Shown here one piece after another: positions 1 through 64,000 of a DNA stretch of 64,000 nt. Below the pieces are notes generated by a model, which saw only the letters and a program-made list of their open reading frames with translations, did not search any database and was not told the DNA's origin. Both the position numbers and the translations under genes were made by a program. The stretch's first letter is position 1. Each line of letters opens with the position of its first letter. Origin of the DNA: an uncultured virus (IMG/VR IMGVR_UViG_3300025736_000009) (Duplodnaviria > Heunggongvirae > Uroviricota > Caudoviricetes); IMG/VR virus record IMGVR_UViG_3300025736_000009; one strand, 5' to 3'.

Positions 1-290
1 GCTGGAGGATCTCCATATCCAGTATGTCCATGTTCTACCATAACATGAAGTTGTCTTTTCTGAAAATGTTCCATTCCCAATATATGATCATACTTAGAAT
101 CAGAGGCAACACAGTCCATACGCTTTTCACATGCTTGGCACTCAAGGACAAAAAGAGCAACTTCATTAGCATAAATATTGCTTTGTAATCCTGGCATAAA
201 CATTACATATCTTGGTGTACCATGTTCATCATACCAAAATGGTTCGCTATCATTTGCTCTATTACGAATATCTTTATACTGTTGTTTCAT
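1..290 (-). CDS. Hypothetical phage protein, truncated at window start
   Basis: ATG at 290 after GAAGG RBS; reads MKQQYKDIRNRANDSEPFWYDEHGTPRY...CQAC...YGDPP, open to position 1. Confidence 0.7.
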   Translation of the reverse strand, partial: MKQQYKDIRNRANDSEPFWYDEHGTPRYVMFMPGLQSNIYANEVALFVLECQACEKRMDCVASDSKYDHILGMEHFQKRQLHVMVEHGHTGYGDPP

Positions 291-306
291 TTTTATTTAC
301 CTTCTA

Positions 307-753
307 TTAATCTATTAAATCCTTCTTGATTATCGTTTTAAAATACTTATGTAATACCTCAAGGCTAATAACATTTCCATAAATAGTTTCTTTCCATGGT
401 AATTCTTCATATACCATATGCTGAAGTTTCCAGGCAGAAAATTGTCCAAATACATTATAGACTTCATCAAGAATTTCTTTTACATTCTGGCTATATATAG
501 AAAAATCTATTTGCTTAGGAGTTGGTATTGGATTATTACCATATTTCTCATAGATATGGTATAAAGACGCCACTATAGGGCCGTGTATCCAAGCCTCAAT
601 AGATGCATTAAACAATGGCTTTTTGTAAATCACAAGATAAACTCCTTGAGCATAGTACACAAGTTTCTGTAATTTTAGATTCGTTATTCCTTCGCCTGCA
701 TCTTCATCCACATAAGTCAAGAAGTACTCTGCTATGTGTTTAGCGTTTAACAT
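307..753 (-). CDS. Panacea-domain (DUF4065/SocA/GepA-like) antitoxin
   Basis: Motifs ITNLKLQKLVYYAQG, IEAWIHGP, FSAWKL...PW; likely start MLNAKHIAEYF at 753 (track start 771). Confidence 0.9.
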   Translation of the reverse strand: MLNAKHIAEYFLTYVDEDAGEGITNLKLQKLVYYAQGVYLVIYKKPLFNASIEAWIHGPIVASLYHIYEKYGNNPIPTPKQIDFSIYSQNVKEILDEVYNVFGQFSAWKLQHMVYEELPWKETIYGNVISLEVLHKYFKTIIKKDLID

Positions 754-794
754 ATTATTTTCTTTCAACAATATCGTCTAACTCCTAAATATTT

Positions 795-884
795 TGGCGG
801 AAAGTAGATGATTTGAACATCTACGGGCAAAACCCGACCTTGGTTTAGCGACGGACCAGTACCTTACCACTCGGTCAACTTTCC
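795..884 (-). tRNA. tRNA-Ser(GCT)-like gene with atypical 10-nt anticodon loop
   Basis: Acceptor GGAAAGT/ACTTTCC, discriminator G, encoded CCA, long variable arm CGGG/CCCG, T arm AGATG-TTCAAAT-CATCT; anticodon loop CCGTCGCTAA. Confidence 0.75.
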
Positions 885-895
885 TTATTATACTT

Positions 896-932
896 TGGTG
901 GGGATAGGGAGAATCGAACTCTCGTTTAACGA
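896..932 (-). pseudogene. 3' fragment of a tRNA (T arm, acceptor 3' strand, CCA)
   Basis: Minus strand GAGAG-TTCGATT-CTCCC-TATCCCC-A-CCA; 5' half absent because tRNA-Lys ends immediately upstream. Confidence 0.7.
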
Positions 933-934
933 TT

Positions 935-1012
935 TGGTGAGCCGGGTGAGATTTAAACTCACGACCTGCCAATTAAAAGTCGGCTGCTCTAAATCAACTG
1001 AGCTACCGGCCC
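935..1012 (-). tRNA. tRNA-Lys(TTT)
   Basis: Cloverleaf GGGCCGG..GCTC/GAGC..GCCGA-CTTTTAA-TTGGC..GTGAG-TTTAAAT-CTCAC-CCGGCTC-A-CCA. Confidence 0.9.
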
Positions 1013-1210
1013 AAAAATTAATTTATTTATTTTCTCAAAAAAGGAGGAATTCACACACTATGTGTAGAAGTAATAAATATAGGGTAAAGATTTTAATTTA
1101 TTTTATCTAATTACCCTAAAGATTTCAATATAATCTACCGATAATATTAATAGAGAATAATTATATTCTCTCCATCGAGTCGTACCGATGTAATATGCAT
1201 ATAAGTTTTA

Positions 1211-1254
1211 GTGCCTAACCATAGGTATAAGTACGACATCTATGGTTAGGTGCT
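1211..1254. terminator. Intergenic hairpin, possible terminator or processing site
   Basis: AGTGCCTAACCATAG / CTATGGTTAGGTGCT inverted repeat between lipoprotein gene and tRNA cluster. Confidence 0.4.
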
Positions 1255-1266
1255 ATTTTATTTTCT

Positions 1267-1728
1267 CTAATACAAAGTTTGTATTCCAATATCAGAGATA
1301 TATGATTTATGTAAGGTAAAATTACCATCCTGTTCATTATATACTAATATAAAATGAGCATTACCAATCCTAATTTTATTTGGAGTATCCTCTAATTCTA
1401 AATAGAAAGGTATCAATACATCCCATAATATAAACTGTTCTGCATCTGCTTTTTCATCTTGAGGTGTTCCAGCTTTTACATGAGATCTCCATGTAGCTGT
1501 AATCTTAGAAGTTTTAGGTATATAGTTTGGTGCATCACCTCGTTTTACTGCGCTTCTAAACTCTTTCAAAGCAAAAGTTTTTGCTTGTGTTGACGTAGGT
1601 ATAGGGCTAAATGGTCCACTGTTCCATATTATGCGTGACGACTTGTGTTGATTTGAACATCCATTAATCAAGAGTAAAAGTAAACAACATATATTAATAC
1701 TAATAATTAATATATTTATTTTATTCAT
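1267..1728 (-). CDS. Putative lipoprotein
   Basis: Hydrophobic N-terminus ending in lipobox-like LINGC; GGAAAGG RBS. Confidence 0.6.
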   Translation of the reverse strand: MNKINILIISINICCLLLLLINGCSNQHKSSRIIWNSGPFSPIPTSTQAKTFALKEFRSAVKRGDAPNYIPKTSKITATWRSHVKAGTPQDEKADAEQFILWDVLIPFYLELEDTPNKIRIGNAHFILVYNEQDGNFTLHKSYISDIGIQTLY

Positions 1729-1749
1729 TATAGTTACACCTTTCCAAAT

Positions 1750-1977
1750 CTAACAAAATATACAAATATAAGCCATAACAGTAAGAAAAGCAACAAGTAT
1801 TAATGCAATAAAAGAGAGAACTATGTAATCTTCTGCCAAATACTCACTATTTATCTTAGGCATATTATACTTACGTTGTAAAATACAACTAAGTATTTTA
1901 TAAATTGTATGGAATAGTAAAGTAACTATTAATATTCCACCAACAACTATTCCTAATACTATTAAAATTTGTATCAT
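1750..1977 (-). CDS. Small two-TM membrane protein
   Basis: Two hydrophobic stretches; tight packing with neighbours. Confidence 0.6.
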   Translation of the reverse strand: MIQILIVLGIVVGGILIVTLLFHTIYKILSCILQRKYNMPKINSEYLAEDYIVLSFIALILVAFLTVMAYICIFC

Positions 1978-1979
1978 AG

Positions 1980-2240
1980 CTATATCTTTTTCTTATGCCA
2001 ATTGTTATCAAAATCAGAAAGTGACATATAACGTATTCCAAGGTTTGAGATTGTGTCTCGGCTCATGCTGTCTATGATATCAGCTTTTCCTACAAAACTT
2101 ACAGCAGCACAATCTGATACTTCTGATATTTCAACAACTTCCATATCAAGATTACCATTATCAACATCTTTTTCTACTACAAGTGTACCTAAAGGTATAC
2201 TACGATGAAAAGAAAGTGATGTATCTTTATTATTATTCAT
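1980..2240 (-). CDS. Hypothetical protein
   Basis: ORF overlapping upstream stop codon, operon-like. Confidence 0.6.
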   Translation of the reverse strand: MNNNKDTSLSFHRSIPLGTLVVEKDVDNGNLDMEVVEISEVSDCAAVSFVGKADIIDSMSRDTISNLGIRYMSLSDFDNNWHKKKI

Positions 2241-2688
2241 TTTCTCTACCTTTCATTTGTATGTAATCTATTGTATCATGTATAGTATCTACTGTTGTAA
2301 CACAACAATCTACTATATCCTTAAGTTTATAACTACTATATTCTGGCACAATATATCCCAAATCAATAAATCTTACATCATCTACATTTGTATACTTATT
2401 ATAGTAACTAAAAACAGCAGAAGGATCAGTAAGCTTATTAAGAATATCACATTCCTTATATATCCATTTTTTATAAGAACAATCATTTATCCAATACGCA
2501 TCTAGCCATATCTTTTCACACAAATCTTTATTAGAAATATTGTCTAAATTGAGTGTAACATAATAACACCATGGAAGAATATAAGATCTAACAATTCTTA
2601 AAGCTATACCACGGTAACAAAAGGTATATATAGATGCATGCTGTAATTCATGCTCACCAACAATTACTTTTTCTTTATTCTTCTTCAT
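2233..2688 (-). CDS. Hypothetical protein
   Basis: Track ORF 2233-2796; likely start MKKNKEK after AGGA. Confidence 0.55.
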   Translation of the reverse strand: MKKNKEKVIVGEHELQHASIYTFCYRGIALRIVRSYILPWCYYVTLNLDNISNKDLCEKIWLDAYWINDCSYKKWIYKECDILNKLTDPSAVFSYYNKYTNVDDVRFIDLGYIVPEYSSYKLKDIVDCCVTTVDTIHDTIDYIQMKGRENE

Positions 2689-2887
2689 TTTTCCTATCTC
2701 TTTATAAGTATTTTCTTCATTGTATATAGTGTTAAAATAATAATTACTATAGCTAATATAGTATACCATGTATGTATGTATACAAATATACAACACATTA
2801 CAAATAATATAACAATAACCATTAATAGCTTATCTATCATATCAACTTCCTTATCCAAAATATAAACACCTCTACAACCAAAACGTT

Positions 2888-4051
2888 TTATCCTTTTACT
2901 ACAGCCATTGGAGTCAATGTATAGAAAATACTAACTAAGTCACTCTGCTCAGCCATTACAGTATCAATATTCTTATATGCTCCAGTTGCTTCATCCAAAT
3001 CATTCTTATTCCGAATCGCATGTAAAATTCCCTGTGCTTCCATAGCATATACTTCTGTATCAAAATCGAGACTACGAATAGCTTCCTTGCGTCCCATACA
3101 CCGACCAGCACCATGGCTACAGCTCATAAATGAGTCAGGATTACCCAAACCAGACACTATATAACTATGTGTACCTTGTGAGCCAGGAATGATACCAACT
3201 TCGTTCTTTCTGGCTCGTGTAGCTCCTTTACGATGTATCATAACATTACAACCAAAGTGATTTTCCATCGCCGCATAGTTGTGATGAATATTTACTTCAT
3301 CAGAAAACAAAACATCACCATCAACCTCATAGAAAATATCCTTAACAATCTCAGCCATTAGATCTCTATTAGCTGCTGCAAATTGCAAACAGTATTCCAT
3401 TTCTGAAAGATAACATATACCTACAGCAGTATCCATAGGCAAAAATGCCAACTCCCAGTTTTTTGGTACGGAACTATACCAATCAGCATTCAGCCTTTGA
3501 GCTATCTTATTATAATAGTCAGCCACTTTCTTACCTAGATTTCGTGAACCAGAATGAATCATAAACCATATAAAACCATCTTGGTCTCGTTGTATCTCAA
3601 TAAAGTGATTACCTCCACCCAACGTGCCTACTTGTTTAGTAGCTGATTCATATTGTTCAGTACAAATTTTCATTTCACAGTTAGGTAAATCAGGAATAGG
3701 GTGAGGCTTATCATGATGTTTAAATCCTACAGGAATTCTCTTTCGAATGAATCCAAGAATAGTCTTTAACTGATCTATAGCAACCCCTTCGACACAAAGA
3801 TTGGTCTTGACAGCTCTCATACCGCACCCTATATCCACACCAACAGCGTTAGGAATTACCACATCTTTAGTAGCAATAACTCCTCCAATAGGCATACCAT
3901 ATCCTTGATGGCAATCGCTCATAATAGAAATTCTATTAAATACAAATGGTAATTGTGCCAAATTGTCTATCTGCGACATAGCATTTTCTTCTATTTCTGA
4001 ACACCAGCTAAAAACTGGTACTTTGTAATTTTCTTTTTTAATGACTTCCAT
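2888..4051 (-). CDS. rtcB: RtcB family RNA ligase
   Basis: Motifs MSDCHQGYG, AVGVDIGCG, GTLGGGNHFIE, HSGSR, HHNY, HRKGAT, IPGSQG, SCSHGAGR, DEATGAYK; start MEVIKK after GGAG. Confidence 0.97.
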   Translation of the reverse strand: MEVIKKENYKVPVFSWCSEIEENAMSQIDNLAQLPFVFNRISIMSDCHQGYGMPIGGVIATKDVVIPNAVGVDIGCGMRAVKTNLCVEGVAIDQLKTILGFIRKRIPVGFKHHDKPHPIPDLPNCEMKICTEQYESATKQVGTLGGGNHFIEIQRDQDGFIWFMIHSGSRNLGKKVADYYNKIAQRLNADWYSSVPKNWELAFLPMDTAVGICYLSEMEYCLQFAAANRDLMAEIVKDIFYEVDGDVLFSDEVNIHHNYAAMENHFGCNVMIHRKGATRARKNEVGIIPGSQGTHSYIVSGLGNPDSFMSCSHGAGRCMGRKEAIRSLDFDTEVYAMEAQGILHAIRNKNDLDEATGAYKNIDTVMAEQSDLVSIFYTLTPMAVVKG

Positions 4052-4541
4052 TTTGTTCTCCATGTAGTTCCATATGGCAGTTAAAGCACATAAGGTCACA
4101 CTTATCTAATTCTTTTTTTAATTTGTTCCAAGACCAATCAAGCATTTGTCCGACCTCCCCTTCTTTATCGGCTCTGTCTCTGTGATGAAACGTTAAAGCA
4201 CAATTTGTTTTATCGTATCCGCATTTGATACATTCGCCACCAAGATACTTTACTGCTCTTGCTTTTCCATCTGACATTCTTTGCTTATGTTTTATTGTTA
4301 AACTTGGTCTTAGATTTTTTCTTATTTTTGAAAGATAAATCTTGAAACAATCAACACATTTCGTTCTATATTCTGGTTTCCCTGTTTGAGAAAAAGTGTA
4401 ATTCCAACCATAATCTTTTGTTTCTCCACACATTTTACATACTCTTTCTATTGTTGACGGAATGGTTGATGAGTCAATTTCTTTTTTCCATTTTGCTCTT
4501 AAAGCGTTTCTTTTTAATAATGTTTCTGATGAGTTTTTCAT
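4038..4541 (-). CDS. HNH endonuclease with N-terminal Zn finger
   Basis: GGECIKCGY...ALTFHH...KCDLMCFNCHMELH; start MKNSSET after AAGGAG. Confidence 0.85.
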   Translation of the reverse strand: MKNSSETLLKRNALRAKWKKEIDSSTIPSTIERVCKMCGETKDYGWNYTFSQTGKPEYRTKCVDCFKIYLSKIRKNLRPSLTIKHKQRMSDGKARAVKYLGGECIKCGYDKTNCALTFHHRDRADKEGEVGQMLDWSWNKLKKELDKCDLMCFNCHMELHGEQNGSH

Positions 4542-4557
4542 ATATCTCCTTTTACTC

Positions 4558-4587
4558 ATTATATCACATTATTAAAATGTATGTCAA
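4558..4587 (-). promoter_or_regulatory. Consensus sigma70/SigA-type promoter for HNH-rtcB
   Basis: TTGACA-N18-TATAAT with extended -10 TG on minus strand. Confidence 0.75.
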
Positions 4588-4889
4588 CCCTGGTGAACAT
4601 CAGGCATCAAAGCTACATGATGAAACAAAAATGGCAAGTTAGCCAAATTTCTAGCTTGGTCCAATGCTACATCTTCTGGAGATTCACACCAGCACTTTAT
4701 GATAATTCGTTCTTCATCAAAATATCTCATATCAGTAGCTTACTCCACAACTTCTTATTTTAATATACTCATGGTTTTAACAATCCTAAATCTATAAGCT
4801 AATTAATACCTTACTCTGTCTCCTCTTCCTCTATCCACAACAACCAGCAACTATAGCATCTGTCCATGCCTTTAATTTAACTATCATAA

Positions 4890-5072
4890 GTCGGACAACA
4901 GAAGACGCTAGGGCATAAATCCTCTACATTGTAGAGTACCTACCACAAAACCATAATGGCCAATGGACACCTACAGCACTTAGAAGCAGTTATCGCGTCA
5001 TTCTGTCATGGGGATCCGACACCCATTCTAAGTTTCGCCTCTATGTCTAATAAGAACATAGAGCATTGGCCA
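4890..5072 (-). ncRNA. Candidate structured ncRNA A (multi-stem, pseudoknotted)
   Basis: Stems TGGCCAATG/CATTGGCCA, CTCTATGT/ACATAGAG, ACTTAGAA/TTCTAAGT, ATGGG/CCCAT; long-range GTCGGA/TCCGAC and GACAGAA-T-GACGC/GCGTC-TTCTGTT; no long ORF. Confidence 0.6.
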
Positions 5073-5116
5073 AAACATACAATTACTATTTAGTATGTGT
5101 ATTTCTATCCTTTTAT

Positions 5117-5145
5117 AATATAGATAAAACGAAAGAAAAAATCAA
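5117..5145 (-). promoter_or_regulatory. Putative sigma70-type promoter upstream of ncRNA A
   Basis: TTGATT-N17-TATATT on minus strand. Confidence 0.5.
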
Positions 5146-5162
5146 GCACTATTGTTATATTA

Positions 5163-5825
5163 CTACTTCTTTAATTTATTATGAAAATAAACAAGAACAT
5201 AACTTTCTATAGTAACTTGTTCATCATTACGATTATCTACAGATGCCCTACAATCATCTATGGTAACAGATACTTTATAAAAACACCATCCTCTCTTTTT
5301 ATTTTGTTTCCAATCTTCCTTAGTAAATGTATAATCAAACCATAGCCAATTTATATTTTTATAGTAAGTAGTTACTTCATCCACATAAAGTTTATACTCA
5401 TCATTTATTATGTCATATATATAGAAAGCAGGTTGCTCAGAAGAATTATATAATCTGATAGTATCTTCTACAAAATGACCAGAAAAAGATACATAATTAT
5501 TTGTATCAAAATCTCTAGCATATAGTCGAATACACAGTGCCGCATTTACAGAATTCATATCTTTCTTATACACATGTAATACAAAAAGATTTTTGGCATT
5601 AAACTTACACTCTTCTGGAATTTGATTTAGCGTCCAGAGAGGTACCCAATCACCTATACCATCAATTTTTGTATACCCATAAAACCAAGAAATAGATGTA
5701 ATATAATACATCTCAGCTTTAATTGGTGGACAACTAGAATAATTAGGAGCAGAAAGAACAGGGCTTGCTACCATCAGCAGCAAGAAAAGAGCAATCAACA
5801 TAATCGACAAATTAATACTTTTCAT
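5163..5825 (-). CDS. Secreted hypothetical protein
   Basis: Signal peptide MKSINLSIMLIALFLLLMVASPVLSA after GGAGG RBS (track start 5876). Confidence 0.7.
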   Translation of the reverse strand: MKSINLSIMLIALFLLLMVASPVLSAPNYSSCPPIKAEMYYITSISWFYGYTKIDGIGDWVPLWTLNQIPEECKFNAKNLFVLHVYKKDMNSVNAALCIRLYARDFDTNNYVSFSGHFVEDTIRLYNSSEQPAFYIYDIINDEYKLYVDEVTTYYKNINWLWFDYTFTKEDWKQNKKRGWCFYKVSVTIDDCRASVDNRNDEQVTIESYVLVYFHNKLKK

Positions 5826-5900
5826 AATAACCTCCAAGAATTTGTATTGGCTGATAATATACTTGCTAGCAAACAAATAAATTACCAGCCAAGTCTTTAC

Positions 5901-6170
5901 CTATTGTTTTACTTTCAAAGAAACTATCTCTCCTCTAAGTTTTTCTATTTCTTCAGCTAATTTAAGTATTTCACTAACTAATGGAGACAAATCTCTACCA
6001 ATAGTAGCATCTTCTGGTTCCATGCTATCTATAAAGATAAGAGTTTCTTCTTCATTATCATCAATTCTGATAAGAGCACTAGAATAATCATCTTTATAGC
6101 AACAACTATCTATTAGCACATTACGACTTTGTTTAATTGCTTCATTAACATCTATAACTTCATACTTCAT
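5901..6170 (-). CDS. Hypothetical protein with C-terminal coiled coil
   Basis: ORF with AAGGA RBS. Confidence 0.65.
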   Translation of the reverse strand: MKYEVIDVNEAIKQSRNVLIDSCCYKDDYSSALIRIDDNEEETLIFIDSMEPEDATIGRDLSPLVSEILKLAEEIEKLRGEIVSLKVKQ

Positions 6171-6192
6171 TTTATTTTATACTTCCTTTCAT

Positions 6193-6744
6193 TTACTTTT
6201 TTGGAATTCCTGGAGTAATCATCCAAATCCAACGATTAATATAATTAATACTTCCAGTTATTTTCTCATATTCAAAACGTAGGTTATATGTTTTATCATT
6301 TATCTTTTCAATTTTATCTACAGCAGTAAGAATAGTTTTACTTGCTTTTACATCTGGTGGTATATTAATAAACATACCTTTACCAGTATATTCTTCAAAT
6401 ACTTTTGCTTCATGTTCTGGATATTTATCTAACTCTATTTTAATGATTGGAAGTAATGACTCACAACGTTCTGTTGCTAAAGCAATCTGCTTAGTACATA
6501 CATCTCTTTTTATACAACGACCAATTTGACTGGAGTAAATAGCCATCCAAATACTCATACTACCTATTAATAATATAGAGGCAAATACAACACACACAAT
6601 ATTACGCTCACTATAACTATAAACAGTATAGGTTTTATAGTTATCATTAGTATACTCATATCCAACTTTAGTATTATAGTTTCCTCCACGTATTCCACAT
6701 ACAAGTAGACATATACCAACAACTACAAACAATATAACTAACAT
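6193..6744 (-). CDS. Membrane protein (two TM segments)
   Basis: Two hydrophobic segments; GAAAGGA RBS. Confidence 0.7.
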   Translation of the reverse strand: MLVILFVVVGICLLVCGIRGGNYNTKVGYEYTNDNYKTYTVYSYSERNIVCVVFASILLIGSMSIWMAIYSSQIGRCIKRDVCTKQIALATERCESLLPIIKIELDKYPEHEAKVFEEYTGKGMFINIPPDVKASKTILTAVDKIEKINDKTYNLRFEYEKITGSINYINRWIWMITPGIPKK

Positions 6745-6789
6745 ATTATTATTTTCCTTTCTCTATTTTTTCCATTTATTAGTTTTAAC

Positions 6790-7003
6790 AACTAACAGAG
6801 GTGTTGGACTTTCACCAACTACTGATCCTGATTAAAGTCTTTGATCAAAAGACCCAACATAACGAAAGGGGTACATTACAAATAAATGTAACTGATCAGT
6901 CTGCCTACCCTCCACAGGTACCATGATTACCTTGTAATCATCCAGCTATTTATCATTGATTTCTTTCGCTGGGTGTCAATCGCCACGGTGACCTCTGTTA
7001 GTT
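6790..7003 (-). ncRNA. Candidate structured ncRNA B
   Basis: 13-bp terminal stem AACTAACAGAGGT/ACCTCTGTTAGTT enclosing CCAGC/GCTGG, ATGATTAC/GTAATCAT, ACTGATC/GATCAGT, GTCTTT/AAAGAC and GTTGG-TGAAAGT-CCAAC; strand inferred. Confidence 0.7.
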
Positions 7004-7067
7004 CAAGCCTTATTGCATATTTCACATAAATCATATGCCATAACCTACCCAAGACCTGAGAGGAGGT

Positions 7068-7238
7068 TGAATAAATTAAGTTTCTCTGCATGTGATTGGT
7101 CGTGGGCCTACAGTATCAGTAAAACAGCCCAATATGTCTTTCTGTGATTTACAGGCTATGAGGTAATAATCTCATTCAACCACCTGCACTGACTTCATTC
7201 TATCTCTCAATAGATACCAATCAAACTTAATTTATTCA
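7068..7238 (-). ncRNA. Candidate structured ncRNA C
   Basis: 16-bp terminal inverted repeat TGAATAAATTAAGTTT/AAACTTAATTTATTCA, inner TGATTGGT/ACCAATCA and four internal hairpins; strand inferred. Confidence 0.6.
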
Positions 7239-7580
7239 TATTTTTAATCAAATACCAACTTTTATTATACAAATATACTATTGAGGCACCAGTTGGCAAG
7301 TACTTTATTCACTTTTCTGCAGAACGAAAAGGCTAACAATAGCAAACCACAAAAAATAAAGAATGAAGACATTACATCTTCTAATGCATTTTTCTACCTC
7401 TTTTCTTCTATAAATATATTTTCTTTTCTATAGACAGCTAATTCAAAGTATAAGAAGAATCATCAGTATTAGTTACTTGACGATCTTTACACTCTTTACA
7501 GAGATGCTCTTGATCTATATCTGGCATATCTGCTGGATGTTCATTAATTTCTTTACCACAGTTATCACAAAAATACTTAA

Positions 7581-8222
7581 TCATTTCTTTGTTCTCCTTG
7601 ATAAAATTTTACCAATCATAATAACAACCAAAGACAAAAAACTAGAGGGTTCTGGTATGTTACTAGTATTATTACATACACAAATATTATCTAAGAAAAG
7701 AAGGTCATCTCCTGTGTTGTAACAACCAATCCAAATTCCATAAGGAATTTTGACATTGTTAACAACACCAGAGTAGGTTCTCCAGATTGAATCACTTGGA
7801 ACAATAAATTCAGATTTCTGTCCATCAACTATAAAGTAAACCATACTTCTATAGTTTCCAATAGCGGCCATGGCTATAGAGAAAGTATAATCTCCAGGCT
7901 GTATTTGTTCACCATGTATCCAATCAAATCCACTAGGAATCTTTCGATCATCTGTATCACAAACAACAACAAAGTTACCATCAATATACTTGTAACTATC
8001 TGTAGTATATTCTAAAGCATAATCAGAAGATACGCGCATCCACTCAAATCCAGTCCAGGTCATATCCCAACCATGTGCTCTATTTTCATTACCATCATAA
8101 GGTTCTGCTATTTCAAAAGAAGGATTGTAAAGACTAACAAAATCCCCAGAAAGAGCACAACACATAGTAGATAACACTAAGCAAAGAAAAACAATTACGA
8201 AAATCAAAATAGAATACTTCAT
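7581..8222 (-). CDS. PEP-CTERM sorting-domain exported protein
   Basis: Signal peptide MKYSILIFV...; C-terminal IPEPSS, hydrophobic helix, RRTKK; middle resembles a beta-sandwich (NPSFE...LDNI). Confidence 0.8.
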   Translation of the reverse strand: MKYSILIFVIVFLCLVLSTMCCALSGDFVSLYNPSFEIAEPYDGNENRAHGWDMTWTGFEWMRVSSDYALEYTTDSYKYIDGNFVVVCDTDDRKIPSGFDWIHGEQIQPGDYTFSIAMAAIGNYRSMVYFIVDGQKSEFIVPSDSIWRTYSGVVNNVKIPYGIWIGCYNTGDDLLFLDNICVCNNTSNIPEPSSFLSLVVIMIGKILSRRTKK

Positions 8223-8345
8223 GTTATTTTTCCTTTCTATATACACCAACCATATTCATTCTACAGTTTATCTTTAAGATTAGATATTTCGCAAATTACT
8301 TCTTATTTGCATGTAACCAGTTACCAAACAAACACAAACGTACAT

Positions 8346-8391
8346 AAAAAAATGGTGGACTCTCTCCTTTTAAAAAGGAAAGAATCCACCA
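8346..8391 (-). terminator. Rho-independent terminator after RNAP genes
   Basis: TGGTGGATTCTTTCC...GGAGAGAGTCCACCA hairpin followed by T-run on minus strand. Confidence 0.7.
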
Positions 8392-8458
8392 AGGTCTAGA
8401 AAGGAGGAAGAACCATGCACGTACAAATTACTTTGTGCTTTCTTTCACAAAGATATAA

Positions 8459-10252
8459 TTACTGTGCCAACTCAACCATAGAACATAACTCATTTATATA
8501 TATTTTGGTTGACTCATCAACTGTTCTAAGCTCACGAGCAGTTTCTACAAAGCCATTGGCTAGTTGTACCATTGTATCAACAAAGCCAACACGCTTTCCA
8601 CCAGTCTTTAAGGTATTTCTGCTTCTCATGCTCTTAGCAGGAAGCTTACCTACAAGTCCGCCATTTGTTTCAGCATGTTGTCTGTGTCTACCAACTCTAA
8701 TTACACCTACAGGAAATACACCCAAACACTTAGGTTTTTTATCTGAAGAATAAACTTCAGCAGTAAGATTATCATTTTTATAGCTACCACATTCCTGGGC
8801 TGTTTTTATAATCCATTCTTTAGAAGGAGGATTATCTAAGTCAACTTCCAAGTTGCCTTTAACAGCAGCTATACGATTTAATACTAACGTAAGATGAGCA
8901 AACTCTAACGATTTATGCTTTTTAGTAGAAGCACTCATATCACATACAATATCTGCTCTTACTATACTACCATCAGCATAATGAATAGTAGGCATAGATG
9001 CATCAGGAAGAATAACAGCAACTCCTTTAAAGAGGTCTGCTTCAGATTGAAGTTTCATACCATCAGAAGGATTGTGATATTCAATTCCAAAATGTTCTCT
9101 ATAGCTTGGTATCTCTCCACTCAAAGAGGGTTTCAACACTCTATCAATAGCCGCACTTTCGAATCTCCTATAAATAGGTTGATTCTTATAATCAAACTTA
9201 TCATTTGATTTTGCGACTTCTGAATAAGGAACATTAGATTTAAGAGACTTAGATTGCCTCTTAGCTTTAGAAAAACTAGCTTTAGGAAGAACAGGACATC
9301 CATTTCTTCCAATAAATCTAAGCCCACCACGACAATTGATAAGACTATCAATATCATGGTTATGAATTACTTCCTGAAAAGAAGTAAGACTATTAGCGGC
9401 AGACTTACTTATAATAACACTATCATTAAGGTTCATATCCATACAAACAACATTCATTGCTGCCAGCGGAGGAAGAACATTTACTCCTTTAATGTGAACT
9501 GGAGGCAAGCTTGCTCCTACAATAGGAAGCACATGAGATAGTCCTTTTTGAACAGCATAACGATTCAAAGGACATAAATGTGCAAGTGGTTGAATACCTA
9601 CTGCTAATGGATAGCCATGAATATCTACTCTATCAGCAGTTTTACCAGGATCACCAACATTAGTAGCAGCACATCGAGTAAGTTTTTTAGTTGTAAGCTC
9701 TTTAAAGAAACTCAATCGTCTAAGAGCCTCAGTTTCAGGACCGCTACTACCTTTTAACATAGGTAGCTGTTCACCATAAAGGCAAAAGGTATTACTTTGA
9801 ACTACCTTTTCAAATTCAGTAGTTGGATTATCATCATTCCAAGAAACAGCTCCTTTATAGAGTTCATTTAACGCAACCATCATCAAATTACGAAGCATAC
9901 TAAGAATTTCTTCATCAGAATTCTTGGCAAGAACTCTTATAATCTGACTAGCATATTCAGGCTTTTTTGTTATTCTTAGTATATACTTACCTACAGTATC
10001 TATAAACTGAGGAAGTAACTCAATACCACTATGCCCATCTTCATTGATAGGCTTATAGTCTATTACATATCCCTTTCTAAAAACAGGACATATACCACTA
10101 GGAAGTATAATCTTATCATCATATGTTGGAATTCTAACAACACACAATGGTTTATTAATAACACCAAAGAAAAATTCATTATTTACTTTAGTAATTTCAA
10201 ACGACTCTTTTGAACAAGAAGAAATTACCATAGTATTATCTGCTGATATCAT
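8459..10252 (-). CDS. Phage DNA-dependent RNA polymerase, beta-like subunit (compact)
   Basis: Colinear RpoB-like motifs: NLNDSVIISK (NFEDSILVS), DGMKL...FKGVAVILPDASMP (GDKM...NKGV...EDMP), RADIVCD, VGVIRVGRHRQH (VGYMYMLKLNH), TGGKRVG (FGGQRFG). Confidence 0.85.
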   Translation of the reverse strand: MISADNTMVISSCSKESFEITKVNNEFFFGVINKPLCVVRIPTYDDKIILPSGICPVFRKGYVIDYKPINEDGHSGIELLPQFIDTVGKYILRITKKPEYASQIIRVLAKNSDEEILSMLRNLMMVALNELYKGAVSWNDDNPTTEFEKVVQSNTFCLYGEQLPMLKGSSGPETEALRRLSFFKELTTKKLTRCAATNVGDPGKTADRVDIHGYPLAVGIQPLAHLCPLNRYAVQKGLSHVLPIVGASLPPVHIKGVNVLPPLAAMNVVCMDMNLNDSVIISKSAANSLTSFQEVIHNHDIDSLINCRGGLRFIGRNGCPVLPKASFSKAKRQSKSLKSNVPYSEVAKSNDKFDYKNQPIYRRFESAAIDRVLKPSLSGEIPSYREHFGIEYHNPSDGMKLQSEADLFKGVAVILPDASMPTIHYADGSIVRADIVCDMSASTKKHKSLEFAHLTLVLNRIAAVKGNLEVDLDNPPSKEWIIKTAQECGSYKNDNLTAEVYSSDKKPKCLGVFPVGVIRVGRHRQHAETNGGLVGKLPAKSMRSRNTLKTGGKRVGFVDTMVQLANGFVETARELRTVDESTKIYINELCSMVELAQ

Positions 10253-10256
10253 ATAA

Positions 10257-11882
10257 TTAACCTTCCTCTACTTTCTTTAGTGAACTTACAAGATTGTTAG
10301 TAAACCAGGACGCAACATCGTCTACTGGCACAATCTCTCTAAAGACAGTATTTAGTTTCTGTAATTTACTAAACTTACTTTTTAGCAGATGACAGATACT
10401 AAATGGAGTATTCACCATAGCAGCATCTCTTAAACTTTGCCCAGCAAGTGCTTGAACAACCTTACCATATACCTCCCCATTTAATCCCTCACTAGCAAGA
10501 ATAGGACCAACTCTATCCCAAGTATATCCAGATTTTGCTGTAAGTAAAGAATACAATGTCTTTGCAGAAAACTTCTCTGCGTGTTTTTGATCAAAGCACA
10601 ACTCAAGACTCTGGGTAGAAGCATCAAGCCACTCTTTATGAGTAACAGGAAGTTCCTCTCCTCTTGTCTTTAAATCTTCTAACCATGCATGTCCACAATA
10701 ATGCATAATAGACAACGCACCTATCCAAAGCTTCTGATCCATCCTTCGTACCAGAAGAATATCTTCAGTAACATCATTAGAAGAAACAACATCTTCTTCT
10801 TCTTTTATTGAAGAAGAACTCTTCCACTTATTTGTATCTTCATCATATATTAATGAAGAAAAAGAAGAATCATCTATAAATTGATGATCTTTATATGTAT
10901 ATACAGTTCGCTTAGGTTTAACACCAAGAACCTTACTTACAAGATTATCATAATGTTTTCTACACTCAGCAACAGCTGCTGGATTCTTTAATAGATGAAA
11001 GTTAAGAGTATCTCCATCGTTGTCACCTTCAACGAGTTTCATAAAAGAAGATACATCATCAAATTCACCCATCAATGCAAACATATCTGCTGGAACATAA
11101 ATACAGAAACTGTCTGCTTTAGATTGGCTTTTCATCTTTCTGAGCTTAATTCCTAATACATCTGTAGTAGGCCATCGAGACAAAAGACCATAACTTCCAG
11201 GATTAGCAATAGGAGCTAACTCTTCTATTTTGTCCTTAATCTTCTCTGCAGTTGAAGACTCAGGATTATCTCTCAAAAGAACAGAAAGTCTATTCCTTTC
11301 AGATGTTCTTCTATTAGAAGAATCATTATTAAGCTTACTAATTACTTTAGTACTAAGCCCAACTTCACCTATGTTAAGTGAACTTATAATACCTTTCTTA
11401 TAATTCTCTGAAGTAAATGCATCTTCTCTTACATCTACTACAGCTACAAGAGCACCAGAATACTCTTGTCTTGGTCTTCCAAGCTTTTGATCAAGCTCTC
11501 TTCTTACAAGCTCAGCATATGTAGACGCCCAAATCTTAATTGAAGATCCAATCTTTTGTTTATCATCAAAAAGAATAGCATCTACTATCTTGTTAGAAGC
11601 AACAAGGATAGGAGTAAGGCGCTTTACACCAGCACCTATTGAATACAGATTAGTCCTAAGACTCCAAGGTATACAAATACTCTTGATCTTAGGTCCTCCT
11701 TTATATGCTATCCAACCTTCTCCATCAGAGGAAGAAGCACCAACATCTATACATACTGGCTTACCAGCAAATGCTGGATCAAGAATTGTACCAGAAAAAG
11801 ACTTTTCAGCAACATCAGAGAAATCTAATCCTCCGATGATAGGAAACGCCGCAGTTACAAAACAACGATTTTCTTGTTCCAT
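10257..11882 (-). CDS. Phage DNA-dependent RNA polymerase, beta'-like catalytic subunit (compact)
   Basis: RpoC-like motifs: LGRPRQEYSGALV (LGKRVDYSGRSV), LLSRWPTTDVLGI (LLNRAPTLHRLGI), EGDNDGDTLNFH (NADFDGDQMAVH); DNDGD at 11010-11024. Confidence 0.88.
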   Translation of the reverse strand: MEQENRCFVTAAFPIIGGLDFSDVAEKSFSGTILDPAFAGKPVCIDVGASSSDGEGWIAYKGGPKIKSICIPWSLRTNLYSIGAGVKRLTPILVASNKIVDAILFDDKQKIGSSIKIWASTYAELVRRELDQKLGRPRQEYSGALVAVVDVREDAFTSENYKKGIISSLNIGEVGLSTKVISKLNNDSSNRRTSERNRLSVLLRDNPESSTAEKIKDKIEELAPIANPGSYGLLSRWPTTDVLGIKLRKMKSQSKADSFCIYVPADMFALMGEFDDVSSFMKLVEGDNDGDTLNFHLLKNPAAVAECRKHYDNLVSKVLGVKPKRTVYTYKDHQFIDDSSFSSLIYDEDTNKWKSSSSIKEEEDVVSSNDVTEDILLVRRMDQKLWIGALSIMHYCGHAWLEDLKTRGEELPVTHKEWLDASTQSLELCFDQKHAEKFSAKTLYSLLTAKSGYTWDRVGPILASEGLNGEVYGKVVQALAGQSLRDAAMVNTPFSICHLLKSKFSKLQKLNTVFREIVPVDDVASWFTNNLVSSLKKVEEG

Positions 11883-11952
11883 TGACTACTCCTTTATATT
11901 GTTAATTAGGATAAGTGTAGTAACGAACAACTTTCTTTCTATGTCTCCTTTC

Positions 11953-12225
11953 TTATAGTGTATGAAATAAATCTTGTATATGCTCAAATATAAACCTGGC
12001 TGTGTCACCACGCCAAATCATGACTCTAGCATTCTTACGCAATGGTATACCAGAAAAACCATTCAGCAAAACATCAAGCTCATCTCCATCTGCTACAAGT
12101 TCGAATACATCTTCAGTAAAGATATTTGGAAGCTCTTCACCAAAATGTAATATAACACTAAAAGCAATAGGCATAGAATGCTCTACTGACTTTTTTGCCG
12201 TATTCAAATAAAATATGGTTATCAT
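11953..12225 (-). CDS. Hypothetical protein
   Basis: Track ORF 11953-12255; likely start MITIFY after AAAGGA. Confidence 0.6.
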   Translation of the reverse strand: MITIFYLNTAKKSVEHSMPIAFSVILHFGEELPNIFTEDVFELVADGDELDVLLNGFSGIPLRKNARVMIWRGDTARFIFEHIQDLFHTL

Positions 12226-12470
12226 GATTTTGCTGTTCCTTTCTTTTTTCTCCATATATTTTCTCTAAGTTCTTTAAGAATATATATGTCAGTTTCCCAA
12301 TGAATCCAATAAGGACAATCAGAATCACCCATTGTAGTTATTGACTTAGAAGGATCAATATCTGAACCTATATTCAATAAACACTCTGCATTGTAATTGG
12401 GATTGTCTTCATTCATCACACATGCATAACAATGCCCACAGGTATTACAAGGATATGGAGTATTTGCCAT
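12222..12470 (-). CDS. Cys-rich small protein
   Basis: CNTCGHCYAC...C...CPYW; GAGG RBS. Confidence 0.6.
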   Translation of the reverse strand: MANTPYPCNTCGHCYACVMNEDNPNYNAECLLNIGSDIDPSKSITTMGDSDCPYWIHWETDIYILKELRENIWRKKKGTAKS

Positions 12471-12611
12471 GTCTAGTTACCTCGCTAGTTTTTCTAATGC
12501 ATTAGCTATTCTGCATAAAATATATGTATCAACAAGTAATACACCAATAATAGGAAGTACAAAACACCATCACATTGGTCCAGGATCTACTGTGACTTCA
12601 TTCATATCTAG

Positions 12612-12662
12612 AAAAAGAGGATAGGCAGCTACATATAAAATACATGCATGTAACTACCTATC
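12612..12662 (-). terminator. Rho-independent terminator
   Basis: GATAGGTAGTTACAT/ATGTAGCTGCCTATC hairpin (G-U pairs on minus strand) followed by CTCTTTTT. Confidence 0.65.
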
Positions 12663-12694
12663 TAATAGAGCATAAGCACTAAACTATTGTTACA

Positions 12695-13270
12695 CTAGGC
12701 AACAATTGGCTGAGAATTAGTAAACGCAGCCCAGATTTTAGGAAGCTGACTACGAATCTCAATACCCAACGTCTCATTCAATGAAACACGAGGTTCTTGA
12801 GTCTTCGAATCCTTGAAGTGATTATACACTCCAACACGAAGCTCATCCCAACCATTGGGAAGCCACTTAAACTCCGTTTCGTTCTTCTCATTCAGAGCAG
12901 CATAACCAAGAGATAGACCATACGTACTCATCCTAATCATGATGTTGTTTACAGTAAACAACGGAGTAACAGCAGTAGCTGGATACTCAATAGCAACAAA
13001 TGCTCCATTCATCAACGGAACACCATTCTCAAAAATGGGATTACCATCCTTGTCTTTGGCCTGATTTGGAGTAAAGAAGTACTTTACACCATTCTCATCA
13101 GTGTGAGATCTCTTCATTCGCATTATCATTGCATTCTGAAATCTGCTGATACCATCAGCTAGAATGCGCTCAGGCACATTAGGAGTTACAAACGTTACTG
13201 CTGCTCCAGAAACAACAGGAGGAAGAGAAGTTGTTACTTCCGTCGTTTTACTAGTAGCTTTCTTACCCAT
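12695..13270 (-). CDS. Hypothetical protein, weak SpoVG-like nucleic-acid-binding pattern
   Basis: AFVAIEY...FTVNNIMIRMSTYGLSLGY resembles SpoVG AIASITL...FVVHDIRVIDGNNGLFVAM; own terminator; function uncertain. Confidence 0.6.
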   Translation of the reverse strand: MGKKATSKTTEVTTSLPPVVSGAAVTFVTPNVPERILADGISRFQNAMIMRMKRSHTDENGVKYFFTPNQAKDKDGNPIFENGVPLMNGAFVAIEYPATAVTPLFTVNNIMIRMSTYGLSLGYAALNEKNETEFKWLPNGWDELRVGVYNHFKDSKTQEPRVSLNETLGIEIRSQLPKIWAAFTNSQPIVA

Positions 13271-13424
13271 TTGATTTCACATACACCTTTCATAATTATA
13301 CTTCTTACGATAAGTAGTCACGAGATGTACACTAATGATATGCACTAAAGAAATGTATTAGCATATAGAAAGCCTAAATACCATCAAGCAAATATATCAC
13401 ATCCTTTCTGTAATAAGAATAGTA

Positions 13425-13946
13425 TTAATACCATAAACTATTAAGATAGGTTTTTATCTTAGCTTTCAAAGAATCACAAGGCATGTAATATGTACTAGTA
13501 CTACGATTGTAGTAATTTAGTTCACATAGTATATTATGTACTATTGACCTCAAATACATAAAATCACACCTATCAACATATATGTTGTTATTACGTATTT
13601 CTAAAACAAGAGGTACCTGATGTATACTAGCTTCTTGCTTTATACATTCATAAATCCTAACATCAGGAACATCTTTAGCATATAAAATCATAGTCTGAGA
13701 TTCATCAGACTTAGTAGTTGTATCTTCTATCTCAGAAAAAATGTCAACAAGACATTTAATAATAGTAGGTTTTCCAATTGTAGTAAAACTATCAAAATTA
13801 GTAAACTTTAACTTAAGAATCTCACTACAAAGTTTACTAGTTAGATCATTTAATGCTTTTCTATCTTCAGCTTTGACATATATTGCTTTATTATTTACTG
13901 ATGGATTACCATCAGCAGTAAAAGCAAAATCATGTATATATATCAA
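13425..13946 (-). CDS. Hypothetical protein
   Basis: 173-aa ORF overlapping upstream gene. Confidence 0.6.
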   Translation of the reverse strand: MIYIHDFAFTADGNPSVNNKAIYVKAEDRKALNDLTSKLCSEILKLKFTNFDSFTTIGKPTIIKCLVDIFSEIEDTTTKSDESQTMILYAKDVPDVRIYECIKQEASIHQVPLVLEIRNNNIYVDRCDFMYLRSIVHNILCELNYYNRSTSTYYMPCDSLKAKIKTYLNSLWY

Positions 13947-14322
13947 TAGGCTGTTTCAACATAAGTTTTGAAATTTCTTGAATTATAGTATAGAATTCAG
14001 CACAAACTATTGTATGTGAATCAGAAGACTTTACTACATTTGTATGAAATATATAACCCTCTATTTTGGGTTTACTGCATTTCTTTGTATCTATAGAAAC
14101 ATCACTAATTGCCTTACATTCCATTTTTCTAATAGCCTTTTCTATTAGAGCCTCTAGTTCTCTAATTAGTTTCCTTAGCTCCCTGGCTTCTGTATTTACT
14201 TGTGTAAGTCTATTCCTTAAACCATAGCCATTTTCTTCTAGACACTCAGTAGATGCACATGAAGCATCATGACTACTTTCTATAACAACATCTCCAATAA
14301 TTACTTTAGACATTAGAATCAT
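13930..14322 (-). CDS. Hypothetical coiled-coil protein
   Basis: GGAGG RBS; preceded by a leader-motif copy at 14337. Confidence 0.65.
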   Translation of the reverse strand: MILMSKVIIGDVVIESSHDASCASTECLEENGYGLRNRLTQVNTEARELRKLIRELEALIEKAIRKMECKAISDVSIDTKKCSKPKIEGYIFHTNVVKSSDSHTIVCAEFYTIIQEISKLMLKQPIDIYT

Positions 14323-14482
14323 TCCTCCATTTTCTAAGACCGAAAGAGAGATAGTTTATATAGAACAATATCTACAATAGAGAAGCTAGAACAATCATAA
14401 ACTTTAACGTGTAGGATATAAAGCAACAATAGAAAGAGAAGGAAAAACGTGCAAAGGAAGTTAAAACATACTTTCTTCCTAA

Positions 14483-14938
14483 TTAGTTAATGCTACCAAT
14501 CATTTCAACTGGAAGCCAATTAGCAATTAGCTTTCTATGGCATTTGGAATCAACAGAAGATTCCCAACAACAAAATGTCACTTCCTTTTCGTAAGGAAAT
14601 AATTCACTAAGCACTATAGCAAGACCAATTGCTCTGTTCTCACTATATGTATATGTAACTTTTTCTACTTGACTTCGGAATAGAGAAACATACTCATTCC
14701 AATTCAACTTGCTCTCTTTATACCAATGTAACAAGTTAATACTTGGCTTAAGGACCTCTCCAAGTCTATAGTTAATATCTTGTATGTCTTGCATAGTCTC
14801 AAAGTCCTTTGGCTTAGATCGAGATATACTAACATACTTTACAGACTCAAAAGGATCTTGACAAGTTACTAACTTTTTATCAAGATCAAAGAAACATGCA
14901 GTATGTATTGTCAGATCAGTTCTGTATCTATTACTCAT
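14483..14938 (-). CDS. DUF488 family protein
   Basis: SISRSKP, LKPSINLL..YK, WNEYVSLF, FCCWE...CHRKLIANWL. Confidence 0.8.
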   Translation of the reverse strand: MSNRYRTDLTIHTACFFDLDKKLVTCQDPFESVKYVSISRSKPKDFETMQDIQDINYRLGEVLKPSINLLHWYKESKLNWNEYVSLFRSQVEKVTYTYSENRAIGLAIVLSELFPYEKEVTFCCWESSVDSKCHRKLIANWLPVEMIGSIN

Positions 14939-15147
14939 TACTTTCTTCCTTTGTTATTACTACATACTCTACAGAATAGCTTTCCATTACGAAAAGCCCA
15001 ACCTTGCGTTTCAATTGCGCGAGTCTTTACTTCTTTAGAAGATTTATTAAGTTCCCCTTTTATATATGCTGAACAACCAACACTAGCGCAATAAATTGTA
15101 GTAGGAACACAACAAGTAAGTAGTTTGAATTCCATAACAATTCTCAC
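14938..15147 (-). CDS. Small Zn-finger-like protein
   Basis: CASVGC...GW...FCRVC. Confidence 0.55.
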   Translation of the reverse strand: MRIVMEFKLLTCCVPTTIYCASVGCSAYIKGELNKSSKEVKTRAIETQGWAFRNGKLFCRVCSNNKGRK

Positions 15148-15575
15148 TAAAACTCCTTATTGAGAGATTTATAAGCATCAACACAAAATGTAGGCAATTT
15201 CTGCTTTAGAGCTTCAACTACTGCTTCAACATTAAGACCATCGCCATAGTTATCTATAGCATGGGCAATACTATCCTTGTTGGCTTCTACAACTTGTCCC
15301 GATTGATTAGCTCGTATCACAGCCAACATCTTACCTAAATGTTGAGCACACACGTCCTTGTAAAACATCCAAATACGCTCATCGTAGATGCCTAACATAT
15401 CTAACTGCATCAATGCTCCAAAGCCGCCAAAAGCGTCTTGTGGATCTATTATGCTGCCTTGTTCCAGTATTTGCATACAGACACTTAGCGCACCTGGATT
15501 ACCATTAGACATTGCGATAACAGCATCCTTGATTGACATATCTAACTGAATTCTGGTATTGTTATTATTAAACAT
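15147..15575 (-). CDS. Phage hypothetical protein (GNPGA motif)
   Basis: MSNGNPGALSV...LDMLGIY...IWMFYKDVC; start MFNNNN after AAGGAG. Confidence 0.7.
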   Translation of the reverse strand: MFNNNNTRIQLDMSIKDAVIAMSNGNPGALSVCMQILEQGSIIDPQDAFGGFGALMQLDMLGIYDERIWMFYKDVCAQHLGKMLAVIRANQSGQVVEANKDSIAHAIDNYGDGLNVEAVVEALKQKLPTFCVDAYKSLNKEF

Positions 15576-15628
15576 TAGTATACATACTCCTTTGAAGATT
15601 ATCGAAAAGTGATAAAAAGATACAGAAC

Positions 15629-15829
15629 TCAAACTCCTTTCTGGAGTATAACACATTCAAGAGAATCAATAGGAAGCTCTACTATAGCATCATCAGATAA
15701 TACAGCAATAGTAACTACCTTACCTTTGGCGTTTATGTGAGTATCTAATACACTCACACGCTCACCATAGTTATCTCCGTAAACCACGGAACACACATCT
15801 CCACTTCCAATCTGGTTATTACTAAGCAT
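15629..15829 (-). CDS. Small beta-rich (KOW/SH3-like) protein
   Basis: GDVCSVVYGDNYGERVSV pattern; AAGGAG RBS. Confidence 0.55.
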   Translation of the reverse strand: MLSNNQIGSGDVCSVVYGDNYGERVSVLDTHINAKGKVVTIAVLSDDAIVELPIDSLECVILQKGV

Positions 15830-15889
15830 GTTTATTCTCCTTTAATAGGTAATACTTTGAGCATATAGTGCATATTCTTTTCTCACCAA

Positions 15890-16084
15890 TCATCTGCATT
15901 GTTCACCAATAGCTTCAGAAAGGTTTTCAAGTGTTTCTCTAGTCCTCTGTAGGAGATTGATTAGTGTACGTATATCATCACTAAACAATACATTTTTAGA
16001 AAACACAAGTTCATTCAGAATATCTACGTAGTCTTTGAACTCTTTACAATTAGCTCTTATCTTACTTCCCATTACTATATGCAT
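15890..16084 (-). CDS. Hypothetical protein
   Basis: GGAGG RBS. Confidence 0.6.
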   Translation of the reverse strand: MHIVMGSKIRANCKEFKDYVDILNELVFSKNVLFSDDIRTLINLLQRTRETLENLSEAIGEQCR

Positions 16085-16183
16085 TTCAATTCTCCTCCAT
16101 AGTAAAATCTACTAAAACACTTACGTGTCAAATAGAAGGCTAAGCACACAAACAGAAAGCTGCGTGTGCAAAAGAAGTTAAAT

Positions 16184-16387
16184 CTACTCCTCTTTAGAAC
16201 ATTTAGAACAACAAGAAGACACCTCCTTACAGTCGTAACACATAGGTCGCTTACAAAGTCTACAACGTGGAATACATGCCTTTGAACCTACTACCATTTC
16301 TACAAGCTCATCAGCAACAAAATGTTGAGAAGATTTGGTAAAATCCTCTTGTTGATCCACACCCAACACAAATGTATTTGCTTTCAT
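16184..16387 (-). CDS. Small Cys-rich protein
   Basis: Several CxxC pairs; contains a copy of the 26-bp palindrome. Confidence 0.55.
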   Translation of the reverse strand: MKANTFVLGVDQQEDFTKSSQHFVADELVEMVVGSKACIPRCRLCKRPMCYDCKEVSSCCSKCSKEE

Positions 16388-16672
16388 CTAACATGAAAAT
16401 GATTCTGCGCAGTTACGACAGTAATGAGATATGTCATAACATGTAGAACACATACAACGACTACAACCCTCACAAACCAATATGTATTTAGCATCAACAT
16501 ATGATTCTTTCTTACCAGGATATACTATTACTTGTTTGCAGTTAACACATGTTTCTCCTGATATCCGAGGCTGTCGCTTATTAAGCATTCCACCTCCACA
16601 TCGTGCACATCGCGCATAGACATCATATAGTGGCTTTTCACATCTACAGGTCTTAGAATATATGTTTGACAT
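16388..16672 (-). CDS. Cys-rich Zn-finger protein
   Basis: Five CxxC pairs; likely start MSNIYS. Confidence 0.6.
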   Translation of the reverse strand: MSNIYSKTCRCEKPLYDVYARCARCGGGMLNKRQPRISGETCVNCKQVIVYPGKKESYVDAKYILVCEGCSRCMCSTCYDISHYCRNCAESFSC

Positions 16673-16680
16673 GATAACCT

Positions 16681-16857
16681 TTACTCCTTTTCCAAACAAG
16701 CTTTACATGGAATCACCTCAAAAGGAAAGTCAACCTCAGAGAGATCCCCATCTAAGTCCTTAACTACGAAGAGAGTATGAAGGTAAATCTCAAGCCCGCA
16801 CTTTGTACGAACGATATTACCCTCTTCTGATATTTGATGTACTCTTTCTTTTCTCAT
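16681..16857 (-). CDS. Small hypothetical protein
   Basis: Likely start MRKERVH after AAGGAG; H...TKCG...CKAC. Confidence 0.55.
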   Translation of the reverse strand: MRKERVHQISEEGNIVRTKCGLEIYLHTLFVVKDLDGDLSEVDFPFEVIPCKACLEKE

Positions 16858-17452
16858 ACCATATAATCTCCTTAAAAGTAACCGAAAAGATAGTAGAAAA
16901 GTAGTAAAAAACCTACAGAAAACTAGTAGAAAATATACACAAACACATGTGTATATATAAGTAATCAAGATAATGGCCGAAGGCCAAATAGTAAGATAAA
17001 CAAACGCGCAAACAGCAACGCGTCCAGAGTCAATTAAATACCCCTGGCTACAGTTGTAACATCATAATACAAATGTAAGCACCTGTTTTTTACATATTTT
17101 ACTCTCAATTACATATGTAGCATCCCTCTTCTATCTAATAACATAAATGTATATATCTAATTCTAAAACCACAATATATACTAGAGAAAAGAGAAAACAA
17201 TAGATAAATACACTGCAGAGCGCGAGCCATAAGATAAATCTACACTCACACACACACACACACACATAGGGGTTAGTGCGAATATAGATTCTTAAAATAT
17301 CTCTATACACACATACACACACACACTCCTCCAATACACTAGGAAACTTACAATACCCTAGGAGACTTTCGCTATTATCAGAGATTATCTCCCTTACGTA
17401 AAGAAAACCAATGAATAAGCACGTAAACAACAAGCACGACCTCCCTCCCTAT

Positions 17453-17613
17453 GACATGAAATCTATAGATTTCATTAGAACAAAATCTTCGATTTTATGA
17501 ACTGAAGTAAACAAGAAGATCAAATTAGACCTTAAGATCAAATTAGACCTTCTCCACAAAAAGAGACATGAAATCTATAGATTTCATTAGAACAAAATCT
17601 TCGATTTTATGAA
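17453..17613. repeat. 49-bp direct repeat (2 copies) containing a 20-bp perfect palindrome
   Basis: GACATGAAATCTATAGATTTCATTAGAACAAAATCTTCGATTTTATGAA at 17453-17501 and 17565-17613. Confidence 0.95.
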
Positions 17614-18069
17614 AGGAAAGAACTCCTTTCTTGACGATCAAACCTCAAGAAGATTTTACCAAATCTTCTCATCACACACCCCCAATATACGCCTAGTCAA
17701 GAGAAGGGCCGAAGGCCCATAAGTAGAGAAAAGAAAACACATACTCACTACAACAAGAGAATTGAATACAATCTCCTCTACACAACACAAACAATATATA
17801 CAATTAATAGTTATTAACGAGAAGATACAGTAGTATCTTCTTAACGAAAGATAATTAAACACCTAACATCAAGAAGATTTTACTAAATCTTCTCATTAAC
17901 TTTATATTAACTATATATAAAGAAAAGAAAAGAACTCCTGCCCTAAGTATATGTGGAGAGGATCTAATTAGATCCTCTTAATGTATATAATATATATAAT
18001 ACACCCAGGGCAGGAAAAGGAGAAGACCTTATCTGATCTTCTCCACAAGAGAATAGCAGCTGCTGTTAC

Positions 18070-18288
18070 TTAGTTGTCTTCCTTCATACGACAACGCTTT
18101 GTTGATCTACATATACGTAGATCATAATCAAAGAAATATGCTTCTTCATCACCAGACATGTTGTTATCTCCAACAACACAAGAAATAACATCAGCCAATC
18201 CATCACATATATCTTTTACATTCTTACCTTCTACAACCAATTCCAATCTAAGATGAGAAGGTTTTACTAAATCTTTTTGATGTGCCAT
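18070..18288 (-). CDS. Early-type hypothetical protein
   Basis: AAGGAG RBS and leader motif. Confidence 0.65.
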   Translation of the reverse strand: MAHQKDLVKPSHLRLELVVEGKNVKDICDGLADVISCVVGDNNMSGDEEAYFFDYDLRICRSTKRCRMKEDN

Positions 18289-18379
18289 AGTTTACATTGT
18301 TCTCCTTTGTAAAAAAGACCGAGAAACTACAGACTTAAAAAAGTTACAGACACACTTACAACTGAGTGAATGCTAGTAA

Positions 18380-18688
18380 CTACAGATTATCATTAACTGT
18401 AGTCATAAGCACATCAAGTTGACTTTCACATGCTTCTAGTCGTCTCTGCTGATCTGAATGTCTATTATTCTCATACATCATAGCCTTCAACTTATCAGCA
18501 ACTTGCTCTAGCCCAGATATTATCTCCTTTGCTTTACTAAGCCTACGATTAAGCTCAACAACCTCAGAACTAAGATTGTTAATTCTATGTCTATGAGATT
18601 CAAGATCACTAGATGCTGCTTCATGCATATCATGCACTATAGCCTTCATTGTATTAGATGTTAGATATCTTTCATCTATTGTCATCAT
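18380..18688 (-). CDS. Coiled-coil early-type protein
   Basis: Heptad pattern; GGAG RBS and leader motif. Confidence 0.65.
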   Translation of the reverse strand: MMTIDERYLTSNTMKAIVHDMHEAASSDLESHRHRINNLSSEVVELNRRLSKAKEIISGLEQVADKLKAMMYENNRHSDQQRRLEACESQLDVLMTTVNDNL

Positions 18689-18963
18689 GATAGTTGTTCT
18701 CCATTATTCTAGACCGGGAATAGTTACAGACTTACAAATTATCAATCAATCAATCAATTAAGTATCCGCACTTCGCGTACAAATACAGACACGTACTTAC
18801 ACACTAGTACAATAGCATCCCATAAGAAGATTTATTTAAATCTTCTCCATATACAACAGTACCAATAGAAACTAGAATACAAACGTAACCAAAGAACTTT
18901 GTTCTTTGTGTAAAAGGTAACTTCGTTACCTGTTCTCTATAGATAAATCGCCTCCTTCTTTTA

Positions 18964-19224
18964 CTACCAGCCACGAAGTATTGTTATATCTCTTTCAGGA
19001 ACAACAATTGTTCTATCAGCATCCACCTGCCAGATAACAACAATAACCAAAAGAACTACACCTACTATGACAGCAAGACACCCACAACATTTCTTTACTG
19101 TCTTTATGTTTTTGGCGAATTCCTTATCAAAGTCTTCTATAAGCTTGTCATCTATACGTTTCTTACATATAGAACAGTATTTAGCCTCATCTTTGGTTAG
19201 AATCCCACAGTCTTTGCAATACAT
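18964..19224 (-). CDS. Zn-ribbon plus TM protein
   Basis: MYCKDCG...YCSIC and hydrophobic C-terminal helix. Confidence 0.7.
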   Translation of the reverse strand: MYCKDCGILTKDEAKYCSICKKRIDDKLIEDFDKEFAKNIKTVKKCCGCLAVIVGVVLLVIVVIWQVDADRTIVVPERDITILRGW

Positions 19225-19319
19225 CAGTAACGACGTATCCTTTCGTTGTAGACCGAGAAGAGTATAGAGTTTAAGTCTAATTGAAGTAGACCTATGTAGA
19301 AAGATGACAACAGCTACTA

Positions 19320-19757
19320 CTATCTCTTATCAGCAAATAAGAAAGTTCTCTTATCAGAGGAATACTTTCTCATACCTCGGCGTCGGTCATAGCCCTTAAC
19401 AGGCTTACCATCCTTGAAGATGGTTATAGTAAAGACTGTATCCCTGAATGTTGCTCCAGGATTATTAGACTTTCGAATGTCATTCTGTTGTGCTGAAATA
19501 ACAACCATCTTATCAGCAGTTGTTCCCTTAAACACGTTGGAATAGAATACCTGAGCATGCAGGCTTCTATCTGATGTGTAGTCTATTGTTACCTTGGGCA
19601 AGAAGTTCTTACCATTTGTAACTTTGGGAATAGTAACTGTTCGACTAACAGGGATGTCACCTTGAACTGCCTGATGAATGCCTTCACAAAGAGTATTCAT
19701 CCAATTGCCAGATTCAAGTTCCTCGTAATTGCTGTTATTAGCGTTTACTGTATGCAT
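19320..19757 (-). CDS. Early-type hypothetical protein
   Basis: AAAGGA RBS and leader motif. Confidence 0.7.
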   Translation of the reverse strand: MHTVNANNSNYEELESGNWMNTLCEGIHQAVQGDIPVSRTVTIPKVTNGKNFLPKVTIDYTSDRSLHAQVFYSNVFKGTTADKMVVISAQQNDIRKSNNPGATFRDTVFTITIFKDGKPVKGYDRRRGMRKYSSDKRTFLFADKR

Positions 19758-19860
19758 GATTTGTTCTATCCTTTCGCAAGATAGGAAAACGAGAAAGAAA
19801 AGAGTTTAATCCTATAAAGATATAGAACTTCGTGAATAGTTAAAAGAGACCATCTTCTTC

Positions 19861-19959
19861 TTATGCGCGTCTAGAAGTAGCATATGTCACTACCTCAGCA
19901 AGTCGAATCAGCCACTTAACAAGTGGAGACAAGTAAAGTTCTTCTGTCTTGATATACAT
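19861..19959 (-). CDS. 32-aa small ORF (not in track)
   Basis: MYIKTEELYLSPLVKWLIRLAEVVTYATSRRA; AAAGGA RBS and full leader motif. Confidence 0.6.
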   Translation of the reverse strand: MYIKTEELYLSPLVKWLIRLAEVVTYATSRRA

Positions 19960-20037
19960 TTGTTTTCCTTTCTAAGAACGAAAGGTAAAGAGTTTAATCA
20001 CTAAATATAGTGACTTCGAAAAAACACACACGCATGT

Positions 20038-20217
20038 CTATGCTAACTCATGATAGCATTTCATGCTACAAACCTTACCCTCAACAAGAACCTGTTGGTT
20101 CTCAGTAAGAGCCTCCATGCCATAATAATCAGCACGCTCAGTCAGTAGAATAAAAGCACTTCTAGCATCAGAAGTCTCTATATCTACTTTCTTACCACAT
20201 ACAACACAGATACCCAT
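20038..20217 (-). CDS. 59-aa Zn-binding small protein (not in track)
   Basis: MGICVVCGKK...VCSMKCY; AGGAGG RBS. Confidence 0.65.
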   Translation of the reverse strand: MGICVVCGKKVDIETSDARSAFILLTERADYYGMEALTENQQVLVEGKVCSMKCYHELA

Positions 20218-20329
20218 AAGAATACTGTCCTCCTAAATCTCAATCTCAGTGTAGTTCTGTTGTTTCATGTTATTTCCTTCTGAGCAGGCTTTACCGTCGT
20301 ACTCAGGACCAATTACTATTAGTAGTTAC

Positions 20330-20536
20330 CTAAATACTTACTTTATCCTTTCTACTGTTTCTTGATAGTATGCTTTCTTCTAGACCACGAAGGTAAGAAG
20401 CAGAGAATTTCCTTTTCAGGCTCAGGTTTTCTTTGTTGTTGTAGTCACAATTTGAATAGTGACTACCAAAGTCGAGATCTGCCCCACACATAAGACAGAG
20501 ATGATGCCTATCTTTACGAGCATAACTACTATACAT
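20330..20536 (-). CDS. Small Zn-binding protein
   Basis: CLMCG...HYSNC; leader motif. Confidence 0.6.
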   Translation of the reverse strand: MYSSYARKDRHHLCLMCGADLDFGSHYSNCDYNNKENLSLKRKFSASYLRGLEESILSRNSRKDKVSI

Positions 20537-20639
20537 TACAATACATTCTCACTTTCATATACAGACCGAGAAAAGAAAAGAGTCGTTTAAGTCTATAAAG
20601 ATAGACCTATGAAGTCACAACAATACAAGAGTAATACCT

Positions 20640-21224
20640 CTATTTAGATTGATCGACCTTAATAACCTTGAGCCGCAGCTTCAGCAACCCCTTAGCAGCA
20701 ACCAGAGCCTTGTTAGCTATAGGCTTAGATGCCCCATAACCGGCCATAGCAGCCCCAACAGCGGCCTTGCTGCCTATAAGCGTAGCATCCTTGCTTCCTG
20801 CCCTTATTCTCTTACAAACAGGGATAGAAACGCCTATTGCTTTCTTAGTAGATGTTACAGTAGTATTACAAAATGCTTTAGCAGCATCATAGATACCCTT
20901 GGCTTTAATTGCCTTAGCCAAAGCAACAGCAGATACCACAGGATTGCTCTCCATATTTGCTTTGACCGCCTGAACATCAAACAGCCCAGTTGTGATTTCA
21001 GATCTCTTAACAGCAAGAGCCTTAGTAATCTCAGAGAAAGGAACACCAATATATTCCTCAGAACCATGAGAACATTTAGTCTTGTTCCCTTTGAACTGAC
21101 AAGGAGAGAGGTATATGGTTTCTAATTCCATGTTCACACACTCCAGTATCTTAGACTTACAGCCACCATCACATGTTTCCTTTGTGCTGTTTCCGGTTAC
21201 AAATACATTAGTTTGTCTTAGCAT
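20640..21224 (-). CDS. Early-type Ala/Lys-rich hypothetical protein
   Basis: 194-aa ORF with RBS and leader motif. Confidence 0.7.
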   Translation of the reverse strand: MLRQTNVFVTGNSTKETCDGGCKSKILECVNMELETIYLSPCQFKGNKTKCSHGSEEYIGVPFSEITKALAVKRSEITTGLFDVQAVKANMESNPVVSAVALAKAIKAKGIYDAAKAFCNTTVTSTKKAIGVSIPVCKRIRAGSKDATLIGSKAAVGAAMAGYGASKPIANKALVAAKGLLKLRLKVIKVDQSK

Positions 21225-21301
21225 GATCTACATTCTATCCTTTCGAGATAGGAAAACGAGAAGAGTAGAGTTTAATTCTATACAAGTATAGAACTTCGTA
21301 G

Positions 21302-21553
21302 TTAATACCCACGTTTTTCCTTAAGAGCTTTTTTCTCAGCTATTCTTTTCTCCTTTAACTCTCTTCGAGCGCACTCGCCAACTCGTCTTTGTTCATACAT
21401 CACATCTACTATTGATCTCATTGGAGCAGCAGTTGCTGTTGTCTCTGCTGCAAAGTTTGCTCTATTTTGAGAACATTTCTGTTCGGGTTTGCCTTCGTGT
21501 ATAAGTATTATTACACACACTGCTATTATTATTATCAAAACCAACGCTTTCAT
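21302..21553 (-). CDS. Membrane-anchored small protein
   Basis: N-terminal hydrophobic helix; GGAGG RBS and leader motif. Confidence 0.7.
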   Translation of the reverse strand: MKALVLIIIIAVCVIILIHEGKPEQKCSQNRANFAAETTATAAPMRSIVDVMYEQRRVGECARRELKEKRIAEKKALKEKRGY

Positions 21554-21630
21554 ATTGTCCTCCAGTTTCTAGACCGAGAAGTAAAAAGTTTAATCCCCAT
21601 ATACAGAAACTTCGTTAATCAATAGTAGCA

Positions 21631-21852
21631 CTAGAGTTTGCCAATCAAACTATCTAGTATGGTTTTCTCACTAGGAGCAGCCTCTAGAAGAGCAGAAGCA
21701 AGTGTTTCTCTTGCCTGTGATCCAAAGAGACTCTTAATCCCTTTTACAGGATTAATTCCTTGAAGAACAGCAGCAGATACAATAGCTGCCAAATTAGATG
21801 CTGGGATATAGCCTCCAACTGCGTTACCAGAAAACCGAATGCAGGCACTCAT
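21631..21852 (-). CDS. Early-type hypothetical protein
   Basis: Start moved to MSACIRF (GGAGG RBS); the longer track ORF runs through the leader motif. Confidence 0.65.
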   Translation of the reverse strand: MSACIRFSGNAVGGYIPASNLAAIVSAAVLQGINPVKGIKSLFGSQARETLASALLEAAPSEKTILDSLIGKL

Positions 21853-21938
21853 AATCCATTTATCCTCCAATCTAGACCGAGAAGAAGAAAAACGTTTAAC
21901 TCTATAAACATAGAGCTTCGCATAGTAGATGCTACACA

Positions 21939-22190
21939 TCAGTAACTGAGATAATTGTTCTCTTCAATTACTAGATTAGTAGCAGCTGTTCGTCTAGCAA
22001 GGTCATCCCCAGCATCCAGCAAAGGACTAGCAGCTTGTTCTGCTACAACATTGATAGCTACTATCAGTCCCCAGAAGAGAACTACTGCTAGCCCTACTCG
22101 CCCCCATCTAGGTCTAGGAGGAAGAAACATTCTCAGCACTGTAAGTGTGAGAACAGAAGCGAGACCTATTACTACCATCCATCCAAACAT
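21939..22190 (-). CDS. Two-TM membrane protein
   Basis: Two hydrophobic helices; AAGGAG RBS. Confidence 0.7.
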   Translation of the reverse strand: MFGWMVVIGLASVLTLTVLRMFLPPRPRWGRVGLAVVLFWGLIVAINVVAEQAASPLLDAGDDLARRTAATNLVIEENNYLSY

Positions 22191-22235
22191 TTGATATCTC
22201 CTTATTCATACAGACCGAGAAGAGTTAGATACTAG

Positions 22236-22466
22236 TTAGTTGTTGCTTGCCCTCCAGTAGTTGCAGACACATCTTACTACCATGTCTACAGACCAAGACT
22301 TCTTTGTTGACCATCTACGAAACACGAGGAAGAACGTGCTTCCCCATAGAGCGCTTAGAATAAGCCACTCATTAGCATTAACAGGTAATCTCGATATGCC
22401 ACCACATACAGCAGCAATCGTCAACCCTATGAACAGCCCTACATTCAGCTTATTATACTTAAACAT
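22236..22466 (-). CDS. Two-TM membrane protein
   Basis: Two hydrophobic helices; AAGGAG RBS and leader motif. Confidence 0.65.
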   Translation of the reverse strand: MFKYNKLNVGLFIGLTIAAVCGGISRLPVNANEWLILSALWGSTFFLVFRRWSTKKSWSVDMVVRCVCNYWRASNN

Positions 22467-22545
22467 TCAAGTTACTCCTTATTTCTAGACCGAGAGATAG
22501 TGAGTTTAATCCCCATGTGTATAGAGACTATGTTATCCCCTATTG

Positions 22546-22989
22546 CTATACCTTATACACACCACCTTCCTTAATAAGACCAGCCGCTATCCTATTTGCT
22601 GTTGCTTCTAATGGGAGATTCTCTAATTCTCTTTGACCAGCAGCCACATCATCTCCACATCTTTCCACAATACCGCTATAGAGGCAATGCATCTCTACCA
22701 TATCCTTATGCAGTGCATCATATCCTCGTATGTTAAAGTCTATTGCATGTCCTATCTCATGATATAGAATTTCCTTCAACGTCTTAGTTACTCCATTACT
22801 CTTCAGGAAAGATAACACACTTGACACATTACCAGGTAGCTCTATAGATGGAGTCGTGTCCTTAGTAGAAACGTGAAACACAAAGTAACTACCAGTTGTT
22901 AGCTCGACATGTGAAAGACCATTGAGATCTAAGATCTTTCTGGCCTCACGTCTTAGCCTATTTACTTGGATTGCATTTTTAATACTCAT
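22546..22989 (-). CDS. HExxH zinc metallopeptidase-like protein
   Basis: ILYHEIGHA and downstream E..AN (LPLEATAN); start MSIKN after AAGGAG. Confidence 0.75.
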   Translation of the reverse strand: MSIKNAIQVNRLRREARKILDLNGLSHVELTTGSYFVFHVSTKDTTPSIELPGNVSSVLSFLKSNGVTKTLKEILYHEIGHAIDFNIRGYDALHKDMVEMHCLYSGIVERCGDDVAAGQRELENLPLEATANRIAAGLIKEGGVYKV

Positions 22990-23079
22990 TATCATATACT
23001 CCTTTGTTTTATTTGTCTGAGAGAGGGGTGGGGCTCTAAAGATACATACCCCCCTATCTCTCAAACTATATACCAGGAG

Positions 23080-23272
23080 ACTCTATGAAAAAAAAATTAC
23101 AAAAAAATTAGTTAGCTATAAGGTCGAGAGGATTTAGAAGATATAGTGGAGAGAGCCTGATTTTACTCTCTTGTGAAGAAAGTATATTCATACTCTCTTG
23201 TGGAGAGAGCCTGATTTTACCAAATCTTCTTGTTGATCAGATACTCTATAAAAAAATTACAAAAAAACTAGT
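23080..23272. repeat. Direct repeats in the divergent intergenic region
   Basis: ACTCTAT-(A)n-TTACAAAAAAA-TAGT at about 23080 and 23243; TGGAGAGAGCCTGATTTTAC at 23147 and 23201. Confidence 0.8.
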
Positions 23273-23290
23273 AAAAGCCGCATAATACAC

Positions 23291-23355
23291 TTGTATTTTT
23301 TCGTAAAATGTTCTATAATATATATATGATAAGAGGAAATCTTTAAAGATTTCCT
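23291..23355 (+). promoter_or_regulatory. Sigma70-type promoter with downstream 22-bp perfect palindrome (putative operator)
   Basis: TTGTAT-N17-TATAAT (23291-23319); AGGAAATCTTTAAAGATTTCCT at 23334-23355. Confidence 0.7.
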
Positions 23356-23442
23356 TTGAATAAACTACTTTGTATTTTATGAGACGACGACGACGATGAT
23401 GATAGAAGTATATAAAAAAGTTTTGGGAAGGAAAGTATATAT

Positions 23443-24051
23443 ATGCAGGACCAAATAAATATTAGCGATTACGCAATTCCACCAGCAGAAATAGACGCGA
23501 GTAATGCTCGCAAAGAAAGCTATGAAGAACACGTATCTAAAGGAACAGTTCTTCGTGAGCTTCAAGACAACAGCCAATGGGCAATGGGGGATCTGGCTTA
23601 TAAAGTGTCTAAGGATTTAGGTAATGAACCAAATAATGCCGTTGATAAACGAACTCCTCTTGATCAATTAGCGCTTGATATAGGAGAACGCCCTGGAACA
23701 CTGAGGCAATATAAATGGGTATCTACTAAGTTTCCAGATAGAGGATCACGAAAGACTAATTTATCATGGAGTCACTATAGATACGCAGCAGGAACAGATG
23801 AACCCCTTGTATGGATAGACAAAGCAGTTAACGATAACTTAACATCTACACAACTTAAAGAACTAATACTACAACACCAAGATAGGCTTAGTGAAGTCTA
23901 TAAAACACCATGCTCGTTTTGTAGTGACCCGTTGCCAGAAGACGGAGCACTGCATGTTAGACGAGCGCATAAGAAAACATCCTTTTGTTCAATAGGGTGT
24001 TTACTTGGATTTTGGTTAGCAACTCAAAAAGAAGAAAGCAACAAAGTATAG
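23443..24051 (+). CDS. LmbU-like transcriptional regulator with C-terminal Zn-binding motif
   Basis: SQWAMGDL...TLRQYKWVSTKFP...LSWSHY...WIDKA matches the LmbU pattern; CSFC...FCSIGC tail. Confidence 0.7.
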   Translation: MQDQINISDYAIPPAEIDASNARKESYEEHVSKGTVLRELQDNSQWAMGDLAYKVSKDLGNEPNNAVDKRTPLDQLALDIGERPGTLRQYKWVSTKFPDRGSRKTNLSWSHYRYAAGTDEPLVWIDKAVNDNLTSTQLKELILQHQDRLSEVYKTPCSFCSDPLPEDGALHVRRAHKKTSFCSIGCLLGFWLATQKEESNKV

Positions 24052-24104
24052 AAGGAGCGATGAGAAGATTTGGTAAAATCTTCTTATTGTAATAGTAAAA
24101 ACTA

Positions 24105-24572
24105 ATGACAGATAACAATAATAACTCTACCGATGATGACAGTGCCGACTTTGAGGGCTTCAACCCAGATGATATACCAGACAGCAACAGCGGCGAACAA
24201 CAACAAAGATCTAACAATACAAGCTTCACACACCAAGCATCTATAGATGCTACGTCCAGTCTCTTAAATTTATTTGGTGCTGGTGTTATGTCTATGGAAA
24301 ATAGATTAGCTTTTCAAAGAGCAATACAGCTTAACCTTAACTGTGAAGTATGTATGAGTCCAAATGAGCAATGCCCATTTACACACATACACCTAGTAGA
24401 TGCTGTTTATGATCGAATAACAGATTTAGCAGCTACAATAATCCTTCAAACAGAAACACGAGATAGTACACGAGAAATTAGGTGTGAAACACGCAATACA
24501 ATAGATAAAGCAATAAATGATTTATTAGATGAATTAGTAAATTTAAAAGCTGTGCTTGAGGCACTAAGATAA
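24105..24572 (+). CDS. Hypothetical protein
   Basis: Acidic N-terminus; CEVC..C..H. Confidence 0.65.
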   Translation: MTDNNNNSTDDDSADFEGFNPDDIPDSNSGEQQQRSNNTSFTHQASIDATSSLLNLFGAGVMSMENRLAFQRAIQLNLNCEVCMSPNEQCPFTHIHLVDAVYDRITDLAATIILQTETRDSTREIRCETRNTIDKAINDLLDELVNLKAVLEALR

Positions 24573-24576
24573 ATAA

Positions 24577-25170
24577 ATGAAGAAAAAAGCATTACATAAT
24601 ATGAGAAGATTTGGTAAAATCTTCTTAATGTTTACTAGATTACAAATGCATGCTAAGTATTTAGTATATCTTACAAGACACAAAGTATATGTATACATTG
24701 AGTGCCGTGCGCTTGGAGTATCGTGTATAAGAGGACTACAGCATGACCTTAGTAAATATACACCACGTGAATGGTTTCCTTATGTTGAAATATTATATAA
24801 TAAAAAGAATGGAAAGTTACAATATAGAGATGAAAAAGATACAAGACCAATAAGTTTTGATTGTAAAACACAAGATGAATTTGATATGGCATTTTTATTT
24901 CATCAGAACGCAAATGCACATCACTGGCAGTATTGGTGTTTTATAGACTCACAAGGTAAGATTTCTCCAAAGCAAATGCCTACCAATATATATAAAGAAA
25001 TGGTAGCAGATTGGGTAGGAGCAGGACGCGCGCAAGGAAAAGGGCTAGATGTACATGACTGGTATGAATCAAATAAACACAGCATAATACTACACCCAAA
25101 AACAAGACTATGCGTAGAAAGAATATTACAACAACACTATGCACCATCCAACAACAGCAGTAAGGGCTAG
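24577..25170 (+). CDS. DUF5662-like HD-domain protein
   Basis: HK...HDLSKY...H...NAHHWQYW...MP...EMVADW; true start may be 24628. Confidence 0.8.
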   Translation: MKKKALHNMRRFGKIFLMFTRLQMHAKYLVYLTRHKVYVYIECRALGVSCIRGLQHDLSKYTPREWFPYVEILYNKKNGKLQYRDEKDTRPISFDCKTQDEFDMAFLFHQNANAHHWQYWCFIDSQGKISPKQMPTNIYKEMVADWVGAGRAQGKGLDVHDWYESNKHSIILHPKTRLCVERILQQHYAPSNNSSKG

Positions 25171-25181
25171 ATGTACATGAA

Positions 25182-25571
25182 ATGAAAAAAAATAAACAAC
25201 AAGAACACTATTCCGATTGTTTAGAGTTTAAAATAGATCAAAATACAATTATAACTCTAGACTATGGTGATTATCTAAAAGTAAAAAACCACACATGGAG
25301 AGTAACACCTTATGACGGTATACTTACTACTTTTAAAGAAGGATACTATAATAAGTATGTTTGTATAGAAAAACATATATTAGATATTTACGAAGAGGGT
25401 GAAGTAGTAACATATAAGGATGGCAATCCAAATAACTTAAGACGTAATAATTTAATATATGGTAAGGTATGTAAGAAATGTGGAAACCGTAAGTGTAAAT
25501 CAGAGTTTCATAAAGCATCAGATAAATCCGATGGACTAAGAAGTTATTGTAAAGAGTGTAGAAAACTATGA
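25182..25571 (+). CDS. Degenerate HNH endonuclease-like protein with Zn finger
   Basis: VTYKDGNPNNLRRNNL (catalytic His replaced); CKKC...GLRSYCKEC. Confidence 0.65.
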   Translation: MKKNKQQEHYSDCLEFKIDQNTIITLDYGDYLKVKNHTWRVTPYDGILTTFKEGYYNKYVCIEKHILDIYEEGEVVTYKDGNPNNLRRNNLIYGKVCKKCGNRKCKSEFHKASDKSDGLRSYCKECRKL

Positions 25572-26131
25572 TGAAAAAAATTATATCTCCTATTACAGAA
25601 AAACCAAAAAACTGGGATATCTATAGAGATGGAGAGTGTGTAAGAAAGTATATAAAAGAGTATAACTGCCTACCATATAAGATTAAAACAATGGTAGATA
25701 CATTTATACACATACAAACAGGAGATAAAATGTTTGTTCCTGAGTTTCCTGGATATGAGTGTCTTGCAAATTATCACCCAAGAGGATGGGATAAAGATGA
25801 TACATGGTGGGATGTGCCTGGATGCTATGGAGTGCACGGTATTGTATTAGGTGACGACGATGCACATGGATCACTATCAATGACACTACATGAAGTAGGG
25901 CATGCAGTAGATGTACTTAAAGAAAGACCATCTAATAAAGAATCTTTTCTTATTGCATATGCGTTAGACTATGATAGTTTAGATAGTTACGAACAACAGC
26001 CAGGAGTTGGTGGACCATCAGAAACGTTTGCAGACGTGTTTTCTTGGTTGTTCTATAGTAACAAATCTAAAAACCAACTACAGCTTACAAAACCATATCT
26101 ATATACTTGGTTTATGGAATGGATAAGCTAA
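25568..26131 (+). CDS. ATLF/Pro-Pro endopeptidase-like zinc metalloprotease
   Basis: PRGWDKDDTWWDVPG, HGSLSMTLHEVGHAVD, SETFADVF. Confidence 0.8.
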   Translation: MMKKIISPITEKPKNWDIYRDGECVRKYIKEYNCLPYKIKTMVDTFIHIQTGDKMFVPEFPGYECLANYHPRGWDKDDTWWDVPGCYGVHGIVLGDDDAHGSLSMTLHEVGHAVDVLKERPSNKESFLIAYALDYDSLDSYEQQPGVGGPSETFADVFSWLFYSNKSKNQLQLTKPYLYTWFMEWIS

Positions 26132-26392
26132 TAATAGAAACTAAAGTATGCTGGGCCAAGATTCACGCTCAAATAGCTAAATAAGTTTTTATTTTTATGA
26201 CTTTTGGCGGATAAGGGGTCAATTTTGTTCCTCTATATAAGTGTATACACATTTTTCTAATGGGTAATGTATGTGAAAACATTTAATCCTTTTAGATGAG
26301 AAGATTTGGTAAAATCTTCTTGATGTATACAACAACATACACTTAATTAATTCATAAAGTAATTATATAATTAGACGACAACAACATATTAT

Positions 26393-27127
26393 ATGGCTAA
26401 AAACAAACAACCTATTATATTGGTAGATTTTTCTAAAACTCCAGATGAAAACATAAATTCTATTTATCCACTATCTGATGCTATAATGGCACATTCTCTT
26501 AATGATAGTTGGACACCAGAAGATGTGCGTCGAGTTAATAGCCAGCATGGGCTCTATAGAGATATACCTTGGATGTGTGCTGGAGAAGCCTGTCCAGCAA
26601 GCGCATATTGTCCTATTATAGAAGAAGGGTTTATAGACAATTACATTGGTAAAAACTGTCCGGTTGAAATAGTAGAAGCATTTAAGTTATTTGCTGGATA
26701 TGTATTAGACCTTAGTATACTACCTACTGACTTTACAGACATACAAACAATAGTAGACCTTGTTAGGCTTCACATACTCATAAGGCGCTGTGACCTCTAT
26801 CAGAAAAATAAACCTATATATGATTATAAAAGCGGAGCAGTTGTACAAAAAACAGGTGTAGTAAAAAGAGATAAAATACCTAATCTTGGATTTGAAATGA
26901 CAACAAAACTAAGAAATGATTTATCTAAAAAATATGACTCACTAATTGCTACACGAAAAGAAAAATTAAGAGCAGAAACTTCTCTTGGAAAAGGTAAGAG
27001 TGATTTAGCACAAATCTTCTCTTCACTTACATCTGCTGGAGCCAAAGCACAAGAACTAAAAGAATTACAAGAAAAAAACGACGATAGTATAGAAGACGCA
27101 GAATACAAAGAGGAGGATAACACATAG
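26393..27127 (+). CDS. Hypothetical protein, possibly terminase small subunit
   Basis: Cys cluster then helical region and acidic tail; first gene of packaging module; function from position only. Confidence 0.55.
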   Translation: MAKNKQPIILVDFSKTPDENINSIYPLSDAIMAHSLNDSWTPEDVRRVNSQHGLYRDIPWMCAGEACPASAYCPIIEEGFIDNYIGKNCPVEIVEAFKLFAGYVLDLSILPTDFTDIQTIVDLVRLHILIRRCDLYQKNKPIYDYKSGAVVQKTGVVKRDKIPNLGFEMTTKLRNDLSKKYDSLIATRKEKLRAETSLGKGKSDLAQIFSSLTSAGAKAQELKELQEKNDDSIEDAEYKEEDNT

Positions 27128-27133
27128 GATACA

Positions 27134-27274
27134 ATGGCAAGTAAACAAACAACAAAAACATCACTACCTAAGAGTTCGATTAAATCACCTAAACTTGTAA
27201 AGGGCTTTCCCACACCGTTACCACAAGGAATGGTTCCTGCTAAAGGTGGAATACCTAAGCAAGGAGATAGATAA
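27134..27274 (+). CDS. 46-aa basic Pro/Lys-rich ORF (not in track)
   Basis: MASKQTTKTSLPKSSIKSPK...; AGGA RBS; fills the gap between neighbours. Confidence 0.5.
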   Translation: MASKQTTKTSLPKSSIKSPKLVKGFPTPLPQGMVPAKGGIPKQGDR

Positions 27275-27279
27275 AACAT

Positions 27280-27702
27280 ATGGCTAATTTACTAGGAGTA
27301 ATGAAAGCTGCTGGGCTTGGGATGGGAGCAGCAGGTAGGGCCGGACTAGGAGCAGCACGATCAAATCTTGGACGTGGGCTATCACGAGGACGTATAGCAC
27401 GAGGAGCACTATGGTCAGGTGGAGGGGCTCTAGCAGGTGGGGCATATTCATCAACACGTGGTGAAGGCTTTGGATCAGGAGCAATAAAAGGTGGTATGCT
27501 TGGAGCAGGCGTAGGAGCAATAGGTGGAGCAGCTGGATTACGATCAATATATAACGCTGGAGCAATGAGATACTCAAGAGCAGGTGGATCAATTGGTGGA
27601 GGAAGAGCTTCTAGTTATGTTGGTAGAGGATTAAATAAATTAGCAGAGTATGAACAGAAAGCAGTTCGAATGGTTGCTGGACAAAGTAGACGAATCTACT
27701 AA
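27280..27702 (+). CDS. Gly/Ala/Arg-rich glycine-zipper protein
   Basis: GAIKGGMLGAGVGAIGGAAG. Confidence 0.7.
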   Translation: MANLLGVMKAAGLGMGAAGRAGLGAARSNLGRGLSRGRIARGALWSGGGALAGGAYSSTRGEGFGSGAIKGGMLGAGVGAIGGAAGLRSIYNAGAMRYSRAGGSIGGGRASSYVGRGLNKLAEYEQKAVRMVAGQSRRIY

Positions 27703-27727
27703 TAGAAAGATAATGACTACATATTAG

Positions 27728-28198
27728 ATGGCTATTGGATCATCAATGCTACGAGCACTAGGCTCAGTAGTAAAAACTGGATTTAAAACAGGAACAGGAA
27801 CAGCTCGTGCTGCTGGAGCAGCGGCTCCTACGGTTGTTAAAGGCGCAGCTCAACTTACAGATGATGTTGCTCGACTAGCAATAGGAACAACTAAAGTAGG
27901 ATATCGAGCAGCTATGTTTAGTCCCTTTACAGCAAGTAGACGAGTTCCTATTTTTGCTCCTGAGTTAATGGGAACAAAACGAAGTGCTCCATTTCAATTT
28001 TCAGCAGCACTACAAAATAGGCTAGTAGCTGGATCAATTGGGGTCGGAGTTCTTGGCGGAGCATACTCAACAACACGCGGAGAATATAAAAACTTTAGCG
28101 CAGAGATGTCACCATCTGGTAGACTTGAAATAACGCGACCAGATATGCTTGGAGCAACTGGAGATATACCTCTAGCACTACACAATAATAGAAGATAG
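27728..28198 (+). CDS. Gly/Ala-rich basic protein
   Basis: Shares GGAYSxTRGE with 27280 ORF. Confidence 0.7.
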   Translation: MAIGSSMLRALGSVVKTGFKTGTGTARAAGAAAPTVVKGAAQLTDDVARLAIGTTKVGYRAAMFSPFTASRRVPIFAPELMGTKRSAPFQFSAALQNRLVAGSIGVGVLGGAYSTTRGEYKNFSAEMSPSGRLEITRPDMLGATGDIPLALHNNRR

Positions 28199-28214
28199 TA
28201 GTGGTAAATAAACT

Positions 28215-28637
28215 ATGAAATTTGGTAGAGTAACAAGTAAAATACCGGCTGCTGGAATGCATATTGCAGGAACATCTCTTGGATTTGGTTTATCCTATTT
28301 AGATATGAAGAATAGGATAGCAAACGGAGAAAATCCAATAGCCGCAGCAGGACGAGCAGCAGCAGAAGGAACGCTATATGCTGCTATGGGATTTCTACCT
28401 GCTACGCTTGTACTTCAAGGCCCCGCAATGGGAAGAGCGTTAGCAACAGCATCACATACACATTATAAGAATTATCAGTCCCTACAACGTAAACTAAAGG
28501 AACCTTTCTCACATTCATTCGCACACACAGACGCAACAATGCAATCACAACAACAAGGAATGCAATCTCTTGGAGTTGCACGTGGATTCATTGGCTCGGA
28601 AGCTGGGCTATTTGCTCAGAGATATGGTAGAAGGTAG
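28215..28637 (+). CDS. Ala/Gly-rich hypothetical protein
   Basis: ORF in operon upstream of terminase. Confidence 0.7.
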   Translation: MKFGRVTSKIPAAGMHIAGTSLGFGLSYLDMKNRIANGENPIAAAGRAAAEGTLYAAMGFLPATLVLQGPAMGRALATASHTHYKNYQSLQRKLKEPFSHSFAHTDATMQSQQQGMQSLGVARGFIGSEAGLFAQRYGRR

Positions 28638-28647
28638 TTATTACCAA

Positions 28648-28767
28648 ATGTCTTTTCCTATAAAAGAGCCATGTAAAATATGTGGAAATTTACTGTGGAC
28701 TGACGATTACGATGATACCTGTTGGATGTGCAGATACCGTCTTAAAAAAAAAGAACACATGTACTAA
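28648..28767 (+). CDS. 39-aa Zn-finger ORF
   Basis: CKICG...CWMCR. Confidence 0.5.
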   Translation: MSFPIKEPCKICGNLLWTDDYDDTCWMCRYRLKKKEHMY

Positions 28768-28971
28768 AGAAGACTGTAAAACATGCAGCATAGCTAAAGT
28801 AAACACAACAAACAACAACAACTAACTACTCTCAACTCACGACACAACACACACACAACTACCCCAAAATAGTGTAGTGGTTAACATATAATTCCTCATC
28901 TTAGCCACTACACAACCTTCTTTAGCAACAGCAATACTACCCTCTATTAATAATAACACATATATACTCTT

Positions 28972-31770
28972 ATGCCTACATCATCTACTAATGACCTTAA
29001 TTTAACAAAAGCCCAAGAATCTAAAATTATAAAGATAATATCGGATCCAATCCTTTGGGCAGAAGCAATCTTAAAAAATCCAGATGACTTTGAACATTCC
29101 CCACTTGTACTAAATGACGTTGAGAAACAGATTCTTTCAAGTAAAAGTAGAAAGAATGTAATACGAGTACACAGACGATCAGGTAAATGTGTAGCACAAA
29201 ACGAACGTATTCCACTATCAACTGGTGAAAGAGTAAAAGCCAAAGATTTAATTGGAAAACAATTTTCATTATTGACTATTACAGATAGTGGTATCATAGC
29301 AGTTCCTGCACTCGCTGAATATAATGAAGTTGAGCCAGTATATGAACTAACAACTGAGAGTGGAAGAAAGATTATACGAAACGCAGATCACCCGCTTTTT
29401 TGTGCAACAAAACAATCAACTCGCGGTCGTCCAATAATTAAGTCTTTAGGATGGACACCTTTAAAGGATATTTCTAACGACCAACTTGTTGCGATTACAG
29501 AGTACTTTAAGACTAGTAGTACTGTATGCACAAGCTCAGAAGATGAATTAAAGGTTCTTGCTTATTTACTTGGAGATGGTGGCTATACTGGAAAAAATAT
29601 AGTATTCACTCAGCAAAACAACAAACAACTTAAAGAGTTTCATAGCTGTATAGAAAACCTTGGTGGAAGATTAACAGCACTTAAGCACAAGGATCAAAAA
29701 TATGGTTGGGGAGTACGTGGCCCATTAGGAGTATGCAACGGACCTAAAGGTAAATCCAATCCTATAATAAATCTACTACGTAACCACAAAATGATGCATG
29801 TACACTCTAGAGATAAATGTGTACCAGAGTTTGTATTTACACTATCAAAACCACAAATAGCTTTGTTTTTAAATAGATTGTTTTCTACTGATGGTTGGGC
29901 ATATGTTAGGCCCGATGCTCAGCATGGTCATGGTTCAGATGAGATAGGTTTCTGTTCTGTATCAGAAAGATTGGTTCGTGATGTACAGGAGTTGTTACTA
30001 TATTGCGGTATTTGTTCAACTATTAGATATAGACAGAAAGTAAATGCTTGGGTATTAGAAATTCATAGGGCTTCAGACCGACTTAAGTTTTGCGAACATA
30101 TTGGTATCTATGGAAAAGAAGATAAACTCTCTTTACTAAAAATTAAGGCGGTTAAAATAGCAACAAGTAGGTCATCATCATGGAGACACGACAAGGCTCC
30201 AGAAACAACAAGGTGGGAAAAAGTAGTATCTATACGTTGTGTAGGAAAAGACCAAACAATCGCAATTGCAGTACCAAACCACAATACCTACCTTACTACA
30301 TTCTACGAGCATAATTCTTATTCACTTACAATACGGGCACTCTGGAGGGCACTAACTCATGAATCAAGTCAAGTATTAATTATATGTCCAGATCAGCCTA
30401 AAGTAGATACTCTTTTCGAATTAATAAATGAGTTTATACGAGTAAGTCCAGGATTAGAAGGATCAGTAGTTTCTAATCAAAAGAAACCATCAGTTATAAG
30501 ATTTTCTAATGGATCAATTATAAAAGGATTTACAACCGGAGCATCTTCTAATAGAGAAGCACGAACACTAAGAGGTCAATCAGCAGATGAAGTAATGGTT
30601 GACGAAGCTGCCTATCTTGGTAAAGGTGACTGGCCAGCAATTACTCCAATTATGTATGGAGATGCAACACGAAATGTTATTTGTTGGGTAGCATCTACTC
30701 CTACAGCAGAACGTGGCATGTACTATAAATGGTGCACAGATGATCAAACAGATTCTATTGATCCCTGGCGTCAAGTGTTTATGCCTGTAACAAAAAACCC
30801 AGACTATCCAGACGACAAGATTGCTATAATAAAAGCAGAAGAAACTGAAGCAACTTGGTATCAGGAATGGATGGCTGAGTTTCCAGATATCGGAGAAGGA
30901 GTTTTCAAAAACTCTTATGTAGATAGAGCCCAAAAAGATTATTACTATCACTCTCTTACAAATATAAGCCTACCAGGACAACATCCTTCTAAGAATGCTA
31001 CACGAACAATGGGTGTAGACTGGGATAAGTATAGTGCTGGACCAAACATAGTAATAGTTGAAATGGATATGGAGTCCAAACGATATAAGATAGTATACGC
31101 AGAAGAAATACCTCCACATGAGTATGTATTACAAGAAGCTGTAGATAGAGTTATAGCTCTTGATGATTTATTTGACTGTAACCATATCTATGTTGATAGA
31201 GGATATGGAGAAATGCAAGTCGAGTATCTACATAAATATGGATTGGAACACCCGTATACAAATCTACATACTAAAGTAGAAGGCTATACCTTTAGTGATT
31301 ACATAGAAACAATAGATCCAGTAGTTGGAAAAGTAAGAAAACCAATTAAACCACTTATGGTAAACATCTTAGTTAAGTGGATGGAAGATAATAAGTTTAT
31401 ATATTCAAAATATCACAAAACACTGACTAAACAATTTAATGATTTCAAAGTAATTGGTGTATCAAACTCTACAATAAAATATACAGGCGAAAACGATCAC
31501 ATAATAGCAGCATTGCTACTAGCTAGCTTTGCAATGCATAAAAACTTTGATGATCCCTTTAAGCTAAACGCAGCAACAGATAGTTATGTGTTACCAATGC
31601 CAAAGTATATTAATGCTGAAGATGCTAAAAAGAATAAAGAAGATATTAGAAGAGAATCATATGTATTTTCTGTAGAAAGAGATGAAACTCCAGGTTACTC
31701 CCGTAACTTTACACGAAAAGGATTACCTCCAGTTGATACAGATTTTTCATTCCAACGAAAGAGTTTTTAG
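28972..31770 (+). CDS. terL: Terminase large subunit (intein-containing)
   Basis: Walker A RRSGK|S split by intein, Walker B VMVDEAA, ASTP coupling motif, nuclease GVDWD. Confidence 0.95.
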   Translation: MPTSSTNDLNLTKAQESKIIKIISDPILWAEAILKNPDDFEHSPLVLNDVEKQILSSKSRKNVIRVHRRSGKCVAQNERIPLSTGERVKAKDLIGKQFSLLTITDSGIIAVPALAEYNEVEPVYELTTESGRKIIRNADHPLFCATKQSTRGRPIIKSLGWTPLKDISNDQLVAITEYFKTSSTVCTSSEDELKVLAYLLGDGGYTGKNIVFTQQNNKQLKEFHSCIENLGGRLTALKHKDQKYGWGVRGPLGVCNGPKGKSNPIINLLRNHKMMHVHSRDKCVPEFVFTLSKPQIALFLNRLFSTDGWAYVRPDAQHGHGSDEIGFCSVSERLVRDVQELLLYCGICSTIRYRQKVNAWVLEIHRASDRLKFCEHIGIYGKEDKLSLLKIKAVKIATSRSSSWRHDKAPETTRWEKVVSIRCVGKDQTIAIAVPNHNTYLTTFYEHNSYSLTIRALWRALTHESSQVLIICPDQPKVDTLFELINEFIRVSPGLEGSVVSNQKKPSVIRFSNGSIIKGFTTGASSNREARTLRGQSADEVMVDEAAYLGKGDWPAITPIMYGDATRNVICWVASTPTAERGMYYKWCTDDQTDSIDPWRQVFMPVTKNPDYPDDKIAIIKAEETEATWYQEWMAEFPDIGEGVFKNSYVDRAQKDYYYHSLTNISLPGQHPSKNATRTMGVDWDKYSAGPNIVIVEMDMESKRYKIVYAEEIPPHEYVLQEAVDRVIALDDLFDCNHIYVDRGYGEMQVEYLHKYGLEHPYTNLHTKVEGYTFSDYIETIDPVVGKVRKPIKPLMVNILVKWMEDNKFIYSKYHKTLTKQFNDFKVIGVSNSTIKYTGENDHIIAALLLASFAMHKNFDDPFKLNAATDSYVLPMPKYINAEDAKKNKEDIRRESYVFSVERDETPGYSRNFTRKGLPPVDTDFSFQRKSF
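29188..30315 (+). mobile_element. Intein with LAGLIDADG homing endonuclease in TerL (376 aa)
   Basis: N-terminal CVAQNE, block B NADHP, LAYLLGDG and LFSTDG, C-terminal HN followed by Ser. Confidence 0.95.
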
Positions 31771-31781
31771 GTAAGAGACAT

Positions 31782-32081
31782 ATGACAATATATAAAACAC
31801 ATGAAGACGCAGCTAAAGCCCATAATGATAGGTTTATAGCGCTGCTCGTGCAAGCAGAAACTTTAAACACAAAAATACAAACCATAAATGATAAAATAAG
31901 CACAACGGATACATGGGATGATACTGTATATGAGCAGTGGCGTCAGATACAGATATTAGAAATAGAAGCTTGGGAAACATATACCGAAGCCCAACTTCAT
32001 CTATTAGCAGCAGACAAGCATACTCAAAAAGCAAAAGTAAACGCTAGCGGACAAAGTGCTAAAGTAATAGACCTCTATTAA
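31782..32081 (+). CDS. Hypothetical protein
   Basis: Helical 99-aa ORF after terL. Confidence 0.65.
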   Translation: MTIYKTHEDAAKAHNDRFIALLVQAETLNTKIQTINDKISTTDTWDDTVYEQWRQIQILEIEAWETYTEAQLHLLAADKHTQKAKVNASGQSAKVIDLY

Positions 32082-32085
32082 GCTT

Positions 32086-32136
32086 TCGTGGGCTGGAGGA
32101 AGTGAGTCGTCCTCCCACACTTTCTTTAGCCTACGA
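32086..32136 (+). terminator. Long intergenic hairpin
   Basis: TCGTGGGCTGGAGGAAGTG / CACTTTCTTTAGCCTACGA with G-U pairs on plus strand. Confidence 0.55.
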
Positions 32137-32166
32137 TTATTATATACATAAACTATGATTGGATAA

Positions 32167-33588
32167 TTGTGTATCTTGGACTTTAAAGATCTTACTAAAA
32201 AACCTGTAATAGAATATATACCAGAGTTTGTAGAAACACCAGAACCAGATTTAACACCTATTGCAGAAGTTAATATTGGAGATCAAACAGAAGTTTCTAT
32301 TCAACAATTAGAGGACATTAGATATAAACTAGAATATGAACTTTCTAAAGTAGCAGAACTACAAGATACTCTTCTATCTACGTTATCTGATGATGCACCA
32401 ATTCCTATTCCTGACGAATTACAAGACTCAATAGGTAAACAAACAACAACAGTTTCTGAATATATGGCTGGCCTTGGAAGTCAAGAATATGGAGCAATTG
32501 CTTTAGCAGAAGTTGTTGAAGATCACTACTTAAGTAATGATCAAAGACCTGAATTTTTGTATGCTTCTATATTAGAAGATATGAAGTATACACTACAATC
32601 CTCACTTCATTCTCTATCCTCAGAATTGTTTTCAGATTTTTATAAAGAAAATTATTCTGGAATTGTTTCAAGTAATAGTAACCATCCATCATATGCTTTA
32701 TTTAACATTCTAAACGAAGATGCTAGCGCTTCACAAAAAATAAGAGTTGAGATACTAAAAGCAATACACACATATGGGTATAGAATAAAACAGTGTGTGG
32801 TTAAACAACTTCTTGTTGGAGGTCCTGGTAACTTTGATAAGCGACAAAAAGTATTAAATCTTTTAAACGCATTACGCGCAATGAGAAGTATGTTAAAATT
32901 TTATACTGCCATGTATGCCGCTGATTGGAAATCTATAGCCTCTTATCTTAGAACCAAACTAGCATATAGGCTATCCTCAAACATAGCAGCAAATGCATTC
33001 TTAACCTATAGAAAAGCAAAACAAGCTTTACTTGATCCAGTAAGAGATTTTTTATATGATTTAAACCCGCTTGAATATTGCCCTGCATGGGATTCTTTTA
33101 TTGATAGCATACTACGAGGCACACTAAATCTTAATCGCAAATATTCAGACGTAGTTGCAGATATCTATAGGTTTAAAAAAACTAATAACAAAGTACAACT
33201 TGATAGAGCAAATCGGGCTCCAAAAGCATTACTTGTTTCAAAGAAATGGCTTCCACTATTAGACGCAGTTATCATATCTATAGAGTCTGTAATAAACACA
33301 GGTGAAGTAGATAAAGACATGATACAAAAAATACTCAATGTAGCAAACACAAAAAAAGTAAATGATATAAATCATCCTGGGTTGGTTGGAGTATTTACTG
33401 AACAAGCAAAAGAATTAGGAATAGACTTTGCAATAGACCCAGACATTGAAGACCTTAATCCAGAACCTCTATCTAATTTAGATGATGCTGATATTGCGAG
33501 AAGAGTATTTGGATTAAAACGACTTTCAGAAAGCTTCGGGGAGGATCTAAATGAAAGTAGTAAACCTGTTATTGAGGATAGCTCTTAA
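32167..33588 (+). CDS. Hypothetical protein (helical)
   Basis: 473-aa ORF between terL and portal. Confidence 0.75.
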   Translation: MCILDFKDLTKKPVIEYIPEFVETPEPDLTPIAEVNIGDQTEVSIQQLEDIRYKLEYELSKVAELQDTLLSTLSDDAPIPIPDELQDSIGKQTTTVSEYMAGLGSQEYGAIALAEVVEDHYLSNDQRPEFLYASILEDMKYTLQSSLHSLSSELFSDFYKENYSGIVSSNSNHPSYALFNILNEDASASQKIRVEILKAIHTYGYRIKQCVVKQLLVGGPGNFDKRQKVLNLLNALRAMRSMLKFYTAMYAADWKSIASYLRTKLAYRLSSNIAANAFLTYRKAKQALLDPVRDFLYDLNPLEYCPAWDSFIDSILRGTLNLNRKYSDVVADIYRFKKTNNKVQLDRANRAPKALLVSKKWLPLLDAVIISIESVINTGEVDKDMIQKILNVANTKKVNDINHPGLVGVFTEQAKELGIDFAIDPDIEDLNPEPLSNLDDADIARRVFGLKRLSESFGEDLNESSKPVIEDSS

Positions 33589-33985
33589 ACCTTACTATCT
33601 TCTTAAACAAAGACAACATAAAGCATGGAAACAAGATAGACTTACAAGCGTAACAACTACACTAACATCCTCTGGTGCTCCTTTACAAGGCTATCCTTAC
33701 ATTAAACATGGAACATATAACTGGAATGGACTTAACTATCCAATAGATTTAGATTTAGTATTTCATGAAGTACCTATTGCAATCATAGTAACAGAGAAAT
33801 ATTATGGAACATATGCATATACAAACATACAAAGAGATACATGGGAAGCCTATATGAAAACCACATCACAAGCAATATATGCATGTGAGTTATCAAGATT
33901 TCCTTTACTACTAATTACCTCAGAAGATCCTATAGATGTCTATTCACTTTCTATTAGAATAGGCAAATTGATAGAGCAGAAATAA
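33551..33985 (+). CDS. Hypothetical protein, faint Vsr/DUF559-like pattern
   Basis: LDLVFHEVPIAIIV...ACELSRFPLLLITSED; catalytic residues not evident. Confidence 0.55.
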   Translation: MKVVNLLLRIALKPYYLLKQRQHKAWKQDRLTSVTTTLTSSGAPLQGYPYIKHGTYNWNGLNYPIDLDLVFHEVPIAIIVTEKYYGTYAYTNIQRDTWEAYMKTTSQAIYACELSRFPLLLITSEDPIDVYSLSIRIGKLIEQK

Positions 33986-33991
33986 CAATTT

Positions 33992-35728
33992 ATGGCAATA
34001 CTACACAGAGAAAAAATTGAATTACCGAGAACTGGCTTTGCCTATGTAGATAGAAACAATAAAGGTATACGTAAAGCTTCCTCTCTACCACGATCTGATG
34101 ATCCAACTGTACCTTTTGCTATAGGATCTGGATCCCGCGCAAATGCAATGTCTGTGCCAAAAGTAGAATACGATTTACAGGCACTATATAATGGCTACAT
34201 GGCAGACAGCTATATACACAGAGGTGTTAATGAGTTCTTTAATAAGATTCTAAAAGAAGGCTATAGGTTCGAATCAAAAAATAAAAAAGCAAAAGCATAC
34301 ATAGAACAACGTTTCGAAATAATGACAGTTGCCATGGGCGATGTTTGGCAACTACACTTCTGGGAATTTATACATGATTATATTAAATTTGGAAATGCAT
34401 TTCTTATAAAAAGTAGATGGATTAGCACTAGTCCTGTTCCAGGAATGAAACTAAAAAGCCTTCATGGAAAGAAACCAATAGGTGGATATTTTGTTGCAAG
34501 TCCACTAACTATGAGTCCACAAGTAGATGATAATGGAAGAGTAACAGGTTGGGAACAAAAAGTATCAACTAAACAATCAAAGATTTTTAAAGCAGAAGAC
34601 GTAATACATATAAAACATAATAGACAATCTGGACGTATATGGGGCGTATCAAAAATGCTTCCTGTGCTAGACGATGTAAGGGCATTAAGACACTGTGAAG
34701 AAATGATAGTACAACTTATCTTCAAATCTTTACACCCACTTATACATCATGAGGTTCCAGACACAACTAACACCGGAACAGGCAGACAAGAAGACGTTAC
34801 AGCAGCTGCCCAAGCACATGATATCTCTGCTGTGAATGGTTATATAGTAACACCTCCAGGACATAAACTAACTATACTTGGAGTAGAAAGCAAGGCACTG
34901 CGGGCAGAAGGATATTTAAAAGCCCTTAAGACCCGCGTATTTGCTGGACTTGGATTATCTGATGTTGTGATGGGAGAATCCGCTAAGACTTCTGTAGGAA
35001 CAAGTGACTCATTCTCTGGAGTAATGTTTGATCAGATACGACTGTATCAAAGAGAATTAGAGTTCTATATAAACTTCTTTATAATAAGAGAACTATTATT
35101 AGAAGGAGGATTTGATCCACTTACAGATCCAGATAGTAATGTTTGCTTATCATTTAGCGATGTAGACAGAGACAGATTTGTTAAGTTAGAAGAACATGCT
35201 CTTCTACAATATGCAGGAAATGCAATAACACTTAGTGAACTTAGAGAGATTCTTGGAAAAAATAAACTAACAGATGAAGAAGCTCAAGACCTTTATATAA
35301 ATAGAATACAGATACCACTGGCAACAACTAAATCCGCACAACAAGGAAGCTCAGATGATAATGATAGTGGACAAAAAGGACCAACAGCAGCTATGCCAGC
35401 AAAACCTACATTAAAAAACAAAACTGCTCCAAAGAATCAACATAATTCAAGAATACTGACAGCTTATAATAATTTAGCTTCTTGTATTGCTAATTACGTA
35501 AGGGAACAAAACTTAATTCAATGTAAACCGCAGCCACAATATATACATGATTTATGTAGTAGTGCTTTAAATGCCTCTTATATAACATCCAAAGATATAA
35601 TAGATACATTTAAACGCGCAACGTTAACTATAGTAAATGATTTAGATACTACTACTGACATGCCTATAGTTCAAGAACTATCAAAGATACATGGAGTGTT
35701 TGCGGGACTTAAGCACAATATCTTGTAA
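33992..35728 (+). CDS. Portal protein
   Basis: Position after terL; motifs KFGNAFLIK, EDVIHIKH...GVS...VLDDVRALR, ITLSELREILG. Confidence 0.85.
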   Translation: MAILHREKIELPRTGFAYVDRNNKGIRKASSLPRSDDPTVPFAIGSGSRANAMSVPKVEYDLQALYNGYMADSYIHRGVNEFFNKILKEGYRFESKNKKAKAYIEQRFEIMTVAMGDVWQLHFWEFIHDYIKFGNAFLIKSRWISTSPVPGMKLKSLHGKKPIGGYFVASPLTMSPQVDDNGRVTGWEQKVSTKQSKIFKAEDVIHIKHNRQSGRIWGVSKMLPVLDDVRALRHCEEMIVQLIFKSLHPLIHHEVPDTTNTGTGRQEDVTAAAQAHDISAVNGYIVTPPGHKLTILGVESKALRAEGYLKALKTRVFAGLGLSDVVMGESAKTSVGTSDSFSGVMFDQIRLYQRELEFYINFFIIRELLLEGGFDPLTDPDSNVCLSFSDVDRDRFVKLEEHALLQYAGNAITLSELREILGKNKLTDEEAQDLYINRIQIPLATTKSAQQGSSDDNDSGQKGPTAAMPAKPTLKNKTAPKNQHNSRILTAYNNLASCIANYVREQNLIQCKPQPQYIHDLCSSALNASYITSKDIIDTFKRATLTIVNDLDTTTDMPIVQELSKIHGVFAGLKHNIL

Positions 35729-35743
35729 GGAACATACTCTATA

Positions 35744-35998
35744 ATGGTAGATAAAGACGACAACAGCAAAGTATATCCTAATGACCATGACTTACTAATA
35801 CGTGTTGATACTAAGGTAGACCTGTTGTTAGTAACCCAAATTGAAAAAGCAGACAAAATAGAAGTAAACAATTTAAAAATTTCTCAGGATAAACTAGAAA
35901 CACGAGTAAATACATTATGGTATTGGATACTTGGATCACTTGGTACAGCAACCCTATCGCTAGGTGTTCTAGTTATTACAAAAGTAGCAGTACATTAA
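35744..35998 (+). CDS. Small coiled-coil plus TM protein (XhlA/holin-like)
   Basis: LLIRVDTKVD...LETRVNTLWYWILG plus C-terminal TM. Confidence 0.55.
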   Translation: MVDKDDNSKVYPNDHDLLIRVDTKVDLLLVTQIEKADKIEVNNLKISQDKLETRVNTLWYWILGSLGTATLSLGVLVITKVAVH

Positions 35999-36014
35999 AG
36001 GCTATAATAAACAT

Positions 36015-36872
36015 ATGAAACGGATAGTAGAACACGTTCAATACACATTACCTAGTGTTAAGCTAACACAAGCAATAGAGTCTGTAATAGAAGAAGGCTT
36101 ACCAGAAGTACTCTTTACAGAAATACGAGCAATAACTGCTAACTGGCTTACACGTAATAAAACCTATTACCCATCAGAAAGTCTTATTGGCGTACCAAAT
36201 AATGGTACCGGAGCAATATCATTTATATATCCATATCCGGTACCACTATTAAGAGATCACATATCTTCACCAGATGTATATGGTTCCATACCAGCAATGC
36301 TTCCTTATGGACGAATTTATAATGCAAGTTTTCAAAATGATCCAAGATCTGATGGTGGATGGTTAAAAACAATAGCAGCCATTACAGATCCCTATGCTAT
36401 TGAATCAGTACTTACTGGTAGATTCTTGACGGTAAGTATAGGAGCAGACGTAGAAGAAGTACGTTGTAGCATATGTAATACTAATCTAGCAGAAGAAGGA
36501 CTATGCGAACATAATAAAGGAGAAGTATACAATGACATGGTATGCTACTGGATTATGGGACCAATTAAAGGACGTGAACTTAGTTTTGTAAATGTACCAA
36601 GTGATGTTAATGCTTGTGTTACAAATACATCTATAGATGCTGGAGAAGCAAGATTATTATTAACCAACTCAGGAGCTGACTCTTTATTTGATTTGGCAAC
36701 TGGTACCAATGTATCAAGAGAACATACACTCGGAATTTCTAAACAAAATTACAGCAAGATATTAGAATCTGCTAAAGAGTTCCGAGCAATCTACAAAGAA
36801 AAAGATATTCCCAGCAATGGGTTTAAACAAATCTTTATAGATACTAAACAACGCTCGAAAATAGCGGCATAA
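36015..36872 (+). CDS. Prohead protease-like protein
   Basis: TRNKTYY, LLRDH, TVSIG, CSIC...CEH, ELSFVNVPSD; position after portal. Confidence 0.8.
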   Translation: MKRIVEHVQYTLPSVKLTQAIESVIEEGLPEVLFTEIRAITANWLTRNKTYYPSESLIGVPNNGTGAISFIYPYPVPLLRDHISSPDVYGSIPAMLPYGRIYNASFQNDPRSDGGWLKTIAAITDPYAIESVLTGRFLTVSIGADVEEVRCSICNTNLAEEGLCEHNKGEVYNDMVCYWIMGPIKGRELSFVNVPSDVNACVTNTSIDAGEARLLLTNSGADSLFDLATGTNVSREHTLGISKQNYSKILESAKEFRAIYKEKDIPSNGFKQIFIDTKQRSKIAA

Positions 36873-36890
36873 CGCGAAAGGACCTTTAGT

Positions 36891-38225
36891 ATGAGTAAAA
36901 CTACTAGAACCTTCTATGCGGCACGCTTAGTAGATAACGACTATAAAATGCACATATTTTGTAATAAAATAGATGCTGAAAATAGAGAGTCTATTATAGA
37001 AGCTGTAAAGGAAATAAAGAAGGGCAGTCATACTCCAGAGCAGATTACCGGTATTCTGGGTGTAGTTCTAGCCAATACAAAAGAGCTGCTCACTGAAGAA
37101 GATCAGAATACTATATTTCAGGGAGTAAAGCCCTCTGAATCCTTAGAAGCATATGACATAGAAGTAGACAAGGATACCTACCCACTACTCTATAATGTAC
37201 TAACAGAATGTACAACTACAGATAACAATACTATACCTTCTAAACAAGAGGAAGCTAATGAAGCTATTGTAGGTGGGTTAGTAGAAGAACTAGAAAGACT
37301 ACAAATTTATGATGAATCTGTAGTTCCTTTCCAAAATCTGCCTTTTACAGAAGAGGATACAGATTGGGATGGAAGTGCTTCGAAGCAAGCGCTTAAATCC
37401 TGGGCTAGTAACTCAGAAGAAGAAGTAGATTGGAAAAAATATAGAAAAGGCTTTCTTTGGTATGACTCTGAAGACTCAGACAAAGCAAGCGCTCATAAAT
37501 TCCCAATCGCTACAATTATAGATGGGCGATTAACGGCTGTGCCAAAAGGTATATACGCAGCAGCTAGTGCGATTAACAAAGCCAAAATATCTGATGAAGA
37601 TAAAAGCGGAATACGATCACACATAACTAAGTACTACAAAAAGTTAGATAAGGAAACACCTTGGAACAAAGAATCCAAAGAGGATCCAGAAGTACTAGTA
37701 GGTAAAGTTGAAGAACTTCAAACTGAATTAGAGCAGTTAAAAGAAAACTCTAAACCAGAAGAAGAACTAAAGGCTAAAATAGCTTCTTTAGAAACTATAG
37801 TTTCCAAGCTTAGTGCTGAATCTCACACTATGCTTGCAAGAGAAGCATCACACCTAGCTCAAAAATCTAGCTATCCAGCTGCAAAAGGTAAATCTTTTGA
37901 TGAACTTTGTGAAGCGTTTGCGGCACGCACAGAAGAATCTCTAAATGACCTTATAGGTGACTTGCTTAAGTCAGATACTAACACTGAAGAGCAGGTAATT
38001 ACTGTTGAGGACGTAACTGATCCTACAGTTGGAAACGATGATGGTGTTATTCCAATTGTACCAGAACTAAATGAAGATGGAACACCTGTTACAACAAACG
38101 TCCAGCAAACTACGATTAGCAACCTCACAGACGAAAATGAAGACACATTCCTGGTCTTCAATGTTACTAACGAAAATCAGAAAGAACTTCAAGCACGCAT
38201 AGCAAAAATTACTAGCGTAGACTAA
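36891..38225 (+). CDS. Putative scaffolding/head assembly protein
   Basis: Acidic, coiled-coil; WDG...YRKGFLWYD...KFPIA...AVPKGIYAAA domain; between protease and capsid. Confidence 0.6.
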   Translation: MSKTTRTFYAARLVDNDYKMHIFCNKIDAENRESIIEAVKEIKKGSHTPEQITGILGVVLANTKELLTEEDQNTIFQGVKPSESLEAYDIEVDKDTYPLLYNVLTECTTTDNNTIPSKQEEANEAIVGGLVEELERLQIYDESVVPFQNLPFTEEDTDWDGSASKQALKSWASNSEEEVDWKKYRKGFLWYDSEDSDKASAHKFPIATIIDGRLTAVPKGIYAAASAINKAKISDEDKSGIRSHITKYYKKLDKETPWNKESKEDPEVLVGKVEELQTELEQLKENSKPEEELKAKIASLETIVSKLSAESHTMLAREASHLAQKSSYPAAKGKSFDELCEAFAARTEESLNDLIGDLLKSDTNTEEQVITVEDVTDPTVGNDDGVIPIVPELNEDGTPVTTNVQQTTISNLTDENEDTFLVFNVTNENQKELQARIAKITSVD

Positions 38226-38258
38226 AGTTTTAAAAACGTTAAGGAGAATTAACAAATA

Positions 38259-39623
38259 ATGGCTTATCTTGGCTATGTTCCAACCGACAGTCGTTGGGCA
38301 ACAGAATTAGAGATATCTGGGCTTGACGCACCGGCTGAGACTTTTACAATAGATACAACACTAACTCCAGTAGGACAAGATCCAAAGTTTCCTTCAGATC
38401 ACGTAGTGATTCCAAAAGGTAGACTTGTAGGTGTACATCAATATGATATTACATCTGGATCAGGAACAACACGAAATACTGGAGCTGAAGATTACGCAAC
38501 AACACTAACCTTAGCAGGAAAAGTACAGTCTGACAATACTCAGATTGCTCCTCTAGGTTTTGCTGGATACAATATGTATATGCAAGCACATGCTAATAAA
38601 GCACAGTGGCAACCAGCACTATTTAAGAATAGATATATACGACTTCCTTATATCAAGGCACTTGCATCTGGAGATTTCTCTAATGCTATTCTTGGTGATT
38701 TAACTACTGGTGATAAAATTGCACCATATGCTGGTTACTCAACTGGAACAGAAGATTACCGATATATTGGTAGAGTAGTTAAGTGGAATGAACGAAGAGC
38801 TTACGTTACTCAAGCCGCAACGCCTGAACTTGTTCCTACTCTTTCCAGTGCTACATATAAATGTTTTACTCCAACACTATTACTAGCACTAGATGGTAGT
38901 GGGCTTCCAATTACTGATGCAGCTCTTGTTGATCCTTATTGGGATGGCACAAACTGGGCAGTTAGCGGAGCACCTGGAACAAGCGCTCACGTCCTTCTTT
39001 ATGAGTATGGACAGGGACCAGAAATGATTGCTGGAGAAATTCTAGCCCTAGAGCATCTCACCTCTGACATGCGTGGTTGGCTAAAATGGGTAATAGATAA
39101 CTATGGTGCTTGGGATCTTCCACGAATCCAAATACCTGCGAATACTACAGCAAGAAGTGTAGACTCCTCTTCTATGACAACGCTTACAGCGGGATCTGAG
39201 TGGAGACTGCCTTACTACCCATTAGCAGGATATAAGACTATATCTGTACAAGTTATACAAAACGCAAGGTATGTAGATACTGATGGCGTATGGACTACTG
39301 GTACAGCTGCTTGGAATGAGCTTCCTAAATCTTCATGGAATAATGATCAGACAATGGGTAAAAACTACTCTATTGATCCACTGACTGGTATTCTAAGAAT
39401 GTGGGGAGTAACTGAACAAGATAGTACTATAATAGAGCAAGCTACTGACATACGTGTTACGTACTACTCAGAGGATGACGCATATACATCTAACCACGGA
39501 AGAGATTTCGCGACAGGACAAATGAATCTAACAGATGGAGCAAACACATATGGCTACGCTGGTGTTCCAGCAGTCTATGATGTAGCAGCATCTCTAGGTA
39601 TATTAAGGGTAATGATTAGATAA
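38259..39623 (+). CDS. Putative head decoration/structural protein
   Basis: Immediately upstream of major capsid; VVIPKGRLV motif; strong RBS. Confidence 0.6.
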   Translation: MAYLGYVPTDSRWATELEISGLDAPAETFTIDTTLTPVGQDPKFPSDHVVIPKGRLVGVHQYDITSGSGTTRNTGAEDYATTLTLAGKVQSDNTQIAPLGFAGYNMYMQAHANKAQWQPALFKNRYIRLPYIKALASGDFSNAILGDLTTGDKIAPYAGYSTGTEDYRYIGRVVKWNERRAYVTQAATPELVPTLSSATYKCFTPTLLLALDGSGLPITDAALVDPYWDGTNWAVSGAPGTSAHVLLYEYGQGPEMIAGEILALEHLTSDMRGWLKWVIDNYGAWDLPRIQIPANTTARSVDSSSMTTLTAGSEWRLPYYPLAGYKTISVQVIQNARYVDTDGVWTTGTAAWNELPKSSWNNDQTMGKNYSIDPLTGILRMWGVTEQDSTIIEQATDIRVTYYSEDDAYTSNHGRDFATGQMNLTDGANTYGYAGVPAVYDVAASLGILRVMIR

Positions 39624-39629
39624 ATCGTA

Positions 39630-39668
39630 TGGGGTAGGAGGTAAAGCACTATCTATCATCCTACCCCA
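39630..39668 (+). terminator. Intergenic hairpin
   Basis: TGGGGTAGGA / TCCTACCCCA. Confidence 0.55.
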
Positions 39669-39733
39669 ACTTTAAATTCATTACTAAAAAAAACGTATAA
39701 ATATTATACATAACGTAAGGAGACTTCACAAAA

Positions 39734-40912
39734 ATGCCTAATAAAAAGCTATTTGGCGATTTAGTTAAAGAGCATGTTGCAAAAGCATCAAAGATTGAGA
39801 TTCCAGGAATCGAAGGTGGAATAGATCTTCAATACATAGAAACACAACGTGCCTTATTGAATAAGTTAATGAGTACTGATAGCTCAGCTCGACCAGAGGT
39901 TCACATCCCTCTAAAAGAAGCTTTGTTCTCACCAGATGCCTCAGTCTTATTCCCAAAAGTAATTAGTGACGTTCTAATGCGACCAAAAGAACCCGTAATG
40001 TTTGGTCAAACAGTTCTAGCTAAGACTATTACTATAGATAATACACGATCAGTAGAATTTCCTACTATAGGTGCTGTTCGTGCTAAAGACCTAGCAGAAG
40101 GCCAAGAATTTCCTGAAGTTCAGCCTCCGTTCGGCGAAGCGATGACTGAGATCAAGGTCGGAAAAGTAGGTCTTTTAATAGCGGTATCAGAAGATGTTAT
40201 CCGAGACTCTATGTGGGATGTACTCGCACTCTACATAGAGGCAGCAGGATATGCTATGCTTCGACACAAAGAAGAAAAAATCTTCAGAGAGTTCCAATCA
40301 AAAGCATATGTAGCAATAGATAACTCTAATACCACAGACGAAAACGGATGGACAAAAGGTGTAGATGCCTCTGGTAATATCAACGGATCTCTATCTTTCA
40401 ACGACCTTATTGATTCAATAGGTTGCTTGATTGCTCATGAATATGCTCCAACTGATATTATAATGCACCCACTTGCTTGGACTATCTTTATGAAGGATCC
40501 AAGACTCCAGTTCCAGTTACTAACACATGGTTCAATTGGAACAACTTATGGAACAATGGGTCAAGATAATATAGCTTCCAACTTACCTTGGAATCTTAAT
40601 GTAATGATAACTCCATTCTGTCCATATTCTACAAGTACTGCGCTAACATTAGATAGCGTTGGATCTAACCGAACAGGCCCCGTTTCTGATATATATATCG
40701 TTGATAGAAACAACGGTATAGTGATTCTAGAACGTGATCCAATGATGATAGATAGCTTCGATGATCCAAGACGAGATATCTTGTCTATGAAATTCAAAGA
40801 ACGCTATGGATTAGGTCTATTAAATGGTGGAAAGAGTGCAGTTGCACTAAAGAATATCCATATTACACCTAACTATGAACCACTCTACTCAGTAAGAACA
40901 AAGAGTATGTAA
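39734..40912 (+). CDS. Major capsid protein (HK97-like)
   Basis: Size and position; LAEGQEFPE, KVGLLIAVSEDVIRDS, IIMHPLAW, KERYGLG; AAGGAG RBS. Confidence 0.88.
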   Translation: MPNKKLFGDLVKEHVAKASKIEIPGIEGGIDLQYIETQRALLNKLMSTDSSARPEVHIPLKEALFSPDASVLFPKVISDVLMRPKEPVMFGQTVLAKTITIDNTRSVEFPTIGAVRAKDLAEGQEFPEVQPPFGEAMTEIKVGKVGLLIAVSEDVIRDSMWDVLALYIEAAGYAMLRHKEEKIFREFQSKAYVAIDNSNTTDENGWTKGVDASGNINGSLSFNDLIDSIGCLIAHEYAPTDIIMHPLAWTIFMKDPRLQFQLLTHGSIGTTYGTMGQDNIASNLPWNLNVMITPFCPYSTSTALTLDSVGSNRTGPVSDIYIVDRNNGIVILERDPMMIDSFDDPRRDILSMKFKERYGLGLLNGGKSAVALKNIHITPNYEPLYSVRTKSM

Positions 40913-40928
40913 CCTCAACTATAAGAAC

Positions 40929-40961
40929 ACTGTGGAGTCAGATAAACCATGACTCCACAGT
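40929..40961 (+). terminator. Hairpin after capsid gene
   Basis: ACTGTGGAGTCA / TGACTCCACAGT. Confidence 0.65.
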
Positions 40962-40998
40962 ATCTTAATACTTATCTATCTAACATAAGAAGGCAGTA

Positions 40999-42516
40999 AT
41001 GGATCTAACTACACGATATTATCCAGCAGTAATTGCATATTCTCCAACAACTGCTACAACAGGAGTAGGAACACTACCTAATATTACAGTAGAGTTCTCT
41101 ATGCCTGTAGAGCAAACACAATTTTCTAGTACTATAAATCAATATATGTTGTTGGTAAATCAAAATACTGGGGAATCTGTAGATCTAGTATACTCCTCTT
41201 ATAATTCAAGTATAGATAAGCTAACTGTAGTTCCTTCAGCGTCTTTAACGAATGGACAATACTATCAAGTAACAGTACTTAATGATGTCGTATCAGAAGC
41301 CGGTAGGCAAATGGCTAATGATGTTACTTGGGTATTTCAAGTAGATGCTGATTCACTACTACAAACAACACTAATTGCTCCAGCAACAAATACTTCACAT
41401 ACAACAATACCAACACTTGTATGGTCGGCAGTAGCTAGTGCTCTAAATTATGATGTATATATTGCTACATCTCCACAGTTTAATACAGAAGCATTAATAT
41501 ACTCAGACCCAACCTCAAGTGTATATTTAACTCCAGATACAAGTTTATTTACAGACACAAAAACATACTACTGGAAAGTAAGAGCAACATCAGGAACAAC
41601 AGATGGACCATGGAGTGATTATAGATCCTTCTTCTATGGAACATTTGTAAGCGCAGCAATAGATAGTAAGATAAAATATCCACGGGCAAGCGATTTTGGT
41701 GCTACAACTTTATATCCAACATCAGAATCAAGTAATCAACAATCTTGGCCAACAATCTCTATAACATTTTCAGATACAGTAGCATCTGGTACAGTTAACT
41801 CTACAAATTTTGATATCACATATGCTCCAGTAGATGATGATCCAAGTGGAAGCACCGGAACCCTAGCGGGCACACTAACTACAGTTGGATCCTCTGTAGT
41901 CTTTACTCCAACAGATTCTATGATTCCAAATACTAAGTATACAATGACAGTAGCCAACATACAAAGTATTTCTGGAAATACAGCGGCAAGTTTATCTTAC
42001 TACTTTACAAGTAACTATGTCCCATACTACATAGGATACGCTACACTAAGAGCAAAATTTGGGGAGTTTCTATCAGACTACACTATAGACTTTATTAATA
42101 GGCAGATATTTCTATCATCTATAGAGTGTAATAAATATCTATGGGCAGCATATAATTCATCTACTCCATCTGTTTCTGCGCTAAAAACATATCTACGTGA
42201 TACTACATATGATATGGCTAAATTTGTAACAGTACACTCCGCACATGCTTTACTTCGATTAAAAAGATATGAACTTCTTGAAGAAGCAGATAGACGAAAA
42301 CAACTTGGAGACTTCACAGTAGACGTAGGAAGTACTGTACTTACAGAACTTGGAAAAATATTAAAAGATTTAGAAGATGAAGTAGAAGAAATAGAAGTCA
42401 TGTTTGGAGCACAAACTATTCCTAAAGTGGGAGTACGCTCCAGTAGATGGAATCCAAGTGAAAGACGCAATGACCAGTCACTAAATGTACCTGGTATGTT
42501 TAAGAAAACATTCTAA
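40999..42516 (+). CDS. Virion protein with Ig-like (Big_5) and FN3-like domains plus helical C-terminus (possible neck/adaptor)
   Basis: ITVEFSMPV...LTNGQYYQVTV; TYYWKVRA...GPWS; second ISITFS...PNTKYTMTV. Confidence 0.7.
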   Translation: MDLTTRYYPAVIAYSPTTATTGVGTLPNITVEFSMPVEQTQFSSTINQYMLLVNQNTGESVDLVYSSYNSSIDKLTVVPSASLTNGQYYQVTVLNDVVSEAGRQMANDVTWVFQVDADSLLQTTLIAPATNTSHTTIPTLVWSAVASALNYDVYIATSPQFNTEALIYSDPTSSVYLTPDTSLFTDTKTYYWKVRATSGTTDGPWSDYRSFFYGTFVSAAIDSKIKYPRASDFGATTLYPTSESSNQQSWPTISITFSDTVASGTVNSTNFDITYAPVDDDPSGSTGTLAGTLTTVGSSVVFTPTDSMIPNTKYTMTVANIQSISGNTAASLSYYFTSNYVPYYIGYATLRAKFGEFLSDYTIDFINRQIFLSSIECNKYLWAAYNSSTPSVSALKTYLRDTTYDMAKFVTVHSAHALLRLKRYELLEEADRRKQLGDFTVDVGSTVLTELGKILKDLEDEVEEIEVMFGAQTIPKVGVRSSRWNPSERRNDQSLNVPGMFKKTF

Positions 42517-42528
42517 AGTAATAACAGT

Positions 42529-44058
42529 ATGTCAACAAACTTTCCAACAGATTTAGATACACTAACCAATCCTGTTGCAACAGATAAGCAATCAGTTGTT
42601 CCACACGCAACTCAACACTCAGATTCCAATGATGCAATAGAAGCTATAGAAGGAAAAGTTGGAGTAACAGGATCTGTAGTAACCTCTTCATTAGATTATT
42701 TAACAAAAGTATCTACGGACCCAGGACATACACATACATTCTTTACAAGCGCTACAATTCCTAATCTAAGTGTACCTGTTTTATTACTTGCTAATACACT
42801 AACAGCAAGCGGTATACTATCTGCCCCAACTATAAATATTCCAGTTCTACTATCTGCTAATGTAATAGATGCCAGTGGAAACATAAATGCACCTAATATA
42901 TATGCATCAACTTTACTTTCTGCTAATGAAGTAACTGCTAGTGGTGGAATAACGACACCAGAAGACATAGAAATTACAGCAGATAGTAAAAGTTTAAAAT
43001 TAGGTACTGCTGGTGATGCCTCACTAACTTTTGATGGTAACTCTCTTGAAATAGTTGCTAATGTTGTAACTGCTGGCGATGATATGAATCTAATAGCAGA
43101 TAATATAACCTTAGACGCTGCTACAACAGCTACAATTAATGGAGCTGGTTACCCAAGCATCTATATGAAGCGTGGTGGTGCAAATCTTTTAACACTGGCT
43201 GGAACTATAAGCTGGGATCAACTTGTGTTCATACTGTATGACGATGTTGGTAACGATATAATAATCGCTAACAGTTCGGGTACGTGGTCCAATTTTGATC
43301 ACGGACTGCAAACAGATCCAACATTGTTTATACACTCAGATACAAGTCCAGATACTAATAATACTCAGTGGATGTCATTACATCACGATAAAACAGATGC
43401 CAACATCAACACTGGAACTGGAGATATAAATATAACTCCAGTATCTACTGGTAGTGTTGTATTAGGAGATGGAGGGACAACCCACTTCCTATCTGTAGAT
43501 TCATCTGGAGTTGTTAGCCTTAATGGTAACGCAAGAGTATGGGTATCAGATGACCTTCCTGTTCAAGCAGTAAAAATACCTGCTGCTAACTATCCAGCTA
43601 ATGATAATATAGATAACTTTGGTTTCCATAGATATGATGCCGGGACAGAAGAAAGTGTTTACTACACGTGGGTTGTGCCTTTAGATTTCGCAGAAGGAAC
43701 AGGAAGTCTAAGAGGACACTATGCTTTTGTGGTAGAAAGCCCTCCAGATGGAACAGGTGATCTCAATGTCCGTATGGGATTTGAATATAAAGGAATAACT
43801 AAAGGTGATGTGTTTACTTTTGCTACAGACACATCTACTGGTTACATAGATGAAACCATAGAAGACGATGAAACAGCCTTTGAGATGCATATTACAATAG
43901 ATGGAGTTTGTGATACTACGAATTGGCAACCACATGACAAGATACTATTTAGATTTTATAGAGATGCTACAGCAGATGAAGACACTTATGATGCTGATGT
44001 ATGGATAAAGAACTATCACTTAGAATATTTGAGTAATAAACTCGGAGAACCATCTTAA
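42529..44058 (+). CDS. Fibre-like virion protein
   Basis: N-terminal TNFPTDLD...HATQH...NDAIEAIE; three 22-aa repeats (PxxxxxxLLxANxxxASG). Confidence 0.65.
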   Translation: MSTNFPTDLDTLTNPVATDKQSVVPHATQHSDSNDAIEAIEGKVGVTGSVVTSSLDYLTKVSTDPGHTHTFFTSATIPNLSVPVLLLANTLTASGILSAPTINIPVLLSANVIDASGNINAPNIYASTLLSANEVTASGGITTPEDIEITADSKSLKLGTAGDASLTFDGNSLEIVANVVTAGDDMNLIADNITLDAATTATINGAGYPSIYMKRGGANLLTLAGTISWDQLVFILYDDVGNDIIIANSSGTWSNFDHGLQTDPTLFIHSDTSPDTNNTQWMSLHHDKTDANINTGTGDINITPVSTGSVVLGDGGTTHFLSVDSSGVVSLNGNARVWVSDDLPVQAVKIPAANYPANDNIDNFGFHRYDAGTEESVYYTWVVPLDFAEGTGSLRGHYAFVVESPPDGTGDLNVRMGFEYKGITKGDVFTFATDTSTGYIDETIEDDETAFEMHITIDGVCDTTNWQPHDKILFRFYRDATADEDTYDADVWIKNYHLEYLSNKLGEPS

Positions 44059-44240
44059 TGTCTGATATATATGAAAAAGTAACTGGCGGAATTAAAACAA
44101 CAACAGAGCGAATAGAAGCCACAGATTTACTAGAAGAGCAAAAGACTTCACTACAGGCAGAGATAACAAGACTTCAAGCAAGAATTGCAACAATAAATTT
44201 GAAACTAGCAGCCAAAGTAGCCGCCATAGACAACAAATAG
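44058..44240 (+). CDS. Small coiled-coil protein
   Basis: Overlaps upstream stop; heptad pattern. Confidence 0.6.
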   Translation: MSDIYEKVTGGIKTTTERIEATDLLEEQKTSLQAEITRLQARIATINLKLAAKVAAIDNK

Positions 44241-44247
44241 AAGAGAT

Positions 44248-44817
44248 ATGTGGAATGCAACTTATGAACAACCAAACGTATGCTACAATGACCATATACA
44301 ATATGATGGTTTAGGCGGCAAACGAGGAAAGCATCGTATGCAAATACTACAACGACTATACGCTACTACAACAACATTACGTGGAATTGTTCTTACTGAA
44401 CGTGGAAGTGCAGATATTGCAATACCAACACACTTCGAAGTCGGAGATGTGACAATTAAAAAAGATGCTGCTGACTTTACTAACATTGGAACACTACCAA
44501 CTACTGGTACCGGAGGATTAGTTGAAGCAGAGCTTAGTGCTTTAGAATTAACATGCCAGAGTTTAATACTAAAATTTATAGACCAATCATCTCCAAAACT
44601 CTGGGAAGATGAAACAATACTGATAGACACATATGGAAATGTAGATTCACAACATCCATATCTAGATGTAGCAATTTCTAGTAGAGCAGCAAGTGGTATA
44701 GTAAATCAAACTACAAATGCACATGTTGTATCAATAGGATCTGTAGTAACATCTGATTTTACTTCATTAAATTCATTTAAAGCTAGAGATACACAACCTC
44801 TAGTAAGAAAAAGATAA
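44248..44817 (+). CDS. Putative virion protein
   Basis: ORF within structural operon. Confidence 0.6.
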   Translation: MWNATYEQPNVCYNDHIQYDGLGGKRGKHRMQILQRLYATTTTLRGIVLTERGSADIAIPTHFEVGDVTIKKDAADFTNIGTLPTTGTGGLVEAELSALELTCQSLILKFIDQSSPKLWEDETILIDTYGNVDSQHPYLDVAISSRAASGIVNQTTNAHVVSIGSVVTSDFTSLNSFKARDTQPLVRKR

Positions 44818-44832
44818 AAGGATAATACAGAT

Positions 44833-45702
44833 ATGACAGTAGGATGGAATCAAACAAAACCAGTAGATGTAAATATAGCAACAAATGAGCTTATAACGCA
44901 TGCTACTGGTGTAACACTAATAAATAGTGAAGCAATTTTAAGCACATGTGAAAGCGCATGGACAACAGGAACATCTGGTATAACATTAGACACATCAACA
45001 GTAAATAAAGTAGGAACATATTCAGCAACATTTGAATTAGATTCATCTGCTTGTACTGGAATAAAAGCACATGTAGCTCCTGCTACTGCCGATACAGATA
45101 TAACATCACGAACTCATCTTAGTTGTTATGCTAAAGTAACATCTGCATTACCTACTGGAGAACTTAAAGTAGGATTTGATAATACAGCACTAGCAGCAGG
45201 AACTCAATACTACGTTGATTTACCAGCAATAGCGACTAAAGAAACATGGTATAAACTACAGTTACCTCTAATTAGTGCTGATTTAACTGCTGCTAATTTA
45301 GCAACTCTAGACAGTGTATCTTCATTAGTTCTTTATATGGACCAAGGAACGATAGCAACATCTGCTACATGGACTGGAGTTCTATTCTTAGATGATATAC
45401 GAATAGAAACAAATTCATTTATAGGTAATGAAGATATAGTTATACCAGAGAGTTCTACTCTTGAAGGTAAAATATTTAAAATACCAGCAGCATGGACTTC
45501 ACCTGCTCAATTAATATCTTCAAATAAAGCGGCAGTTGTTACTGAGATTACATACTACAATGCATCGTTAGAAGCAATGGATCAATCTAAGCTATCTGTA
45601 GACCAGTATCTTGATGACCATCCACGAGCAGCAACTTATGTTCAAGTAGAATTTGATAGCGAAATAGGTTCTAATGAACTTAGAATAGGAATGGTTCAAT
45701 AG
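44833..45702 (+). CDS. Putative virion protein with carbohydrate-binding-like jelly-roll
   Basis: TWYKLQLPL...LFLDDIRI pattern. Confidence 0.6.
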   Translation: MTVGWNQTKPVDVNIATNELITHATGVTLINSEAILSTCESAWTTGTSGITLDTSTVNKVGTYSATFELDSSACTGIKAHVAPATADTDITSRTHLSCYAKVTSALPTGELKVGFDNTALAAGTQYYVDLPAIATKETWYKLQLPLISADLTAANLATLDSVSSLVLYMDQGTIATSATWTGVLFLDDIRIETNSFIGNEDIVIPESSTLEGKIFKIPAAWTSPAQLISSNKAAVVTEITYYNASLEAMDQSKLSVDQYLDDHPRAATYVQVEFDSEIGSNELRIGMVQ

Positions 45703-45703
45703 A

Positions 45704-46204
45704 ATGGCAATACTTTCTAACACACTTAACACAACGTTAGTCAATGAATCACCAATAGCAGTATCAGGAACAGTATCTTCTAATGCTACTCTACTGGGAG
45801 CAGGATACATATTACCAAATACATTTGTAGCAAGTGGACAAATAACAATAGATGCAGACAATGGTGCTCTATCTACTCACTACGGAGTAACAGGTTTAAC
45901 TGTACCTAGTCCACTAAAAGAACGATATTCTCTAACAGTAAGAAATGGATTTACATTAGGAAGCATAGATTGCTATGTATACCATGCAGAACTAGGTATT
46001 CCTTACGATAACGTATACAGTAGATTAACTTCATTCACAGTAGCAACTTCTGGTGACTCATTTGATCCAAGTGGAACAGGTCACACAGCAGTAACTAAAT
46101 TAATTGATGGAGCATATCTAGGAAGCGGACTAGCACTTACATTTGTAAATGCTGCTTCTGGCTTATTTGATGAAACAATTGATTATATAGTTAGGGAAAT
46201 ATAA
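45704..46204 (+). CDS. Putative virion protein
   Basis: Beta-rich ORF in operon. Confidence 0.6.
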   Translation: MAILSNTLNTTLVNESPIAVSGTVSSNATLLGAGYILPNTFVASGQITIDADNGALSTHYGVTGLTVPSPLKERYSLTVRNGFTLGSIDCYVYHAELGIPYDNVYSRLTSFTVATSGDSFDPSGTGHTAVTKLIDGAYLGSGLALTFVNAASGLFDETIDYIVREI

Positions 46205-46208
46205 CAAC

Positions 46209-46514
46209 ATGGCTAAATTTCAAATCAAGTCTATACTAACAACACCTAACACTAACGAAAGAGATGAGATCTTTAACTATTTAGTAACTAAACTACCTAT
46301 TGCTATGAGTGAACGAGGAGACAGCCTTACACTTAAAAATAATCTTGATGGAACATATACAATAACATGTAGTTTATGTGTAGAAAAGCAATCAGACCAA
46401 ACTACAATTAATACCTATCTAGTAACTAAGTTAACTAGTGGTAGTGTAAAACAAATACTTTATCGTCATGATGAAAGTTCTCCTTGTGAGATTATTTCTG
46501 AAGTAGAAAGGTAA
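46209..46514 (+). CDS. Hypothetical protein with internal repeat
   Basis: YLVTKL occurs twice. Confidence 0.6.
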   Translation: MAKFQIKSILTTPNTNERDEIFNYLVTKLPIAMSERGDSLTLKNNLDGTYTITCSLCVEKQSDQTTINTYLVTKLTSGSVKQILYRHDESSPCEIISEVER

Positions 46515-46520
46515 AATCAT

Positions 46521-47315
46521 ATGACGACTACTAATATACTTCCAGATAGCTATCCATTAGAAATACCAGAAGACTGTATTCTATATTATGACTTTGCAGA
46601 CTCAACTCTTGAAACAAATGATAGAATAGTAGATCACAGTATGACTCCACATGGAAATCCAGCCCATGGTGACATTATGGGTATTGGATACAATGGTAGC
46701 CTAGATGGGCCTACGTGGAAACCAGAAGCAGGTGGAAGTCTATATTTTGATGGAGTTAATGATTCTGTAGAGATATTTGCTAATACTACAAGTGGAATCG
46801 AACACCTCTATGGTGCATCTGGAATGACAATATGTGTGTGGGCTAAAATAGAAAACATTAATGCCGAGTTTAGCCAAACATTCTTTAACCAAGATGAAGC
46901 AGGTGGTGTATGGAATGGTACATACTTTACTTTTTCTGGTACTGGAGATGGAGGCACACACCTACTAGGTCTTGCTATACACGGAGGTAATACTTTCTCA
47001 ACAGAAGCTGTACCAGGAATTGTTAATAATATATGGATGTTCTATGCAACAGCATACAACATTATACCAGAAGGTCCTAGAAAATACTACTATGTAAATG
47101 GTGTACAATTAGGAGGTCTAAATGGTGCAGCAATTGGAATACAGATACCAGAGTACCAACCAAGTACAATTTGCCGCTTAGGACATCGTAATGGTGTTAG
47201 ACTTTTTGGTGGATCAATGGGTCAAATAATGATATTTGATAAGCACATAGGCGCTCATAAAATCAAAGAATTACATAATAAACACGCACATAGATATGGT
47301 CTAAAGGAAATATAA
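46521..47315 (+). CDS. LamG/concanavalin-like domain protein
   Basis: LYYDF, SLYFDGVND, TICVWAK, YYVNG, FGGSMGQIMIFD. Confidence 0.85.
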   Translation: MTTTNILPDSYPLEIPEDCILYYDFADSTLETNDRIVDHSMTPHGNPAHGDIMGIGYNGSLDGPTWKPEAGGSLYFDGVNDSVEIFANTTSGIEHLYGASGMTICVWAKIENINAEFSQTFFNQDEAGGVWNGTYFTFSGTGDGGTHLLGLAIHGGNTFSTEAVPGIVNNIWMFYATAYNIIPEGPRKYYYVNGVQLGGLNGAAIGIQIPEYQPSTICRLGHRNGVRLFGGSMGQIMIFDKHIGAHKIKELHNKHAHRYGLKEI

Positions 47316-47572
47316 GTAATGGCCTTAGCAACATTAGCACAATTTAATACACATATGAATTCATCTACTGAATTTTCAAAATATACTTATAGATAAATTC
47401 TAAAGATAGTATAGAAAATATATTATTGCTAGTGGAGAGGATATAAATATATTCTCCTGTGAAGCGGGTCGTATTCAACCCTCTCGTTGAGAAAATTGAA
47501 CTAGATAACATGAAATCAATAGACTTGAACTCTTTGATTTTATAAAAGAAAATATAGTATTAGTTATAGCAT

Positions 47573-48067
47573 ATGCGAATAAAAAAAGAGTTTGAAAATT
47601 TTATAAATAATTATGCACACTGGATAATTTATATAAGACAAAATCTAGAATTTCCATGTCCAGATTGCTATTCTGAAATATCTAATGAAGGTTCTGGGCT
47701 ATGCCCTACATGTTATGGAACAGGACATGTAATAACATTAGAACGCATACCAGTAAGATTTAGAAGATTTAGTCTTACACACGATGCTGGTTTAGCACAA
47801 GGTATAATGTCTGATTTTGATATGTTGGTATACTTCAAACAAACTGCTTATCCAAAACAAACTGACCTTGTACTAGAAGTGGAATGGAATGTTCCAATAT
47901 CTTCAATAGAATCACAAGGACAACCAACAAGCATAATACATGTATATAGACTAAAAGAGTTAGAAGCATATAGAGAAGAAGAACTTAGCTTTTTTGTCGG
48001 TGGATGCTCTATAGAAGATTCAACAAAAGAATTTTTACAAAAAACAATACTATCTACTGGGATATAA
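47573..48067 (+). CDS. Putative head-completion/neck protein
   Basis: CPDC...CPTCYGTG Zn motif; position before tail genes. Confidence 0.55.
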   Translation: MRIKKEFENFINNYAHWIIYIRQNLEFPCPDCYSEISNEGSGLCPTCYGTGHVITLERIPVRFRRFSLTHDAGLAQGIMSDFDMLVYFKQTAYPKQTDLVLEVEWNVPISSIESQGQPTSIIHVYRLKELEAYREEELSFFVGGCSIEDSTKEFLQKTILSTGI

Positions 48068-48073
48068 TAATAA

Positions 48074-49549
48074 ATGTCATCTATACCACTACTACTTATA
48101 GGATCAGCGTTTGATGGGCCACTAGAAGAGCCTACACTAATAACAGATTATAGTGAAGCACATGAACTATTTGGCGCATATAGGTATGAAGCGTTTACCC
48201 TTACACCCTCAAGTACAGGTATTACTCTTATGGTTACTCCTTGGAATAACTCTATTGATGTTTTATATGCTACCAATACAGGAACACATGAACCTTACTA
48301 CTTACATAATCTTACACTAACAGGAACAACTATAGCCTTTAACAAAGTAGGAGAACACAAAAATATTATAGTAAGGTTTTTAAGAGAGGCTGGACCTACA
48401 AATCTAACTAGAGGTTTAGCAGAAGCACAAACAGCAGACCCAGAAACAATATATCTAATGCGAGTTGGTGGAACAAAAGCATCAACTACATTAGGAACAG
48501 GAAGTAGTTATGTTTCTGTAGAATCACGTTATGGAGGAACTACCTATAACTCTGTAACATTTACAGCAACTGGAGGGTTCTTAAAAGTAACTCAAAACGG
48601 ATTATATCCAACTAGATGGTATAGCGATTGGCCGTTAACCGCAGCAGAATTAACAAAAGAAATAAACACAGACTATGCTAAAGGGTATGGAATGTTAAAA
48701 GCTACAGCTGTAGTTGGTAGTGGAACAATAGAAGGCATTAGTTCCATACATCTAACTGGTGGCTTGAATGGTACATTTGAATCAAGCGCAGTTACTTCAC
48801 TTTTAACTAGGATTGATTTATCAAGAATTAGGATAGTTTCACTTCTAGGATTAGACTATGAAGATATATCTGGCTCAGTAAACACAGCATTATTTGAAGA
48901 TATGTCTATACCTACTATGTTTGTACAGAATATGAAGAGCAAAGAAAGCTCAGCAAGTTCTGCTGCTTATGCTACTAGCTTGCTTCCAAAGACTCCAAAA
49001 CTATACTTCTTATCGTTAGTAGCTGCTTCTGGATGGTTCACCCCATACAATGGTATATCATATTGGAATGGAGCAGCAGCTCCTTATGCAACACTACTAG
49101 CAAAAGAACCAATTACTACATCTTGGAAAAAGATAGATGTACCAGATTTTACACCTGTATATTCTGCAACCTCAATTGATGAACTTGTTAATGCAGGTTT
49201 TATATTCTTAAATAGAACAATATCAAAAGGAGTTACAGTTTATAGAGGAACAACTTCAAATAGTAAATGGAACTCTACTTGCTTTATAGCTTATCAAACA
49301 GTATGTTCAAGACTGTATGATGCATTAAGTAACTACATAGGAGTAACAAACTATTCTAAAACTGAAGTAAACTCAAACGTAACAAACGCACTACAAAATA
49401 TACCAAGTGCAAAAGATGTAAACTACGTAATAGAATTTTTACCAACGTCTATAAATATACTAGTAAAGCTACAAGTTATTGGAGAAATCCAAACAATGTC
49501 CTTTAAGATAGGTGTGTCAACAAATGCCGCGTTACCTCAATCCAACTAA
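48074..49549 (+). CDS. Tail sheath-like protein (paralog 1)
   Basis: LLIGSAFDGP, IYLMRVGG, SRYGGTTYNSV, LTGGLNG shared with 50392 ORF. Confidence 0.75.
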   Translation: MSSIPLLLIGSAFDGPLEEPTLITDYSEAHELFGAYRYEAFTLTPSSTGITLMVTPWNNSIDVLYATNTGTHEPYYLHNLTLTGTTIAFNKVGEHKNIIVRFLREAGPTNLTRGLAEAQTADPETIYLMRVGGTKASTTLGTGSSYVSVESRYGGTTYNSVTFTATGGFLKVTQNGLYPTRWYSDWPLTAAELTKEINTDYAKGYGMLKATAVVGSGTIEGISSIHLTGGLNGTFESSAVTSLLTRIDLSRIRIVSLLGLDYEDISGSVNTALFEDMSIPTMFVQNMKSKESSASSAAYATSLLPKTPKLYFLSLVAASGWFTPYNGISYWNGAAAPYATLLAKEPITTSWKKIDVPDFTPVYSATSIDELVNAGFIFLNRTISKGVTVYRGTTSNSKWNSTCFIAYQTVCSRLYDALSNYIGVTNYSKTEVNSNVTNALQNIPSAKDVNYVIEFLPTSINILVKLQVIGEIQTMSFKIGVSTNAALPQSN

Positions 49550-50363
49550 CATACCAGAACTCTTACATGCTAGTATGCAACACTCTGTAATAAGTGATAC
49601 ACTCTTTACAGAAAAATATCCAGATGAAGCTGTTACTATTCCAACAATAGTATGGAGTATTCATAGACGTATACCTGGTAAAGACGGAAAAGAAACAAGA
49701 AAACAAAGAATACGAAAAAAAGAAACATCAAGTAATAATAAAAGTGTTCTATACTTTGGACAATGGACAACGGTAATATATCAATTTGATTTATATCATT
49801 CTTCAGACCATGAAGTAAATAACTTGATGATGCGATTTGAGCAATTTCTAATGGAGTCTACTCCTGCTCTAGTAAGAGCTGGAGTTGAGACATTCATTTT
49901 TAATGAACAGGTAAAAGACTACACATTACCACCTGTACCATCTAGAACTGCTATTAGATCTCTTAGATATCTAACAGTGTTTACAGCGATATATCCAGTA
50001 TATCTGGAAAATATACGAAATATAAAGTTGATAATAGATATGGATGCAAAATTAGAAACTCTTGCAATAACAAGAAGTGCACTAACTATTGATAACATCC
50101 CATTACAGGAAACAGTAGACAACATAGTGCAAGATTTACGTATAGTAGAGATATACCAAGTAGGAGATAATCAAATAACTTCTGGAACAATACCAGACTA
50201 TATACTTAGTATAGACTACTATATAACCAAAGACGACGTTTCTGGGCAGTTATCTGTTGTTTGGATTACTGGGGGGAAGTCTCCAGAAACAGGTGCTACT
50301 TACTATATATACTACGAGAAAGTCGATGAATATTTAGAAATAGATACTCTAAGGACTCTTTAA
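49512..50363 (+). CDS. Putative tail terminator/completion protein
   Basis: PTIVWSI...YQFDLY...LMMRFEQF pattern; directly before sheath. Confidence 0.55.
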   Translation: MCQQMPRYLNPTNIPELLHASMQHSVISDTLFTEKYPDEAVTIPTIVWSIHRRIPGKDGKETRKQRIRKKETSSNNKSVLYFGQWTTVIYQFDLYHSSDHEVNNLMMRFEQFLMESTPALVRAGVETFIFNEQVKDYTLPPVPSRTAIRSLRYLTVFTAIYPVYLENIRNIKLIIDMDAKLETLAITRSALTIDNIPLQETVDNIVQDLRIVEIYQVGDNQITSGTIPDYILSIDYYITKDDVSGQLSVVWITGGKSPETGATYYIYYEKVDEYLEIDTLRTL

Positions 50364-50391
50364 ATTAATCTTCATCGAAGGAGACAAATCA

Positions 50392-52113
50392 ATGCCAAAT
50401 GCAAATATACCAGGACTGTCTATTCACTACAAAGATAATGGTCTTCTGGTTCCTATTGTTGAGGGAGGCCCATTAACCGACACTATACTAGTTATCGGTA
50501 CTGCATTAGACGGCCCAGTTGGGCAAGCTGTACGTGTAAATGCTAGTAATGCTGAAACGCTTTTTGGGCCACTTGTATACAATCAATACTATTCAGTACC
50601 ATCAACTTCTACCGCTACAAGCGGAGACTACAACAACAACACACTAATAAAAGGAATGTATGAAGTAGCTCTAGGAGGGTGTGCTGACATTCTACTAATG
50701 AGGGTTGGTGGAGAATGTGCAAATTCTGCAGACTCTATATTAGATGGAACAACTATGACATTACGATCTATTTATCCAGGTCGTATATATAATGGAATAA
50801 GTGCAGCTTTTACTTCAGCTAATGGCACAATGATAATAGATCAAACTTTACTTGCAAAGGGAGATTCACTTACATATACTCTTACTGGAAAAACTATTGC
50901 ACAGTTAATGACAGAAGTAAATAATGACCTAAGAAATAGAACAATAAGGGTATTAGCAAACTCTACAAGTTCATATACAGAAAATCCTCCAACTGCTACA
51001 TTAAATTCCACATTCTTCCTATCAGGAGGAACAAACGCTTGTGTTGGAGATGGGCTAACTGCAGTAACAGATTATGCAACTGCAATAGCTAATCCAACAA
51101 GTGGAGCATTTAGCGAATTAGAAGATACAGCAGCAGATATAGTATATCTCTCAGGTATCTATGCAGATGATGACCTATCTGGAGATGATTCTGGTAACTC
51201 ATCAATTGCTACACAATTAGCAAGTGCTTTATTCTTAGCAGCAATAAATGGATTCCCAAAAATAGGAGTTATTGGATTAAATCCATTACTTAACGTAGCA
51301 AGATCAGATATAGCAACTCATGTAACTAACTGTATAACAAGTACAGCAGCTATGGCAGATGCAAATAGAAATATCCTAAAAATGGGATATATAATGAATG
51401 CAGCACAACAAGGTGCTTCCCAGTTTACAGCAAGTGATCCTCGTACCGGAGTAACTGTAGACACAGGAAGATATATGCAAGTAATAGCTGGACCTGATGT
51501 TATACTATCACAAAAACAACTAGGAGCATACATAGATAGCCCAGCTGGAGTTTTTGCTGGATACATGAGCACACTACAGCCTCAAAGTGCAACAACAAAC
51601 AAATCACTACCTGGACTTGAAGGAGTTACTTATGAGTTTACAAATAAGCAAGTAAACCAACTAGCCGGTGGACAAGCCTACAATACAACTGACGATCTAA
51701 ATGGTTATGGTGGAGCATATGTTGCACTACGAAGAGCCAGTGATGGACGATTAGTTGTAAACCTTGATAACACAGCAGCAGTACGTAGAAGTGACTATAA
51801 GCATGCTCAGATTATGCGAATAGTTGATGCTGTAATTGAAAGAATAAGAAACATAGGTTTAGGATTCATAGGAGAACCAAACCACTTTGGAACAAGACAA
51901 GCGTTCCGAAATGCAATACGAATAGAGTTAGATGCAATAGCAGAAAGCAGAGCTATAGCTGGTGGAGAAAACATTGGATACAGCTTCTCAGTAACTGCTA
52001 ATGCTGTAGATACAGTTCTAGGTCGAGTAAGAGTAGAGCTAGTTATACGGCCAGCCCTACAAATACGGAGCATTAACGTAACAGTCGAACTTGCTCCACC
52101 AACGGGTGCTTAA
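50392..52113 (+). CDS. Tail sheath protein
   Basis: N-terminal IPG, VIGTALDGP, C-terminal FIGEPN...VELVIRPALQIRSINVTV; AAGGAG RBS. Confidence 0.9.
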   Translation: MPNANIPGLSIHYKDNGLLVPIVEGGPLTDTILVIGTALDGPVGQAVRVNASNAETLFGPLVYNQYYSVPSTSTATSGDYNNNTLIKGMYEVALGGCADILLMRVGGECANSADSILDGTTMTLRSIYPGRIYNGISAAFTSANGTMIIDQTLLAKGDSLTYTLTGKTIAQLMTEVNNDLRNRTIRVLANSTSSYTENPPTATLNSTFFLSGGTNACVGDGLTAVTDYATAIANPTSGAFSELEDTAADIVYLSGIYADDDLSGDDSGNSSIATQLASALFLAAINGFPKIGVIGLNPLLNVARSDIATHVTNCITSTAAMADANRNILKMGYIMNAAQQGASQFTASDPRTGVTVDTGRYMQVIAGPDVILSQKQLGAYIDSPAGVFAGYMSTLQPQSATTNKSLPGLEGVTYEFTNKQVNQLAGGQAYNTTDDLNGYGGAYVALRRASDGRLVVNLDNTAAVRRSDYKHAQIMRIVDAVIERIRNIGLGFIGEPNHFGTRQAFRNAIRIELDAIAESRAIAGGENIGYSFSVTANAVDTVLGRVRVELVIRPALQIRSINVTVELAPPTGA

Positions 52114-52125
52114 GGAGTTAATTAA

Positions 52126-52860
52126 ATGGCAGACCGAATATTAGCAAACAATAAACTCAATATGAGAGCATTCTCTGGATGTGACATGACTGCATACATA
52201 AATGGTAAGCAGTGTGGAACACTACAGGCTGTTACTGTCAGCATTACAAGAGAAGCTTTACCTATATATACAATGGGAAACTGTGACTTACGTGCTGTTG
52301 TACGTGGAAAACGCGGAATAGCTGGAACGTTAGTATTTACTAACTTCGATAGACATGCTCTGTTAAGAGATCATTTTGCAGATGATACAGGAAAAACACT
52401 GTATGGTACAAGGTTTGGAGAGATTGAGCAAATGGAAAGACTCATAAGTGAAACTGAGTATTCACAATTCTCTTCAGTAAATGCTATAAGCGATATAAAT
52501 AACCGCTTTGCAATAAATGGAAACCCAACAGTAGACCTTCTTCCTGGAGCAAATGGTAATGATGTAACTCTTACTAATGTGCAAAGAGAAGTTGCAGAAG
52601 TCTATAATATGGTAAGAAATAGAGTAGTAAGATACTCTGATGAAATACCTGAGTTTGATATCTGTCTTACAATGGTAAACGAAAATGGAGATGCAGCATG
52701 GGCAACCATCAATGGTATTACTCTTCTAAATGAAGGAAGTGGATATACTATGGATGATTTAAGTTCAGAAATTGCATATACCTTTATAGCACGAACGGTT
52801 ATACCTCTAACTGCTATTGAGTCTCCTGTACAGTTTAACTCTAAGTACGGTACAACTTAA
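52126..52860 (+). CDS. Tail tube protein
   Basis: Follows sheath; FSGCD, RGKRGIAGTLVF, GITLLNEG. Confidence 0.75.
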   Translation: MADRILANNKLNMRAFSGCDMTAYINGKQCGTLQAVTVSITREALPIYTMGNCDLRAVVRGKRGIAGTLVFTNFDRHALLRDHFADDTGKTLYGTRFGEIEQMERLISETEYSQFSSVNAISDINNRFAINGNPTVDLLPGANGNDVTLTNVQREVAEVYNMVRNRVVRYSDEIPEFDICLTMVNENGDAAWATINGITLLNEGSGYTMDDLSSEIAYTFIARTVIPLTAIESPVQFNSKYGTT

Positions 52861-52901
52861 AGGAACTCACTACAACGACCTCTCTCTAGTAGACATATTT
52901 A

Positions 52902-52938
52902 TAAGAGGTCGGCATAACACACCGGCCTCTTCTTTTTT
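52902..52938 (+). terminator. Rho-independent terminator
   Basis: AAGAGGTCGG / CCGGCCTCTT followed by CTTTTTT. Confidence 0.8.
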
Positions 52939-53017
52939 CCTCTATAAACTATAAAAATTTATAGATATTTACTATAATGTATAATAGGAAAGAGCACATA
53001 AGCTAAAACACATCATC

Positions 53018-53695
53018 ATGTCACAACAACCAACTACTAATCCTATATACGATACAACTCGTGCTTTTTCTGCTTGTGATATTATTGCAACAATACAACC
53101 ACAACCAGCATATGGCATATTAAAACCAATGCTTCTTGGAACATTAGCAATGTTGTCAGTAAGTTCACACAGAGATAAATTTCCTGTCACATCTTGTTCA
53201 CGAATAGGGCCAAAAGGATTTACCGCTGGTCACCGTTTGATTGGTGGTACACTTGCATTTAATACAATTGACAGAGAAGCCTTTACCAAAATAACAGATA
53301 ATGCAAGAAAAATGTGGAAGACTCCAGATGTTGTATTAGCAGATGAGTTTCCAGGATTTGACGTAATTATAACATTTGTAAATGAAATTGGAAACGCAAG
53401 TTACTCAACAATAGAAGGCATAACAATACTAGATGAAGGTATAACCTATAGTTTAGACAACATAGCCCTAATGGAAAGTTATTCATACATGGCTATATCA
53501 CGAACTCCATTACAACCAGCATATATAACAAGCAAAAATAGCAATGATGGTTCTGAATATGTTAGTAGAGAAAGCAACTATACAGAGGATGATAACGCAT
53601 TTTCAAAAACACAATATGATACTTCTACTGTGTTTGATGACACGCTACTGCACATAAATCAAACCGGAATACATATAGTTGGACCAACATTCTAG
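53018..53695 (+). CDS. Tail tube-like protein (paralog 2)
   Basis: FSACD, AGHRLIGGTLAF, GITILDEG. Confidence 0.7.
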   Translation: MSQQPTTNPIYDTTRAFSACDIIATIQPQPAYGILKPMLLGTLAMLSVSSHRDKFPVTSCSRIGPKGFTAGHRLIGGTLAFNTIDREAFTKITDNARKMWKTPDVVLADEFPGFDVIITFVNEIGNASYSTIEGITILDEGITYSLDNIALMESYSYMAISRTPLQPAYITSKNSNDGSEYVSRESNYTEDDNAFSKTQYDTSTVFDDTLLHINQTGIHIVGPTF

Positions 53696-53704
53696 TAGGA
53701 AAAT

Positions 53705-54550
53705 ATGAGATTATTTAAATTACCATCTAATAGTAATAGAACAATGCCTGGAGTTACCTATAGAACTGGAGAAACTCGTAAGGATACACCTGACTGGATA
53801 TTACAGCGCTCTTTTAACTCTAATTACTATTCAGGATTAGATATGAGCTGTTACTTTAGTAACATTTATATGGATGAAATAATACAACTTACATTCCAAG
53901 AAGCTGAACAAACACGACCAAATATGGGATATGCTGATTACACATATAGGTCTGTAACGCACGGAGCACGAATTGTACAAGGGTCTTTTACTATAAACTT
54001 TAAAGAAGCTTACTATATACCAAAGTTATTAGATTATTTAGCAAGTCCAGAAACAATAGATAAAAAACTAGAAGCACTAACAAAAGAAGCAAAAGAAGAA
54101 ACTGATGCTTCTGTATTAGAAATGAAAAGACTCGCTCTTAAAGGAGACTTTAGTATGGAGGACTTTGTGAATTCTTCTACAAAGAATAGAGAAGAAGGTG
54201 GACTATGGAGTGAACTTATGGATGCGCTTGACAGTGCGTTCTGGGGGGAAGATACTGAGTTATCAAACGCATATAAAATAAAGTCTGGAGCATCTCAAGC
54301 TCGATCAGCTTCATTTAAAACCAGACCAAAATTTTACACAACAGAAGATGGATTTGAAATAGTAGTAAAGTATGGACAACCAGAAGAAAATGTAGATAAT
54401 GACTCATACGCCCAAGGAAGTAGATTTCCAAGATGGGGAACATTAGAAACTTTACAAAATTGTCACATAACAAGTGTGGCAAAATCAATAGACGATTCAG
54501 GAAAAAATATATTAGAAGTTTATAGTTTTATAGCTTCTACAGTCGCTTAG
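53705..54550 (+). CDS. Tail tube-like/baseplate hub protein (paralog 3)
   Basis: YSGLD, HGARIVQGSFTINF, EVYSFIA. Confidence 0.65.
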   Translation: MRLFKLPSNSNRTMPGVTYRTGETRKDTPDWILQRSFNSNYYSGLDMSCYFSNIYMDEIIQLTFQEAEQTRPNMGYADYTYRSVTHGARIVQGSFTINFKEAYYIPKLLDYLASPETIDKKLEALTKEAKEETDASVLEMKRLALKGDFSMEDFVNSSTKNREEGGLWSELMDALDSAFWGEDTELSNAYKIKSGASQARSASFKTRPKFYTTEDGFEIVVKYGQPEENVDNDSYAQGSRFPRWGTLETLQNCHITSVAKSIDDSGKNILEVYSFIASTVA

Positions 54551-54563
54551 GGAGGAACTCAAC

Positions 54564-55256
54564 ATGAATCACGAAGCATTATCAGAATTCGATTACAGTC
54601 AGCCAAACATAGATGAACTAAAAAAACAATATGGAGATATATATAAAGTAGGTGTAGCAGATACAGACTTTATTATACGGCCTCTATATAAAGATGACTG
54701 GGATACAGTTGTACGTTTAGTAAATGATAATCCAAATCTATCACAAGCAGACTTTGATGATAAGGTAGTAGACTGTGGGCTTATTGGTCCAAGACCAGAC
54801 TTTGGTAAAGGTGGATGGTCAGTACTACCTGCAGGAATTCCATCTACTCTATCTATGTATATACGTGGTAAAAGTGGATTTGTTGTACCAGAACTTCCAG
54901 ATGCAATGTCTGTACAAATAGATTCAGTTGCTAAAGCAGCACCAAGACCAGACCCAACTCCAGAAGAAATAGAAAAATTAAAAAAAGAATGTCCTTTAGA
55001 TTTATGGTCACTAAAATTAGATAGTTTTACTTTTATGGTAAGACCAATAACACGACAAGAATGGAGAGCTGCTGTTACAAAATCTCAAGAAAGTAATGAC
55101 CAAGAACTTAGAAACTTATTAGTAGCAGACAGAGCCGTAATATGGCCTAAAAAAATAGATTGGAATAAAGAACCAGCCGGACTATGTGAAACAATTACAG
55201 AATTTGTTCTTAGCATATCTGGATATACAGCCCAACCAGATGTAGAAAAACTGTAA
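54564..55256 (+). CDS. Tail assembly chaperone-like protein (internally duplicated)
   Basis: ELKKQYG...FIIRPLYKDDW and KLKKECP...FMVRPITRQEW, each followed by PAG...SG. Confidence 0.65.
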   Translation: MNHEALSEFDYSQPNIDELKKQYGDIYKVGVADTDFIIRPLYKDDWDTVVRLVNDNPNLSQADFDDKVVDCGLIGPRPDFGKGGWSVLPAGIPSTLSMYIRGKSGFVVPELPDAMSVQIDSVAKAAPRPDPTPEEIEKLKKECPLDLWSLKLDSFTFMVRPITRQEWRAAVTKSQESNDQELRNLLVADRAVIWPKKIDWNKEPAGLCETITEFVLSISGYTAQPDVEKL

Positions 55257-55265
55257 AACATAGTC

Positions 55266-55889
55266 ATGTTAGATCTAAATGAATATGAAGATATCTATAC
55301 AATAACTATATTGGATGAAGTCTTCTCATATAGATTAATCAGTAGAGGAGAACTACGACGGGCTCAAAACCAAGCAGCTGGTAATTCTGTTGAGTTCGAA
55401 GATCTAATATGTAAACAATGTACCATATCCATACCAGATACATTTGCTGGATGGGATGAATGTCTTGCTGGTATACCCTCTATGTTAGCACAAGCTATAC
55501 TAAATGCTAGTGGTTTCTTATCAGAAGATTCTGTAAGAGCACTAGAGCAAGAAGCAGCAAATTGGGTAAAAACACAAGACTCCCGATTTGATGCTCTTAT
55601 AACATTCTGTCATCCAACTATTACAGATATTGAGTTAGATAATATGTCTCCAAAACGATGGCACAAATTAGCTGCAAAATCGCAATTAATAGCAGCAGGA
55701 CTTTATGGCATAGATACGTCTGGGTTTTTAGATACATCAGAAGATACAAAAGTACAAACTGAAAAGCCACAAATACCACAACAGCAAACAAATATAAATA
55801 ATCCATCCTCACTGCAGCCTCAAGAACACGGTATTAACAAGGCAGCATCTCACATTGAAACAGAAGGAACCTTCAGCTTTAAAAGATAG
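55266..55889 (+). CDS. Tail assembly chaperone-like protein
   Basis: FSYRLISRGE...LAGIP...ASGF, same repeat unit as previous gene. Confidence 0.6.
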   Translation: MLDLNEYEDIYTITILDEVFSYRLISRGELRRAQNQAAGNSVEFEDLICKQCTISIPDTFAGWDECLAGIPSMLAQAILNASGFLSEDSVRALEQEAANWVKTQDSRFDALITFCHPTITDIELDNMSPKRWHKLAAKSQLIAAGLYGIDTSGFLDTSEDTKVQTEKPQIPQQQTNINNPSSLQPQEHGINKAASHIETEGTFSFKR

Positions 55890-55903
55890 AGGGTTCCTTT
55901 TTT
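55864..55903 (+). terminator. Rho-independent terminator
   Basis: AAGGAACCTTC / GAGGGTTCCTT followed by T-run. Confidence 0.7.
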
Positions 55904-55918
55904 ACTTCTACACCTTAT

Positions 55919-58900
55919 ATGAATACATACGAAAACCAAAATACAAGATGGAAAATACTTGGAGTAGGTGCAGCTACTGCTGCAATACTTGGTAGAAAGA
56001 AAATAGCAGCCTTTGCACTACGTGGTGCAGAGACTATAGCTGCTCGTCTAGCAACAGCAGAAAGAACAGAAGCAAGGTTTGCTCTAACACGTTTTGCAGA
56101 TGATGTAGGTCGTGCTATAAATGAAACAATACCAAGTAGAGCACGAATGCAAGTAGGAGAACAACGATTACGAGGATATCTTGGAGATGCTGGTTGGGTT
56201 AACCCACAAGTAGATAATCTATTTGGATATGAGGGTGGAGTTGCTCCATATAGTAGAATAAAAACATGGATATCTCCTGGTGATCCTCTTCCAAAAAACC
56301 TGATGGATGATACCTATTCTGGGCTTAGATCATCATTTGAAGGCACAGGAAAAGGTGTAGATGAAATATCCGCAGATCTTCTAGCGGCTAGAAAAAGACT
56401 TTCAAATGATCATCTATTTGACAACTCATTTGGACTTCCAACTGATCCAAGAGCATCTTCATTACAAGCTCAAGTAGCAAGAGCAAAAGAAGAACATCAA
56501 AGACTACTAGCACGTGCTCTAACAAAAAGAACAGCATCTTCAGAAAAATATACAAACATTGCTTTAGGGCAACATAGTAGTTGGACAGACGCAATAGCAG
56601 AAAAAGTATTTGGTGCTAAGCGCGTTACAGTAGGTAATGTTTTAACTAATAGAGCTAATTTTACAGCCGAAGTTATAGAGCAAGCAGAAAAAACAAGTAA
56701 AACCTTAGCACACACTCTAGGAAAACAAGCTGATACAGATGTAATAAACAAAGCAGTTCTTGGAGAACTATGGACAGTTAATGGAAAACAAGTAACAGAT
56801 CTTAGAGGAGCATCTAAGTTAATAGGAAAAGGTATAAGTTGGTTAAATGAAAACGTAGAAATACCACTTATACCTTTTGTTGGAGGATTCAGCCCATTTA
56901 GATTATTTCCTTGGTTAACAGGTGAAGTTAAACTTGGACATACTCTTATAAAAAGTAACACTCTTGGTAAACAAGCACTAATAAAAGGACTATTCTCAGG
57001 AAACCAAGACATATCTTTAGTAGGTAATACTGCTGTTGGAATGCGCTTTGGTGACTCACTAGCTATAGATAATGTAATATCAGATGCTGTAGACAATATA
57101 ACCGCACTACATGCTGACTATGGCCTTGGTGAGCATTTAATGCGTAACCTATTAGCCAGTAAAGCAGCAAAAAAAGATAGAATTACTCGAAGTGGATCAG
57201 GAAAATTATTAGATCTAGCTGGATTTGGTACAGGTGGAAATACAATTATAGAGAAGTTACAAAATTTCTTTTCTACAGGAAGACAACCAACAGACTCTGT
57301 ATTTAGACAAGCAAGATCTATCTTTACTAAGTTTGCGGATCCTTCTAAGTTTCCAGAAAACTCAGAACTAGCAAGAATAGCTAAAAGCTATCCAGCAGGA
57401 GCACTAGAACGAATATATAAGAATCCAACAGCGCCTGCTGCTACAATGGAAAAAGACATAAGAACAGTAGCTACTCTCTTACAAAAAGTAGGAAAAATAT
57501 CTCCACAGAATGTAAGAAAAACACTTCAAACAGGAATGTTTCCTAATGCTCCAGAGGTTGCGAGTGTTTTACAGAACATAGAGAATGATGCTGATATAGT
57601 AAAATTCTTCCAACAGAATAGGTCATATGGCCTAAAGGCTTCTTCTAAAAAACTATCAATATTATTAGAGGACTTTAGTGTAAGTCCAAATGAAGTTCTT
57701 GATAGAACACAAAGAGTAACAAGCAAATCACCGCTTATGGATAGGCTTCTTGGTGCTCCAGAATCTAAACACGGCATAGACCTGATGAGAGAAGCTCTCA
57801 TAGATGAATATGCCATACGATATGCAAATCCAACAGAGTTAGGTATAACTACGCCTCTTATAACAAAACTTACACAAGCAAGATTTGGCTTAGAAGAACA
57901 AGAATTAGAATTAGCAAAAGCAGCAGTCTATGGTTCTCAAATAAGAAGCGTATTAGAAGTACAAGGAGCAGAGGCAGCCAGAGATCTATTAACTAAAAAA
58001 GTAGAGTCATCCTCAATAAAAGAAACCTCAGAATATGTAATGAATAACTTCTTAGGTCTTCTTGATATACATACTCCTCCTCAAGTATATGAAGGCCCAC
58101 AACGCCTATTAGTAAAACAACATGCTGGACTAATTAAAACACTTAATGATATTACCAAATCTGGTGGATCATTCCAGGACATGATAAAGCAATTTGCTGG
58201 ATCAGATTTTACAAAACAATACGCAAGTACATTTGTACAAGGTGCAGATTCTGGAAGTATAACACGAACCAGTCTAAAACCTTACTTCTTTGCTACACGA
58301 TTAAATGAAGCACTAACTCCATTTGGATTAGGATTAAATCCAGAGAACCTTGGAAGTGGAGCAGACATAATACGTGGATTAGTTGTTCAACGAATACTAC
58401 CTGGTGTAGCAGCAGTTGAAGCATGGAAATATATAAACTATGAAAGTGAAAACTTAATAGGAGCACGGCCAGAAGAGGGCATAGCAAACATAAGAGCCAA
58501 CCTTAAACTACAGTGGGCTGGTCTTAACGATTGGGAAAAATTCGCAGAACTACATCCAGGATCTAAATACTACATGTCTGGATTAAACAAAGCAGACATG
58601 GCAAAGCAATTAGATAGTGGCTATGTTCCTATACGAAAAGGAAGGTTCTGGTTATTTGGCTCAAGATCGGCATTTTATGGAGATAGAGTATCTTACTTTA
58701 TGCCAGATCCTTACCAACTGGCAAACTCCGAATGGCAAGGCGCTGAGAATGTAGATTATAACAATAAAGATTATTGGAGTCGATCTGCTATCCCTACACC
58801 TCGATACCCACTCAGTACTATCAATAGGCTATTAGATCCGTACGCTTTTGAGCACAAACATTCTGTAGGCCCAAATCCAGATCGGCCATACATTTTTTCG

Positions 58901-61900
58901 GGTGAGCCTTTTACTCGTGAAACACTATGGGGTCCAATACTAAACGCAACAATAGGAAAGATAATAAAACCGAGAAGAGTATTACACCCAGATTATCTGC
59001 CAGAAAACTTAGAAGAAACACAATCTAAAAAACAATTAAGAGCACTAAATGAAGCTACTAAGCATGAAGCAAAAGCAGGTGGAGGAAAATGGAACCAACC
59101 AATTAGAGGTGGAAAAGGAAGTGAAACCCTAGCAGACTACTCTGCTAGTCCAATGATATTGACTGAAGGTTCTCTTGCTACTCTAACCTCAGCAGGACAA
59201 GTAGCACTATCTGAACTTCCACCAGGTATGTCAGATCCATGGAGTAAAAGAACAATAGGTGGAGCAAGGCGTGTAATACGTAAACAACTTGAAAAAATAA
59301 ATAGAGAACTTAAATCACAAGGTTCATCTAATATACCAGCACGCCTACAAGATATCTATGGACAAGAAAAAGCATTTACAGCAGAACAACTAGAAGATGT
59401 TGATTACATAGGTAACGCAGAATTAGGTAGTTATCTAACGCGAGAAATGATGGGACTCTATGGATGGATGGCAGGTATTCCTCTTGGAGATAGAACTGGA
59501 ACAGTAATGGCTGATGCTTCAAGAGCATACAGTTATGAACGTAAATACTGGGAAGCGGAGCTTGGAGGATTAGGAGGTTTTCTTTGTCTTACTCCAAATA
59601 TGTTACTACAACAAGACTTTGGTACACCAATAGAAGTAAAAGATATTACAACTGGAACCACACTACTATCCAGATATGGAATACCACAAGAAGTATTAGC
59701 AGTACATAGCCGACATATTAATGAAGACATACGCTGTATAGAAACATACTGTGGTGGATTTCCTCTTAGTGCCACAAGTGAACATCCAGTATTCGCAATA
59801 AGTACAGAATATTGTGAACATAAAGATGGAAGAAAAAAGAATTCATCTTGTATTCCACACTGTAATAAATTCCAATCCTGTGAATTTAACTATCATCAAC
59901 ACTATACTCCAGAATGGATAGCAGCAAAATACATAAAGAAAGGAGATTATATAGCATATCCAATACCCAAACAAAGTAATATACTAACTAAATTAAATAT
60001 AGTAACTACTATAGGACTATCTTCTATAACAGATTTTGATAACAGATTTGCCTTTGATAATTGTAAAAACGCAGCAGTATCCTTTCCAAAAGAACTACTA
60101 TTAACAAAAGACTTAGGAAAGTTTTTAGGACTATGGTTAGCAGAGGGAAGTTTTGGTAATAGAGATAAAGGAAGACTTTATGAAATTCATTTTGCCTATG
60201 ATAGAGATGAAGAATCTTATGCCACATTCTGTAAAGATTTTGCAAACTCTTTAGGATTAAATACTACAGCAGCAACAACAAAAGAAGGATACTGGTATAC
60301 AAGGGTATGTAATAGAGTTCTTGCCGAATTCATATTTGCTGCCTTTGGAGCAAAGAATGATAAACGTATTCCTTCAGAACTATTAAATACACCAAAAGAA
60401 TTTTTATTAGGAATATTAGAAGGACTATTTCGTGGAGATGGGCATTGTAGGTCTGATAGAACAAATAAAACAGATCTACGAATATCTATTGTAGCATATA
60501 AACTGGCGTTACAAATATTTAATATCTTAATAATGTTAGGATATACTCCAAGTTTATCTATAAAAAATAGAAAACGAAGATTCTTTATTAATGACATTAC
60601 AAAAAAAAGATATAAAACAAAGCCACAATTTTGTGTAACTTTAAATGGAAATGACGCAAGAAATTTAAGAGATCAATTAGGCTTATTACATTTTGGTAAT
60701 TATCAACCAGATAACTCAAACAATGAAGGGCTTTCCTGGAGAGACGCTAATTTTATCTATTTCAAAGTAAAAGAAAACTATCCAACAGCTTATGAAGGAT
60801 TAGTATATGACTTTACTATGGATGGAGATCCAAGTTTCTGTACAATTGGTATGATTGTACATAACTCCGAGATAGGTAGAAGATTTATGCCTCACAGATT
60901 TAGACAGGTAGAGGAATACAATACAGTACCAAACGCTTTTGAAGAAACATGGCTACCTGGGTCTAATTATTTCACGAATTTCCAAACAGGAGACATGTAT
61001 ACAAAATTACGAGCGGCGGGGGAAGTAAGACTACCTGGAAGTGCATATGAACGCATACATAATATGCCTTTAATGAGAACACGAGCATCCTCTCTTGGTA
61101 AAAGTGTAAATGAGTTAGTAGCAGAAATGGTAAACATAAAAGAAGCCAACTCTGCTTATATGGAAAACATAATGGATGAAGGAACTCAAATACACAAAAA
61201 ATACCAAAACAAATGGAAAAAACTTGGTATATTAGAAGATGAAGAAGTAGAACTTTATAATCCAGAGTTAGGTATCTCTGGACATATGGATGCGTTATTA
61301 AACTTAGATGGTAAAAAATATGTAACAGAAATTAAATCTATGTCAGATAAAAGATTTAATTCTGGAGAAATATTCGCAAGTCACTTAGATCAGTTAAACT
61401 TCTACATGAATGAATCTGGAATACACAGAGGATTGCTATTCTATATGAATAGAGACAATCCAGAACAAACAAGAATAGAACATGTAGGATATTCAAAAAG
61501 AAGAGTATCTAATCTATTCCAGAAAGTAGAAGAAGCACGATCAAAAGTTAGAGAAATGATTGACTCCGGCGAGGTATCAAGAGCAGATCTATATGATATG
61601 ACAACAAGATTTGAGATCCTGGCAGATACGTGTGTACATCCACTTACGTATATACGCACATCAGATGGCTCAGTAAAACTAGCAAAAGATGTTAAAGTTG
61701 GTGATAGAGTTATTTCCCATAAAGGAGATTCTAAAGCTGTCACTCGTTGTGCTATACGCCACTATAGTCCACATCTCATAAAACTAAATGTTGCATTCAT
61801 ACCAGCACACCCATTATTAGCAACTCCAGAACATCCGATTTACACAATTAAAGCCCCAAGCAATGCTAAAAATATACCACAATATAACGCCAACAATGAT

Positions 61901-64000
61901 AATATTATATCTGATGAAAACGAATTTAATAGATATTGCTATCCTATAGATACAGCAGACTGGGTTGCATTAGGAGATATTAGGTCCAATGATGTAGTAT
62001 TGTATCCAATTCCTAAAAAAGAAACACCACCTAATTTCTTAAATATTAAAGATATATTACCAGATAGTTATACACTACGTGAAGATACTTGGCTACATCC
62101 CAAACGACAAGGATGTAATACATTTTGTATATCCCAACTTCTAGTAGATGCTAGATTTGCTAAAGCAGCTGGCGTATATCTTGCAGAAGGCTCATCTAAT
62201 GGTAGATCAACTAAAACTCATCAACCAAAAGGTTTAATATTTAGCCTTAACATAAATGAGATAGAAACAGCAAATTTTCTAAAAGATTACTTTGCAGATA
62301 TTTGTGAAACTACTCCAAAAATATTTACAAAACCAGAAAGTAATTCAAGGTATGTATGTGTAACTAATCAAACAATAGGAAAATTATTTTGTAATATATT
62401 TGGACAACGTTCCGCAACAAAACAATTACCACAATGGGCTTTTAATCTAGATTCGGAACTCCAACGTCAATTACTATCTAGTTACTTTGCAGGTGATGGT
62501 TGTTTATGTGCATCCAAACACAATGATTGTAAAACTGGGCATCAACTACAAGCCGAAATGACTACTATTAGCCTTAAACTTGCTTTAGGCATTAGAGATA
62601 TGCTTCTACAAAACGGATTTGTAGCAAGTGTCCAATTTACCACAAGAAAGTCATACTTTCCTAAACAAGATAGACGACAAATTTATAGAGTTAGGATGTT
62701 TGGTACTGTAGCATATGACTTTGTTACATGGGTAACTGGAAAAGCTCCAAGCTATGTACGGCCTGAAAATAGAAGGCGACAAGCATGGATAGATGGTAAC
62801 TATTTAGTAAGTAAAGTAATAAAAACAGAAAAGCAGCCCTACTCTGGAGAGGTATATAACTGGACAATAGAGGACGATAATTCTTTTTGTGTATTAGGGT
62901 ATGCAACACATAATTCGCCATATTCACAGGAATATAAACAACTAAAGGGATATCTACCACATGATGACCAACTAACAGAAGATCAAAGAGATAGATTTCA
63001 GGCTGCTAAGAAAAGAGCTGGAGCACAAAAGAAACGGCTTGATTTATTTCCATATAGATTTAAAAACGCAAATGTAGAAGAACAGACATATACAGTCAGT
63101 AACATAATGGATGCCAATACACTACAGGTTAGAGAATCTGAACATCCACTGCGTCTTGCTGGAGTAAGGGCTTCTAATCAAAGAATTACAGATGAGTATG
63201 GAGAAAATGAAAACCTATCTCCAGCTGAAGTATTATATCGTCAGTACGGTATTCGCAAAGGTACAAAAGTAACAGCTTTAGTAAATAAAGATCCAGAAGA
63301 TAGATATGCTGACGATGTACTTGGAACACAGCATGCTGTTGTCATGGCACACAATAGAAACATTAATGCTGATCTAATACAAACTGGAGTTGGAATAGAA
63401 AAAGAAGAATGGTCTGCTGCTGGTATATATGCTCGATTTACTGAAAAAGAAATAACTGCTGGAGCACGCTATGAGACAATATCTCATGCTGATACAATGC
63501 TCAATTCAAAATTTCTTAAAATCAGATCTCCTTATGAAGAATATGTAAGAAGTCAAGTTTATGGAAAAAAATATGGACGCTGGGAGTCTGCTTATAGTTC
63601 TTACATTGAACCAACAATACAGTCATATGTAGCTAAAGGAGCAATAGGCGCAGCAGTAGGAGCGGGAGTATTTTCCTCTCTATTTATGAGAACAAAAAAG
63701 ATGAGAGGCAAAGCAGCGCTTGCTGGAGCAGCAATAGGAGCTGGACTTTCAATACTTCGACAAGGACAAGAAGCACTAACAGGAGAGCCTTGGATACCAA
63801 ATAGAACACAAAAGAGAAGAGATGTAGAAGAATATTATGATACCTTAGAGTATATAAAATATAGAAGACTATATGAAGCAACTGCTAAACTAGCTAATGA
63901 TGAAGAAGGAACAGACGTAGAAGAAATAGATGATCGGGCTCGTAATCTTGGACAGTGGAGAAAAGAAAAGATTAGAGAGCTAGAGGATAAAAGAAGAAAA
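55919..64000 (+). CDS. Giant tape-measure-position protein (2694 codons, truncated at window end) with two inteins, PD-(D/E)XK and SNase-like domains
   Basis: ATG at 55919 (MNTYENQNTRWKILG); frame open wherever I translated it and no terminated + ORF is listed here; follows tail chaperones. Confidence 0.85.
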   Translation, partial: MNTYENQNTRWKILGVGAATAAILGRKKIAAFALRGAETIAARLATAERTEARFALTRFADDVGRAINETIPSRARMQVGEQRLRGYLGDAGWVNPQVDNLFGYEGGVAPYSRIKTWISPGDPLPKNLMDDTYSGLRSSFEGTGKGVDEISADLLAARKRLSNDHLFDNSFGLPTDPRASSLQAQVARAKEEHQRLLARALTKRTASSEKYTNIALGQHSSWTDAIAEKVFGAKRVTVGNVLTNRANFTAEVIEQAEKTSKTLAHTLGKQADTDVINKAVLGELWTVNGKQVTDLRGASKLIGKGISWLNENVEIPLIPFVGGFSPFRLFPWLTGEVKLGHTLIKSNTLGKQALIKGLFSGNQDISLVGNTAVGMRFGDSLAIDNVISDAVDNITALHADYGLGEHLMRNLLASKAAKKDRITRSGSGKLLDLAGFGTGGNTIIEKLQNFFSTGRQPTDSVFRQARSIFTKFADPSKFPENSELARIAKSYPAGALERIYKNPTAPAATMEKDIRTVATLLQKVGKISPQNVRKTLQTGMFPNAPEVASVLQNIENDADIVKFFQQNRSYGLKASSKKLSILLEDFSVSPNEVLDRTQRVTSKSPLMDRLLGAPESKHGIDLMREALIDEYAIRYANPTELGITTPLITKLTQARFGLEEQELELAKAAVYGSQIRSVLEVQGAEAARDLLTKKVESSSIKETSEYVMNNFLGLLDIHTPPQVYEGPQRLLVKQHAGLIKTLNDITKSGGSFQDMIKQFAGSDFTKQYASTFVQGADSGSITRTSLKPYFFATRLNEALTPFGLGLNPENLGSGADIIRGLVVQRILPGVAAVEAWKYINYESENLIGARPEEGIANIRANLKLQWAGLNDWEKFAELHPGSKYYMSGLNKADMAKQLDSGYVPIRKGRFWLFGSRSAFYGDRVSYFMPDPYQLANSEWQGAENVDYNNKDYWSRSAIPTPRYPLSTINRLLDPYAFEHKHSVGPNPDRPYIFSGEPFTRETLWGPILNATIGKIIKPRRVLHPDYLPENLEETQSKKQLRALNEATKHEAKAGGGKWNQPIRGGKGSETLADYSASPMILTEGSLATLTSAGQVALSELPPGMSDPWSKRTIGGARRVIRKQLEKINRELKSQGSSNIPARLQDIYGQEKAFTAEQLEDVDYIGNAELGSYLTREMMGLYGWMAGIPLGDRTGTVMADASRAYSYERKYWEAELGGLGGFLCLTPNMLLQQDFGTPIEVKDITTGTTLLSRYGIPQEVLAVHSRHINEDIRCIETYCGGFPLSATSEHPVFAISTEYCEHKDGRKKNSSCIPHCNKFQSCEFNYHQHYTPEWIAAKYIKKGDYIAYPIPKQSNILTKLNIVTTIGLSSITDFDNRFAFDNCKNAAVSFPKELLLTKDLGKFLGLWLAEGSFGNRDKGRLYEIHFAYDRDEESYATFCKDFANSLGLNTTAATTKEGYWYTRVCNRVLAEFIFAAFGAKNDKRIPSELLNTPKEFLLGILEGLFRGDGHCRSDRTNKTDLRISIVAYKLALQIFNILIMLGYTPSLSIKNRKRRFFINDITKKRYKTKPQFCVTLNGNDARNLRDQLGLLHFGNYQPDNSNNEGLSWRDANFIYFKVKENYPTAYEGLVYDFTMDGDPSFCTIGMIVHNSEIGRRFMPHRFRQVEEYNTVPNAFEETWLPGSNYFTNFQTGDMYTKLRAAGEVRLPGSAYERIHNMPLMRTRASSLGKSVNELVAEMVNIKEANSAYMENIMDEGTQIHKKYQNKWKKLGILEDEEVELYNPELGISGHMDALLNLDGKKYVTEIKSMSDKRFNSGEIFASHLDQLNFYMNESGIHRGLLFYMNRDNPEQTRIEHVGYSKRRVSNLFQKVEEARSKVREMIDSGEVSRADLYDMTTRFEILADTCVHPLTYIRTSDGSVKLAKDVKVGDRVISHKGDSKAVTRCAIRHYSPHLIKLNVAFIPAHPLLATPEHPIYTIKAPSNAKNIPQYNANNDNIISDENEFNRYCYPIDTADWVALGDIRSNDVVLYPIPKKETPPNFLNIKDILPDSYTLREDTWLHPKRQGCNTFCISQLLVDARFAKAAGVYLAEGSSNGRSTKTHQPKGLIFSLNINEIETANFLKDYFADICETTPKIFTKPESNSRYVCVTNQTIGKLFCNIFGQRSATKQLPQWAFNLDSELQRQLLSSYFAGDGCLCASKHNDCKTGHQLQAEMTTISLKLALGIRDMLLQNGFVASVQFTTRKSYFPKQDRRQIYRVRMFGTVAYDFVTWVTGKAPSYVRPENRRRQAWIDGNYLVSKVIKTEKQPYSGEVYNWTIEDDNSFCVLGYATHNSPYSQEYKQLKGYLPHDDQLTEDQRDRFQAAKKRAGAQKKRLDLFPYRFKNANVEEQTYTVSNIMDANTLQVRESEHPLRLAGVRASNQRITDEYGENENLSPAEVLYRQYGIRKGTKVTALVNKDPEDRYADDVLGTQHAVVMAHNRNINADLIQTGVGIEKEEWSAAGIYARFTEKEITAGARYETISHADTMLNSKFLKIRSPYEEYVRSQVYGKKYGRWESAYSSYIEPTIQSYVAKGAIGAAVGAGVFSSLFMRTKKMRGKAALAGAAIGAGLSILRQGQEALTGEPWIPNRTQKRRDVEEYYDTLEYIKYRRLYEATAKLANDEEGTDVEEIDDRARNLGQWRKEKIRELEDKRRK
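59585..60865 (+). mobile_element. Intein 1 with LAGLIDADG endonuclease (427 aa)
   Basis: GGFL|CLTPN, TSEHP, FLGLWLAEG, GLFRGDG, VYDF...IVHN|SEIGRRF. Confidence 0.93.
61080..61560 (+). other. PD-(D/E)XK (RecB/Cas4-like) nuclease domain within giant ORF
   Basis: GTQIH, ISGHMDALL, VTEIKS, QLNFY, GLLFYMN. Confidence 0.8.
61631..62914 (+). mobile_element. Intein 2 with LAGLIDADG endonuclease (428 aa)
   Basis: LADT|CVHPL, TPEHP, GVYLAEG, SYFAGDG, VYNW...ATHN|SPYS. Confidence 0.93.
63083..63400 (+). other. Thermonuclease (SNase)-like domain within giant ORF, catalytic residues degenerate
   Basis: TVSNIMDANTL...LRLAGV...NINADLIQTG resembles VIDGDT...VRLIGID...NEELVREG. Confidence 0.55.

What the first reader, a model, noticed from the sequence alone, without database searches (positions are those of the whole stretch)
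14337..22532. Covarying hairpin leader element repeated before twelve early genes
Seen: on the coding strand each gene is preceded by TCTCGGTCT (variants TCTCGTTTT, TTTCGTTCT) 15-29 nt before the ATG. Eight copies (19250, 19786, 19975, 20563, 21253, 21571, 21874, 22487) add CGAAG or CATAG, a hairpin, and TTAAAC 8-13 nt upstream. Stems differ but stay paired (GTCTA/TAGAC, TCACTA/TAGTGA, CTCTAT/ATAGAG, TTCTATAC/GTATAGAA), and three use G-U pairs that form only on the mRNA-sense strand (e.g. TCTCTAT/ATGGGGA). Inference: covariation, wobble polarity and variable spacing favour an RNA (or ssDNA) element over a duplex promoter. It could be a processing, stability, translation or antitermination signal, or a hairpin promoter for the phage RNAP. 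It divides the arm into one-gene cassettes that could also shuffle by recombination.
Basis: partly seen in the sequence, partly recalled or inferred. Interest (0 to 1): 0.85.

Follow-up and report, generated by a model that had tools for sequence, protein, structure and literature searches.

The report
Repeated hairpin-plus-box cassettes between phage genes
An uncultured giant phage punctuates a row of twelve small unrelated genes with the same two-part signal, an RNA hairpin after each stop codon and a conserved nine-base box before each ribosome-binding site; this is a familiar kind of phage gene punctuation written in a new sequence form, and how it works is still inferred.

Summary
On the minus strand, 12 genes between 14.3 and 22.5 kb carry TCTCGGTCT or a close variant 15-28 nt before the ATG. 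Eight also carry C(G/A)(A/T)AG, a hairpin and TTAAAC 8-13 nt upstream.

The hairpin is well supported. All 63 cells pair, 6 of 8 pairs change on both sides, and all 8 copies fold on the mRNA-sense strand with RNA parameters. With DNA parameters, 2 of 8 do not fold on either strand.

It is two separable modules, not one leader. The hairpin sits just after the preceding stop codon and is not a canonical terminator. The box, with its pyrimidine tract, sits before the Shine-Dalgarno and is predicted to pair with it.

There is no Rfam match and no sigma-70-like promoter. No copy turned up outside this phage.

The phage encodes a divergent RNA polymerase beta-prime-like protein. Its distant relative 0305phi8-36 has published phage-specific promoter candidates, and I find that these also hold a covarying hairpin.

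Best reading, at about 0.4: an intercistronic RNA hairpin plus a phage-specific promoter that overlaps an anti-Shine-Dalgarno strand. An all-RNA processing or translation signal is nearly as likely. It resembles the PeSL cassettes of T4-like phages, so it is a new variant of a known kind.

The parts
22487..22532 (-). Full copy 1: CATAG, 7-bp stem with 2 G.U pairs, TTAAAC, 8-nt spacer, TCTCGGTCT. Precedes gene 22236-22466.
21874..21920 (-). Full copy 2: CGAAG, CTCTAT/ATAGAG stem, TTAAAC, 11-nt spacer, TCTCGGTCT. Precedes gene 21631-21852.
21571..21614 (-). Full copy 3: CGAAG, weak stem with 4 G.U pairs, TTAAAC, 8-nt spacer, TCTCGGTCT. Precedes gene 21302-21553.
21253..21298 (-). Full copy 4: CGAAG, TTCTATA(C)/(G)TATAGAA stem, TTAAAC, 8-nt spacer, TCTCGTTTT. 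Precedes gene 20640-21224.
20563..20611 (-). Full copy 5: CATAG, GTCTAT/ATAGAC stem, TTAAAC, 13-nt spacer, TCTCGGTCT. Precedes gene 20330-20536.
19975..20018 (-). Full copy 6: CGAAG, TCACTA/TAGTGA stem (fully compensated relative to the other copies), TTAAAC, 8-nt spacer, TTTCGTTCT. Precedes the 32-aa ORF 19861-19959.
19786..19832 (-). Full copy 7: CGAAG, TTCTATA/TATAGGA stem with 1 G.U pair, TTAAAC, 9-nt spacer, TCTCGTTTT. Precedes gene 19320-19757.
19250..19296 (-). Full copy 8: CATAG, GTCTA/TAGAC stem with a 7-nt loop, TTAAAC, 10-nt spacer, TCTCGGTCT. Precedes gene 18964-19224.
22212..22220 (-). Core only (TCTCGGTCT), 15 nt after the preceding stop codon. Precedes gene 21939-22190.
18316..18324 (-). 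Core only (TCTCGGTCT), preceded by TAAGTCTGTAG instead of hairpin and TTAAAC. Precedes gene 18070-18288.
18711..18719 (-). Variant core TCCCGGTCT, preceded by TAAGTCTGTAAC. Precedes gene 18380-18688.
18755..18775 (-). Degenerate hairpin module (CGAAGT-gcggat-ACTTAATTG), about 35 nt upstream of the variant core at 18711-18719.
   Evidence: read directly
14337..14359 (-). Variant core TTTCGGTCT with ATAAAC 8 nt upstream, and a decayed hairpin module. Precedes gene 13930-14313.
18019..18044 (-). Canonical GC-rich hairpin plus T-run terminator at the end of the arm's last unit. It contrasts with the eight element hairpins.
18890..18931 (-). Two terminator-like hairpins after gene 18964-19224. They mark the end of the row that carries the eight full copies.
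10257..11882 (-). 541-aa RNA polymerase beta-prime-like protein with an invariant G-D-x-D-G-D motif. It is the candidate enzyme for the box.
8459..10252 (-). 597-aa protein, adjacent to the 541-aa gene and co-conserved with it in relative G003. Unassigned.

Best explanation
This is a two-module gene-boundary cassette in the non-structural arm of a roughly 200-kb 0305phi8-36-like myophage of a Gram-positive-type host.

Module A is written CRW-AG[6-7 variable pairs, 4-7 nt loop]UU-AAAC. It is an RNA hairpin on the message strand that starts 3-28 nt after the stop codon of the preceding gene. It lacks a U-tract and is not an intrinsic terminator. I infer that it marks the end of a cistron, as a barrier to 3' exonucleases, a processing mark or a pause or attenuation signal.

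Module B is a pyrimidine tract ending in TCTCGGTCT, 5-13 nt before the Shine-Dalgarno. It is the obligatory gene-proximal part. I infer that it is a phage-specific promoter read by a polymerase other than host sigma-A holoenzyme, and the phage's own beta-prime-like RNAP is the candidate.

The 5' half of Module B doubles as an anti-Shine-Dalgarno strand. Read-through RNA would therefore keep the ribosome site paired, while RNA started at the box would be open. This is the logic known for T4 genes e, soc, 49 and I-TevI.

Shown: the motif, the hairpin, the strand polarity, the positions, the predicted Shine-Dalgarno pairing, and the absence of sigma-70-like and terminator signatures.

Inferred: every functional assignment.
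For: Position
- Module A follows stop codons and Module B precedes the Shine-Dalgarno.
- The core occurs in 12 genes and the hairpin in 8. No hairpin occurs without a core downstream.
- Two of the four copies that lack an intact hairpin (18711-18719 and 14337-14345) lie downstream of terminator-like hairpins, where a new start would be needed.

Promoter and terminator scans
- Sigma-70-like sites are not enriched: 30 found against 38.2 +/- 5.2 in shuffles. None sits at an element.
- The phage does have TTGAAA-N17-TATAAT and GGTATAAT sites elsewhere.
- None of the 8 hairpins was flagged as terminator-like, and AAAC follows each helix. Canonical terminators close the units at 18044-18019 and about 18.9 kb.

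RNA level

Shine-Dalgarno pairing
- Pairing probability is 0.62-0.99 (mean 0.82) in 11 arm leaders against 0.47 in 147 other genes of the phage, Mann-Whitney p = 6e-6.
- Leaders cut just after the core fall from 0.74 to 0.50, Wilcoxon p = 0.013.

Phage RNA polymerase
- G-D-x-D-G-D is invariant in 11 homologues.
- 15 of 15 PDB sequence hits, at weak E-values of 0.67-2.2, are RNAP largest subunits aligned on NADFDGD.
- Foldseek gives 211 hits at E <= 0.001, and the 48 listed rows (ranks 1-50, with gaps) are RNAP entries, including the phage AR9 and PhiKZ enzymes.

Precedents
- 14 phage-specific promoter candidates in 0305phi8-36 were proposed as targets of its own RNAP (PMC2147016, passages).
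- Short phage-specific promoter motifs serve the two-barrel RNAPs of P23-45 (bioRxiv 10.1101/2022.12.01.518664, passage).
- T4 gene e logic (PMC3014915, passage).
Against: - No transcription start, RNA end or expression datum exists for this phage.
- The base after the core is not conserved (A, G, C and T all occur), which is unlike many phage-RNAP promoters.
- Relatives that keep the RNAP gene (G003, G007, G008) lack the box. Co-occurrence of enzyme and motif is therefore not shown.
- The RNAP gene itself has no box upstream.
- In 3 of 12 leaders the predicted Shine-Dalgarno pairing does not fall on truncation.
- A pyrimidine tract will pair with a purine-rich Shine-Dalgarno almost by default.
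- The RNAP fold match has low TM-scores (0.15-0.19) on a model with pLDDT 70.
- About 40 kb of the genome was not seen, and ORFs under 200 aa outside the window were not scanned for sigma factors.
Confidence: 0.4

Rival explanations
1. All-RNA intercistronic element. The row from 22995 to about 18900 is one polycistronic transcript. The base and flanks of Module A (CRW/AG...UU/AAAC) are the recognition site of an endoribonuclease or RNA-binding protein. This protein cuts the transcript into stable one-gene messages, or protects them. The CGGUCU of the core, presented in the loop of the Shine-Dalgarno-sequestering hairpin, is a class-wide operator for translational control or cleavage. The comparison is with T4 RegA or RegB, or with processing by host RNase Y or E next to a hairpin.
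For: - The sense-strand RNA polarity and the invariant helix base with sequence-free upper stem and loop are typical of protein recognition of an RNA hairpin.
- No terminators lie between the genes, but canonical ones lie at the ends of the row.
- No conserved sequence lies upstream of the hairpin.
- The Shine-Dalgarno is strongly paired in full-length leaders, and CGGTCT lies in the loop of most predicted structures.
- T4 RegB cuts in intergenic ribosome-binding regions of early messages (PMC3014915, passages).
Against: - The core-bearing genes at 18711-18719 and 14337-14345 lie behind terminator-like hairpins and long gaps, where an internal RNA signal alone would not give expression.
- No nuclease or RNA-binding protein was recognised among the scanned proteins. 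Most of them are ORFans, so this is weak.
- No promoter for the proposed long transcript was identified in 23065-23442.
Confidence: 0.3
2. Hairpin promoter. The hairpin with TTAAAC is itself the promoter of the phage RNAP, recognised as an extruded or single-stranded DNA structure in the manner of the N4 virion RNAP. The core is then the conserved start of the transcript.
For: - Conserved bases flank a sequence-variable stem, as in N4 promoters (PMC4496689, passages).
- The phage has its own non-canonical RNAP.
- In 0305phi8-36 the published promoter-candidate motif appears to be the CGTTCGCACG site that I found. All 19 sites are on one strand and have covarying outer pairs.
- A distantly related two-barrel RNAP, crAss-like gp66, prefers single-stranded templates (bioRxiv 10.1101/2020.03.07.982082, passages).
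Against: - With DNA parameters the hairpins are worth 0 to -3.6 kcal/mol, and 2 of 8 do not form on either strand.
- All 7 stem mismatches, and the invariant closing pair, are G.T on the sense strand. On the template strand, which N4 uses, they would be A.C.
- Loops are 4-7 nt and not conserved.
- Four genes have the core but no intact hairpin.
Confidence: 0.12
3. Mainly a recombination or duplication scar. The repeats are linker sequences, or a small selfish repeat, spread by gene-cassette shuffling, with little regulatory role of their own.
For: - Twelve non-homologous ORFs share the leader. There was no BLASTP hit below E = 0.07 among the 22 arm proteins.
- Leaders 21253-21298 and 19786-19832 are nearly identical through the Shine-Dalgarno region but precede unrelated genes.
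- PeSL elements mediate such exchanges (PMC2839356, abstract and passages).
Against: - Stems differ while pairing is kept, including one fully compensated stem. This means selection on structure, not mere copying.
- Placement relative to the stop codon and the Shine-Dalgarno is strict.
- The three IMG/VR contigs of this phage show no cassette differences. The window and G002 are 99.993% identical over 45.9 kb.
Confidence: 0.06

Closest known systems
PeSL (promoter-early stem-loop) cassettes of T4-like phages (Arbiol et al. 2010, PMC2839356; Comeau et al. 2014, PMC4122927; abstracts and passages read)
   Same: Repeated composite intergenic units of about 50-100 bp flank small ORFans in a plastic region. 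Each holds a stem-loop and a gene-proximal signal, and each ends in a Shine-Dalgarno and an ATG. Stem sequences differ between phage pairs.
   Different: PeSLs carry sigma-70-like -35 and -10 boxes and G/C-rich stem-loops that terminate transcription. Here no sigma-70-like hexamers are present. The stem is A/U-rich with no U-tract. The conserved parts are the helix base, AAAC and a CG-containing 9-mer.
Phage-specific 21-bp promoter candidates of Bacillus phage 0305phi8-36 (Hardies et al. 2007, PMC2147016; passages read)
   Same: The phage lineage is the same (major capsid protein 35% identical). The motif is phage-specific and lies in noncoding spaces of the non-structural arm. The phage encodes its own RNAP. 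In my scan the motif, CGTTCGCACG, has 19 sites on one strand and sits in a hairpin with covarying outer pairs.
   Different: The sequence is unrelated. That hairpin has a conserved loop and inner stem and is followed by a T-rich box. The RNAP there is described as YonO/RdRP-like in one chain (PMC7824862, passage). I assume, without the figure, that my motif is the published one.
N4 virion-RNAP hairpin promoters (review PMC4496689; passages read)
   Same: A short hairpin whose stem may vary as long as it pairs, with conserved bases around it, in a phage that has its own RNAP.
   Different: N4 has 3 promoters and a template-strand DNA hairpin with a 3-nt purine loop centred at -11, read by a T7-like enzyme. 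Here there are 8 copies, the wobble pairs favour the sense strand, the loops are unconserved and 4-7 nt long, and the DNA stability is negligible.
T4 gene e, soc, 49 and I-TevI leaders (review PMC3014915; passage read)
   Same: The Shine-Dalgarno is sequestered by an upstream strand in long transcripts. A class-specific promoter lies in the DNA that encodes that strand.
   Different: In T4 this is shown by experiment and uses late promoters of the host RNAP with gp55. Here it rests only on folding predictions.

Membership tests
PeSL cassettes (T4-like phages) | Repeated intergenic unit that flanks small ORFans and ends in a Shine-Dalgarno and an ATG | tested here: met
   12 non-homologous small genes carry the unit.
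PeSL cassettes (T4-like phages) | Sigma-70-like -35 and -10 promoter with an AT-rich upstream region | tested here: not met
   30 sigma-70-like sites against 38.2 +/- 5.2 expected, and none at an element. Reading the 12 leaders directly shows none.
PeSL cassettes (T4-like phages) | Stem-loop that acts as a transcription terminator or attenuator | tested here: inconclusive
   The hairpin is present. It is A/U-rich, worth -2.8 to -8.5 kcal/mol, and is followed by AAAC rather than a U-tract. Its function was not assayed.
PeSL cassettes (T4-like phages) | Recombination between copies gives indels of cassettes among close relatives | not testable with these tools
   Only near-identical contigs of this phage were found.
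Intrinsic (Rho-independent) terminator | G/C-rich stem immediately followed by a U-tract | tested here: not met
   0 of the 8 hairpins were flagged by the terminator scan, which did flag 12 other sites. The bases 3' of each helix are AAAC.
N4-type hairpin promoter | Stable DNA hairpin on the template strand with a conserved 3-nt loop at a fixed distance from the start | tested here: not met
   DNA-parameter energies are 0 to -3.6 kcal/mol and 2 of 8 copies are unfolded. Wobble pairs lie on the sense strand only, and loops are 4-7 nt and unconserved. The start site is unknown.
N4-type hairpin promoter | Giant T7-like virion RNAP | tested here: inconclusive
   No such hit among 23 window proteins and 61 proteins of 200 aa or more from G002. 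About 40 kb of the genome was unseen.
Any Rfam family | Match at the family's gathering score | tested here: not met
   The whole window at gathering score gives only a tRNA. The stretch 13-24 kb at E <= 1 gives one chance-level hit of 15.6 bits against a gathering score of 105.
T4 gene e-type sequestered leader with embedded promoter | Shine-Dalgarno paired in long transcripts | tested here: met
   In silico only: mean 0.82 against 0.47, p = 6e-6.
T4 gene e-type sequestered leader with embedded promoter | The gene's own transcript starts inside or after the 5' strand of the helix | not testable with these tools
   No RNA data are available. Truncated leaders are predicted to be more open (0.74 to 0.50, p = 0.013), but not in 3 of 12.
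Integron attC site (consensus recalled, from no call) | Imperfect palindrome of 57-141 bp with RYYYAAC and GTTRRRY cores and a nearby integron integrase | tested here: not met
   The element measures 27-29 nt. Only 1 of 8 copies reads GTTAAAC. No integrase was found among the scanned proteins.

The most novel reading that the evidence does not exclude
The covarying hairpin with its fixed helix base, together with the nearby box, is the start-and-stop code of an uncharacterised, highly divergent phage RNA polymerase lineage, the 0305phi8-36-like jumbo phages of Firmicutes. Each phage of the lineage writes the same architecture in its own sequence: CRWAG-hairpin-TTAAAC...TCTCGGTCT here, and NNN-CG[TTCGCA]CG-NNN plus a T-rich box in 0305phi8-36. 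That would make hairpin-dependent transcription punctuation a second, independent invention beside N4, here acting through the RNA or the non-template strand.
Probability: 0.2. Interest if true: 0.8.

Novelty: new variant of a known kind. Interest (0 to 1): 0.5.

Why it matters
Repeated promoter-hairpin cassettes between small phage genes are a known theme. This copy differs in ways that can be used.
- It has no host-type promoter or terminator signature.
- It shows clear RNA-strand polarity.
- It carries a built-in anti-Shine-Dalgarno strand.
- It sits in a phage that encodes a polymerase so divergent that Pfam and PHROGs miss it.

If the nine-base box is that enzyme's promoter, the eight to twelve natural variants amount to a ready-made mutational series for defining the specificity of an unstudied RNAP lineage.

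The parallel hairpin that I found in the published 0305phi8-36 motif suggests a rule for the whole lineage.

If instead the hairpin is a processing site, it points to an unknown hairpin-specific RNase among the ORFans.

The element is also a compact candidate part for insulating genes in synthetic operons in Gram-positive hosts.

Tried and rejected
RNA data
- For window 18000-23400, no RNA holder was listed.

Search for the element elsewhere
- Megablast of 18-23 kb against GenBank phages found no match.
- The arm protein 20640-21224 found only 3 identical contigs in IMG/VR.
- Relatives reached through the capsid protein (G003-G006) and through the RNAP (G007, G008) lack the box and the hairpin module (for G003-G006 only).
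Of the 80 loci fetched, only L101, which is the same phage, had the context, judged by reading the flanks.
- The longer pattern ending in AGA gave 10 loci. Four are from this phage's three contigs, with 3 copies each. Six are single coding coincidences.
- The metagenome scan with an alignment of the neighbouring 202-aa protein found the same phage and three distant hits.
- The genome-contig collection was not scanned.

Alignment and structure
- The MAFFT alignments A3 and A6 were out of structural register. I therefore built model R1 from two ungapped copies and re-aligned the rest to it.
- The first structure model, from a 2-sequence alignment, had pLDDT 35 and was unusable.

Ideas tested and dropped
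- A switch by alternative pairing of the 3' arm with the core: only 2 of 8 copies had p < 0.07.
- An ECF-sigma-like -35 AAC / -10 CGT reading (consensus recalled): the AAC-to-CG spacing is 11-16 nt (and my count), not the fixed 16-17 nt.
- Lambda nut (boxA and boxB, recalled): the loops are not conserved and the element repeats before every gene.
- A CRISPR-repeat or Cas6-like resemblance of hairpin plus AUUAAAC (recalled): noted only as a lead.
- RNase III site: the helices are too short (recalled).

Other
- The 597-aa protein gave no RNAP hit by sequence or profile against the PDB.
- A word search of the literature for the box returned 1,094 papers. The 8 that were listed are unrelated.
- A slip: the variant core was set at 18722 instead of 18719. 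This shifts that one leader's truncation point by 3 nt.

Full report
**What the window is**

The window holds a myophage. I found a tail sheath, portal, major head protein, a terminase with an intein, RtcB and one tRNA. Genes run on the minus strand up to 23064 and on the plus strand from 23443.

IMG/VR holds three near-identical contigs of the same phage. G002 matches window 18099-64000 at 99.993% and extends 97 kb further. CheckV-type estimates and a 203-kb contig for one protein cluster put the genome near 200 kb.

The capsid protein is 34-36% identical to those of Bacillus phage 0305phi8-36 and Moorella phage MTATph1. Ribosome-binding sites are strong AGGAG-type.

On the minus strand, T[CT]TCG[GT]T[CT]T occurs 16 times in the window against 2.96 +/- 1.85 in shuffles, and 0 of 100 shuffles reach 16. 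Eleven of these lie 15-28 nt before the start codons of genes between 14.3 and 22.5 kb. A twelfth gene has TCCCGGTCT at 18711-18719.

In a 160.9-kb working sequence of the phage, the exact box occurs 7 times, only in this arm, and it is the most enriched word upstream of genes.

Eight copies add C(G/A)(A/T)AG, an inverted repeat and TTAAAC, 8-13 nt before the box. Of 126 TTAAAC sites in 160.9 kb, only 11 abut a stem of 5 or more pairs. Eight are these copies and three are unrelated sites. A scan that required both flanks and a stem found exact-flank hits only at the eight copies, and none in four relatives.

**The hairpin**

MAFFT put the copies out of structural register. I therefore built a covariance model from two ungapped copies and aligned all eight to it.

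On that alignment, 63 of 63 cells are standard pairs. Six of 8 pairs change on both sides (12 cells). Zero of 500 shuffles reach the observed values, and slid controls pair at 21-43%. There are two caveats: the alignment is fitted to the structure, and the copies are paralogues.

One copy (19992-20018) has an entirely different yet fully paired stem. The AG of CRWAG pairs with the TT of TTAAAC as an invariant A-U and G.U.

With RNA parameters all eight sense-strand copies fold alike, at -2.8 to -8.5 kcal/mol, summing to -53.9. The antisense sum is -23.8, with two copies near zero. With DNA parameters the strands are equal (-16.3 and -16.9), and two copies do not fold on either strand.

All seven mismatches in the variable stems are G.T on the sense strand. 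Two copies share an arm by descent, so these are perhaps four or five independent events. This is suggestive, not decisive.

Together these results favour an RNA hairpin on the message. They argue against a DNA cruciform or a dimeric operator.

**Two modules, not one**

Module A, the hairpin with its flanks, begins 3-28 nt after the preceding stop codon.

Module B, a pyrimidine tract ending in the box, lies 5-13 nt before the Shine-Dalgarno.

Four genes have the box without an intact hairpin: 22212-22220, 18316-18324, 18711-18719 and 14337-14345. The last two show decayed remains of Module A. No hairpin lacks a box downstream.

One gene in the row (20038-20217) and the first gene have neither part.

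The 22 arm proteins share no similarity with each other; the best BLASTP E-value is 0.07. The repeats are therefore not a by-product of gene duplication.

**What Module A is not**

None of the eight hairpins was picked up by the terminator scan. That scan did find GC-rich hairpins with T-runs at 18044-18019, 17718-17706, 17026-17001 and 16986-16974, and terminator-like hairpins near 18.9 kb. AAAC follows each element helix.

The phage therefore uses canonical terminators at the ends of units and something else between genes.

There is no Rfam match.

**What Module B adds**

Sigma-70-like sites are not enriched in the arm (30 found against 38.2 +/- 5.2 expected), and none sits at an element. 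Typical TTGAAA-N17-TATAAT and GGTATAAT sites do exist elsewhere in the phage.

Folding shows a second, unreported feature. The pyrimidine tract and the first bases of the box pair with the Shine-Dalgarno, and CGGTCT lies mostly in the loop.

Shine-Dalgarno pairing probability is 0.62-0.99 in 11 leaders, with a mean of 0.82. One leader had no recognisable Shine-Dalgarno and was dropped. The mean for 147 other genes of the phage is 0.47, Mann-Whitney p = 6e-6.

If the RNA is taken to begin just after the box, pairing falls from 0.74 to 0.50 (p = 0.013). In 3 of 12 leaders it does not fall.

This is the layout known for T4 genes e, soc, 49 and I-TevI. There a class-specific promoter lies in the DNA that encodes the 5' strand of a helix hiding the ribosome site (PMC3014915, passage).

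**The polymerase**

The 541-aa protein (10257-11882) has no Pfam, PHROG or PDB sequence hit, but it is conserved in relatives.

- An exhaustive profile search found 14 homologues.
- In 11 aligned sequences G-D-x-D-G-D is invariant.
- A profile search of the PDB gave 15 hits, all weak (E 0.67-2.2). All are RNAP largest subunits aligned on NADFDGD.
- A model with pLDDT 70 gave 211 Foldseek hits at E <= 0.001. The 48 listed rows (ranks 1-50, with gaps) are RNAP entries, including phage AR9 and PhiKZ non-virion enzymes. TM-scores are low, at 0.15-0.19.

I take it as beta-prime-like. The adjacent 597-aa protein is co-conserved but could not be assigned.

No sigma factor was seen among the proteins scanned. 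That set is incomplete.

**Relatives**

No relative carries the element.

- G003 (98% complete, capsid 58% identical) keeps the RNAP pair. In the matching arm it has other intergenic hairpins, GTTACAnnTGTAAC palindromes and GGTATAAT-type promoters.
- G004 has seven near-identical GC-rich terminator hairpins between small genes.
- G007 and G008 have their own GC-rich intergenic hairpins.

The most telling parallel is 0305phi8-36. Hardies et al. reported 14 phage-specific 21-bp promoter candidates and proposed them as targets of the phage's own RNAP (PMC2147016, passages).

My scan of that genome finds CGTTCGCACG as the top upstream word. It has 19 sites, all on one strand. The flanking bases form covarying pairs: pair 1 is CG 7, TA 7 and GC 5; pair 2 is TA 8, GC 7, CG 3 and AT 1. 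A T-rich box follows.

The paper's text does not mention a hairpin in this motif. I could not see its Figure 6, so the identity of the two motifs is assumed.

**Comparison with the known**

The closest concept is the PeSL cassette of T4-like phages (PMC2839356, PMC4122927). Position, composite nature and association with ORFans are shared. The sigma-70 promoter and the terminator-type stem-loop are not.

N4 hairpin promoters (PMC4496689) share the idea of a stem that may vary if it pairs. They differ in strand, loop, copy number and stability.

Earlier notes of this scan list many such cassettes in other phages. Those are unchecked leads, but they agree that the kind is common.

**Verdict**

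This is a real, structured, phage-specific two-module cassette. It is a new variant of a known kind.

- Most likely, at 0.4: an intercistronic RNA hairpin plus a phage-specific promoter that overlaps an anti-Shine-Dalgarno strand.
- Close second, at 0.3: an all-RNA processing or translation signal.
- The hairpin-promoter reading, at 0.12, is kept alive by the 0305phi8-36 parallel.

No expression data exist, so every functional step is inferred.

Noticed in passing
NC_009760.1 (loci L186-L196), minus strand, e.g. 207018, 205135, 181426, 144279: In Bacillus phage 0305phi8-36 the top upstream word, CGTTCGCACG, has 19 sites, all on one strand. It sits in a hairpin with covarying outer pairs and is followed by a T-rich yTTwTGTA box. 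It is probably the published 21-bp 'promoter candidate'. The text of that paper does not mention a hairpin in the motif.
   Followed up: partly
window 16870-18060: A repeat-rich stretch that is largely non-coding. It holds (CA)n runs near 17240 and 17310, a direct repeat of about 50 bp (about 17455 and 17560), several AGAAGATTT-N3-AAAATCTTCT hairpins (also near 16330, 18835 and 23235), and four canonical terminators. The IMG/VR contig G002 ends here, at window 18099.
   Followed up: no
window 10257-11882 (-) and 8459-10252 (-): A highly divergent RNAP beta-prime-like protein (G-D-x-D-G-D) that Pfam and PHROGs miss. Only 14 homologues were found among 1.84 billion representatives. Its 597-aa neighbour is co-conserved but unassigned.
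   Followed up: partly
G004 (L035-L036), 97.5-100.7 kb: Seven near-identical intergenic units, GATTGGGAGGGTCTAACGACCCTCCC plus a T-run plus CTCATGTG, lie between small genes in a distant relative. The layout is the same, but with a canonical terminator hairpin.
   Followed up: no
G003 (L021-L022), 31.7-41 kb: The palindrome GTTACA-N2-TGTAAC is repeated in the arm that matches this one. It looks like an operator. GGTATAAT promoters there have a TT(T/A/G)AAA box upstream.
   Followed up: no
window 28972-31770 (+) and 55919-64000 (+): LAGLIDADG-type inteins lie in the large terminase and in a giant ORF. The giant ORF has at least 2,694 aa in the window, runs on in G002, and also has a Cas4-like nuclease domain.
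   Followed up: no
window 310-771 (-), 25568-26128 (+), 24577-25167 (+): Pfam hits seen in routine scans: SocA/Panacea antitoxin-like domain (E 3e-19), PF07737 ATLF-like domain (E 5e-13) and DUF5662 (E 4e-33).
   Followed up: no
window about 14440-14470 and 16150-16175 (-): A second short repeat, AACTTC(C/T)TTTGCAC, lies just after two stop codons. At 14.4 kb it is part of a terminator-like hairpin.
   Followed up: no
window 4731-5162 and 6925-7437 (-): Two long stretches of 432 and 513 nt have no ORF by my crude gene calls and no Rfam hit. They may hold non-coding RNAs or missed genes.
   Followed up: no
window 23065-23442: The divergent control region holds two copies of T(A)ATTTTTTTGTAATTTTTTT...ATAGAGT, two copies of AAAATCAGGCTCTCTCCAC, a perfect palindrome GGAAATCTTTAAAGATTTCC, and a core-like TCTCGACCT with no gene behind it.
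   Followed up: no
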